In this document: piece by piece, positions 1 to 64,000 of the stretch
Layout of the letters: each line of letters opens with the position of its first letter
How positions within the stretch are numbered: the first letter of the stretch is position 1
Assembly (NCBI GenBank): GCA_964016885.1
Contig: OZ024740.1
Span: forward strand, 411,618,001-411,682,000
From: Eledone cirrhosa
Taxonomy: Eukaryota
Direction: 5' to 3'
DNA length: 64,000 bases
The notes under the pieces: generated by a model
What the model was told of the DNA's origin: nothing
The model's database searches: none
The model's input: the letters and a program-made list of their open reading frames with translations, nothing else
Made by a program: the position numbers and the translations under genes

Positions 1-3000
1 CATAGAAACGGCTGGGGTGCAGCACCTCTCTCTCCATCCTGATCCTTCTTCCGAAATGATATCGGAAGAAACGGACCAGTTGTTGGCCAGAGAGAAAGGT
101 GTCTGACCTCAGTCCTTTCAGACGCGTCCACCATACAACCTCTTTCGCCATGGCTATTACGCACAGAAACACCGCCTCTCCTTCGTTTTTGAAGAGGGGA
201 GGCGGCTTGATCGTTACAATAGACTCGGTGGTCAACCGGATCGGTCCCACCCTTGACAGCAGTTGTTCGACATAGCCCCACAGATCGGCAATGCCCGAGC
301 GGTGTACCAATGCGTGTGCAACGGTTTCCTCGTCGCACACGCATCTGGGACAGACCTTTTTCGATGGGTCCCTACCCGGGCGCCCGTGTCTGTAGAGCCT
401 TTCTCGAACGGGCAGAGCCCTTCTGTAGCATTGCCAGGCCAGGGACCTCTGGAAGTTATCCATGGGTCCCGGGCTGAATGTCCTACTGAACAGGTTGGCC
501 AGTTCGTCTTCCTCCATGCCTAGGGCTTCTCCAAGGGCGTCGTCGCACCTGCTAACCACCAGCCCTCTATAGAATGACGAGGTGGATTCTCCACTGACAG
601 CCGGGTCCGCCTGCCAGAGAGCCGTGAGCGCCTGGGCACACTCGGTGTGCCAGGCGCCCAGTTTTCTCGGTCTTTGCTTGACCCAGGATTGCAGCTCGGT
701 GAGTGAGACGAGTCTTGGAAAGGCTCGCCTCACAAACGGGGCCCACACTGGTTGACCGGAGAGGAATACCTGAAGGTGCCGTAGCCTTAATGCGTGTTTA
801 CGTATCATCAGCCACGGCATCCCCAGCCCTCCTTTCGAAGGGTGTTGACAGCAGATGGATCTCCTCACCATAGGAGCCCGCTTCTTCCAAAGGAATTGGA
901 AGCGTGCGCGCTCCATTTTGGCGAGCGTTTCCCTTGGGCAAGGCACCACGGTCAGGCGGTAGTAGATGACGGACGCTATATAAGTGTTCGCCACCTCCGC
1001 CCGACCTTTCAGGGACAGTTTGCACTCGGCCCACTTCTGGGTCAGTGCAAACACACTGCTCGTCACCTCACCCCAGTTCTTCTCCACCTGGAGGTCTGGT
1101 CCGAACCAGACCCCGAGCAATTTCACCGGGCCCTCCGTCCAGCGCCCGACGACGCCATCGGAGGGCATCGATCTGCCCCTCCACGTGCCGAGTTGCAGAC
1201 CGATCGACTTGTCCCGGTTCAGCTTAGCCCCTGTAAACCTTTCGTACTCCTCCAGTAAGGTGCCGATCGCCCCGATTTCCGAGGCCGTCGACACCATTAC
1301 TGTTACGTCATCGGCGTAGGCTGACACCGCTTTCCGCAATCCCGGTTCCAACGGGATGCCCTGCAACAACTCCAGCTTCCGCAGCAGTGGCTCTAGAGTC
1401 ACTACATACAGAAGGGAGGAGAGAGGGCACCCCTGTCGGATGGACCGCGCGATTTCGAACGGCTCCGAGAGGTAGCCGTTCACCTTGACCCTAGAGCAGA
1501 TGCGGCTGCTGTGCATGGCATTGATCCAGCCCCTGAAAACGGGTCCGAAGCCTGCCGCCGCTAACACCGCATCCAGGTAACCATGGTCGACCCTATCGAA
1601 TGCCTTAGATTGATCCAAGTTGATCAGGGCCCCACCAAAGCCGGGTTCGTTCCCAACCCTCTCTATGATGTATCGCATGAGGTGGAGGTTATCGTGGATG
1701 GACCTGGACGGGATAGCACATGTCTGCGCATCTCCCACCAGGTTGCCCACGACAAGCGCCAGCCTCTTTGCTAACACCTTGGCCAAAATCTGTAACTCTG
1801 TATTTAGCAGAGTTATGGGCCTGAAATTATTTATATCGTCCCCCTTGTTCTCGTCCTTCCTCACTAGCGTGACTACGCCCTTGGTCACAGCACAGGGAAT
1901 TCTCCCGTTCTGTCGCCAGTTGCAGTAGACCGCCTCGAGGAGATCGGGGAACAAGTCCGGCATAGCTAGATATAGTTCGTATGGAAGACCATCGAGACCC
2001 GGGGATTTGCGTTTGCCGCATTGGCTCAGCACGTCCTCTATCTCATCGGCTGAAATCGGCTCCTCGCAGGACTTCGCCTCCCTGTCCGAGAGACGCGGCA
2101 GGCCGTCGAGGTATGGACCGAAGTCCACGTCTCCAACCGGCCCCCGCCCCTTCCGAACAATTCGGCAAAGTGCTTTTGAAAAGCCTCGCACATCTGCTTA
2201 GGTTCAAGGATCACCCGTCCATCCTGGTCTCGCAAAGACCGGATAGTGGATCTGCTCCCTCTTTTGGCTTCTGTCACGCGGGCCCAGCTAACAGCTTTGG
2301 TCCCCTCGTTTCCCAGAGCACGTATTTTGCTTCGGACGATGCAGCCTTCGTGTTTCGCGTCGAAGAACTGGCCCAGGGCCGTTCTCGACGCTAGCACTCT
2401 GGCCACGTCGCCGCTTCTAATTGCCTCTTCTACACTATCTACCAACTCCCTTTCCTTCCTATTTCTATTGGAGGCTAACTCCTTACTAAATTCTATAGAG
2501 ACTACTCTAATCTCTCTTTTGAGAGATCCCCACCACCTGCTGTTGACGATGGCGCCCGTCAACCGCTCCTTAACTAAAGTGCTAATCCGGTTCCTGTAAG
2601 CCTTACTTGCCGGTAAGGACAAGTTGAGCTTCCAGTAACCGGGTCCCTGTCTATGAGTTCTGTCAAGGTTGACCATGCAGGTCACTAACTTGTGGCCTGA
2701 ATAGCCAACCATGCGCATTTTTGGACAACCTAAAAAGTCCTTATCCTTATTTCTAACTAAGAACCTATCTAGGTACGACCTAGATGTTCCGCTACGATTT
2801 GCCCAAGTCCAGGTTGGCGCAGTCGGAAAATCTAGTCGATATCTATCGGCCAGGTCAAATCGACCGATTAACCCTTTGAGGCTATTACACCCCTCTCTAT
2901 CGGGACAGGCCCCTACGTAGTCCCAGCGTGCATCTAGGATACCATTCCAGTCCCCCACTAATAGCAAGGAGCGAGACGTCCCTAGAAAAGTCTCCAGACG

Positions 3001-3372
3001 ATGGAAGAAGTCCGGCCGCATTGACCCGAAAGGGCCGTAGGCGGCTACCAACCTAAACGCTCCGCCTTTACCACTGCCAAGGTCCAGAACCACTAGTCGA
3101 CCCTCCGAGTCCAAATGTACCATCTGTGTTGCGAGACCCAGATGTTTTTGCAGCAGAACGACAACTCCACCCCCACTTCCGGGCTGACAGAGAGATGCGT
3201 GCATCTCAAAGTCATCAAAGGTGGGGGCCAGTTGTCGCACGTTGCTGCTCCGGGCCTCGCAAATAACCATCACATCTATACGTTGTGACCTGAGGTCATT
3301 TAGAAGCATTGCTTGCTTCCAAGTTGAGCCCAGGCCACGCGCATTTAAACAGCCTACTCTTAGCATAGCCAT
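1..3372 (-). pseudogene. L1/Tx1 ORF2 (APE endonuclease + reverse transcriptase), one frameshift near 2135-2150
   Basis: Starts MAMLRVGCLNARGL and has GDWN, YLDRF and GPGYWKLN. My translation of the downstream frame gives KSPGLDG, FRPITLLN, DQSKAFDRVDH, RQGCPLS and YADD (1307-1318), open to position 1. Endonuclease SDH reads SGH. Confidence 0.92.
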
Positions 3373-3396
3373 GTTGGTGGTGAAGAGAAAAGGCAC

Positions 3397-5194
3397 TTAC
3401 CTCTCTGCGTCCCGGGTATCGGGCTGCACAATTTCCATTAGGGTGGGGGATGGGTTGTTGGATGGGGTGTTGGTTTGTGGAAGTTTAGGGGCATCAGTGT
3501 GTTGTGTGGTTGGGGAGCTTCGAGTTGTGTGGGTGTTTGGGGAGGGGGTGGGATAGTTTTTTAGGAGGACGCGGTTAATGGGCCCGACGCAGAGGGGACC
3601 CACGTCCTCTTTAAAATTGTTTTTTAAAGTTTTATAGGTGTCCTGTGGGGCCTTAATCATTTTGAGGTGGGGGAAATCCCCTGCCTGGGTGAAGTTAGGC
3701 CCTTGTGTTTTTATTAGATTGTTGTTGTACACAATGTTTAACAGTTTTTTGTTTCTTGTTTTTATGTATGTGTATGCATGTTTTTGTTTTTGTGTGGTGT
3801 TTTTTGTTTGCTGTTGTTGTGAGCTCTTTTGTGTTGGTGTCAGTGTTATGTTTTGGGGAGGGGTTGTTTTCATTTGTGTGTCTGAGGTGTGTTTTCTTTT
3901 TTTTCTTTTGATTGTGTGGAAGTGCTCCTCCTCGTCTGACAACGAACTAGGGTCATCTTCCGCGTTGGAGGGGAGGGGTATATTTTCGGGTTGTGTTTGC
4001 GGTACGGGTGTTTTGGAAATTGTTTTTGTTTTTTGAGTGGAGGGGATGGGTTGGACATTGTTTTGTTTTGGTTTGAGCTGTGGTGGTTGTTTATGTAGTG
4101 GTAGTTGTGGTGATTGTGTTGGTTGTGCAGTTGTTGGTGGTGTAGGCAGGATTGGGGTTTTCTTATTAAGTTGGGGACAGACAGCCCTCAGGTGACCTCT
4201 GGTTCCGCAGAGGTAACACGAGGGCCGTCTACCCTCAACGGTAATGTTGATGAAGGTTAGATCATCCAGTATGACGCGTTCAGGGATCTGGGCGATCCTT
4301 TCGGGCCTCATTTGAACTACAAGTTCGAGGTTCATTCCACTGAACGCGTCACCCGATGCCTTTCCCATGGACACCAGCATGTCATCCTCCAGGTTCAGAA
4401 AACCTGTCAAAACCCACCATATGTCCATAATCGGCAGGATGGTGTGGATTTTTATTTTTTGTGTTCTTCTACCCATGTACGTAGGGTAGAAGGTGTATGC
4501 GGTGGATGTGATTGGTTTTATGGACAGTTTCACTGCTGTGTCCCTGTCCTTCATGAGAATGGATAGACTCCCGTAGAGTCTATCCTTCTGAATGAAGGTG
4601 ATGTCCTTCATGACGTCTTTTAAAACCAGCTCTATCTCGCTCTGTGATGGTTGAGCTGGTTTTTTACTTTTGTTCGAGATTGTCCTAAACATGACCGTGT
4701 TTAGGAGTCTCTGGCTTTTTAGTTCCGGGGGGGGGGGAATGGATTGTGAATGAACCATTTTCTCCGTACACTATATATTTTTTCGCATCCGCCATTAGCT
4801 CCTTCGCTTTGGTTATATCTACTGGCAGATAGTCGAGGGTTTTCCTTGTCGGCTCGGCGAAGGAGAAATTTTGTTTGTTTGTATTGTTGTTGTCGTTGGT
4901 GGTGTTGTTGTTATCATTGTTGTTGTTGTCACCGTTATTGGTCTTGTTGTTGTTGTTATTGTTATTGTTATTGGTGTTGTTTTCGTCCGTCGCATTGTTG
5001 TTGTTGTTGCTGTTGCTGATGGTTCTTTGGGTTGTTGCCATGGCAACGTCAAGTTGTCGGTTAACAGGTGGAGAGAATTCTTCCTCTGGCTGACCTTTCT
5101 TCTTGACCTCTGCTACTGTGACAGTGGCAGGGGGAAGCTGTAAGTTCATCTTCCCCTTTCCTCCTTCGAATTTTGGTGAAGAAGCTTCGGCCAT
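3397..5194 (-). pseudogene. L1/Tx1 ORF1 (zinc-knuckle nucleic-acid-binding protein), frameshift at G run 4727-4737
   Basis: ORFs 4685..5194 and 3397..4758 overlap at the homopolymer. CYLCGTRGHLRAVC knuckle; Asn-rich N-terminus. Confidence 0.88.
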
Positions 5195-5922
5195 TTAAAA
5201 AAAATATTGACTTTTCAACAAGAAAAAACTTTTTTTTTTGTTTAACTATTTCGCCTAAAGGCGTAGAATATTTTGAGAGACTGACCAGATCAAAGTTTGA
5301 CCTGGCAGTCCCTCTACAAAATGGTACAAAAATTAAAGTTATCAGACAAGAATTTCTATAGAAATTTAAACAGAACTTACTCAGCAAGTCATACGCGTGT
5401 GTCCATCCCAGAGATAGAGATAGATAGATAGATAGACGTAATTTTCTGTGCATATGTTTATGCGAGCAGCATCAGTTGACGTTGTTTGTCGGTGAGACCC
5501 CCCCCCCCCCCAGAGTTAGTACTTTCAAATAAATAAAAAATATTCTCTATCATTCCGCATGGAGTCCACAGGTAATCCCTCTTCCCTCTCCCTCATAAGT
5601 CCTGCGCCCCAACGAACAGTCTGTTGGTACAAAAAGCTACTATGAGGCCAATATCAAATTCATTTAAGCTAACATATGCAGCAGAGCATAAATGAAAACT
5701 TGTGCAATAGCTTAGAAGCCCCAAACGAAAGCTTAGACTGAAAGCAGTATTATATCTAGGTCTTTCCCCAAGTAATTAAATCTATAAGCCAACAACAATA
5801 CTCTAAGTGGTCGACTGAGCTGCTTTCTATAACTATTCAGTCTGCTTCAAACCAAATCACTTTAAATTTAAATAGGAATGGCATACTGTGTAGTTTATTC
5901 GTTACACATTGCCGAAATGACT

Positions 5923-6120
5923 AAACAACAGCAACATCATCAGCATCAACGGTTAATATCATCGTCATCATCATCATCATCTTTCTCATCATAATCACCA
6001 TTATCATAGTCAACATTACTATCATCATCGTCATCATGATGTTCATCATCATCGACATTGTCAACGTATTCGCCGCCGTTGTCGTCGTCATTATCGTTGT
6101 CATTGTCACCGTCGGCGTTA
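5923..6120. repeat. Degenerate (CAT/CGT)n trinucleotide low-complexity tract
   Basis: Directly visible repeats. Confidence 0.85.
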
Positions 6121-6142
6121 TTTTCCTAGTCTTTATAATAAT

Positions 6143-6361
6143 GGTTTCTTATATAGGCACAAGGCCAGCAATACTGGGGGAGGGGAAAGTCGATTAAATC
6201 GACCCCAGTACGTTATTGGTACTTTATTTTATCGACCCCGTAAGGATGAAAGGCAAAGTTAACCTCGGCGGGATTTGAACTCAGACCGTAAATGAACGTA
6301 ACTCTATGCTGTAAAGCATGGTGTCCGACTCCCTACCCATACTGTCAATCCAGCGCCTTAT
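6143..6361 (-). mobile_element. tRNA-derived SINE with target-site duplication
   Basis: Reverse complement of the gttcaaatcccgccgagg...ggggtcgataaaataaagtacc family. TSD tagtctttataataat at 6127-6142 and 6362-6377. Confidence 0.88.
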
Positions 6362-6887
6362 TAGTCTTTATAATAATAAAAAACAAAGCACTGGTTAGAA
6401 ATGATAACTATTCATTGTGTAGCGACAGTGAAGATAAGTTAAAGGTCTTGTTTCTGGATGTCGAATCCTATCAAACAGTATATTTAAATATATAGACAAT
6501 ATAGTGGTATCCAATAACAGCTGGGGGTATGATATTGTAGTTAAACCGGGTGAGAGATTAAACCCATCAATCGCCAAAGAACTTAGACTGGAAGTTGTAA
6601 AAAAAAAATAAAACAAAAGCGGTGCTGTAGAGATTCTACCTGTCACTCACTTTGGACAGGTATTATATTTTATCAAGCCCATATGATGTGAAGAGAATTG
6701 ATATCAGTGGCTGTGAACTCGGAGTGTAATTATTGATGAGAACTACTGCAGCAATTCCAAATATAAAGATCTGGAAACAGAAATATCAAGTATACTGAGA
6801 TGCATAACAAATTTGGTATGGGCATAGACAATGACATAAAAAAAAAGAGAAAGAAATACGAACATGGCGAGGAATATATAATAAGAA

Positions 6888-8350
6888 AAACTGGGCGGAG
6901 GTTACGAACAGGGTGTTTGCACTGACCCAGAAGTGGGCCAGTTGCAAACTATCCCTGAAAGGTCGGGCGGAGGTGGCGAACACCTACATAGCGTCCGTCA
7001 TCTACTACCGCCTGACCGTAGTGCCCTGCCCAAGGGAAACCCTCACCAAGATGGAGCGCGCGCTCTTCCAATTCCTTCGGAAGAGGCGGGCTCCTATGGT
7101 GAGGAGATCCATCTGCTGTCAACACCCTTCGAAAGGAGGGCTGGGGATGCCGTGGCTAATGATGCGTAAACACGCATTAAGGCTACGGCACCTCTACGTA
7201 TTCCTCACCGGACAACCGGTGTGGGCCTCGTTTGTGAGACGAACCTTTCCCAGACTCGTCTCACTCACCGAGCTGCAATCCTGGGTCAAGCAAAGACCGA
7301 GAAAACTGGGCGCCTGGCACACTGAGTGTGCCCAGGCGCTCACCGCCCTCTGGCAGGCGGATCCGGTTATCAGTGGAGACTCCACCGCAACATTCTATAG
7401 AGGGCTGGTACGCAGCAGGTGCGACGACGCCCTCGGAGAAGCCCTAGACATGGAGGAGGACGAACTGGCCAGCCTGTTCGGTAGGACATTCAGCCCGGGA
7501 CCTATGGACAACTTCCAGAAGTCCCTGGCCTGACAGTGCTACCGAGGAGCTTTACCCGTTCGAGAAAGGCTCTACAGACACGGGCGCCCGGGTAGGGACC
7601 CCGCCAAAAAGATCTGTCCCAGATGCGTGTGCGACGAGGAAACCGTTGCACACGCATTGGTACACTGCTCGGGCGTAGCCGATCTGTGGGGCTATGTCGA
7701 ACAACTGCTGTCAAGGGTGGGACCGATCCGGTTGACCATCGAGTCTATTGTAATGATCAAGCCGCCTCCCCCCTTCAAAGATGAAGCAGAGGCGGTGTTT
7801 CTGTGCGTAATAGCCATGGCGAAAGAGGTTGTATGGTGGACGCGTCTGAAAGGACTGAGGTCAGGCACCTTTCTCTCTGGCCAACAACTGGTCCGTTTCT
7901 TCCGATATCATTTCGGAAGAAGGATCAGGATGGAGAGAGAGGTGCTGCACCCCAGTCGTTTTTATGAAAGGTGGGTGAAAGTGGCGAGAATGGCCCGTGT
8001 GAATGGGCCTTCTCTTTACATGAGCCTGTAGGTGGAAAAGAGGAAGGAACGAGGGAGCACCCCCTCTCTGTGCTCCTGAGGAAAAGGGTTGCACACTTTT
8101 TTCGGGGGTGTGTGCGACCCCCCAAGGCGCCTCCTCTCTATTGAGGATTTTGTTATAAATTTTATTTTTTGTTATATTTTATAACAAAATCCTCTATTGA
8201 GGATTTTGTTATAATTCTATTTTTTGTTATATTTTATTTTATTTTTATATATTGTTATTGCCTCCTCCCTATTGAGGACGCCTTGTTTTGTAAACTCCCC
8301 CCATTGTACTTGTCCCACTTTTGATGCCCTTGTGGCAAATAAAAGAAACA
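6888..8350 (+). mobile_element. 5'-truncated L1/Tx1 copy (family a): ORF2 C-terminus and 3' UTR
   Basis: Close match to the reverse complement of 1-1084. In-frame TGA at 7531-7533, ORF2 stop at 8031, 3' end cccttgtggcaaataaaagaaac. Confidence 0.93.
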
Positions 8351-8359
8351 TATCCGTTT

Positions 8360-9480
8360 GTAAGGATGTCCACGTAAAACATGAGCAATTTTCAACATAA
8401 AATTGCGAGAAATCTAAAGGACATAAAATTATCATCTAGTGAATGGGAACTATTTATGATACGGAGAAATTGTGGGATTATGAAGCGGTCTAAGTCTGAG
8501 GTAAATTGGAGAAAATAATAATCAATAATAAACGCATTAACCATTACAACCAAAAGCAAGTGTAAATCGGTTGTTCGTGAAAGGAACGGCACAGTTGGAG
8601 GAACAGTGCTATGAGAATGCATCGAGAATGAGAGACGAGCAATTATTTATCAGCTATTAAATAATAAAGGATGATTACCAGTATTCCTCAGCATTAATGA
8701 GCCTAGAAAAGCGAAATACGGAGATATAGATAGAATAACTTAATAAACCAATTCTGGAACGGTATTTCATGGCCAATTTGAATGGCAGACATCTGAAATA
8801 AACACTGAAAGTTCTTGGTATTAGCACTCCCACGGGGTGCCGAGAGTAGAAAGTGGAGGAAACAGGATACTAATATATAAATATCTGAGGTGATAACACA
8901 AAGACAAAAAATGAAACATGAAAATTAAGACATAGATATGTAAGAAATACAGTGATACCTCACCTGAATACTGGAAATGATATACAAGTTGTCTCTTTTA
9001 TTTGACACAGTGTAGGAATCATTAACTATAACACTTAAGATATAAATGATATTGATTGCAAAGCTACAACATTGCTCATATTGGACAATGTGTTTAACAA
9101 AATAGTTAATATCGAAAACTTGTATACGAAACGTTGTGATGCTGGAAGAGGTCTTATCGTTGTAGAAGACTTTGTTACAAAGGGGCAAAATAAGGAAAAA
9201 TGCAAAGTGCCTGTCTTAAAGTGTAAGAAAAATAACTGACGGCAAAAAGTTTGTATATGGTTAAAAGCAGAACAGAAAACCTGAACGATAAAAATGCACA
9301 GAGTTTAGAAGTACTTTGACATGGGACTCAACTAAAAAAGCTGGACTTGAGGAAATCCCTATAATGGTAGTCTGAAATCAGGTGACATAGACACGAGAGT
9401 TACAAAGATATATAAACAAATGGGATATATCTTCAATATGTCGATATGGAAAATGGGTCTTCTGCACAATATTTTGCTTA
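8360..9480 (+). mobile_element. Highly decayed LINE remnant, possibly R4/Dong-like
   Basis: Scattered degenerate resemblances to the FWxGIW, MVPH and C-terminal segments of the element at 25428-27878; no intact frame. Confidence 0.3.
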
Positions 9481-9869
9481 GTTTATATTTAAATATTGAA
9501 TGTTGGATCTATGCAAGCGAAGCTAGTTCCATTATCAGATATATTCCTTGGTTATATGTATGATATTGTATCGTTATTGTTTTCGTTCTTAATTTCGAAG
9601 TTATCAAAATGAATTTGAGAAATACAAAATAAAGTTTCTCTTCCAAACAACACACGAAAACTTCATGCTTCTTTGTGAATCACCTATATTTCTTTCTTTT
9701 TTTAAAATAATTTCGATGCCATTATAAATTGCAAACCAAAGCAACGCCCAAAAGGTCCATAAATATCGTCGTTATTACAGAGGTCAATTACATATATAAC
9801 CTAGTGGCTTATAATGCCTATACGTCTGTTACTCACCCCTCCCCATATATATATATATGTATATATATA

Positions 9870-9925
<56 letters not shown>

Positions 9926-9932
<7 letters not shown>

Positions 9933-10307
9933 GTTTGTATTTGTAAAGCCAAGACAATGCAGGTATGGACATAGAATAAAGAATGCAAATGCAAAAGATA
10001 TTGTTAACAATTAGTCTTTTACCTTAGATTTATTTAAACGTCCTTAATTTTCGAGATAATATCTCTTCTTCGGGGGGAAGTAAAGCGGTTAAACCAGTGT
10101 TCTAAATAGCTTGCCAAGTCGAAGAAGAGATATTATCTCGAAAATTAAGGACATTTAAATAAATCTAAGGTTAAAGACTAATTGTTAACAATATCTTTTG
10201 CATTTGCATTCTTTATTCTATGTCCATACCTGCATTGTTTTGGCTTTACAAATACAAACGTTTATACCTCATTACACTATGCTTCAAGTGAACTATAACT
10301 TCCTCCA
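9926..10307 (+). mobile_element. (TA)n-flanked fold-back insert with degenerate hammerhead-like motif
   Basis: Inverted arms about 9926-10072 and 10120-10266 plus a ~40 bp tail. Motif CGAAGAA-gagat/atctc-GAAAATTA-aggac. Confidence 0.75.
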
Positions 10308-10330
10308 TATATATATATATATATATATAT

Positions 10331-10549
10331 CAAAGGAATTGTGGTAAGGAACCAGATGGACCATAACGCACCAGAGTACTCAATACTTAGGGTAGTAGAG
10401 TGTGAAATAGGAAAAGGTATGACCGTCGAAACGGCTTAAGCTCTGCCGTCGGGGTCATACTTTTTCCTATTTCCCACTCTAGTAACCTAAGTATTGAGTA
10501 CTCTGGTGTGTTATGATCCATCTGGTTCCTTACCACAATTCCTTTGTTA
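10331..10549 (+). mobile_element. Fold-back of a Penelope-like terminal repeat (family A)
   Basis: Arms 10331-10424 and 10453-10546. The loop is the GAAACGGC...GCCGTC half of the HHR. Same sequence as the 3' end of the element at 36560-36757. Confidence 0.85.
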
Positions 10550-10617
10550 TATATATATACACACATATATGCGCGTGTGCGTGTGTGTGTATTAATATGT
10601 ATATATATATATATATG

Positions 10618-10895
10618 GAGGCACGTGGCCTAGTGGTAAGAGTTTTGGACTTACGATCATAATGTCATGGGTTTGATTCCTCGGCTGCGTGTTGTGTTCT
10701 TGAGCAAAACACTTCATTTCACGTGGCTCCAGTATACTCAGCTGAAAATGAGAACCAGCAATAGCTGGAGGTTTAACCCTGCGATGGACTGGCATCCTAT
10801 CCAGGTGGGAGTCTTGTACTCTCAGTCGCTTCACGCTATGAAACCGGCATAAGCACCGACCAAATGAGCCTTCTTGCTTAAGACAGTCTTTAGAC
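10618..10895 (+). mobile_element. tRNA-derived SINE, second family (CORE-like segment)
   Basis: A box tggcctagtgg, B box ggtttgattcc, gtgttcttgagcaaaacactt core. Confidence 0.75.
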
Positions 10896-11045
10896 TTTAT
10901 ATATATATATATATATATTTATATACTGTATATATATTTAAATGAAAACATGAATATAATTCCGTTTGTGTAGGTCAAATCAAATATGTCCATCTCTTCC
11001 CGCATAGATTCTCCTAAATTTCTCCTGGTGACACACATACACACA

Positions 11046-11086
<41 letters not shown>

Positions 11087-11652
11087 ATAGCCACTTACAC
11101 ACACTCATACACACACACACACACATATATATATGAACAAATGTGTTAAATGCTAGTTGTGGTGAATGAGTATGATGACGTTCAAATGTCTGTCTTCACA
11201 AATATATGACGTACAAATTGGATTAAAGATACACCAGTTTAATGTTCTAATCTACTATGAATTGAATCGTGAGACGACATACAGCACATCAGTGATGGTT
11301 TCTCATCATGATGTCGAATTGAAAAGCACTAGAGGCTGATTTAACTGAATGGCGGCTATGATTTGCTGTTGTTTACGAGTCACTAGCCGAAAGTTATAGA
11401 ACAGCATGTTATCGTATGTATTGTCATTACGGATCGTATATTATATTAGCATAGAAATCGTTTCCATATCAAAATACTTAAAAGCAACAACAGAGAAATG
11501 ACAGAAAATGATATAGTACAATGTAGATATTACATACTAATATATCACCTACGTTCAATCGTGGAATTGTTACAAGTTTCAAAATATATATAAACGATAT
11601 TATATGGACCTGCATATGGGCCTAGAAACACATTCACTTGAAGAACATTACG

Positions 11653-11680
<28 letters not shown>

Positions 11681-11683
<3 letters not shown>

Positions 11684-12712
11684 TTATCTATAAAAGGCAG
11701 ATTGTTGTTGTTGTGTGTGTGTATGTGCATGTTCCATGTTTATACATTTGCACAATTTGAAACTGATTCGACTCAAAATCTCTGTAAGAATGTTGTAAAT
11801 GGTCTAACTTAGGTCACCGACTATTTATTTCATTCAAACTAACCCACAATTACGGACATAATCGATAAAACTAAATACATAACGCTTTAACCCTCTAATA
11901 CAATCAGATTTACTCTCTCTACTTCCCTTAAAATTCGATGAAACTACATACATGCAGCAACTTTCTCTTATATACGATTAAACTTACAAACTTTAAGAGA
12001 GAGAGTGAGAGAGAGAGAGAGAGAGAGGGGGAACTTTTGTTTTTGAGTGTGGAACGGTCAAACATTTATTTACTTCAATGACAAAGAGAACTTATTACAT
12101 TTCATACCAAACAACAATTATTAAAAAGCAACAGATAAATTTATTCAACAACAACAAAAATAGCGATAAATCTTTTTTAAAACATCTATGAACGAACGTG
12201 GAAGAAAGAAGTATCAGTTCATTTACTATACACAATAATATACTCTCTGAGGTTACTAAACCTGCTAGAAACAGCAGCTAACTCTCCCCCATATCACACC
12301 ACTCCCTACTGTCTTAAATTTAGAAAACATATCCTCTATAGGTCACTAAACCTGCTAGAAACAGCAGCTAACTCTCCCCATATCACAACCCTCCCTACTG
12401 TCTTAAATTTAGAAAACACACATTAGACAACCATGCAGAACAACTCCATCGCAGCTCTGTTGTTCGGCTGACATCTTCTACGCGCGTGTTGCACAAGTAC
12501 TGTGAAACAATAAATTTTAACACTTCTTTGCACAGAGATAATATCCATAGGCGAAACTACAATTGTCACTGCTGGTGCAGCTCCTGGTTCGGCAGTCCTG
12601 GTCTGCAATTCATTCACCCAGTGCCTGACAAAAAAGTGCTGCCATAAAATGGGTGGTGCAACCTAACTTTGGTAACTTGCTGACCCCGAGCAACGCCGGG
12701 CTTTAATGCTAG
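11681..12712 (+). mobile_element. Non-autonomous Helitron
   Basis: 5' TC..tataaaa start; 3' hairpin ccccgagcaacgccggg followed by CTAG|T, shared with 16639 and 18159. Internal ~90 bp direct repeat at 12240-12418. Confidence 0.8.
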
Positions 12713-12717
12713 TATAC

Positions 12718-12785
<68 letters not shown>

Positions 12786-13034
12786 TAAATCATGTCATTA
12801 GAATTATTAGATAAAATATATACCATTTCCTCTCCCAATTAGCATAATTAACCATATCAAAAATCAATTAGACCAAGCTATAAGAATAAAGGCTCCTATG
12901 AAGAAATTTCCGACAAATAACCTAAATATATATATAAGATATATTGCTCTGATTATTTAATTTATTAATTCTTCATTGAGCCACAACGTGACCGGTTGCA
13001 ACATATATATCTATGACTTTATGTATATGTAAAC

Positions 13035-13110
<76 letters not shown>

Positions 13111-13117
<7 letters not shown>

Positions 13118-13581
13118 GAATGAATAATAACAAGTAGACATCATAAAAGGTAATTTATTCCGTGTGCTTACAAATGTTTCCACGGTGGTACTACAGCCTA
13201 GTTATGCTATGTGCAAATTTACAAATATTTGCAGAACTAAAAAATCCAATGCTGTGACCACTGTATCCTCATTCTGCTCTGAGGATACAGTGGTCACAGC
13301 ATTGGATATTTGAGTTCTGCAAATACTTGTAAATTTGCACATAGCATAACTAGGCTGTAGTACCACCGTGGAAACATTTGTAAGCACACGGAATAAATTA
13401 CCTTTTATGATGTCTACCTGTTATTATTCATTCTTTATATACACTCTGGAATACAGAAGGATCAGGAACTAAGTTTCTTCAACAATTCTTCCATAACTCG
13501 TAGAGTAACCTCTCACCGTACGTCAACCATATCCAGTGTAGTAATTAACCATTACTACATCTTGGATAATCCTATACCTAA
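13111..13581 (+). mobile_element. (TA)n-flanked fold-back insert carrying a hammerhead ribozyme
   Basis: Arms about 13115-13271 and 13280-13438 with an 8-nt loop, plus a ~140 bp tail. Confidence 0.85.
13275..13386 (+). ncRNA. Type I hammerhead ribozyme (minimal stem III, long stem II insertion)
   Basis: tgct-CTGAGGA-tacagtggt...accaccgtg-GAA-AC attt GT-A-agca. Stems I, II and III pair; GUA cleavage triplet. Confidence 0.8.
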
Positions 13582-13636
13582 TATATATATATATATATAT
13601 ATATATAAGTGGTTACACAACAGTTAGTTCTCCATA

Positions 13637-13676
13637 CCGAGAACAATTGTTTCACCTTCGCGGATCTTCAGCTCGG
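13637..13676 (-). ncRNA. Minimal type I hammerhead ribozyme in a ~100 bp (TA)n-flanked insert (13608-13707)
   Basis: ccgag-CTGAAGA-tccgcgaaggt-GAA-ACAATTGT-T-ctcgg: 5-bp stem I and palindromic stem III. Confidence 0.8.
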
Positions 13677-13815
13677 GATGTGTATGGTTACAGGAACAGG
13701 AAGGACATATATATATATTTATATATATGTATGAATGTGGAATTCAGTAGATACGTGATTCTACTGTTCAATGTATAAATGTATGTAAGTTTTTTGAAAT
13801 GTTGGATCTCACTCA

Positions 13816-13858
<43 letters not shown>

Positions 13859-14114
13859 CCACGATAAATTAACGGAGACATAGGCCGTCGTTATACCCTG
13901 TAAATAATGTGCTCAAAGGGGAAGAGATCCTGAGCCCTTTAAAATATAATATGTTGAGAAGGTAACACACCAGAGAGAGATATATAGTGCGCTATCAATA
14001 ATACAGGGAAAAAACCACCAGTGTATGGAATCTATAACCTATGAAAGGCAGACTATAGACACGATAATTAAAAATATAAATTAAAGCGTAAATAAATACC
14101 TCTATAACTATATA

Positions 14115-14196
14115 ACACACGTACAAATCCAAAGATATGTTTCACCAAAAAAATTTGTTGAAAGAAATGGTCTAGTCTCGGTTCATCAGCGTGTGT
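14115..14196 (-). ncRNA. Type I hammerhead ribozyme, repeat copy 1
   Basis: acacacg-CTGATGA-accgaga...ttttggt-GAA-acatatc tttg gatttgt-A-cgtgtgt. Canonical core, three paired stems, GUA site between 14122 and 14121. Confidence 0.88.
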
Positions 14197-14656
14197 AAGG
14201 CCATACATTTCAGACAACACTAAGAGAATTTTACAATTGACTGTCCAGCTATACGTGGGAGAGAGAAGTCACAGCGTGTTTAAGGGCAGTGAACCAGTGG
14301 CCTCTGAGAGACGAACTGCTAGAAAGGGCAGCCCAAAGCCACTCAGAGAAGTGTGCTCAACCAAACAGAGATAGGAAAGACTCTTATTAGGAGCGAAATA
14401 TCACGATAAATTAACGGAGGCATAGGCCGTCGTTATTCCCTGTAAATAATGTGCTCAAAGGGGAAGAGATCCTGAGCCCTTTAAAATATAATATGTTGAG
14501 AAGGTAACACACCAGAGAGAGATATATAGTGCGCTATCAATAATACAGGGAAAAAACCACCAGTGTATGGAATCTATAACCTATGAAAGGCAGACTATAG
14601 ACACGATAATTAAAAATATAAATTAAAGCGTAAATAAATACCTCTATAACTATATA

Positions 14657-14738
14657 ACACACGTACAAATCCAAAGATATGTTTCACCAAAAAAATTTGT
14701 TGAAAGAAATGGTCTAGTCTCGGTTCATCAGCGTGTGT
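14657..14738 (-). ncRNA. Type I hammerhead ribozyme, repeat copy 2
   Basis: Same motif as 14115-14196, offset by 542 bp. Confidence 0.88.
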
Positions 14739-15321
14739 AAGGCCATACATTTCAGACAACACTAAGAGAATTTTACAATTGACTGTCCAGCTACACGTGG
14801 GAGAGAGAAGTCACAGCGTCTTTAAGGGCAGTGAACCAGTGGCCTCTGAGAGACGAACTGCTAGAAAGAGCAGCCCAAAGCCACTCAGAGAAGTGTGCTC
14901 AACCAAACAGAGATAGGAAAGACTCTTATTAGGAGCGAAATATCACGATAAATTAACGGAGGCATAGGCCGTCGTTATTCCCTGTAAATAATGTGCTCAA
15001 AGGGGAAGAGATCCTGAGCCCTTTAAAATATAATATGTTGAGAAGGTAACACACCAGAGAGAGATATATAGTGCGCTATCAATAATACAGGGAAAAAACC
15101 ACCAGTGTATGGAATCTATAACCTATGAAAGGCAGACTATAGACACGATAATTAAAAATATAAATTAAAGCGTAAATAAATACCTCTATAACTATATAAC
15201 ACACGTACAAATCCAAAGATATGTTTCACCAAAAAAAATTTGTTGAAAGAAATGGTCTAGTCTCGGTTCATCATATCTTTGGATTTGTACGTGTGTTATA
15301 TAGTTATAGAGGTATTTATTT

Positions 15322-16639
15322 ACTACACTTATAGATGAAGGTCCGGCGGAACCATCGGTCAAATAAATTTTCAAATAAGTTCTTGTTTTTGATTATGTCA
15401 TCTTCTATATATATAAAACTGAGGTTGTCTGTCTGTCTACTAAAACCTTCGGCACACATCTCCTCTTAAACCGTACGTTCAAATTTCGGTGAAATTGCTA
15501 CACTTATAGATGAAGGTCCGGCGGAACCATCGGTCAAATAAATTTTCAAATAACTTCTTGTTTTTGATTATGTCATCTATATATATAAAACTGAGGTTGT
15601 CTGTCTGTCTACTAAAACCTTCGGCACACATCTCCTCTTAAACCGTACGTTCAAATTTCGGTGAAATTGCTACACTTAAAGATGAAGGTCCGGCGGAACC
15701 ATCGGTCAAATAAATTTTCAAATAAGTTCTTGTTTTTGATTATGTCACCCATATATATAAAACTGTGGTTGTCTGTCTGTCTATCGATTTTTGGCACACA
15801 TCTCCTCTTAGAATCTCTGATGGAATTGCACCGAAATTGCTATACTTATACATTGAGCCCTAGCGAAGACATCGGAAAAAAAATATTTCAAATTGACCCA
15901 CCCTATGTGACGAAATCGAATATAATGTATCGATTTTTGAGCGTAAGTTATCAGTTATTTCCCTTTGTTCTGTTTACATTGAGCGTCTTACGTAAAAAAT
16001 TACGCTGGCTTTCTCAGTGCTTAAAATGACATTAACGTTGTCGAGCCAGCAAAATATTGACATGCAAAATTCATCAGTTCGAACACTAAGCTTCCGTTTT
16101 GCTTCATTTCCATTTAAAAGCATTTTAAAACAATATTTTTACTTGAAAACAAGTCTATTTAAAGACTACGTAAAACAAGCAAATATTTCGTCGTTAGGCG
16201 TGCAGACAGACAGTCGTGCAGACAGACAGTCGTGCAGACAGACAGTCGTGCAGACAGACAGTCGTGCAGAGAGGTGATATAGGCGTGCAGACAGACAGTC
16301 GTGCAGAGAGGTGATATAGGCGTGCAGACAGACATAACTGATAATTTGGTTACGCTAATGTTTTTCTCTGCGTTGCAGTGTTTACATTTTCGATCTTTGT
16401 TAATAAATAACCAGTGCAGTTTCTATCCCCAGCATCCTCTTTTGTTATAACATTCGGGTTATCGTTATGTTTTCTTAACTTCATAAGGCATATTGTTGGT
16501 TGAGGGAATATTAATCAAAAACACCACATGCAAGTCTGCACAGTAGACACTACAGTTTTTAAGCCAAGAAAGAAACTTAACATTGTAACTTTAACACAGC
16601 TACTGAGAGACCCCGAGCAACGCCGGGCTTTACTGCTAG
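15322..16639 (+). mobile_element. Non-autonomous Helitron with reiterated 172-bp 5' units (copy 1)
   Basis: TCTATATATATAAAA starts at 15404 and 15576, body from about 15748, 16-bp cgtgcagacagacagt minisatellite, 3' hairpin and CTAG ending at 16639. Confidence 0.85.
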
Positions 16640-18159
16640 TCTATATATATAAAATTGAGGTTGTCTGTCTGTCTACTAAAACCTTCGGCACACATCTCCT
16701 CTTAAACCGTACGTTCAAATTTCGGTGAAATTGCTACACTTATAGATGAAGGTCCGGCGGAAGCATCGGTCAATTAAATTTTCAAATAACTTCTTCTTTT
16801 TGATTATGTCATCTATATATATAAAACTGAGGTTGTCTGTCTGTCTACTAAAACCTTCGGCACACATCTCCTCTTAAACCGTACGTTCAAATTTCGGTGA
16901 AATTGCTACACTTATAGATGAAGGTCCGGCGGAACCATCGGTCAAATAAATTTTCAAATAACTTCTTGTTTTTGATTATGTCATCTATATATATAAAACT
17001 GAGGTTGTCTGTCTGTCTACTAAAACCTTCGGCACACATCTCCTCTTAAACCGTACGTTCAAATTTCGGTGTAATTGCTACACTTATAGATGAAGGTCCG
17101 GCGGAACCATCGGTCAAATAAATTTTCAAATAACTTCTTCTTTTTGATTATGTCATCTATATATATAAAACTGAGGTTGTCTGTCTGACTACTAAAATCT
17201 TCGGCACACATCTCCTCTTAAACCGTACGTTCAATTTTCGGTGAAATTGCTACACTTATAGATGAAGGTCCGGCGGAACCATCGGTCAATTACATTTTCA
17301 AATAACTTCTTCTTTTTGATTATGTCATCTATATATATAAAACTGAGGTTGTCTGTCTGTCTACTAAAACCTTCGGCACACATCTCCTCTTAAACCGTAC
17401 GTTCAAATTTCGGTGAAATTGCTACACTTATAGATGAAGGTCCGGCGGAACCATCGGTCAAATAAATTTTCAAATAACTTCTTGTTTTTGATTATGTCAT
17501 CTATATATATAAAGCTGTGGTTGTCTGTCTGTCTATCGATATTTGGCACACATCTCCTCATAGAATCTCTGACGGAATTGCACCGAAATTGCTGTACTTG
17601 TACATTGAGCCCTAGCGAAGACATCGGAAAAAAAAAATTTCAAATTGACCCACCCTATGTGACGAAATCGAATCTAATGTATCGATTTTTGAGCGTAAGT
17701 GACGAGTTATTTCCCTTTGTTCTGTTTACATTGAGCGTCTTACGTTCTGTTTACATTTTCTGCGTGAAAAAATAAAAAAAATTACGCTGGCTTTCTCAGC
17801 GTTTAAAATGACATTAACACAATACACGAACAGTTGTCGAGCCAGCAAAATGTTGACCTGCAAAATTCATCAGTTCGAACACTAAGCTTCCGTTTTGCTT
17901 CATTTCCATTTAAAAGCCTTTTAAAACAATATTTTTACTTGAAAACAAGTCTATTTAAAGACTACGTAAAAGAAGCAAATATTTCGTAAAAAAAAGCAAA
18001 AATTATATAAGTTTATTTAAAATATATGTATCTGTAAATTTCGTTAGGCGTGCAGACAGACAGTCGTGCAGACAGACTTTAAGCCAAAAAAGAAACTTAA
18101 CATTGTAACTTTAACACAGCTACTGAGCGACCCCGAGCAACGCCGGGCTTTACTGCTAG
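16640..18159 (+). mobile_element. Non-autonomous Helitron with five 172-bp 5' units (copy 2), head-to-tail with copy 1
   Basis: Unit starts at 16640, 16812, 16984, 17156 and 17328; body from 17500; hairpin and CTAG ending at 18159. Confidence 0.85.
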
Positions 18160-18170
18160 TATTATATATA

Positions 18171-18290
18171 GTTCAAATCCCGCCGAGGTTAACTTTGCTT
18201 TTCATCCTTACGGGGTCGATAAAATAAAATACCTGTAATAACTGGGATAATTGCTGGCCTTGTGCCAAACGTAGAAACAATTATATATAT
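18171..18290 (+). mobile_element. tRNA SINE, 5'-truncated
   Basis: Begins at the B box gttcaaatccc; family core and 3' end present. Confidence 0.85.
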
Positions 18291-18312
18291 ACATTATATT
18301 ATATATATATAA

Positions 18313-18496
18313 TGTTTCTACGTTTGGCACAAGGCCAGCAATTATTCCAGTACATTACTGGTACTTTATTTTATCGAACCCGTAAGGATGAAAGGCAAAG
18401 TTAACCTTGGCAGGAATTGAACTCTGACAGTAAAGGCATGTAACTATGATGGAAAGCATATCCGACCCTCTACCGAAACTGCCAATTCACCGCCCA
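18313..18496 (-). mobile_element. tRNA SINE, tail-to-tail with the previous copy
   Basis: Reverse complement of the family consensus. Confidence 0.85.
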
Positions 18497-18573
18497 ATTA
18501 TATATATATAATGAAAGTTAGAAGGAATGAACGAGAGCGAGAGAGAGATAGAGATAGAGAGTATGTGTGTGTC

Positions 18574-18646
<73 letters not shown>

Positions 18647-19326
18647 CAGAAATACACCATTCATATATACATACATTGTGTGCGTGTACGTGGGATGAAA
18701 CAGAGTTGGAGACAATTTGAATCTGAATAGACAAATTAGATTGTTAGATGGTACGGCTTGTTATTGGATTACAAATGAATTTTGAATAAATTTTGTTTTG
18801 TTGAACGATTTCTCAAACACTTTGCAGGCCATGGAATATAAATAAAAAAAATGGATATTTTCTAACAGTGATAAATTATTTTGAAGTCTACTAATAAGAA
18901 TAACTAACGGCCAAATCGAAATAATCTTCTCATTACTGTATATTTTTCATTTAAACATTTGTTATTTGTTTTGGGAGTTTCCTTATGGGTTTTACGAGCG
19001 ATTTACTTGTTTACATAAATCTGATATTTTTAATGCGACTCATCTTAACGATACAGGAAGTTTGGCGGCACGGTGGCAAATATAGAATTAAAAAAATCTG
19101 AATCTGCAACGTATATGTCTAAAGATGTGATTCCACAAATCTGATGTAAGTAAAGCTATAGAGAAATGAGCACAGGATAGAAAAGATGATAGATATGAGC
19201 AAAATAGAAACATATTGGTGTATGATACCTAGGAAGTGAGTGTTTATTGATACAATTAAGGTAGACAATTCACACACACACCCTAGACACTCACAAACAC
19301 ACAAATGCATACACATAATAATAATG

Positions 19327-19372
<46 letters not shown>

Positions 19373-19620
19373 TTTCTTTATTAACCACAAGGGTTTACAT
19401 AAAGTAGACATTAAGGACAGTGCAGGACAATACAGGACGGTACAAATGGGCATTTCTGCGTGTAAAAAACAAAAACAGAGGATGTAACAAAAAATAACAA
19501 TGAAAAATTCCCCAATAGGGGGGAGACTTCGGAGGGACATTTGTGGAGAAAGCCCAGTAAAAAGCCACAATGACCCTGACCACCAAGGCAAGTGCCCTCT
19601 CCCAGTTTTCCACCTTTAAT

Positions 19621-22600
19621 TTACAGATATATACTCAGAGTAGGCCCATTCACTCGGGCCATTCTTGCTTCTCTCACCCATCTTTCAACAAAATGCTGGG
19701 AAGAGAGCACTTCCCTCTCTACTCTGATTTTCCTTTTCAAATGAAATTTGAAAAAGTCAATCAGAGCATCACCGAAGAGGTAAGTGCTCGTCTTCAGCCC
19801 TTTCAAACGTGTCCACCATACTATCTCTTTCGCCATGGCCACCAGACAGATAAAAACTGCCTGCCCTTCCCGGCTAAAGGAGGAGGGCAGGGCAATCCTC
19901 ACGATGGACTCAGATGATAGCCGGATCCGTCCTAAACGCGACAGCAGGTGTTCGACATAAACCCACAAGTCAGCAATTTTCGGACACTGGACGAGTGCGT
20001 GCAGGATGGTTTCGTCGCCCTGCGCGCATCTCGGACATGCCCGGTTGACGGCACCTCCATGCCTGTAGAGTTTATCCCGAACTGGCAAGGCTCCTCGGTA
20101 GCACTGCCAGGCCAGAGATTTCTGGAAGTTGTCCATAGGCCCTGGCCCGAAAGTTCTTCCGAAGAGATTGGCTAGTTGATTTTCGTCGACGCCTAGAGTT
20201 CCCCCAAGTACGTCGTCGATCTTCCCCTCCACTAATCCTCTATAGAACGCCGAGGTGGAGTTTCCACCGATCACATTGCCCGATTGGTCGAGGGCTGTGA
20301 GCGCCTGAAGACATTCCAGTCTCCAGGCGCTCCCTCTCGGTCTTCGCTTGACCCAGGACTGCAGCTCCGTCAAGGAAACGAGCTGGAGAAATACGCGTCT
20401 AGCAAACGGCGACCACACCTGATCACCGTCGAGGAAGAGGTGGAGATGTCGTAGCCTGAGCGCGTGCCTGCGCATCATCAGCCACGGCATGCCCAGCCCT
20501 CCACGTAGCGGATGTTGACAACAGATGGACCGCCTGACCATCGGAGCGCGTCCCTTCCACAAAAAGCGAAAGAGCAAACGCTCCAGCGCAGTCAGGCGAG
20601 GCTTAGGACAAGGTACGACGGTCAGGCGGTAGCAGATGACAGACGCGATGTACGCATTAGCCACCTCCGCTCGACCTTTCAGGGATAGCTTCCTCTCCGC
20701 CCATTTCTGGGTGAGAGAAGCCACCCTGCTCGTCACCTCGTCCCAGTTTTTGTCCGTCTGGAGGTCCGAACAGAACCAGACCCCTAGCAATTTAACCGGT
20801 CCGTCCGTCCAGCGTCCGACGACGCTGTTGGACGGCATGGACCTGCCTCTCCAGGTGCCGAGCTGCAGGCCCACTGACTTTTCCTGGTTGATCATTGCTC
20901 CTGTCAACGCTTCGTATTCACTTAGTGTAGTGCCGATCGCCTCGATGTGTTTGGCGTTCGACACCACTACGGTGACATCGTCCGCATATGCTGACACGGA
21001 TCTTCCGCATCCTAGTTCGCGCGGGACGCCCCTCAACGTCTCCAGTTTGTGCAGTAATGGCTCGAGAGTCAATACGTACAAGAGGGACGAGAGGGGACAT
21101 CCTTGGCGGACCAAGCGCATGATGTTGAACGGTTCCGACAGGTGGCCGTTCACTCTCACCACAGAGCAGATGTCGCTGTGCATGGCAGCGATCCAGCCTC
21201 TGAAGACGGGCCCAAAGCCAGCCGCCCCCAGGACTGCCGCTAGGTAACGATGGTCGACCCTATCGAAAGCTTTCGACTGATCTAAATTGATCAAGGAACC
21301 ACCCGTGCCAGGTTCCTTAGCTACTCTCTCTACGATGTATCGCATGAGGTGGAGGTTGTCGTGGATGGATCTGTCGGGAATGGCGCATGTCTGCGCTTCT
21401 CCCACCAGACCACCAACGACAAGCCCAACCTCTTTGCTAGCACCTTGGCCAAAATCTTGAACTCTGTGTTTAGCAGAGTAATGGGCCGGAAATTATCTAT
21501 GTTATCCCCCTTGTTCGGATCCTTTCTCAGCAGTGCCACCGCTCCTCGGCTCACAGAACTGGGAATTCTCCCGTTCTGTTGCCAGTTGCAGTAGACGTCC
21601 GCCAAGAGGCCTCCGAACAAGTCTGGGATCTGTACGTAAAGTTCATAGGGCATACCATCCAAACCAGGCGATTTTCCCCTTGTGCAGCCAGTCATTGCCT
21701 CCCTTACTTCAGTGGCTGTTATCCGCTTTTCGCAACACTTCGCCTCAATTGGCCGAGGGCCGCGGCAGTCCGTCAAGGTAGACACTAAAGTCCATCCCTC
21801 GACCCGGCCCACCGCTGCCCCCGAACAGCTGAGCGAAGTGTCGCTGAAAAGCTTCACACATTTGCCCGGGATCGAATAGCATGCGCCCGTCGTGGTCCAC
21901 CAAACACCGGATCGTGGCTTTGTGGCCACGACGCGCCTCCGCCACTCGGGCTCATTGAACGGGTTTCGTCCCCTCGTGTCTGAGAGCACGCACCCTTGCT
22001 CTGACAACGCAGCCTTCGTGCTTTGCATTGAAGAATTGGTCAAGGGCCAATTTCGCCGCAAGCACGTCGGTCGCAATGCCTTTGCTAAGCACCTCGTCTA
22101 ATTTTCTAACTAGTTCTCCCTCTGCTCTATTTTTCTCTATTGCTAAAGCCTTACTAAACCTAATGGATTCTATTCTAATCGCTCTTTTCAGACCATCCAC
22201 CACTTGTTGTTGACGATGGCCCCCGTCAACGCCCGCTTAACTAGTTCGCTAATCCGGTCTCTGTAGGCCTTGCGCGCTGGTCAGGACGCGTTTAGCTTCC
22301 AGTAGCCGGGTCCTCGTCTATGAAGCCTATCTAAGTCAAGCACACAGATTACGAATTTGTGGTCCGTGTAGCTGACTATCTTGAATTGTGGACAGCCTAT
22401 GCTAGACCTATCTATTTCCCTACAAAATACTCTATCTAGATATGATCTGGATGACCCTATGCGATTTGTCCAAGTCCACATTGGCACATTCGGGAAATCC
22501 AATCGGTACCTGTCAGACAGTTCAAAACGCCTGAGCAGGTTGGTGAGGCTCTTGCACCCTCCACCCCTATCCGCTAATCCCACACAGTCCCAGCGTGCAT

Positions 22601-23039
22601 CTAAGATCCCGTTCCAGTCGCCCACTAACACAAAAGAGCGGGACGTTCCAAGAAAGGTCTCCAGACGCCGGAAGAAATGAGGCCGCCCTGCTCCTGTTGG
22701 GGCATAGACGGCCACTATCCTGAAATCTTGCCCGTCTCCGCTGGTCACGTCCAGCACCACCAGCTTACCCTCTGGGTCCAGGAAGATGGCCCGTATGGCG
22801 AGATCCAAACCTCTCCGAAAAAGCACAGCAACTCCGCTCCCCGATCCAGGACGGCTGGGAGATGCGTACACATCGTAGCCGCCGAAGATCGGTGCGAAGG
22901 CCCGTGCTTCGGAGATTCTGGCCTCGCTGATGGCCACTACATCTATGTTTAGTGACCTGAGGTCGTTGAGCAGGTGACCCTGCTTCCATGACGACCCCAT
23001 GCCACGCGCATTTATGCTGCCTATTCTGAGTGAGGTCAT
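19621..23039 (-). pseudogene. L1/Tx1 ORF2 with stop and frameshifts
   Basis: MTSLRIGSINARG, GDWN, YTDH, KSPGLDG, QGCPLS, YADD and CPRC..H..C are split over ORFs 22281..23039, 21952..22203, 21745..21945, 21330..22076 and 19621..21405. Confidence 0.92.
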
Positions 23040-23118
23040 GTTTAAAATAGAGTGGAAAAGATGAGAAAGACCACTTACCGTACTTTTCGTAGAGGAGGGA
23101 TGGTTTTTACATCCCTTT

Positions 23119-25215
23119 TCACTTGATCGTCTGGTGAAGGGACGTTGAATCGTCCCTTCGGCTGGTCGTCGGCTCTTCTATGAGAATGTCTGAATATACT
23201 CTTCGATTGATAGTTCCTCCTAGCTCCCTGAAATCACCAACTGCGTTGGGGAATTTCGTTTTAATGTTTGTGTATTGCGTCTGTGCTATTTTTAGCAGTC
23301 TTATGTTAGTTGGCGTTTTGATTGGTCCTGGCATTATGTAGTCGTATTGTGAAATGTCTGTGTGTTCAATTCCGTAAGTCATTAGTTTCTTGTTGTGTGT
23401 ATTTATTGCCGTGCATTTGTTTTTCTGGGGGTGGGGTGTGGTTCTGCTATTTTCTTGTCGTTGTTGCTGGGTGTGTGTGTTTTGTTGTTGTGTTTGCGAT
23501 GTTGGTGCTTGTGGTGGTGGTGTTGAAGGTGTTGTTGGTGGTGGGGTTGTCGCCGGTGGTGATGGTGGTGCTAGTGTGGGTGGTGATGGTGTTGGTGGTG
23601 TTGCTGCTGTGGGTCTCTTTGCAGTAGACTTTACCCTTTTCTCATTTCTTTCCTCCCTTTTCAAAGGCGACGATGCGCTGCTTCTGCGTTTGTGCCTTCT
23701 TACGACCTTTTGCCATCCCTCTCCCACCTCACACTCCATGTCTGATTCTGTGAGGTCGGGGAGGGGTACCAGCTCCACTCTTTCACTTGTTGTTGTTGGT
23801 GATGTTTGCACTGGAGTCTCTGTTGCAGCTGCATTTGGTATTGCTGTTGTTGTTGTTAATATTTCCACTGCTGCTGCTGTTTTTGATTTCCGTGGCGTGG
23901 GTATGGGTGCCACGGACCTATCGTTCCTGGTTGCCGCTTGTCCTCTTGCTGGTAGCCGTGGAGCCGGTTTCGGAAGGAGGGGGGTTTTCTCCTTTCTCAG
24001 GGTCTTCTCGTTGCAGAAGGCCCTGAGGTGAGTCTTCGATCCACAGCGAAAGCATTTCGGGCGTTTTCCCTCAAAACTTATGGGCAGTTGAGTGCCGTTA
24101 TCGAAGTCTATCACATCCGAGATAGCTTCGATGCACTCCTGGTTGGTTTGGATTAGCATCTCAATGGAGGTGCCGACCCAATCTTCTCTTACTTTTTTTT
24201 GTACTTGTAGTACAGTTGTTTTGTCCTCGATTCCGACGAGGACAGACGCGGCCAGCCAAGAAGGGGCCATCCCGGGGGGGGGGGGGGGGGTCAGTTTGAC
24301 CCTCACAATTTTTTGCCCGCAGTAGGAGGGCACAAACACCATTTCCTCGCTCCTTAGGGTCACTACGGATCGGGCCTTTGCCTCCTGGGGTGTGGCAAAA
24401 AGTACGTCTACGGTGGCATATTTTTTGCCTCGGGTTATGTGCGTATTCCGCTGCCACACAGACCCCAAGGCTTTTCGTATTTGAGCCTCTGTGGCTCTTT
24501 CCACCCTACGGGATTTTGTACTTGCTGTATGGTACGTGACCGTACAGTGCTGTTGGGTTTCGAAAATTTTTTCTGCTGCCTTGCAGATTGCTCGGTGTCC
24601 AGTCTTTGTCACCATCTTCTTCGCTTCCTCTAATTCCTCATTTGTTATGAGGATTGTTTCCAAGTTTTTCGCAATACCTGCAAATGAGATTGGTTTTTCT
24701 TTGCTGTTGTTGTTGTTGTCGTCAGAGCTGCTGTTACTTTTGTTGTTGCTGCAGGTACTACGACTACTACCTCCGCCGCTGTTGCTGTGGTTGTTGTTGG
24801 TGTTGCTGCTGCTAATGCTGTTGTTGTTTATGCTGCTGGTGATGCTGTTGCGGCTGCTACTTTTGTTTTCATTGTCACTATTGCTGTTGTTATTACGGCT
24901 GCTACTGCTATTATTCCTGACGTCAGACGAATGAACTGGGTTTTCGTATTTCCCGCACACCTCTTTCGTCGCTGTCGTCGTCGTCGTGGAGAAATCTTGC
25001 ACGCTTTGCACGAGACTTTTCTTTTCTTTCGTCGCTTGCGAAAGAGAAGGGAGGGAGAGAGACACATTTATATAAGGGAGGGAGAGAGACAATCTTCTCT
25101 CTGCTGTAGTGATGATTGAGGAAGAAGAAGACGGAATGAGTGGGAGTGACCTATGAAATTTCTTTTTCGTAGCCATGTTGTTTTTTTTTTTGTTTAAAAT
25201 AAATATTGGGTACAA
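23119..25215 (-). CDS. L1/Tx1 ORF1 protein (zinc knuckle)
   Basis: 698-aa open frame with CFRCGSKTHLRAFC and Ser/Asn- and Pro/Thr-rich linkers. True start is probably the internal MATKKK. Confidence 0.85.
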   Translation of the reverse strand: MYPIFILNKKKNNMATKKKFHRSLPLIPSSSSSIITTAERRLSLSLPYINVSLSLPSLSQATKEKKSLVQSVQDFSTTTTTATKEVCGKYENPVHSSDVRNNSSSSRNNNSNSDNENKSSSRNSITSSINNNSISSSNTNNNHSNSGGGSSRSTCSNNKSNSSSDDNNNNSKEKPISFAGIAKNLETILITNEELEEAKKMVTKTGHRAICKAAEKIFETQQHCTVTYHTASTKSRRVERATEAQIRKALGSVWQRNTHITRGKKYATVDVLFATPQEAKARSVVTLRSEEMVFVPSYCGQKIVRVKLTPPPPPGMAPSWLAASVLVGIEDKTTVLQVQKKVREDWVGTSIEMLIQTNQECIEAISDVIDFDNGTQLPISFEGKRPKCFRCGSKTHLRAFCNEKTLRKEKTPLLPKPAPRLPARGQAATRNDRSVAPIPTPRKSKTAAAVEILTTTTAIPNAAATETPVQTSPTTTSERVELVPLPDLTESDMECEVGEGWQKVVRRHKRRSSASSPLKREERNEKRVKSTAKRPTAATPPTPSPPTLAPPSPPATTPPPTTPSTPPPQAPTSQTQQQNTHTQQQRQENSRTTPHPQKNKCTAINTHNKKLMTYGIEHTDISQYDYIMPGPIKTPTNIRLLKIAQTQYTNIKTKFPNAVGDFRELGGTINRRVYSDILIEEPTTSRRDDSTSLHQTIK

Positions 25216-25395
25216 AACGCCAATAAGCAGTTATTTAACCCGGAAGGGCCAAATAACGGGCAGAAAGACCCCTCTCACGAGGAGGAGGGTGTTTTTGTCT
25301 ACAAGTTCGTTAAAGTTTTAAACAATTTACAATTGTTATAGTGTTCAAAATTTACAATACCTTACAGAGCCGAGCCTCCGTCAACCATAGCATTC

Positions 25396-25427
<32 letters not shown>

Positions 25428-25428
<1 letters not shown>

Positions 25429-27878
25429 CAGAAGATGCTGTTTGTACAGCTTGCGGGGAAAGAAAGAGGCAACGACTTGATCCCTGAGGCGGAACAAACT
25501 AAAACATTCTGGAGAGGAATATGGGAGCAGGATGTTAGACATAATGACCAGGCAGGGTGTATTGAGACAGTATATAGGGAGATCGGTGAGCAGGCACACC
25601 AACAAACTGATTTGAGTATCACAGTTGAAACTCTTAAGGGGCAGGCCAAAAAACTAAGCAACTGGAGATCACCAGGCCCAGATGGTGTGCTGTGGTATTG
25701 GATTAAAAATGTAACATCCCTCCACCCGAAGCTGACAACCATGTTCAATGACTGCTTGATGTCAGGTGAGGTACCAGAGTGGTTGACAAAAGGTACCACA
25801 GTTCTGATAATGAAAGACCGAATCAAGGGTAATGATGTTACCAACTATAGACCTATCACATGTCTGTCCGTAATGTGGAAACTGTTGACGAGTATTGTGT
25901 CTGAGGAAATCTACCATCACCTCCCCACAAACAACTTGTTACCGGACGAACAGAAAGGATGCCGAAAGAAGTCACGTGGTACAAAGGACCAGTTACTTAT
26001 TGATAAGATGGTAATGGGGAATTGCAGGAAGAGACACACTGATCTTGCCATGGGATGGATAGACTACAGAAAGGCATTTGACATGGTGCCTCATTATTGG
26101 ATCACCAACAGCCTGGAGATCTTCAAGGTGGCAGATAACATCAGACAGTTGCTGGGCAGGAGTATGAGGTCCTGGGAAACAGAGTTGACATCAACTGGAG
26201 AATCCTTGGGAAGCGTGAAGATCAAGAGAGGTATCTTCCAGGGAGATAGCCTGTCCCCTCGGTTCTTTGTCCTTGCCCTGATGCCCCTGACCATTATGCT
26301 GCGAAAAGTGAGAGCAGGATACAAGTTGGGAAAGGGAGAGCTTACCATCAATCACCTCCTCTTCATGGACGATCATATGCTCTTCGGGAAGAGTGAGAAG
26401 GAGTTGGATGTGCTTGTTGACACTGTCCGTATTTTCAGCAGTGATATATGTATGCAGTTTTGTATTAGTAAGTGTGGAGTCATTGTGATGAGGAGGGGTA
26501 GGTTGAGCAGAAGTAACGGAATCCAGATACCAACAGGTGAGATGATAAAGGAAATTGACTCTGAGGAAGGAAACAAGTATTTGGGCGTTCTGGAGGCTGA
26601 TGGCATAAAGAACAAAAAAAATAAAGGAATTGTTAAGAACTGAATACATTCGGAGAGTAAGGAGCGTATTGAAGTCACATCTGAACAGCAGAAATGCCAT
26701 AAGCGCAGTAAATTCCCGAGCTGTGTCTATTATTAGGTACAGTGCGGGAATTCTGAGATGGAATGTTACTGAACAAAAAGAAATGGATAGGAAGACTAGG
26801 AAGCTTGACTATCTACAACATGTTCCACAAGAGGAGTGATGTCGATAGACTCTACCTAAGGAGATCTGAGGGTGGAAGAGGTCTTATCAGCATAGAGGAC
26901 TGTGTTCAGATGGAGAAAAGCAACCTACACAAATACGTGGCTGATAGTAAGGAGCCAATGCTCAGAACTGTACTGAAGGAGGGGACAATAGGCCAGGGGA
27001 TGTCCAAGGAGGAAATAACATCAAGGAGAATGAGCAGCCTTCAGCGAAAATCCCTTCATAGTACCTTCTTTGAGAAAACTGAATTTAGAGATCCACAGAC
27101 ATGGAACTGGTTGAACAAAGGAGACCTTAAAAAGGCTACAGAAGGAATGCTAATGGCTGCGCAAGAGCAGGCCCTCAAAACGAAGTGGCTGAAACACCAT
27201 ATTTACAAGGAGGAGGCTAGCCCACTGTGTAGGATCTGTTGAGAGAGAGAGAGGAGACTGTGGCTCACATTGTATCCGAGTGTCAACACCAAGCCCAGAC
27301 TCACTATAAAGGCTGGAGACATAATGTGATGGGCAGGGTGATCCACTGGCACCTATGCAAAGTAAACAATTTACCACATTCTGAGAAGTGGTATGAGCAT
27401 AAACCAGAGTCGGTGATAGAAAACGATCAGGTGAAGGTGCTGTGGGATTTTAGGATACAGACGGACAAGAAACTGGAACACAATAGACCTGACCTGATGG
27501 CTTTGGACAAGGAGAAAAGATCGTGCCTGATTGTGGATGTGGCCTGCCCATTCGACACGAGAGTGCAAGAGAAGGAGAGGGAGAAAATTAACCGATACCA
27601 GGACTTAAAGTGGGAGGTAAAAAGGATTTGGAACTCCCATGAAGTCAATGTGGTCCCGATTGTCATAGGCGCACTAGGTACTATCTCAAAGAGTTTCCAC
27701 GGATGGTTAAAGAAAGTTGGCCCCGCCCCGCTTTTTGGAACACTTCAAAAGGCATGCTTGCTGGGAACAGCAAGAACCCTCCGATACGTCCTGAATATCT
27801 GAGGCTGCAGGTAGTGGCTTGATATTCATATTCAACAAACTTTCCAGTTAACTAACATCAATGACTGAGACTCAAAGA
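25428..27878 (+). mobile_element. 5'-truncated R4/Dong-clade LINE (RT + CCHC + restriction-like endonuclease), disrupted
   Basis: SPGPDG, YRPITCL, DYRKAFD, GIFQGDSLSP, FMDD, then CRIC..H..C, RHN, RPD..D..EK..Y and VIGALG. (AAT)n on both sides. Confidence 0.92.
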
Positions 27879-27908
27879 ATAATAATAATAATAATAATAA
27901 AAATAATG

Positions 27909-30900
27909 ATTTCATTCATTAGCCACAAGGGCCGACATGTAGGTGACAATACAAAAACAGGGACAGTGGCGGTTTACAATAAGGTCGAGTAAAAGTGCAC
28001 AATGGCATGACTAATTTAACAATGAAGATATAAAAAATATAAAATAAACTATGCATAAATATAACAAAATATATTCGCCCATAGGGGCTGGACGACCCTG
28101 GGGTGACTCGGGTACCCCACCAATCCTGAACCACCATGCGCTTCTGGGGCACCCAGGGAGAGCACCTCTCTCCTCAAGTTAGCTAGCCTATAGGCGTATG
28201 GTCAGAGTAGGCCCATTAACACGGGCCATTCTCGCCACATTAACCCACCTTTTAGCATATATACTGGGGGTAGCACTTCTCTCTCCACCCTCACCATCCT
28301 TTCCAGGCGAAACTTGAATAAGTTCATGAGGGATTGGCCGAAGACACAAGTGTCCACCATATAACATCTTTCGCAACTGCCACCAGACAGAGGAAAATTT
28401 CCTGCTCTTCCTGACCTAAGGAAGGCGGCGAGTCGATCTTTACTATGGACTCGGCCGAAAGCCGGATTCGTTCCACACGCGACAGTAGTTGTTCGACATA
28501 AATCTACAAGTCAGTAATGCACGGACATTGGACAAGTGCGGGCAGAACGGTTTCGTCGTTCTGTGCGCATCTTGGGCAGGTCCGTCTGACATCACTTCCG
28601 TGCCTGTAGATTTTATCCCGAACCGGCAGTGACCCCGGGTAGCACTGCCAAACAAGGTATTTCTGGAAATTGTCCATCGTCCCCGGCTCAAAATCCTCCG
28701 CTACAGACGGGTCAGCTCAACCTCGTCGAGGCCCAAGGCTTCTCCGAGTGCGTCATCGCACTTTCCCACCACTAATCCTCTATAGAACTCGAGAGTGGAA
28801 GTTCCACTGATCGCATTGTTCGCATAGTAGAGGGCAGTGAGTAGCTGGCAACATTCCAGGTGCCAGTGACCCAGTCTGGGTCTCTTCTTGACCCAGGACT
28901 GCAGCTCAGTCAAAGAAATGAGCTGCGGAAAGTCCCGTCTGATAAACGGCGACCACACCTGTTCACCGTTTAGGCAGAATATCTGGAGATGTCGTTGCCT
29001 CAACGCATGTCTGCGCATCATTAGCCACGACATGCCCAGCCCTTCGCGTAGAGGGTGCTGGCAGCAGATGGACCGCCTCACCAACGGAACTTGTCCCCTC
29101 CACAAGAATTTGAAGAGGAACCGTTCCAACTTGACGAGGCGCGGACGCGGGCAAGGCACGACGGTCAGGCGGTAGTAGATGACGGACGCGATATACGCAT
29201 TCGCCACCTCCGCGCGACCTTTCAGTGATAGCTTCATCTCAGCCCATTTTTGGGTGAGACTGGCTACTCTGCTCGTTACCTCGTCCCAATTCTCTTCCAC
29301 CTGGAGGTCTGGTCCGAACCAAACCCCGAGCAACTTTATCGGTCCGTCCGTCCAGCACCCCACGACGCCGTTGGACGGCATGGGCTTGCCTATCCAGGTT
29401 CCGAGCTGCAAGCCCATCGACTTTTCCGGGTTAAGTTTGGCTCCTGTCAACCTTTCATATTCCTTCAATAAGGTGCCGACCACCTCTATTTCTGAGGTGT
29501 TCGACACCATCACGGTGATGTGGTCCGTATAAGCCAACACCGCCTTTCCACGTCCCGGTTCGAACGGGATACCCTGCAACATTTCCAGTTTCCGCAGTAA
29601 AGGCTCGAGAGTCAATACGTGCAGAAGGGAAGAGAGAGGGCAGCCTTGGCGGACCGATCGGGAGAGCCGAAATGGTTCCGAGAGGTGGCCATTAACCTTG
29701 ACCACTGAGCGTGTGCATCCCTGAAGACAGGGCCGAAGCCAGCTGCTTTGAGGACAAACTTGATGGTCGACCCTATCGAATGCTTTCGATTGATCTAAAT
29801 TGATCAGAGCCCCACCGAAGCCCCGTTTACACCCTACTCTCTCTATGATGTATCGCATGAGGTGGAGATTCTCGTGTATGGACCTGGCTGGGATTGCGCA
29901 AGTTTGCGCCTCCCCAACCAAATCCACGTCGACAAGCGCCAATCTCTTTGCTAACACCTTGGCCAAAATCTTAAACTCTGTGTTGAGCAGAGTTATGGGC
30001 CTGAAGTTGTCTAATGTATCCCTCTTGTTCTCGTATTTCCTTATCATCGTCACTACTCTCCTGGTCACAGAATTGGGAATACTACCATTCTGTTGCCAGT
30101 TGTAGTAGAGTGCTTCGAGGAGATCGGAGAACAAATCTGGCATATTTACGTAAAGCTCTTAGGGCAGGCCATCCAAACCGACAAGGGCGTCCTGAATTTC
30201 GGGTGAAGTAATCGGCCTTTCGCAGCGCTCAGCGTCGACCGTCGAGATGCGCGGCAAGCCGTCAAGGTAGGGACTGAAATCTGCTACTCTCTCTGACTCG
30301 CCACTCTCCCCGAACAACCGAGCAAAGTGCGTGCTGGCGAAAGGGGTCACACATCCGCTTGGAATCGCTTAACTCGTGTCCGTATCGGTTCGCCAAAGAC
30401 CAAATTGTGGTTTTTATTACCACGCTGCGACTCCGGCACGCGGATCCATCGAACAGCTTTGGTTCCCTCGTTTCTCAGCGCACGCGCCTTAGCTCTGACA
30501 ATGCGACCTTCGTGTTTCGCATTGAAGAAATGGTCTAATGCCATTCTCGCCGCTAGCACGTCAGTTGCAATGCCATTACAAATAACTTATCTACCAGCTC
30601 CCCCTCCTTTCTATTTTTCTCTAACGCTAGTTCTTTGCTGAATCTATCGAAGTTACTCTAATCTCTCTTTTGAGAGCCCCCACCATCTGTTGTTGATGAT
30701 CCCCCCCTGTCAACTTTTGCATAACTAAATTGTTGACTCGGTCCCTGTAAGCTTTACGTGCCGGAAATGACATGTTCAGCTTCCAGTAACCCGGTCCCAA
30801 CCTACGCGTTTTATCTAGGTCGACCATACAGATCACAAATGTGTGATCTAAATAGGCGACCGTTTTAAAAAGTGGGCAGCCTACACTATTTCTATCTATT

Positions 30901-33794
30901 TTCCTAATGAAGATCCTGTCTATATACGATCTAGATGACCCTATTCGGTTGGTCTATGTCAATACTGGCACATTGGGGAAATCTAGTCGATACCTGTCAG
31001 ACAGTTGGAACTAGCTGAGTAGGTGCTTGAGGCTTTTGCACCCCCCGCTCCTATCAGCTATCCCCACACACTCCCAGCGTGCGTCTAAGATGCCATTCCA
31101 GTCCCCCGCTAACAGTAAAGGGCGAAACGTACGCAGAAAGGTCTCCAGGCGCCTAAAGAAGTCCAGTGGTCTGGCCCCTGTAGGGGCGTAGACGGCCAGC
31201 ATTCTAAAGGCCCGACCTTCACTACTGCTCAGATCCAAGACCACCAACTTACCGTCCGGGACCCGGAATATCGACCTTACCTCGAGATCCAGTCCTTTCT
31301 TAAACAGCACTGTCACCCCACCTCCGATTCCCGGCCTGCTAACAGATGCGAAGATCTGATAGTAGTCGAAAATGGGGGCTAGCGCGCGCGTGTCAAACAT
31401 TCTGGTCTCGCTGACGGCAATCACATCCATTTCCAGCAACCTGTGGTCGTTGAGCAGGCGACCCTGCTTCCAGAGTGACTCCAGGCCGCGAACATTTAAA
31501 CTTCCTACTCTTAATATGACGATATTGGCAAGCTAAAAGAGAGAGGGAAGGTTTACTTACCTCCCGGGTTTTGAGAAGGTCGGGTGGTTTGACCTCCATG
31601 GTTGGTGGGGTTTCTTTTGGAAACCCCTTTAAAAGTCTCGATGTGGTTTTCACATTCGGGGTTCCCACGTCCTGAGTAACACTCTCCCGAATTTCTTTGA
31701 AGGAATCGAGTTACATTCGGACCAGAAGCAAATCTTCTGGCACGCAAAATGTGATCATTTCAACCCCCCCCCCCCCGCTCTTTGAATGTCCTCGCTTCGT
31801 GCTAAGAGGGCTATCAGTTTATCCTTGGCCCTTCTGACAAGCACGAAGTTTTTAACATTTAAGAGGTGTGGTTTTATTTGTTTTGTTGACTCTGGTGGTG
31901 ATGGCTTTGGTGCTGTTGTTTCGGGTATGTCTTGGTTTGTTGTAGGTGTGGTGTCTGCAATTTCAGGTATTTGTGTGTTTATTTGTACTTGTGTTTGTTT
32001 AGGTTGTTTGTGTTTCGGGGATTGTGGGGGTGGTGTCGATGTTGCTCTTGGTGCTGATGTTATTGGGCAAGTGTTTGCGTTAGTGGTGTCTGTATATCTT
32101 GTTGTGTATGTTTTTGTGCTTTGTTGGGGCTTTTTTTGGTGAGTTTTCCCTGCTTCTTTTGCACTTTTTGGTTTTCCTTCATCTTCGCTGCTGGAAGAAA
32201 ACGGGTCTGTGGCTGTGAGTGTCTCTGTGTCTGTGTGTGCGTTTATTGTTTTGTCTATGTGTATAACTGGGGGGGGGGGTATGGGGGAATGGCAGAGATT
32301 TTCTCGTTTTCCCCTTGGATTGGTTTCGGTGTTGGTGTGGTCCGACTGTTTTTGATGTTGGTGTCCGTGTCTTTTTTGGTGTTGTTTTTGGTGGTGGTGG
32401 TGCAGCTTTCCGTGCTGAAACTGGCGTTGGTAACAAAGGAGGTTTGGGACCCCCCTGCATTTTTGCGCTGACGGCAGAAGTCTTGCAGATGCCTTGCTAA
32501 CCCGCAGAGGAAGCAGTGTGGCCTTCTCCCTCAGTGATTAGTTGGATTGTTGTCCCGTCCTGCAGGCGGGCAAAATCCGCGATGTTGTTCATGTCCTCCG
32601 GTTTCATTTGGAGAAGAATCTCCAAATCCATTCCAGACCAGTCCTCTCTCTGTCCTTTTGATATCCAGGAGGGTAGTGTCTGTCCCTCGATTACGCATCC
32701 CAGCAGCCACCATATGTTCGTTCCTGGTGGGATGCTGGGAATGCCGACCTTTACTGTAATTCTACCCATGTAGGACGGGTGCATGATAATGTGTTCCGTT
32801 CTGAAGGGGGTCACAGAATGCTTAATAGCAAGGGCCTCGGTTTTGAACAGTACCGAGATGGTACCGAACTGTTTGTCTCTTGCTTTATACTCTATGTTAC
32901 TTCCAATGTACTCCAAAGCAGCCTCGACCTCTGCTTGGCTGGCAAGTTACACTTTTCGTGTCTGCACGGACATGCATCAAAAGTACACTGTCCTCCTTTG
33001 CATGGCCGCTATTGCCTCGTCCGGGATGGTCAGGTTTGCCCAGGACTTCTCCCGTTTAATTAGGCTCCACGCTTGGGCCAACTATTCGTCTTTATCGCTA
33101 ATATCAATATCAATATTCAATAAGCGCTTTGTTTTTGCTGCTGCTGCAGCAAATGTGGTGCTTCTGATGCTCTTGTTGTTGGTGTTGTAGTTCTTGCTGT
33201 TGTTATTGGTGTTGTTGTTGTTGTTGTTGTTTTGTTTGTTGATGCTGTTGCCACCGCCATCCGTCTTTAAATTGAAGCTGTCGGTGTTATTGCTCTGAGT
33301 TGTTGTTGTTGTGGTGGTGGTGGTGGCGGTGGCGGCGGCGGCGGCGATGGTGGTGATGTCGTTTTCAGATGATACTGCTGCTATCACAGAAGGTTGTGAT
33401 GGTAGCTCTTGAGTTTTGGCTTCACATTCAGTAGAGAGGACGACAGGCATGACTGTAGCCGTCGTAGTCGTGGTGAAATCTACAATGGCAGCCTTAAAAC
33501 TTTTGACCTGAACGTTGTTTACCGTTTCAAGCTCGAAAATTTCCATTTTTTTTTTATTGTGGGGAAACGATTTTTTTCGAAGTTTTTAAAAAATAAAACT
33601 GAATATTCGGGCTTAAAGCCCGAATATTGAGAGGTATCCGAATATTGAGAGGTATCCCTCTCTTTAAATCAAGATGTGTACCTTAAGTTTCGTTAACGAC
33701 AAGAAAATATAACAAAAATGACACTTTAAAACAGCTTAAAATTACGAACCTTTTCCCCCGCAGATTTGTACTGTCTTCACACATGTGCGTCCAT
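27909..33794 (-). mobile_element. Full-length decayed L1/Tx1 element (family c) between AAT-rich tracts
   Basis: ORF1 pieces 33546-31553; endonuclease 31011..31439; RT 28701..30143 (QGCPLS, YTDH in place of YADD); 3' end cccttgtggctaatgaatgaaatc. Confidence 0.93.
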
Positions 33795-33828
33795 AATAAC
33801 AATAATAATAACAATAATAAAATTAATT

Positions 33829-34176
33829 GGTTTTGGACAAGATCGTGCTTAATTGTAAACGAGAGTGCAAGAAAAGGAGAGGGAGAAAATTAACCGATAC
33901 CAGGACTTAAATTGGGAGGTAAAAAGGATTTGGAACTGCCATGAAGTCAGAGTCATCCGATTGTCATAGGCGCACTAGGTACTATCTCAAAGAGTTTCCA
34001 AGGATGGGTAAAGAAAATTAGTCCAGCCCCGCTATTTGGAACACTTCAAAATGCATGCTCGCTGGGAACAGCAAGAACCCTCCGATACGTCCTGAATATC
34101 TGAGGTTGCAGGTAGCGGCTTGATATTCATTTCAACAAACTTTCCAGTTAAATAACATCAATGTCTGAGACTCAAA

Positions 34177-34178
<2 letters not shown>
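33829..34178 (+). mobile_element. R4/Dong LINE 3' fragment followed by (AAT)n
   Basis: Close match to about 27500-27878; (AAT)n at 34179-34249. Confidence 0.92.
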
Positions 34179-34250
<72 letters not shown>

Positions 34251-34278
34251 TATATATATACATTTATATTTAATGTAT

Positions 34279-34332
<54 letters not shown>

Positions 34333-34490
34333 ATATATATATATATATTAGAAAGTGAGGTTTTTTTTACAAAATGAAAAATAACCGACGTGTCCTACAC
34401 GAGTGGAAGTATAAAGAAAAAGGGATGAAATCGAAAATGCAACTGAAGTCTTATTTTTTTTTTTTTTTAAATAAATATATTTATTTGGTT

Positions 34491-34528
34491 CCTTTACCGG
34501 TTTCGCAGTTCTTCTGCTTTTCAAAAGG
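34491..34528 (-). ncRNA. Minimal type I hammerhead, U3-A8 core variant (mirror copy)
   Basis: Reverse complement of 34599-34636. Confidence 0.72.
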
Positions 34529-34598
34529 TGAGTTGAGATGGAGGGTCTGTGGTTTTTCTCACATGTGAGAAAAACCACAGACCCTCCATCTCAACTCA

Positions 34599-34636
34599 CC
34601 TTTTGAAAAGCAGAAGAACTGCGAAACCGGTAAAGG
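34599..34636 (+). ncRNA. Minimal type I hammerhead, U3-A8 core variant
   Basis: cctt-TTGAAAA-gcag aagaa ctgc-GAA-ACCGGT-A-aagg. Confidence 0.72.
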
Positions 34637-34705
34637 AACCAAATAAATATATATATTTTTAAAAAAAATAAGACTTCAGTTGCATTTTCGATTTCATCCC
34701 TTTTT

Positions 34706-34772
<67 letters not shown>

Positions 34773-34800
34773 GGGGTGGGGTGGGGTGGGGTGGGGGTGC

Positions 34801-36757
34801 GTAGATTGTACCGGGATGATGCGCTACTCACCCTCAAAGGGTACAACCCCAGTAGTACAGACCGGGTCCGTAAACAACTAATCAACTTCTTCCGGGACTG
34901 GGGATTTAAAATCACCCTACAAACGTCCCTAATCCGGGTCAATTTCCTGGACGTTACCCTTAACCTCGAAAATTATCTGTACTACCCATACAGGAAAACA
35001 AACGACAACCTGCACTACATCCACCGCCGCTCTAACCATTCTAGAATCATCACCAATAACCTGGTTAAAAACATCTCCCTCCGCATATCTCGTTTGTCCG
35101 CTAATGAGCAGATATTCGACGACCACGCGCCTCATTACAACCAGGCCCTCAAGCGGAGTGGCTTCCGTAGGAAATATCCTTTTATCCAGCTTCCCTTAGC
35201 GGATCCAGCAGGCGACACCGCCGCTCACGCAATGTAACGTGGTTCAATCCTCCCCATAATGACGAGGTGACAACACCTATCGGGAAAATCTTCTTTAAAC
35301 TCCTCGAAAAACACTTCCCACTACAACACCGCTACCAAAACATAATCAATAAAAACACCATTAAACTCTCCTACAGCACCACACCTAACTTCGCACAAAA
35401 CATCGACTCCTCAAACAACAAAAAACTCAATCCCTATGGAAGAAATAACTTAGACATCAGTTGAGAGCCGACCAGGAGGTGTAACTGCCCTGATAGATCT
35501 ACGTGACCCCTCAACAACAAATGCGGAGAAAATAACGTGATCTACCAGTGCAACGTGAGGACGGACACCTCCAGCAAAGCTTATATAGGATTAACCGCGT
35601 GTGACTTCAAGACCCGGCTCTACCAACACCGGATTACTTTCCGCAACCCGGTCCGGCGACATGCATGCCACTACACTTTCGGGCCACATCTGGGACCTCC
35701 AAGATAGTAATATAACCTACAATCTCACTTGGAGCTTACTGTCCAAAGCTAACTCTTACACGGGAGGACGCCGTCCGTGTAACTTATACTCGGAGGAAAC
35801 ATTACAAATGCTGTTTTCGAAGGACCAACTGCTAAACAAGAAAGACGAACTGGTAACGCATGCAAACACAGATTGCGTAGGACTTAACTCGCCCTCAAAC
35901 CCCATAACGACCCGGGTGGGTAGGCAAGGACTGATACCCCCCTCCACTTGCCGAATAAATTAGGGAAAACCCCAGCTTACATAGGTAGATGTATCTATTT
36001 TATTTTCCTCTTTGTCTTCTTCTTCCCCCTGTCTCATCCTATCACTTCCTTCCACCCTCTATTTTCTTCCTCGTCTGCTTTTCTCCTTTCGCCTACTCCG
36101 ATGCAGCCCATCGGGCCTCTGTAGCATCAGTTCCCCCACCTCTGTAATTTTAAGATAGAATTGGCCGAATACGTTTTACTAACTACTTATAACAGATGTG
36201 TTAAAACCCCTTTAATTTTGTATCAGTTTTGTTACTACTCATTCTACAAGTTTTTTCTATTCTCAACTTCTTAACCTGTAATTGTAAGATAGCATTGTGA
36301 TTTTTTTTATTCATTTCTCACTATCTAATTTTATATATTTTTTTTATTTCTTTCTATTATCTGTTATTGTCTCCTACTCTCATTCGATTTACCTATTCTA
36401 TAACCTCCCTCCTCCACTTCATACACTATCCTTAGAATCTGCTGTATACATATCACCTTCAACGCTTGACCGCTCCACTCACTCCCCTATTGATAGACTT
36501 ATTTGTGTTTACAACAAATTTCAACCAATCCTCTTGACAACTACAATCTTCCTATATAAGGAAGTACCCCCTTGACAAGTTCGGCTATTTATTCACCAGG
36601 CTAAAAATTCTAATTTAGTCCAGAAATATTCGTCGTAACGGCTTGAGCTCTGCCGTCGGTGTCATACCTTTTCCTATTTCCCACTCTATTACCCTAAGTA
36701 TTGAGTACTCTGGTGCGTTATGGTCGATCTGCTTCCTTACCACAATTCCTTTGTTAT
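34801..36757 (+). mobile_element. 5'-truncated Penelope-like element (probably Naiad-type), RT C-terminus + GIY-YIG, decayed, with 3' HHR-bearing terminal repeat
   Basis: LYRDD, VNFLDVT, YIHRRSNH, WFNPP, KHFP, KLSYS, CNC..xPL..KC..NVIY..YIG across frameshifts. HHR-like motif at 36566-36660; ends at (TA)n. Confidence 0.9.
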
Positions 36758-37439
36758 ATATATATATAAATGAATATATACATTTGTGTGAAATATTATT
36801 TATTTTAAGCCATATACTTTTGTTCCGTGACTTTAGGTTGGGGTTTCAAATATATAATCCATTCTAGGAGGATGGTAAATAGATATTGTATAACCACTTC
36901 ATTTTCTTAAATACATCACTATTCGACTATTTTCTAAAAAGAATGTGTATCATATTTCTATCCATGTTAGAGCACGTCCCACACATTTCTATAATGTTCA
37001 AAATCTGTGTATGCTGGTTTAAATGATTATGGTTGAAGAATGCTTAATGATAATGAATGTATAAATAATTTCTGAAATATGGACTACACATAAGATATAG
37101 GAGATCAATACATTTTAAAATTATATTTGTGTGTGAGTTAGTAAGCGAACATTTCTCAATAACTAGCAATGAGCATGTTTGCAAGAATTCCTCGATTAAG
37201 TACTTATGCAGATAATGTCAAAATATTGTAATATAACGTTTCGCAAGCCAAGAAGGAGATTGAGTTATTTGGATGTATTGATATGGGCATACATATATTT
37301 TGTAATTAATCAATCTTTGTAATTAAAATTATCATCATTTAGACACCATATGTATTTATATAAATAAATAATAAGGTGAGATTCAAAGCTCGTGCATGTA
37401 GTTGTATATTTAGAGATTCTTTTTTGTAATGATTTTAAA

Positions 37440-37509
<70 letters not shown>

Positions 37510-37727
37510 TTAAATCTACTCCATTCAATGCACAATGCAAAAGAAAATGGGGCTCAGTAAACTAATTCGTAGGAAGATACGATTGAAATATCATATATGT
37601 TGGCTGCTATTACTGATACGAATTATTACAATTTTATATATTTAAAATGTTGTGTTTTCAAGTAGTAAGCGTTTATTTTAACACAACGTAATGTCATTTT
37701 GAATTATGATCTGGTTGTATTTTCCCA

Positions 37728-38195
37728 GCTCAAGCCGGTGCGGCTGGACCGAGGGGATTGCAAAAGGCCAGACGGTATGACCATCTTCTCGTTCCGCGGT
37801 GGCAAACCCTCGTCTGCGACAATTTCTCCAGCCGCAACTTGGTGTAGACTGCGACTAACCCAGGTACTGCTGCACGTCGGGCTGAGGAGGTCAAAGTCTC
37901 TAAGTACCGGTCGCTTTCCAACAGTTTCGCGGGCGTGCCCTTGCCAGTTGAGACTTTTGGTGTCCTTGGCCCTAGGGCTACTTCCCTATTCACCACCATA
38001 GGTGCTGAGTTGACCAGCCGCATGTGTGAGACTCGCGAGATGGAATGGCTCTTCCAGCACATCTCCCTTACCATCCGCCGGTGAAATGCCTTCTCCATTG
38101 TCTCCGCCGGGGCTGTGGGGAGACCAGCACGTGAAACCCCATTTGTTCACCATACTGATTAATAAGCAAAGTTATAAACTATTGTAAATAAAAAA
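37728..38195 (+). mobile_element. CRE-like RLE non-LTR retrotransposon 3' fragment
   Basis: RGDCKRPDGMTIF, then in another frame AE..K..KY, VETFG.LG and FQHISLTIRR; ends in aataaa and A-rich sequence. Confidence 0.75.
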
Positions 38196-38939
38196 ATCTT
38201 ATGTTGTGTTTAACGGTGAGGGCTAGGCTGGCAACATACAAATGAACAATTTACATATTGAGAAAATTTTACATTGTAATATATCGTTTCATGTTTTGTT
38301 TTTAAAAATATTAGTGCCGTTTCTATGTATTGAATTCTATGGTTGTGATCCATTGCATTATAATGCGTCATTGAAATAATGGACACCATATCTGTACGAT
38401 TTAAATCCGGATGATATGCTGGGTATGTTAGTGCTTCATAATTTTAGTAGTGGATGGGGGTTTTTCAAAATTATAATCATACCCGTTGACCTTTTGTTCG
38501 GTTTAGAATATGTGTGGTATTATCCGAATATATTGAAAACATTGTCAATATTTAGATTAATTTATATAGCAAATTTTATAATTTAATTCTGACTATAATT
38601 ACAAATTTCTATCTGATATCATATATCTTATAACATCAATACATGGGAAAATGGAGAAATTTTTACCCCGTAAAGGGCAAAACTTGTGGGGGGCTTACTT
38701 TCAATGTAGTTTAGGAAATTAAAATAAACATTCAATATAGATTCAAATACAATATTTATTTATGCCATACCTTTTACACGTTTGTAAAAATGAAGTTTCA
38801 CCAATCTACATACACGCAAGCACACTCATATACATAACTTTAGGCTTAAACATGATATTTGTATGGGTGCATATTATGTGTTCCTATAGATGTGTGTATT
38901 AATGTGTGTATATATGTAGATATCTAGATGTTTATTTAC

Positions 38940-38984
38940 CTGATTGAGCCAGCAGTTTGTTGTAAGTATTTGGTTTCTTTCATC
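38940..38984 (-). CDS. Nicotinic acetylcholine receptor subunit, 45-bp exon (exon 3 equivalent)
   Basis: ttttctctttcag|GATGAAAGAAACCAAATACTTACAACAAACTGCTGGCTCAATCAG|gtaaat encodes DERNQILTTNCWLNQ, phase 0/0, in frame with 53870-54012. Confidence 0.93.
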
Positions 38985-39236
38985 CTGAAAGAGAAAAAGT
39001 AAGTATCAAACATTGGAGTGAAAGAACTAACAAAATGTTGATAATAGTTTTTCTCTCTGCTTCTATGTAAGGATATGCAGAACATGTATGCAGAGAGATA
39101 AATATGCTTGACGACACCATTGTGTGATATATACATACTGACATATACACCTGACCACTATAACCCACAAACGCACAGGCATACACATATCCACATACAC
39201 ACACATGCATACATACAGACAAAAAGAGACAGACAG

Positions 39237-39305
<69 letters not shown>

Positions 39306-39735
39306 TTTATTAATATATATTTATATACAGAAGAAAAATGAGAAAGAGAGAGAGAAGAAGAAATGAGTGGCAATGATAGACAATGAGAGAACGAGAGTGA
39401 GATGGGTATTTCGAAATTTACATTGAAACACTATCCACGTTGTTTGCATTGCTGCTAGGCAAAAGCATTTTGAAGATAGCGAAGAATGAAGGTTTTCTTT
39501 AATTCAGTAATAATAGAAGAAATACAAACGCCGAAATACTATATTTAATCTCGAGTGTAACATCACACTACATATACAAAATGAAATTAACATATCAATA
39601 TTCGTTCTTCTTTACCCATGTCCGTATTCTGAAGGAATACGGGAATACAATCTATATGATCTATGAATCTATGTGCGCAGAATTCAATTTGCTGAATATA
39701 TCTGTATATGCAAATGTAAAGACACGCACACACAC

Positions 39736-39786
<51 letters not shown>

Positions 39787-40425
39787 TACATGATGAATGC
39801 TTGAAAAGAAATGTGTTACTTATGCAGGTCACCAGGCATTTATTGATTGATGCTTTGTGAACATATTATGAGTTGTATTCTTTGATACCTCCCAGTATTT
39901 GTATTTTAACGTTGTTTCTAGCATCACATATATTTGGCCTTTAACCAATATAGATGTCCGTTACGATCTGCGTCAAAAGGAGATTAGCACAACCTTTATG
40001 CCATTTACAGTTGAAAAGTATTATGAATTTGAAATATATGACCATATAGGTTGTTTCGCCTGTGAATACAGTTACTACAGTCTCCAAGTCTTTGATATTA
40101 TCTTCTGTAATTCATCTGCTTCTCATATTAATTTATTTGGGTTTTATTTGGAGAACTACATCATGATTATTTAGATATCATCAGGTTCATTGTATGGTAA
40201 GGTGTGATTAAAGGGTTTGTATAGGGGATTCGGTGCAGGCACTTACAACAGAGGCTATTTTCTATTCGTAGGCACTGAATATTCAGTGGTCACGGCATTA
40301 CTCATTGAAAAATGTTTTAAAAAATGAAACAGAAACACATACTTACACATATTCTCTCTCCCTCATAGACGCACATCTCTCTCTCACTTCTCTCTCTCTC
40401 TCTCTATCTCTCTCTCCCTCCACAA

Positions 40426-40456
<31 letters not shown>

Positions 40457-40457
40457 G

Positions 40458-40763
40458 TTATGTAATAAACAACATAAGATAATCATTTCATTTGCCAATG
40501 GTTTCTTGAAGACAGATACTTTTGTTCACGAAACCACTGGTAAATGAAATAATTATCTGATGTTGTTTATTACATACCTAAAAAGCTCTGTAGCCTACAT
40601 AGAGCACTCTCTTTTCCTTTACCTTTCCTACGGGAATACTTCATTTAAACAGCTCAGACCGGGAATGATCGAAGCATATTCTATATTACATATATGATTG
40701 GCATCTTCCAGCCCGATAATTTGAGCACTCTACAGTTTCAGGAAATTAAACAACCTACACCAT

Positions 40764-40766
<3 letters not shown>
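40458..40766 (+). mobile_element. (TA)n-flanked fold-back insert with HHR-like loop
   Basis: Arms about 40460-40508 and 40530-40577. TTGAAGA...cGAAACC act GGTA at the turn; ~190 bp tail. Confidence 0.7.
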
Positions 40767-40810
<44 letters not shown>

Positions 40811-40848
40811 TCAAACATGTTAAAGTTGGCTTCGTTTATTCCACTTCG

Positions 40849-40901
40849 CTGCTATACATATTGCAGTTACAGAGATTATTGGCTGTGACCTCATCAGGCA
40901 G
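40849..40901 (-). ncRNA. Hammerhead-like motif with one core change (GCA for GAA) in TA-flanked insert 40808-41084
   Basis: ctgc-CTGATGA-ggtcacag...ctgtaact-GCA-ATATGTAT-A-gcag. Confidence 0.65.
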
Positions 40902-41082
40902 TAAGAATTTAGGCAGAAGAATAGGAAAACATGATGTTGTAATGGGTTCTACCCTGTTAATTCATCGATATATCCAGCTCCTGGGTGTGTTGTTGGTCCT
41001 CAAAGGAACTGGAATCATATGCGTACTTCGTTGAGAGCTCCAGTGTGCATACTGAGGTGTCGTTAAACAACCAGCACGTACT

Positions 41083-41146
<64 letters not shown>

Positions 41147-41283
41147 TGATACATAAAGAATTGAACTATAAATTGAGGCATCCATTTTAGATATATTAAG
41201 ACATGGACCTACTCATTTGAATTTGTGATTTATTGATGATATGAGCAAATTCTTTGCCCTTCTGTTAATATCTATCTAGTAGT

Positions 41284-41367
<84 letters not shown>

Positions 41368-41615
41368 GGAAACTAATTAATTAGTCCAGGAAGAGGGAAT
41401 CTAATTCTCTACGCACACGAATTCGTTCTTCTCATTATTTAACGTATTGGTTTGCATTCTGTTTTCATTTGGGGCTGGTATCTCAAGGATACAAGCTTAA
41501 TTAAACTATCGAGTGTGTGGGAAAACGATCAAAGATTTTTCGGTCATATCCGATGATTTCGTTTCAGTATTATTATACAGACACACACGCACGCACGCAC
41601 ACATACATACACACA

Positions 41616-41658
<43 letters not shown>

Positions 41659-41696
41659 GCACACACACACACATACACACACACGCATATATAATA

Positions 41697-41878
41697 ATTG
41701 TTTCTACAATAGACACAAGGCCAGCAATTATCCCAGTGTACTACTGGTACTTTATTTTATCGACCCCCGTTAGGATGAAAGGCAAAGTTAACCTCGACGG
41801 GATTTGAACTCAGAATAGCAAGGGCCGTCACTCTATGCGTCAATGCATGGCGTTCAACCCTCTACCGATACTGCCAAT
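41697..41878 (-). mobile_element. tRNA SINE
   Basis: Reverse complement of the family consensus. Confidence 0.85.
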
Positions 41879-42064
41879 TATATATAATAATACAAGGACG
41901 AATGGTTACTCCTTCATTATATTATTATGTTTATTGGTTGGTGACGCGCGTTTAGCTACTGATAGGTTCAAGGTTCGATCTGTATCGATGTGGCCCGAAT
42001 CTGGAATCAAAAACATCGAGTGATCACCTGGTAAAACCGACAGTAACTTCGCGTTACACTCCTT

Positions 42065-42147
<83 letters not shown>

Positions 42148-42634
42148 GGATACATATATATATATAGAGAGAGAGAGGGAAGAGAGAGAGAGAAAGAGAG
42201 AGAGAGAAATGCTACAAACTGATATTTTATATTGCACAATGCTGGTTCTATGAAAGTTGGACAGAAATTCTCCCAACGGTTATTTATATTTTGCTTAAAC
42301 CGTACATCCTTTGGATGAGATATATATCTGTTCATGATGCCCATATCAATCTATTGGAATTGCCTGACTTATTCTTCAGTTTTGAAACTGCATTTAGGCA
42401 CTTTTAATCAGGTTCTTATTTTAGGTTCCATGAGTTCGAATATGACCTTAAGGAAAAGTTCCTGTGAAGTGTTCTTTTAGAGTACTTTCCTGGGATCTAT
42501 CATCCTTCAGTGATTTCTGTAAGATGTTGTATATATAATTGCTTCTCTGAACGAGATATTATTAGCGATATTTTTCAATTGAGACGTTATGTATATTCGT
42601 GATAAATCTAATTATGTATAATAATAAAATGTAT

Positions 42635-42701
<67 letters not shown>

Positions 42702-42702
42702 C

Positions 42703-42823
<121 letters not shown>

Positions 42824-44514
42824 TATATATATTTATATATATATATATACAGTATATATGAACAGTTAGTTAGGGCTTTAGCTACAGAAATTATTTGGCT
42901 CATTTCAAATCATAATGAAGTACGAATTAGTTACGTTACATGTAATAATAATCTTGCCTATTACAATACTATTAAATTAAATGACTCGTTAATAATCCAA
43001 TAATATTACATTTGGACGCCGTTAAGCAAAGTTAAATGCCGGGTGTTTTGATTTGATATGAACTCTCAACATTTTGGTCAATATTGCATAACATAATCAT
43101 AGAGCGGAACATTCATTCTGTAGCGAACCAAAAAGAAATATATCGTTTTCTATGGAAGAATATTTAAACTATTAACAGTAGTTCAAAATCAATTAACATT
43201 AAATCAGTAATCAGTATTATATATGAAAAAAAAAAAAAATATATATATATAACAATGACAAATAAATAACAAAAACACATATCTGATAAATGAGGAAGTC
43301 ACGAAGGAATCAAGAAGAAATTGTGAATGAAACACGCTAATTATTAATTAAGTTTAATTTAAAAATCTAAAAATTTCGTTAATAAGATATAAGAAATACA
43401 GACGGCTTTACAAAATTGAATCGAGTTGATATATTTTTTTCATCTAAAGAACAGTTGGTTATGTCGCAGATATTGTTGTTACATTAACTGTAAATTTTGT
43501 GAAAATGAATCATAGTATATAATAAATTCTTGCAACCTATATAATATACGAAGTAGTTGTGTTAAAAGGAGAGTACATTGACAACTGTTTAAGCAAATAA
43601 GTGCACACAGGCAGAGATGAAAGCATATATACATTCATGCATAAACACACATGTACGCATAGACACTCACGCATACGCATATCTATAAATGTGTGTGTGT
43701 GAGTGTAAATGTTTGTGTCTTAAATGTGTATATGTGAATGTGTGAGTGTATATACATAATATATTGACGTGTTAATAATCTACCAGACATGTATATCATG
43801 TGTATATTGTTTATTTCCTCCAGGTATTAATACCATCTTAGTGTATCTTTGTTTTGTTCAACCCAAGTGAGACCTGGTCGATCAAATGATGTCAAGTAAT
43901 GAATATTCTATCTTCTTATCGACGTCTGAAGTATATTGTGACATGTGGTCTTTAAAATTGCAGGGTATCATATCAGCAAAGCTGGTCTGCTAGTATGAGG
44001 TGACGTTTGGCTAACCAATTATTGTCTTGTTTATGTTTTAAGTAAATTTTGATTACAATTTATGAATCTTTCGATAAATAGAAACAAACAAAACCTAAAA
44101 TATTTTTAGGAAAGTTAACCAAATTATTGTAATTATCTGTACAACAGAAGAAACTCTGAAATGAAAGGATCTTTGGAGTGTTAGACAAAATTATATTGGT
44201 ATGAGTTTTTTCTGTTGAATAATGAGCTCAAATCCTGCGGAGGTTAACTTTTGGAACTAACGTTTTAGGGCCGCTGTACACGGTACATTTTATATGCATA
44301 AAAAATTAAATTCAACCATCTATATAATAGTAGTTAGAGTGCATTTTACTGATATATAGGCATGAATGTATTCATAATGATGATAAACAACAACGATACC
44401 TTTAGTCTGGGAGGTTGTTCTTCAAAATTAACCCCCCCCCCCCCATACACATATTCTTATATATATATATACACACAAACCCATATATATATATATATGT
44501 TTTGCTACTCCCTC

Positions 44515-44785
44515 TCCTACTTCCTCCCGTTTGACCTGTGCGAAATTCTTTCCTCGCTCACACTTCGACCAGGTCGGATGGTCTTTATTCTCTCTCATCT
44601 ACAATTTCACAGAACTTATGTTCATCGATTTCAGGGACTTGACTCCTTCTTCCCCCCGTTTGACCCGAGCGAAATTCTTTCCTTACCCACATTTCGACCA
44701 GGTTTGATGGTCTTTATTCTCTCTCGTCCACGATTTCACAAAACTTATGTCCATCGATTTCAGGGACTTGACTCCTTCTTCCTCA
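44515..44785. repeat. Two imperfect direct copies of a ~130-bp unit in a TA-flanked insert
   Basis: gtttgacc..gcgaaattctttcc...gatttcagggacttgactccttctt occurs twice. Confidence 0.85.
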
Positions 44786-45793
44786 CTTTTCGTTGCATTA
44801 CCATCTTTGTTTGTTTACTGTCTCGCTCGTTCCCCCGATTTACGTGTCTCAACGACTTTCTTTAGCCGTTGCTCGCACCAACGAGAGGTATATGGCCTTT
44901 AACGCGATGAAATACCAATGAAGGTTGGAAGATCATTGATGAAGGACTAAATTTATTCATATGTAACCCATTTTCAACCACGCAGCACGCCATATTTTCA
45001 TATTTTTCATATATATATATATATGTGTGTGAGTGGGTGTGTCTGTCTATGTGTATACATTTTTATGTATATATATATGGCGCACGTGTGTGTGTGTATT
45101 GCCTTGCATGTGTGCGTACGTAAATACGTATGCCAAATACCAGGAAATGCATATAGATATGAAGAGATGAAACGAGATTTTTAGAAAACAATATATATGT
45201 ATATTTATATGAAGATCTTATCTGGACAATTTCACTCATAGACAAGTATTGATTTATAAGTAAATGAATATATATTCATGAGTGTGAGTAAATGAATGGA
45301 AGGGTATGTAAGGAATGATATATGAAGAGAAGAACAAACGATAGAAGTGTGTTGATAGAAATATATATGTATTGAGAGTTTGTAGTAAGAGATAAAAGAG
45401 TATCAAGTTCAAAGAAAATAATAAATCTTCTTTACAAACGAAGAACCATTATTTATCGGGTTTTTTTCCATATTTTATTGACTGAAACCCTGGTTGAAAG
45501 GCAGTTTCTACGGCATCTATGCGTTTCATATCCACACACCATTGAAACTGGACTGTTAGTTAAATGGTAATGAAGCGATATAATACTATATTACAACTCT
45601 GGTGGGATAATCTATGACGGAGAAAAAAACAGATAAATACAAGACATACAATTCACCTTCATATAGATTAATGTATACGTGGTTCTAAAGCGCATCATTA
45701 AAACACGTGTTACAACTTGCAACATGCTTACGTTTGTTGAGGAAGGTATATGTAAATGTAATTGTGGCGTTCATATATATATATATATATATA

Positions 45794-45888
45794 TTGGGCT
45801 ATTTATTACCACGGTAAAAATCTAATTTAGTCTAGAAATAGCTGTCGAAACGGCTTGTGCTCTGCCGTCAGGGTCTTGAACAATTTCC
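45794..45888 (+). mobile_element. Short family A Penelope terminal-repeat fragment in (TA)n
   Basis: ggctatttatt...gtcgaaacggcttgtgctctgccgtcagggtc. Confidence 0.8.
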
Positions 45889-45904
45889 TATATATATATA
45901 TAGT

Positions 45905-46082
45905 AATAATAATAAATGTGAAGACTAAAATCCAAAGAGGGCTCGATAAGGATAAATATATATAAAATATATAAGAACCCTAGAGCAAATGTTTATTAAA
46001 ATAACAGATTAAAGTTTAAGCAAAGAATCGCTGCTTTCAGAAGATCCCGTTAAGGGTGAAAGCAGCGATTCGTTGCTTAAAC

Positions 46083-46089
<7 letters not shown>
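45905..46089. repeat. (TA)n-flanked hairpin insert
   Basis: Arms about 46009-46040 and 46057-46088, one-sided extension to the left. Confidence 0.75.
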
Positions 46090-46155
<66 letters not shown>

Positions 46156-47138
46156 TCTGTATATATATAAAATTAAGTATGTGTGTGTGTCTGTGTGTCT
46201 TTGTATTACCTGTAGGGGCCTACATCTTACGACCGATTTTTATGAAACTTTACAGGCTCATAGATTAGTCATCGGGGAGTGTTTTCCATATATCAACGTA
46301 TCGTATTTTTATTCCGGGGTCATTTTGCAGATAAAAAGTGATAGGGGGTCAGCTTTTTTTAGGTATCGAAAAATAAGGTTTTTGGCTCGAGCTCCCACAT
46401 TTTGCCACCGATTTCGTTCAAATTTTAAAGCAAAATAGAATTTATCATTCCACATCCTGGAATAGCTTTATATGTTGCATTTGTTGTTCAGGGACTCAAA
46501 TTTACACTCTTTAGGCTCTAGCTCCCACATTAATCAACCTACTTTGTTCAAATTTTCCACTACGCTAGATCTGATTATTTCACGTCTTAAAGTGGCTTTA
46601 CATTTTGGATCTTTTGTTCCGGAACCGCGTGGCAGCCGCTTAAATATTCGAAAATACCACATTTTCGCTCAAATTTCCGCCTTTTCGGCTCTAGCCGATT
46701 TCGTTCAAATTCAAAACTTCGGCTCCGCCTCACACGTAAAGCAATTTATTTGGTTCAACTTTTATACTACGATAGAACCTATCATTAGCTACCACATTTT
46801 TCAACCGATTTCGTTCAAATTCGAAACTTCGGCTCCACCTCGCACATAAATCAATTTATTTGGTTCAACGTTTATACTACGATAGAACCTATCATTGCAC
46901 ATCTTATAATAGCTTTACACTTTGGATTTTTTGTTCATGGGCGGCGTGGCAGCCGTTTAACTCTTCAAAATACGATTTTTTCCACCTCCCACATATTCAA
47001 TACGATTTCACTCAACATTTCCCCATTTGCAACACATTGCGACCGATTTTCAAGAAACTCGCAGTCGCTAAGACCAACACCTTTTCATCAAAGCAGATAT
47101 TATTTACCTACCCAGGCAAAGCTGGGTACTGCTGCTAG
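46156..47138 (+). mobile_element. Non-autonomous Helitron, different family
   Basis: TC..tatataaaa followed by gtgtgt at the 5' end; cccaggcaaagctggg hairpin and CTAG|T at the 3' end. Confidence 0.78.
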
Positions 47139-47477
47139 TATATATATAAAGTTCCAACAGCAGACTTTCGCTAATGTCAATACCATACAGATAGATGAAC
47201 ATAACGTTAGTGGTCAGTTTTCTTTGCACATGAAAAGCAACTTCCTCACAGTCTACCGAAATATCAAGAACATCGTGGCAAAACTTGACCCAGTCTCCGA
47301 GTTCAAGGCTGCAACAGAGCCCAAGTGTCATTATGATAGTGTTGTTGAAAGTCCTGTAGTGTCATTTTGACGAGTCAAAGAAGGGAAAGAGGTGGAGGAT
47401 GGGAAGAACAGATCCTTCAATGTGTTTTCCGTGCTATTTCCAATTTCACTCTCTCTCTCTTCCGTGCTATTTCCAAT

Positions 47478-47540
<63 letters not shown>

Positions 47541-47956
47541 TATATATATATATATATGTGTGTGTGGTGTGTGTATGTGTATGTTTGTATATGTGGGTGG
47601 GTGTAGGGTGTTTATGTGTGTATATCTATCTATATATATTGATACAAATATAATTTCAGCGAGATCGTATTTCGGCTGTGGTCAAAAATATATATTGATA
47701 AATAGATACAGTAGCTGAAACTTCGTAAAAATATCCACATTTGACAGAGCACTCAGTACGAGGATGAGTTTTGATATCCAATTAAATAGGTTTACTACAA
47801 CAATTACATAACACGTATACGTGCGTTTTCGTAGTGTAATACAATTGGCCAACTTATCTGTTGATCTGTTGAAAGATTGAGACTGTTTACGTACAGTCTC
47901 AGTCTTTTTCATTTTATGAACATATGTTAGCCGCATTTATTAATATTATTATAGTT

Positions 47957-48140
47957 GGCGGTGGATTGGCAGTATCGGTAGAGGGTCGGACGCCATGCTT
48001 TCCAGCATAGTTACGTTCCTTTACGATCTCAGTTCAAATCCCGCCGAGGTTGACTTTGCCTTTTATCCTTACGGGGTCGATAAAATAAAGTACCAGTAAT
48101 GCACTGAGTAATTGCTGGCCTTGTGCCTAAAGTAGAAACA
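47957..48140 (+). mobile_element. tRNA SINE with TSD
   Basis: Full head with A and B boxes; attattatagtt duplicated at 47945-47956 and 48141-48152. Confidence 0.9.
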
Positions 48141-48830
48141 ATTATTATAGTTCTCTCCTTTAAATTATCTCAACATTTACTACTAACTAGCCCCGAACTT
48201 TTAGGCTATCTAATGTCTTCCCTCTTCCTAGAATACTTATATGAGTCAAGAAATTCCGGACGTCAATCCATCATAATATGGTGGAGCGAAATATTGGTGT
48301 ATTTCAATATGTTAACGATAAGCATACATTTATGTTATGTAATTTCTCTCTCTATATATATATATATATGTGTGTGTATATATATATATATGTTTCTCCG
48401 AATTTCTCTCTCTACACTCTCTACTGAGAGTCGCCACGGAAAAACCTTGCTCTTCAGATATTACGGCCACCGGGCTTATACCCATCGGCCTAGTATAACT
48501 TGATCTATATTTTCCCTTCGGTTGCTTACATACATGTGCCATTGTCCTGTGTTGCCCCTTCTATCGGTATGTTTACTTCGTTTTTTTTCTTTTTTGCCTT
48601 TTATTCTTCCTCTCTTTTTCTTTCTTCCATGCTCTTCCCTATCAATTCTTTCTCTCGTGGCCTTTTGATGGGTAAAAGGCCATGGGCGGGCTACGGATCT
48701 ATGTTCTATTTTAAGCGCCGAAACATCTAAGATCCGTCGTAAACAGCTGACGAAGGGAAACTTTTCTTCTCTTGTTTATGTCCCAATTACTTTCTAACAC
48801 TTCGTTGTTAGTAAACACACAGCCTCTCTT

Positions 48831-48879
<49 letters not shown>

Positions 48880-48887
<8 letters not shown>

Positions 48888-49321
48888 TAAACCGAATAAA
48901 AAATGGTGACAGATTGTTCACAGTTGAAAAATGGTTTAATTAGGTTGATTTTGCGCCAAGATTTTTTATCCACATGACCTCTACCGACCAATCAAAATTG
49001 TTTTGACCACAAGCATTTTTGCAACACAAAAATAACGCTGGAGCCACTTTTTTAACATAAAAACAGGTAGAATTCCCAAAACTAATCAGATCAGAGCAAA
49101 CAGCACGGACACTCTATCTCAAAATTATTTTTGAAAAGCATTTAGAAATGCGCAACCGGTAAAAGCTTAAAAACTTAAAACCACAACTGAATACTAACCC
49201 ATACAATCACTAATACTCTTTTATTCCTAATTAAACCATTTTTCAACTGTGAACAATTTGTCAGCATTTTCTATTCCGTTTACCAATATATAATAACTTG
49301 TGTGTTACACCACTATTCTTT

Positions 49322-49325
<4 letters not shown>
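48880..49325 (+). mobile_element. (TA)n-flanked inverted-repeat insert with U3-A8 hammerhead-like motif
   Basis: Arms about 48880-48944 and 49226-49291, ~35 bp tail. ttt-TTGAAAA-gcatt taga aatgc-GCA-ACCGGT-A-aaa at 49128-49164. Confidence 0.75.
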
Positions 49326-49377
<52 letters not shown>

Positions 49378-49379
<2 letters not shown>

Positions 49380-49920
49380 AACGAGTAGGACCCCGACGGC
49401 TGAGCTCAAACCGTTTCGACGGCTAATTCTGGACTAAATGAACATTTTTATCCTGGTATATGAATAGCCGAGCTTCTCAGGGGGTAATTCCATATATGGT
49501 AAAAGTGATTGTCACAAGGATTGGTCAAAAGTTTGTTGTTGAGACACATAATTCTATCATGGCAATTTGTGGAAGGAAGGGGTAGCTGAACTTGCCAGTA
49601 GAAGAAAGAGGGAGAAGGAGTGGAGGAAACCTCCCCTTCCTTCCACAAATTGCCATGATAGAATTATGTGTCTCAACAACAAACTTTTGACCAATCCTTG
49701 TGACAATCACTTTTACCATATATGGAAATTCCCCCTGAGAAGCTCGGCCATTCATATACCAGGTTAAACATTTTCATTTAGTCCAGAATCAGCCGTCGAA
49801 ACGGCTTGAGCTCAGCCGTCGGGGTCCTACTCGTTCCTATTACCCACTCTACTACCCTAAGTATTGAGTACTTTGGTGCGTTATCGTCCACCTGGTTCCT
49901 TACCACATATCTTTCGTTAC
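49378..49920 (+). mobile_element. Family A fold-back with an HHR-like motif in both arms
   Basis: Arms about 49380-49582 and 49632-49835, tail to 49920. cccc-CTGAGAA-gctcggc...gccgtc-GAA-ACGGCT..AGCCGT-C-gggg. Confidence 0.88.
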
Positions 49921-49925
49921 ACACA

Positions 49926-49986
<61 letters not shown>

Positions 49987-50179
49987 ATATTAGAAATAAA
50001 CGAAGGATATATACTTCATATAATCTCTATTTATTTCATCATATGTATTTCGAATATGCAAAGTTTTATGTATAACATAAAGCAAAGCATGTTCTCCTCA
50101 GACAAAATATATAGATAATGTATAATTTTTTCCTGATATGCTGGTAGACCAAACGAACTGGACAGGTCAATGACTTTCA

Positions 50180-50237
<58 letters not shown>

Positions 50238-50241
<4 letters not shown>

Positions 50242-50684
50242 GAGGTTATATTTAATTTGTTGGAATTCAACATTTTTATAACTGATATAAAGCACTCAAC
50301 ACGTTAGTGGAGTAAATATACAATATATTAATAAATGGACACAATATTTATAATACCATAATTATTTTATCATATATATTTCAAGTGTGACCAAGATAAA
50401 TTATGGTGCGCTTACATCAGATAAAATACAAGTTTGTTTTATAAATAAATATTGACATACCCGGAAAAAAGACAACCTTAACGGAAAAAAGACAACCTCA
50501 CTATCCATCGAATTTCAACCGTTGAGGTTGTCTTTTTCCAGGTATGTCAATATTTATTTATAAATCAAATCTTTATTTTATCTTATGAAAGCGCACCATA
50601 ATTTACCTTGGTTGCCCTTGAAATATATATAATAAAATAATTATGGCTTTATAAATATAGTTCCCATTTATTAATATATTGTAT
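50238..50684 (-). mobile_element. (TA)n-flanked diverged fold-back with decayed hammerhead
   Basis: Arms about 50320-50483 and 50519-50683. The arm cores CTGATGT and CTTATGA give consensus CTGATGA-aag...ctt-GAAATATATA. Confidence 0.75.
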
Positions 50685-50687
50685 ATA

Positions 50688-51587
50688 TATAAGGAAAAAA
50701 GATGAAATCGAAAATGCAAGTGGAGTCCTTTTTTTTAAAATATATATATTTATTTGGTTCCTTTACCGGTTTCGCAGTTCTTCTGCTTTTCAAAAATAGA
50801 GTTGAGATGGAGGGTCTGTGGTTTTTCTCACATCTGGTTGGTGTTTGATTGTTACTTCTGTTTTATATGGAAAAAAGTGGCCAGGTTTTTAGAGAAGTAA
50901 TTTGATTGGTTGGTGAATAAGTATGATAAATTTCGCCCCAGTTCGCGTTACAAGGTTCTTCAAACAAAGGGGGGGGGGTTTCATATATGAGGGAAGTTTG
51001 GTTGGTTGATGCAGTCCAGTGAATAGGCACATCAGCTTTCGCGCCAGTTTATGTTTGAATTTCTTTTTACTTAAAAAAAAAGTGGCTCACGAAGGCTTTT
51101 TTTTTTATAAATGTAAATTGATTGGTTATAAATGAAATTATGACTGCCATGTGAACAAGTAAATTAAATTTCTCGCTCGTATTTTGGAATTTTTTTATAG
51201 CCATTTAGAGAATTTTGTGCCAAACAAAAGATAATGGTCAAGAAAAAGGGATGGAGAGAGTTGTTCTGTGTATGACTGTTGTGCAGAAATGTAATTTGAT
51301 TGGTTATAAATGAAATTATAACTGTCACGTGAAAAGGTTCATTAAATTTCGAGCCCGTAATTGTGAATTTATTTTGTAGCCCGTTAGAGAATTTTGTGGC
51401 AAACAAAAGATAATGGTCAAGAGAAATAGAATGGGGAGAATTGTTCTGGTTCAGTGAATATGGCTGGTTCGCTGGGGTGTCAGAATTCAGACTTTCTATT
51501 GAAATAAAGTAAATAGATATATATATGTTTATTTGTGTGTGTGTGTGTGTAGGAAGATGATTCTATTAGTAGATATGGGGGAGGGAG

Positions 51588-51630
<43 letters not shown>

Positions 51631-52622
51631 TGTGTGTGTGTATGCGCGTGTGGGAGTATGGTTTGCATGTTAAGATGGAGAGAATATATATATTTTGTGT
51701 GTGTGTGTGTAGGAAAATGATTCTATTAGTAGAAATGAGGGAGGGAGTTGTGTGTGTCTATGGGTGTTATGTGTGTGTGTATGGGTATTATGTGTAGATG
51801 TGTATGTGTGTGTGGGAGTATGGTTAGCATGTTAAGATGGAGAGAATATATATATTGTTTGTGTGTGTGTGTAGGAAAATGATTCCGTTAGTAGAAATGA
51901 GGGAGGGAGTTATGTGTGCGTGTGTGTGTGTGGGGGGGGGTAGCATGTTAAGGTGTTATAGTATTAACGTATGTTAATGTTTATTTAGTTCTGGTTTTTA
52001 TTTTCTAAACTCTCTCCATCCCTTTTTCTTGACCATTATATTTTGTTTGGCACACAATTCACTAAATGGCTATAAAAAAATTCAAAAATACGGGCGCGAA
52101 ATTTAATGTACTTGTTCACGTGACCGTCATAATTTCATTTATAAAAAAAAAGCCTTCGTGAGCCACTTTTTATTAAGTAAAAAGAAATTCAAACACAAAC
52201 TGGCGCGAAAGCTGATGTGCTTATTCACGTGACTACATCAATCAACCAAACTTTACTCATATAAGAAAAAAACAAACTGCCCCCCCCCCCCCTTTGTTTG
52301 AAGAACTTTGTAACGCGAACTGGCGCGAAATTTATTATACTTATTCACCAACCAAATCAAATTACTTCTCTAAAAACCTGGCATTTCGAGCCACTTTTAT
52401 CCATATAAAACAGAAGTAACATTCAAAGACCAACCAGATGGGAGAAAAACCACAGACCCTACATCTCAACTCTACTTTTGAAAAGCAGAAGAACTGCGAA
52501 ACTGGTAAAGGAACCAAATAAATATATATAAAACTCCAGTTGCATTTTACATTTCATCTGTTTTTCCTTGGTGTAGGACACCTCGGTTATTTTTCATTTT
52601 GTAAAAAAAACCTCACTTTCTA
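50688..52622 (+). mobile_element. Long family B insert with ~560-bp inverted arms and U3-A8 hammerheads
   Basis: Arms about 50690-51270 and 52010-52570. HHR motifs at about 50760-50797 (-) and 52475-52511 (+). Tail 52570-52622 matches the reverse complement of 34348-34400. Confidence 0.88.
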
Positions 52623-52659
52623 ATATATATATATAATATATATATATATATATAATTAT

Positions 52660-52985
52660 TATTATATTACATTAAAAGTAAAGGATGTCATGAATGATAG
52701 AAAATCAAACATATGTCTTGTCTCTAAAAACAGTTCAAGATAGAATTCAGAGTCTAAAATCAAGCCTTAATCATTGCAAGAGAGTTAATGAAATATATTC
52801 ATACACACTCAAGCGTGCACTAAGATATATCAAAGCTTCCAAACTAGAGAGAATCTGCAATAAAAGTAAGATTACATAATTCATTGAGTATCTTATTAAA
52901 ATTAATAAAAAAAATAAAACAAAATACCTGATAATAATCAATATAGTGCACGCTTGAGTGTGTATGAATAGATTTCATTAACTTT

Positions 52986-52988
<3 letters not shown>
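52660..52988. repeat. (TA)n-flanked insert with ~40-bp inverted arms
   Basis: 52782-52821 pairs with 52944-52983; extension to the left; no HHR core recognised. Confidence 0.7.
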
Positions 52989-53079
<91 letters not shown>

Positions 53080-53869
53080 ATTATATATATTTGTTGTTGA
53101 TATTGATGCAGAACAGTACGCAAGTTTGGATATTTTATGCTTGTGCATATTTATTTATTTATTATCCTATTACAGTTTTGAAGATGCATCTATATTCCCA
53201 GGTTTTCACTGTTTTTTCTGTTAGCTATTATGATATACATTGATATACTATTATACATGACGATATTCCTGGCCTCTCTTATATCCGTAACCATTTTTAT
53301 TGTGCTATGTTATTTCTATATGGGTTATTATTTTGGTAGGTTATTCCTCTAATACTGTAGTTTTTATTAATCATTCGTGTTAACATTCTAGTATGTAAAT
53401 TCTCTAGTCTGTTAATGTTCTAATATTGGAATGTGTTGTTGCTGTAGTATACATTACTAGGGTCTGTTATTTTAATACTGTGTTATGTTTTATTGCTGCG
53501 ATTTCGGATAAAACTAGCGGTCAATCGTGGCTGTAGTTATTACTGAAGACTGCCCTACATTTTTTTTTACGATGAATAGATGAAAAAATATTGGTAATTT
53601 TAGTTAACTGTTAATGGTCATATCTTTTTTGTGCTTGGCACTCGACCAATTCCTTTATTAATAAAAACATTTCTTTTTTCATCACGCGCAGATCTAATTT
53701 GAACTTCTTGATAATGTGAGTGTGATAGTATGTGTTCGTAGATGGTTTTGTGTTATTTGTAAAATCAAGTGTCTTTATCATCGGAAACCTTCGATCTTGG
53801 GTTAAATCCTTGGCTATTTTTATTTGTAAGAAAAGTAAGAAAAAAAGTAAGAACAGATTATCTACTTAC

Positions 53870-54012
53870 AACATCGATAATTTGAGCTAATGCCACACCA
53901 AACGTGACATTTATTGCTTCTGATGAGTTGAAAGATGGTCGAACCCTTTTATCGTAGTTCTTTAGAAGTCTGTTAACCAAAGAAAGTTCCACATCATCAG
54001 CGGACGAAGAAG
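53870..54012 (-). CDS. Nicotinic acetylcholine receptor subunit, 143-bp exon (exon 2 equivalent)
   Basis: Polypyrimidine tract and ttgcag acceptor, gtaagt donor. Encodes SSSADDVELSLVNRLLKNYDKRVRPSFNSSEAINVTFGVALAQIIDV, ending at the conserved nAChR DV|DE exon boundary. Confidence 0.93.
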
Positions 54013-55332
54013 CTGCAAGAACAAAAAAAGAAAAAGAAAAAAAAGATAAATACATAACATCTATTGCTTTGATAACCATAATTATAAATACATCATACGT
54101 TTTCATTAAAAAATATCACGCACTCTTTTCATCTCTCATAGTTCCTAACAACATCATGGTTTCAATGATCTGTACATTTACTTCAGTACATTTTAATACA
54201 CCTTTTCCTCATCAGACCTTGCATGTAACAAAATCCGTAAACGACGCAAGGTTTACGTTTCTGCGTGACGTGAACCAAACCACAGACAACAGAAAATCAC
54301 ATTCAACATAGATACGAACATAGATACAAATAACAGAAAGCTTACGACAGTTGTCAGTCAAATATATAATTAATATTTTCTCTTAACCACCACTTTAGAC
54401 TGAGGATCCTTCTCGTGTGAGGATAATATCCACAATTTTAAAATCAACTTTTTGCGATTTTGCTTACATTTGTCCCGTTAATAAATTTCTGAAAAGCATA
54501 AAATGGAACATCTATACTTACCCATCATTCGGCATGAACAGACTCAAGTATAAACATTCACGAAATGATACCTTGAAATGTTTATCTCATGAAGCGTTAT
54601 AGTCGACGTACCTTGAATCGTCGCAATACAATGTATTTAAAGCTATTAACTCGGTCAATGACTATTTTTGTCTAATACACAAAACTCAAAACTTCATAAC
54701 CGATAACGAATGAAGCTCACTTCACGTCTATCATGATCCAGATGAGTTAAATATCGATCTTTATAACACATAGTATATAGTAACCAAATACAAAATGCGT
54801 ACACTTCATTATACCGAAAATTATGAAAAATATTATTTGATAAAGTTCATATAAATTACTGGGAATTGTTGACTGTGTCCAGCAGCACGTAATGAATGAT
54901 TTTTAAAATATTTACGAGGCAACAATTCAAATCACTTAATTTAACTTTACATATTAAAACAGAAAAGGAAGGGAAAGGCAAGGGCTTTCGGGTCACAGAC
55001 GAATGGGGGGGGGCAGTTGTGATGGACTCTAGGCCTAGGGCGCGGCGGTATTGCCAGTGGCATTCCCGCATACAATTACAAGCGGCACCCGTTGTAACAG
55101 CCGCCTCCCCTTGCAGGGCTCCTTCCTGAGAATGGATATACAGAATATCACATTTTAGCATTTCATCAAAATAACAAATCTACAAATTGAAAATAAAATT
55201 ATTATGCAAGTGACATAATAGAACCGGTATTTGACACTAGTTATTGTTAGGGATCCGGTTACCGTCCATAGTCTACAAATAAAAGATTAGTGAATTAGTT
55301 AAGCGGATCTTGACGTCGGAAATCGTCTACAA

Positions 55333-56363
55333 CAAAGGTTCTCAACGGGGGGCATATGCACCCCTGGGAGGCGTTTCGGAACTCCAGGGGGGCATTTGGG
55401 AGCAAGGTCGCGTTAGGGGGGCTTTTGAAGCTGAGGGAAGGGGGTCGTGGGCGCACTGGAAGGCTTTTCATTTTGGTAAGTTTTATAAGCCATATTTGTA
55501 TGTCTTTGAGACAGCCAGTGTGAATGCATTTGAATGAGTTTGCAGACAAGACAGCATAACTATAGTCTGACCGCAGCTGTGAGCAGGTATGAGACGTTAA
55601 CCGTTAATTGAGATCCTAAAAATGGAAAAACCCACAGTCAATTGAGTCAAAGACACTTTGAGTTCAGCCAGTTAGAATCTTATCTTTCATTCACCGATAA
55701 CAATGTATTTCATGTCTGAAATTATTGACTCAACCGTAACGAGTTAACACTATGTAGATCTATTTTATTCCCTATTGTATAAATAATATTACATAATAAA
55801 TAAAGAAAAGTAAAAAACAGGAGCGGGTAGCACACACATCTAGGACCACATACAACACATAATCAGATAATACACACATCTAGGACCACATACAACACAT
55901 AATCAGATAGTACACACTTCTAGGACCACATACAACACATAATCAGTTAATAACACATCTAGGACCACATACAACACATAATCAGATAATACAGACATCT
56001 AAGACCACATACAACACATAATCAGATAATACACACATCTAGGACCACATACAACACATAATCAGATAATACACACATCTAGGACCACATACAACACATA
56101 ATCAGATAATACACACATCTAGGACCACATACAACACATAATCAGATAATACACACATCTAGGACCACATACAACACATAATCAGATAATACACACATCT
56201 TTGGAATATTGTTAATCAATTTTTTAGTAATCTACTGATATAAAAATCGGTAGTATATTGAAAAATGAAAAACATAGGGTGGCGGGGGGTGGAGGGTGGG
56301 GGGCGGTTCGTGATTTCGAGGGACAAAAGGGGGCGTTTGGTCTAAATGGGTTGAGAACCTGTG
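55333..56363. mobile_element. Non-autonomous hAT (Charlie-like) element
   Basis: TIRs caaaggttctcaac / gttgagaacctgtg; 8-bp TSD gtctacaa at 55325-55332 and 56364-56371. Confidence 0.88.
55832..56200. repeat. 40-bp minisatellite, about 9 copies
   Basis: acacacatctaggaccacatacaacacataatcagataat repeated head to tail without spacers. Confidence 0.95.
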
Positions 56364-56799
56364 GTCTACAACAAATACAGGCGCAGATAGAAAAGGGCGA
56401 TTAGACTAGAATCGATGAGGTTTAGTAACGCTGTAGCAAGCGAAAAACTGTGTAGAGGGAGATTCTTTAAAAGAAGCAAGAAAAGGCAATTAAAAAACGC
56501 ATCGCAATTTATGTGCCTGCAGTGAGGTCAGCCCTGGTTTCTTCAGTATTAAGAACGAAGGCTGCGTTGTCTGATTTAAGATGGGTGGTGCTCTTAGACA
56601 CGAGGGGGTAAACGCCGTTCAATGGGCTGGAGTTACTGTGGCGTGGCGTAAAAAAAATACAATCCCATATTTCACGCAACACGACGGGCGCGTGTGACTG
56701 ATCCCAAGTAGACATGTGCGGCTTTTCAGCAGCACTTCGCTGAAATGTTTGGCAGCAGCAGCGGGTTGGATCACGGAAAGGTATCTAAATCCTACAACC

Positions 56800-57620
56800 A
56801 TTTTCTGCGAAAATTAAGATGGCGGAGTTAGATGTTGCGTCCGCTGAAAGGAACGGTGGGCTGACAATAGAGTGGAGCAGTAAAAATTCTGTAAAACAGA
56901 CAGTAGCAACAAGAACATCAGCAACCAACATTTGGTGTAAATGAAGCGGATGTCCCGGCCCTGCCAATGTTTAACACTTTGAATGCCGCCACTCCCATCA
57001 CAACAACAACGACAACAACAACATAAACGTAAACAGCAATAACAGCGCATTTGCAGTCGCGGCTGCAAAATCAAACCGATTCTTTTAAGTTGATATCTCA
57101 GGCAAGAAAGCACGTTTGGCTTAGTCGTGGAAACTCATTATGTGAGAAAAAAACTTGGGTTAGTTTGACAGTCTCGGCCGAAATAATGGCAGCAACGCAG
57201 AGAAGGACACTGATTTATAGTTGCATTTCAGTACATAAATACAGCGGAATTGGCCCCTTAATCCCAAGACGAGGCAGCAAGATGTTGCATACATAGCAAG
57301 TGCCGGAGAGTTTAGTACTATCTTGGTGCTGTTCAAAACCGAGGTCTTATCCTAAAACAGACCACATTATCATATACACGCCTTGATGGCAGATGAACAA
57401 TAGTGGCTCTCTGGATATATGGTCAAGAAGGATACTGTTGTTACCCTCCTCGACGTAAAAATCGTTAACAGAACACTTGACCTATTTGGATTGAATATTC
57501 TTCTCCATTACTAAACGAACTACTTAAAAACATCCCAGACAATGTTGGCGATGAAAGCGCCTTTTATGTTATCGCTGAATTTTATGTTCGCAAATTAGAT
57601 TCTTGTGGGCTTGTGTCGAG
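56800..57620 (+). mobile_element. Decayed L1/Tx1 ORF1 fragment (family c-like)
   Basis: EKKTWVSLTVSAEIMAATQRRTLIYSCISV resembles EKSWANLTIPDEAIAAMQRRTVYF at about 32970-33050 (-). Confidence 0.65.
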
Positions 57621-58839
57621 TAAAAGCTATTTCATATAGGGTGTACGTCAGATGTGGCTCTAAGCTGGATCGATAATGGCATTTTAACAGCCACCGTCTA
57701 TTAGAAAGAGAGCGCAGCTAATCGTCTTCCTCTGGATGTTGGCTATGAGAAATGTTGTAAGGTTGATACCTTTAAAATGACCAAAGAGGCGGGTATTGTA
57801 TTTCGGACAAGTACTATTTAAGGTGAGAAACTGAAATCTGAGACGGAGGATCTGGCGTCTGGTGTGTAGCATGAAATGAACCGAGATATCTCGTGTTGTG
57901 ATGTTCTGTTTAAGGGACTTTTACTAGTTAAAGTTTTATTACATTTTTATGTTTGTCATTATGTTTTATTTCAAATAGTTTTATTGCTATACAAAATATT
58001 GTCCCCTTGTTGATGTCCCCTTCACTTTCCTGGAAGTATTTCTCTTTCATTCCGTATTATCCCTAACTTATTTAGCACTTGTGACTAATTTAATAATATA
58101 TTTTTATTTTTATATATTAATATATTTATTTGATTATTCATATTATCCAGTGCCCTTATTGTAAATTAAGGAAAGATATTATTATCCTGTTTATTGTTGC
58201 CGTGTAAGTTTGCTAATATTTTAATTATAATTCTCCTCGCTTGCATAATGCGTTATGACCATGATGATGATGATAATGATGATGGATATGATCATCATCT
58301 CCAGGATATTGAATAGTTTTATTCATATTGTATTTACAATGCATTTACAATTGTAACTACAACTACGAGTAGTAGACACATAGAAACTAGAAATGGCATC
58401 GTTTTATTTGAAACGAATGTTAATAGAAGCAATACTAATCAATTGAAAGAATTTACGTTTTCAATAAAGAGCCTATTGTTAGATTAGATGTGCATTGAAT
58501 TCTATGGGTTGCTTCCATATTACTTCCTTTGAATTAATTTTATTTTCCATATGTTCGCATAGCAATTTATACAATATTCTAGATATTCATACAATTTGAA
58601 ATACATCTGTCCATACACCGATTCACATATCTTACAAAATATGTCTTCAAGCCCACCTCCTTATATTGTTTACTTCACCAACACATCAATCGGTACCCGC
58701 CAATCCGTGACATCTGTCACACTATCTAACGCTCATTTCAATCAGCGACTTAACATCGGTGCATCTTCAGGACTACATGATTTAGATATTGTAATCACAC
58801 TCTCATAATATTACAGTTTACTTGCTTGAAAACTGGAAC

Positions 58840-59480
58840 GAACATTTAGATAGTGCATCCCAGATACGCAATGACCATGTCTAGCATACATCACACAGCA
58901 GAGACATCGTTTATCTTCTCAACTGGGTTTGAACTATGGTAAACTATAACAAATAATCCAAGGATATTTGCTGAATTGTTACTATATTATCTGTAGCTCT
59001 ACTGTTTTTTCCATTAAAGCATTTGTAAAAACCAGCAGCTAGCTCATTTTTGTCAGAGATTATCTTGGCAGATACCATTCCATAAGATACCATTCCATTA
59101 AGTATCTGGTATTTTAATGACATATTTTCTCCATCAAACTCCGATTTGTCCCTCTGACCAGCATCGTCCAACTGTCACCGTTGGTATGTAGATAAATCTT
59201 TCTCTGGGATTACAAATCCACCATGTTGATTCCCATGGCTTCTCATGTGACTATGCCGAATGGCTGCTCTGTACTATGCATTGCCGAAGTATACAACGTG
59301 TGTGATTCAGGATCGCATGTTTCCCTGTTCACCGCCGTCTCCCACAAGCAGTTATAATTCCCCCAATATGATATCCGGAGACCCGGTAGGTGTTATTCAG
59401 ACTCCTGTACTTTTGCATAAGTTATGAACAATTTTACAAGAGCTTTCAGGTTTAAGCTTCTGGAAAAGAGCTGCCGTCTT
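58840..59480 (-). mobile_element. Possible decayed RTE-like LINE fragment
   Basis: Weak DSWTM...MEK...W..MVS resemblance to RTE C-terminal motifs. Confidence 0.3.
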
Positions 59481-59880
59481 ATTTAAATGGGGTACTCTAT
59501 TATATTAGTCAATTGTGGTACTAGTAAAATGCAGATGGATTAGGACACGTTTGTGTCGAATTTTGTACGGGTTAGGTCAAATTTACATTATCACTGGCTG
59601 CTAAATAAACCTATAACTTTTCCATTACTTTTCGCTACTTCAAAATAAACGATAAAAGTAACTTTTCTACAAATTAACCTTACACTTACCAAACAAGTGG
59701 CCGTTGATAGCTGTTAAATCTCTCTTATATCACACGCTACCGTCTCATGAATAATGGTCGCATTAGTTCTCGAGTCTTACATAAAGGAAATAAGATTTGA
59801 TCATGCATTTCTATCCCTTTTATATGCCACTTTCTTTGTTCATGGGGCTGAATATGCATGCGTAATGTTATTAATTATTA

Positions 59881-60060
59881 GGTGGATTGGCAGTATCGGT
59901 AGAGGGTCGGACGCCATGCATTGCAGAATAGTTACGGCCCTTTACGGTCTGAGTTCAAATCCCATCGAGGTTAACTTTGCCTTTCATCCTTACGGGCTCG
60001 ATAAAATAAAGTACCAGTAATGTACTGGGTAATTGCTGGCCTTGTGCCAAAAGTAGAATA
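59881..60060 (+). mobile_element. tRNA SINE
   Basis: Matches 47957-48140. Confidence 0.88.
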
Positions 60061-60524
60061 AATTACTAATTAAGTGATAACTTTTCTACTGTTTCTTTCT
60101 CAACGTAAAATGTACGATAGTGAAATTCGAACTAAGCGGAAATCAGAGTAAATAAACTGAGATGGCTTCTTCAGCCAGCCATAGCTACACGAATAATATC
60201 GAAATAAGTGGTAATCATAACAGATTTGAGAAAGAAAAGCTGTTTCTTTCTATTCAGACCCAATTGTTTAATAAATGACAAAACCACTTTGAATCCCACG
60301 TAGCTGAACAAAGACTGATATACATATCCGTTGTAATATCTAAATGAATTATCAGATAATATTTTTGTTTGTTTTAATCTATTGTTTATTGTTCAAGTAA
60401 GGAGTTCGGTAATCACACGCTTGTAAATGTTTAAAGTTGTACTTCTGTATGCTATCAATACTATCTGAGTAATCAAATCATTTTTGTAAATCTTTAAACC
60501 TCTTCATTAATTGGTTAACATACT

Positions 60525-60706
60525 TAGGAGGGCGGTGGATTGGCAGTATCGGTGGAGGGTCGGACGCCATGCTTTCCAGCATAGTTACGTCCCTTTACGA
60601 TCTGAGTTCAAATCCCGCCGAGGTTGACTTTGCCTTACGGGGTCGATAAAATAAAGTACCAGTAATGCACTGGATAATTGCTGGCCTTGTGCCTAAAGTA
60701 GAAACA
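60525..60706 (+). mobile_element. tRNA SINE with 19-bp TSD
   Basis: attaattggttaacatact at 60506-60524 and 60707-60725. Confidence 0.9.
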
Positions 60707-61639
60707 ATTAATTGGTTAACATACTGTGTATACCATTAGATATATATTGTAAAATAATTTACTTAAGTCAAACTGTTTAACCTTTTGGATACAAACCTGC
60801 CGGATCTGGTTCTCTAAAAAAAAAAAAACCAATTAAACAGTTCATATGTAAATTAAACCATCACATAATTTTCTATAAAACCAAGGTTACGCTACTGATA
60901 ATTAGTAATCAAATAATTGATAATCGAGTTTAGCTGATCCTTCCAAATTCCTCATTTATTGACATAGTGAGTATTTCGTTAGATATATTTTCATATGGGG
61001 TAAGGCCTTGACAACTAGAAACGAATTGATAAACGCTGCCAGCATATGGGTTAGATTGCATATATACAACTGCACATAACAAATTGCCACACATTTTTAG
61101 TTCCTAGACCTTTTCTCTGCTTCCTTACCAATCTGCAGGGAATGTACACCGAAACGTATTCAATCAAATATAACTGAACCTATACTAACTTTATTCTTGA
61201 ACTTGTCTCAACTATCAAGAAAAGTGCTTTGTGGTGTGTTTGTGGCGGCCAAATATACCTGAAAATTTCAATCTTCCTACGCGCTTTAATAAACACTCCA
61301 TTTATGCATATATGTATTCGCACATGCATGCGCATATATATATATATATATGTATATGCGTATATATTAATACAGATTAATACCACATATTACTGCCTGA
61401 ATGTGTGAACGTGTGTAAGATTGTTTTTTTGTGTCTCTATACATATTTCTAATAATGAATTATCATTTGAGTGTTGGTGTTTCTAATTATTGAATATACG
61501 CGCCAATAGTTGCGCACATGTGTGGATAGGTGGGTGTGTCCATGATAGTGCGTATATAATACGAAACAAATTGATGGAAATAATACGTCTACGCTTGCAG
61601 TTAATTATAGTAATGATTTTGAGGTTCGATGGATATATA

Positions 61640-61692
<53 letters not shown>

Positions 61693-61698
<6 letters not shown>

Positions 61699-62217
61699 GA
61701 CGTAAAATTATAAAAAATTAACTTACTTACTAAAATTTCACTCGAACTAATTAGTTTCTGAAAGGGAATAAACATGGTTTCCAAATGGAAAGCATAGAAA
61801 AGCCTTTCGTCATCAGGAAGTCTGTTCTCAGCTAAGTTCTCAGGCGATGCGTGGACACAGGAAACTTATACAAAAATAATTCAGTGGATGGAAAATACAA
61901 GCGTGGACTAAATTCCAAGACATTGAAAAAATCTCTGCCTACTACACTTGCTTTTTTCCATCCACTGAATTATTTTTGTATAAGTTCTCTGTGTCCACGT
62001 ATCGCCTGGGAACTTAGCTGAGAACAGACTTCCTGATGACGAAAGGCTTTTACACGCTTCCCATTTGGAAACCATGTTTATTCCCTTTCAGAAACTAATT
62101 AGCTGGAGTGAAATTTTAGTAACTAAGTTAATTTTTATAATTTTCTTATTTTACGTCTTTCATATAATTGTTCTGCATCCCCTTGCATTGAACCACAAAA
62201 TTACTAAGACAAAACCT
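61693..62217 (+). mobile_element. (TA)n-flanked fold-back with hammerhead motif
   Basis: Arms about 61693-61900 and 61946-62164, ~50 bp tail. CTGATGA-cgaaagg...cctttca-GAA-ACTAATTAG(C/T) at 62033-62104. Confidence 0.82.
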
Positions 62218-62274
62218 ATATATTTGCTAGCATAGGTATGTATCTGTATATATATGTTGGTAGATATACTAATT

Positions 62275-62330
<56 letters not shown>

Positions 62331-62376
62331 ATATATATATATAAATGTATGTATTGGTATATATACATATATATAA

Positions 62377-62467
<91 letters not shown>

Positions 62468-62494
62468 TGTGTGTATTTATATATATGTACACCT

Positions 62495-62531
<37 letters not shown>

Positions 62532-62617
62532 TAAGTTTATCCGGGTTGAATCGGAGGTTACCACAGTAAGTATGGTACTCAATACATAGCAGAGTATAAA
62601 AGTTTTAATATAGATAA

Positions 62618-62666
62618 GATCCTACAGGACTAGAACTGTTTCATTCATTAGACATCATCAGCAATC
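62618..62666 (-). ncRNA. Hammerhead-like motif, imperfect stems I and II
   Basis: gattg-CTGATGA-tgtctaatgaat-GAA-ACAG ttctagtc CTGT-A-ggatc, inside TA-flanked insert 62530-63130. Confidence 0.6.
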
Positions 62667-63128
62667 TGGCTGTCCAAAATAAATATTGTGGTATTTATAT
62701 ATTTTCAGGTAGTAGGAGAGGGTGGGGAGTGGTATGGGTGGAGGTCATTGCTTGAAAGAAAAGGAAATTGATTAAAAGCTAATTCTATAAGGCTATCATT
62801 TATATTTAGAGTGACAAAGGCAGAAAGAATTCTATAAGCAAGTTCAGATTGTGGTGCCACTCCTTATTTTAAAGTTTCTCTTAAGCTAACAATGCCTATA
62901 TTTCAGGTGTCTATAAGATGGTTAGGGGTCGGTCATGGTGGATGGATTTAAAGAAAAGGGAAATTCTTTAAAAGCTAATTCTTTAAAGCTCTACTTATAG
63001 TGACAAAGGCCAAGAGAATTCTATAAACCAGTTCAAAATATTGGGTGCCTATCATATCATTATTGTCATGTTTCTCTTAAGCTAAATTCCAGGTGTCAAC
63101 AGACACATTCGCATACACGCCCCCCCCT

Positions 63129-63169
<41 letters not shown>

Positions 63170-63176
63170 TATATAT

Positions 63177-63221
<45 letters not shown>

Positions 63222-63254
63222 CACATACATACATATATATATACACATATACAC

Positions 63255-63297
<43 letters not shown>

Positions 63298-63465
63298 CAC
63301 ACATATATACACATACACACACATATATATATATACATATATAAATATACACATGTACAAACATATACAAAAACATCTACAGAAATACACATATACACAC
63401 ATATACAAAATACATAAAACCACATACACAAATATATATATATATATATATACACATATATATAC

Positions 63466-63507
<42 letters not shown>

Positions 63508-63532
63508 CATATATATATACATACACGCATAT

Positions 63533-63565
<33 letters not shown>

Positions 63566-63580
63566 GATAAATATATATAT

Positions 63581-64000
63581 GAACCAGTAAGACCCCGACA
63601 GCTGAGCTCAAGCCGTTTCGACGGCTAATTAGCGAATTAGCCGTCGAAACGGCTTGAGCTCAGCTGTCGGGGTCTTACTGGTTCCTATTACCCACTCTAC
63701 TACCTTATGCAAACTATGGCTGAACGTAACCGTCGAGATACTAAGAGGTGGAAGCGGCCTGATAAACCTCAGAACCGACTTCTTCGGGACATGCAGACAC
63801 CTTAGAGCCGGGACCTTTCTCAAGATATATGGACAGTAGCAACACAAGAAGATGTGAACTCCCCTCAAGCTATAGGGACTTCTACAGAACATGAAAACAC
63901 CTATCGGCCAGACCTCCCTCAAGCTATATGGGCAGTAACAACACCCTAGGTTGTGAACTCCCCTCAAACCATAGGGAACAACCCAGGCTGAGCAGACACC
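63581..64000 (+). mobile_element. Family A fold-back followed by GC-richer sequence running off the window
   Basis: Arms 63581-63630 and 63635-63684, then a divergent continuation with a ~105-bp imperfect repeat. Confidence 0.75.

Follow-up and report, generated by a model that had tools for sequence, protein, structure and literature searches.

A young, dispersed 542-bp hammerhead repeat family of Eledone cirrhosa, likely a retrozyme, with the insertion anatomy of Penelope-like elements

Introduction

An intron of a nicotinic acetylcholine receptor (nAChR) gene of Eledone cirrhosa contains a tandem repeat, each complete unit of which has a hammerhead ribozyme motif. Is it a local array, the end of a coding element, or one copy of a noncoding replicon, and if the last, which enzyme copies it and from which template? 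The repeat is found in a 64,000-nt stretch of contig OZ024740.1 (assembly GCA_964016885.1, positions 411,618,001 to 411,682,000, forward strand), which we call the window and number from its first letter.

Animal non-LTR retrozymes have been defined as a class, with circular RNAs in coral, mussel and axolotl, and Penelope-like elements (PLEs) were named, as a proposal, as their likely driver (PMC7229834). A 2026 preprint by Li, Clavereau and Pollet (10.64898/2026.07.22.740005) argues that vertebrate retrozymes are non-autonomous PLE derivatives that arose from PLE terminal repeats, and reports cleavage for one of nine dimer elements. The accessible text of these two sources leaves unsettled which enzyme moves animal retrozymes and whether circles serve as template. 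The chemistry of the proposed driver is better described: a PLE protein cuts AT-rich DNA and extends both strands, with two internal RNA start sites defining a tail (Frangieh 2024, PMC11167929), and PLE insertions have inverted arms and, on one side, a tail that measures 30-40 bp (Craig 2021, PMC8557442).

The window copy is a 2.6-unit array with an inverted stump

The array is noncoding and runs head to tail from 13856 to 15273 with a period of 542, for a total of 2.62 units (Table 1). We number the unit from 14403 on the plus strand and use unit 2 as the reference. Units 1 and 2 differ at five of 542 sites (99% identical), the GC content of the unit is 38.9%, and translating two joined copies of it in all six frames gave no long ORF. 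These results bear out the first-pass annotation of this DNA, which had reported about 2.6 near-identical noncoding units; its account of the array was right about the tandem units but overlooked the inverted piece at the end. The window copy is an arm of 2.6 units that begins at fixed end A, plus the stump of a second arm. The other fixed end of the family, site B, lies at 13944 and recurs at 14486 and 15028. An Rfam search of the window returned nothing at the gathering threshold.

Table 1. Features of the window, in window coordinates.
Feature	Position	Strand
(TA)n target microsatellite, with (CT)n ahead of it	13833..13858	.
Fixed end A, the RNA-sense 3' end; putative reverse-transcription start, unit position 538/1	13856..13861	-
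Unit 1, 542 bp, noncoding, 39% GC	13861..14402	-
Tail from end A to end B, 88-89 nt including shared AT letters	13861..13944	-
Hammerhead 1, complete type I; predicted cut 14122/14121	14115..14196	-
Unit 2 (reference)	14403..14944	-
Hammerhead 2, complete type I; predicted cut 14664/14663	14657..14738	-
Partial unit 3, positions 1-328	14945..15273	-
5'-truncated third hammerhead within unit 3	15199..15273	-
Inverted piece, unit positions 279 to 228; second-arm stump that stops short of site B	15272..15323	+
Two tandem non-autonomous Helitron-like elements with internal 172-bp repeats; separate from the retrozyme	15323..18159	+
Decayed copy of Hydra-clade PLE group H; ends at its own site A on (TA)n	34800..36757	+
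nAChR alpha-subunit exon, 45 nt, DERNQILTTNCWLNQ; the repeat sits in the intron after it	38940..38984	-
nAChR exon matching the start of the ligand-binding domain (PF02931; profile match 53840-53983)	53870..54012	-

The inverted piece is joined to the first of two tandem elements, which is 5'-truncated and which, like the second, we take to be Helitron-like from their end motifs (a TC start, a hairpin and CTAG). An element of this type also adjoins a retrozyme arm at another locus (L055).

Could the array be a local satellite expansion or an assembly artefact? Consistent with an artefact, no individual read or contig (among contigs and RAD reads) covers the entire window array. However, contigs from two other runs (X2 and X6) bridge the unit-to-unit junction, the two complete units are distinguished by their five differences, and dispersed loci on many contigs share the same fixed ends. 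A satellite forms long local arrays that end in arbitrary phase; here the ends are fixed, and of 2,939 candidates the 40 scored include no array above 4.35 units, a length reached by two. We regard a satellite or artefact as very improbable.

The unit belongs to a dispersed family with two fixed ends

A search with the unit returned 2,657 candidates, of which 40 were scored, and full-unit matches were 97-100% identical. Similarly, a 24-mer from the unit has 798 exact matches across the 3.0-Gb genome, versus none for the control. The 542-bp repeat is one copy of a young, dispersed, noncoding family present at hundreds of loci. No LTR layout was seen among the family insertions that we read.

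We assessed insertion anatomy in 76 regions, drawn from the first 100 matches to the 24-mer on one contig (C1), which yielded 82 insertions and 126 arms. Two fixed sites, A and B, separated by about 88 nt, account for the arm starts: of 74 A arms, 66 begin exactly at unit position 538, and of 52 B arms, 49 begin within 80-84. TA-rich sequence flanks 118 of the 126 arm starts (70 of 74 for A, 48 of 52 for B). The insertions comprised 47 with A and B arms in inverted orientation, 25 with A alone, one with B alone, none with A+A or B+B, and nine others; the sample was selected by a motif beside end A, and B-only and B+B insertions are therefore undercounted. Copies of the family thus show an inverted, 5'-truncated arm and a partial tandem, as do PLE-mobilised elements. 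In non-LTR retrozymes the target-site duplication, when present, is longer than 4 bp; because the flanks of this family are (TA)n, such a duplication is unreadable here. Among 42 simple junctions, the two arm ends of an insertion coincide modulo 542 in nine, against a permutation mean of 4.1 (p 0.01), which fits either local hairpin annealing or fold-back.

The same ends recur beyond the main family. Divergent loci picked by their hammerhead end mostly at A or B, among the matches listed. In addition, a sister family found via its tail has a 532-bp unit about 72% identical to the reference (530 candidates; 25 loci, L146-L170, e.g. L149:969-1613); it retains both ends, stem I and the hammerhead core, and many of its copies carry A.C at pair 10.1-11.1. 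In one sister copy (L151), stem II is shortened.

This anatomy matches that of the anole Poseidon element PAc and other PLEs in its two internal starts, tail, inverted 5'-truncated arm, partial tandems and AT-rich or (TA)n targets; as in PLEs, the hammerhead lies upstream of the start sites. Unlike PLEs, the family has no ORF, its tail measures 88-89 nt rather than 30-40, the whole element repeats, and a full type I hammerhead takes the place of the minimal motif. The two fixed ends and A+B pairing tie the family to PLE chemistry, and insertion ends are not analysed in the accessible text of PMC7229834 or of the preprint. We consider it highly probable that PLEs mobilise the 542-bp family. The first-pass annotation had treated a retrozyme and a Penelope repeat as alternatives; here the two coincide, as a retrozyme inserted with PLE anatomy.

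Other insertions in the window resemble these in outline. At 13110-13441, a 162-bp perfect inverted repeat lies within (TA)n and carries a hammerhead-like CUGAGGA...GAAA...GUA motif at 13275-13386 on the plus strand; it is probably an inverted insertion of another PLE-type family. By eye, we also noted a compact hammerhead motif at about 13635-13690 on the minus strand, whose stem I spans 5 bp and whose stem II has a U.U at its base; the motif adjoins another (TA)n run and recurs in L167. A further inverted-repeat insertion in (TA)n occupies 34349-34690, directly upstream of the decayed H copy, and its end sequence recurs beside L065 and L196.

Each complete unit carries a hammerhead motif whose active fold is disfavored in folding models

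Both complete units contain a complete type I hammerhead on the minus strand, with predicted cut sites exactly where the first-pass annotation had placed them. Each consists of a 7-bp stem I, CUGAUGA, a 7-bp stem II with three G-U pairs, GAAA, a long stem III and GUA. The cuts are 542 nt apart and fall at unit position 262/261. The third hammerhead ends at 15273 and lacks C3 and the 5' strand of stem I. A loose-rule scan of the whole window gave four candidates: the two complete motifs, one in the nearby hairpin insertion and one that is chance-like. Genome-wide, the hammerhead pattern matched 358 times, versus none for the reversed control, indicating that the motif is not a chance occurrence. 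The long stem III would in principle allow the ribozyme to work as a monomer.

The core had been called canonical. The CUGAUGA, GAAA and GUA elements and the stems are indeed present, but pair 10.1-11.1 is A-U, and stem II is poorly conserved beyond 3-4 bp. A G10.1-C11.1 pair is listed as highly conserved in hammerheads (Cervera 2014, PMC4209133). In an alignment of 18 relatives, pair 10.1-11.1 is A-U or unpaired (unpaired in seven), stem II is paired at 71%, no double compensatory change was found, and covariation did not exceed that of shuffles. Most of these relatives were found with a fixed core pattern, which 11 of the 18 rows match, and their core conservation is thus not evidence. Within the family, core sites mutate at the same rate as other non-polymorphic sites (1.2% vs 1.2%).

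Folding predictions gave a similar picture. In the minimum-energy fold stem I forms and the core is mispaired; the active core lies 2.4 kcal/mol above the minimum and takes a 0.25% share of the ensemble, in local, linear and circular contexts under a model without tertiary terms. The circular unit folds better than shuffles (z -3.35, 40 shuffles), and local folds of the hammerhead and tail do not (z -0.6 to -1.2). From these models, and by analogy with the anole element, the activity of the predicted ribozyme may be low or protein-assisted.

The family is likely a retrozyme rather than the end of a coding PLE

Are these copies truncated terminal repeats of a coding PLE that our searches missed, and hence no independent noncoding replicon? 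Their anatomy is exactly that of PLE ends, and the search for linked ORFs used protein queries from two PLE groups; about 120 main-family regions among several hundred loci were read. In 98 main-family regions the protein queries found one direct fusion, to a Neptune-like PLE that we call N1 (L024), and four separate neighbors. However, that sole fusion partner has no similarity to the unit. Moreover, long arms wrap from position 542 to position 1 rather than exiting into an ORF, the flanks at arm junctions are unrelated sequence or common repeats, and the 20 divergent hammerhead loci and 25 sister loci share the same noncoding type of unit, 530-545 bp long. We also considered whether L031-L033, with matches 3.8-3.9 kb apart, represent repeats flanking an ORF; these are separate insertions and gave no match to the PLE queries. 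We consider a remnant of a coding PLE improbable. The genome search proposed in the first-pass annotation thus shows that tandem copies exist, with no related ORF in the 98 main-family and 20 divergent regions.

With a unit that closes on itself, arrays of several units and loci free of a related ORF, the repeat is of the non-LTR-retrozyme type that had been suggested for it. Like animal non-LTR retrozymes, it forms tandem, noncoding, low-GC (<50%) units, at least two of them in succession bearing a single type I hammerhead; its copies are dispersed as monomers to oligomers in a genome that also contains PLEs, the driver proposed by both retrozyme sources. At 542 bp, the unit exceeds the 150-450 bp given in PMC7229834 and lies within the 51-972 bp of the preprint. 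The family differs from those retrozymes in its long stem III and A-U pair 10.1-11.1. Whereas the preprint derives retrozymes from PLE terminal repeats, the unit described here is unlike the two coding PLE families that we checked. A further parallel is offered by non-autonomous Chlamys elements such as MRC1, which are noncoding, often multicopy head to tail, and have PLE-type ends; over the 3' end, however, elements of that type are as a rule similar to an autonomous partner, and Naiad and Chlamys are described as lacking canonical hammerheads (PMC8557442). Taken together, the sequence features make the 542-bp family a likely retrozyme, an addition to the known class of animal non-LTR retrozymes. 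We found no report of a cephalopod retrozyme in a literature search that covered mainly the main texts of openly available papers.

Arms read through the predicted cut and share one haplotype per insertion

If cleaved linear monomers were the main template, arms should stop at the cut. We found that 57 of 126 arms cross the predicted cut, eight of them twice or more. Only two arms stop at positions 255-268, compared with about 3.2 expected from the mean rate; the stops cluster instead at 26-50 and 101-175. Since arms run through the cut without a pile-up, cleaved linear monomers are not the main template, and we rejected this possibility.

Each insertion carries one haplotype. Discordant sites number 25 of 840 between tandem units and 31 of 683 between arms, versus 33% between loci. 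Minor-allele discordance is likewise 9% and 16% for tandem units and 17% and 22% for arms, versus 83% and 77% between loci of the same subfamily. We then read all of the 21 top-scoring arrays: eight carry a variant that is present in every covered unit and absent from the other sampled regions (a further array, L172, was not counted, as its second arm lacks the variant). Across 116 regions, no pair has three or more rare variants in common, except the duplicated pair L174 and L179. These two long arrays on C4 are copies of one another, including a common flank, lie 0.8 Mb apart in inverted orientation, and represent a segmental or an assembly duplicate. With six multi-insertion or duplicate regions left out, 13 private variants are found in all copies of their insertion (three of them resting on at least three copies), nine are partly shared and 212 are single. 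Seven of 43 arrays show at least two inherited differences between units, and L080 has an ABBA pattern. The mosaic arrays and partly shared variants indicate that local duplication, conversion or mixed templates also occur.

Shared haplotypes, the absence of a long master array among the 40 scored and private variants present in all units favor copying around a unit-length circle. From these sequence patterns we hold it somewhat more probable than otherwise that this young insertion was copied in trans, by a PLE enzyme, from unit-length circular RNA. In such a cycle, a multi-unit copy would first be read into minus-strand RNA, for the window copy as part of the nAChR pre-mRNA. A pair of hammerheads would excise the 542-nt monomer, and a host ligase would join its ends. 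The PLE RT-endonuclease would then cut both strands of a (TA)n target and prime one cDNA on each, at A and at B, as the anole PLE does in vitro. How far each cDNA rolls would vary, in the longest cases exceeding four turns, and the pair would join head to head.

The alternative that we take most seriously is PLE-driven insertion from uncleaved, linear read-through RNA of multi-unit genomic copies, with array length kept up by local duplication or conversion and a ribozyme that cuts rarely or just trims transcripts. The absence of a pile-up at the cut fits this possibility equally well, and the disfavored active fold, the seven mosaic arrays and the nine partly shared private variants speak for it. 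So does precedent: the anole PLE acts mainly on RNA that has not been cleaved, and in vitro it does not need the cleavage step (Frangieh 2024, PMC11167929). Linear copying, however, can only maintain or shorten arrays, yet no long master appeared among the 40 scored. Nor did the 116 regions contain a parent-child pair, with the proviso that parents could be missing from a single assembly. In addition, eight of the 21 top-scoring arrays have an all-unit variant unseen in other sampled regions, and differences between units are mostly the 212 singletons. We therefore cautiously favor the circle as template on this sequence record, and give uncleaved multimers a lesser but substantial chance.

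Intact Hydra-clade PLEs are a candidate driver

If PLEs mobilise the family, which one does so? The window itself contains a decayed copy of a Hydra-clade group, H, and short H ends near 36645, 49407 and 63609. Genome-wide, the H-type reverse transcriptase has 34,406 candidates, and nine of 12 fetched regions (L221-L232) contain intact H ORFs of 717-723 aa that are 98-99% identical. The L221 protein has a C-terminal GIY-YIG domain, DKT, a CxCX5C linker and RWR in place of RWK, motifs by which we assign it to the Hydra clade (PMC8557442); a Pfam search of the H protein gave no match. H insertions, too, end on (TA)n and do so at either of two sites, which are separated by 81 nt; among 108 clusters at loci fetched for other reasons we found 18 A+B insertions, one A+A and no B+B.

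The 542-bp family thus resembles H and other Hydra-clade PLEs in its (TA)n targeting, A+B inverted insertions, long tail (88-89 nt vs 81 nt in H) and recent activity. Unlike the unit, H encodes a protein of roughly 720 aa with reverse transcriptase and GIY-YIG domains. Although hammerheads are reported for the Hydra clade, a simple pattern search found no canonical one in the H 3' region. Neither H nor N1 has significant similarity to the unit, and the link to H thus rests on anatomy. One sister-family insertion (L158) is fused directly to an H arm; the only direct fusion of the main family to a coding PLE is to N1 (L024), not H. By this analogy of anatomy, the intact family H is the best candidate, and we judge the chances that it is the driver to be evenly balanced.

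The L024 fusion led us to consider N1 as a partner. This Neptune-like PLE has 5,181 candidates, including a near-full copy in L143. Matches that run through its end show one end only in 23 of 24 cases (the remaining match is the reference copy), and an inverted piece was present at one of 28 loci. N1 likewise targets (TA)n. Given its lack of similarity to the unit, its one-ended insertions and that single inverted piece, it ranks below H as a less probable driver. As seen at L143:600-5900 on the minus strand and L133, N1 is young and ends on (TA)n; its hammerhead is minimal, and its 3' region is long and C-rich.

The main value of this family is a family-wide record of PLE-type insertion together with a candidate intact driver. 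Hundreds of young copies record the insertion chemistry: two starts, A+B pairing, passage through the cut and one haplotype. Combined with an intact young PLE of the same anatomy, this record makes the questions of driver and template testable with the published in vitro PLE assay. The most complete scenario is that a Hydra-clade PLE recognises shape and site spacing and copies a ribozyme-closed 542-nt circle by double-primed rolling-circle synthesis, sustaining a persistent noncoding replicon; the subfamilies of this noncoding lineage span 72-100% identity. As a whole we consider this scenario speculative and rather unlikely. If true, it would provide a named retrozyme-plus-driver pair with intact enzyme copies, and the proposed retrozyme life cycle could be rebuilt in vitro.

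The repeat lies in the sense orientation of an nAChR intron

The first-pass annotation had placed the hammerheads on the sense strand of an nAChR gene, possibly within an intron. The exons agree with this: two lie on the minus strand within the window (Table 1), a PF02931 profile search located two more before the window, and the next exon is about 1.7 kb before it. A later exon carries the Cys-loop and the vicinal cysteines of an alpha subunit. With exons on either side, the repeat sits inside an intron of about 40 kb and its ribozymes are on the sense strand. Since the family is dispersed in microsatellites, this position is probably incidental. Nonetheless, two predicted sense-strand cut sites in a receptor intron let one ask, in a natural setting, whether ribozymes of this kind are tolerated or kept inactive.

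Two further observations concern this setting. Within the same intron, several decayed LINE copies with endonuclease and reverse transcriptase ORFs occupy 1-8000 and 19600-33000 of the window. Elsewhere in the assembly (G000), 23.6-23.9 Mb of C11 (L109, L111 and L112) contains dense Cys-loop receptor matches in open frames of about 380-430 aa, a pattern that fits intronless receptor genes.
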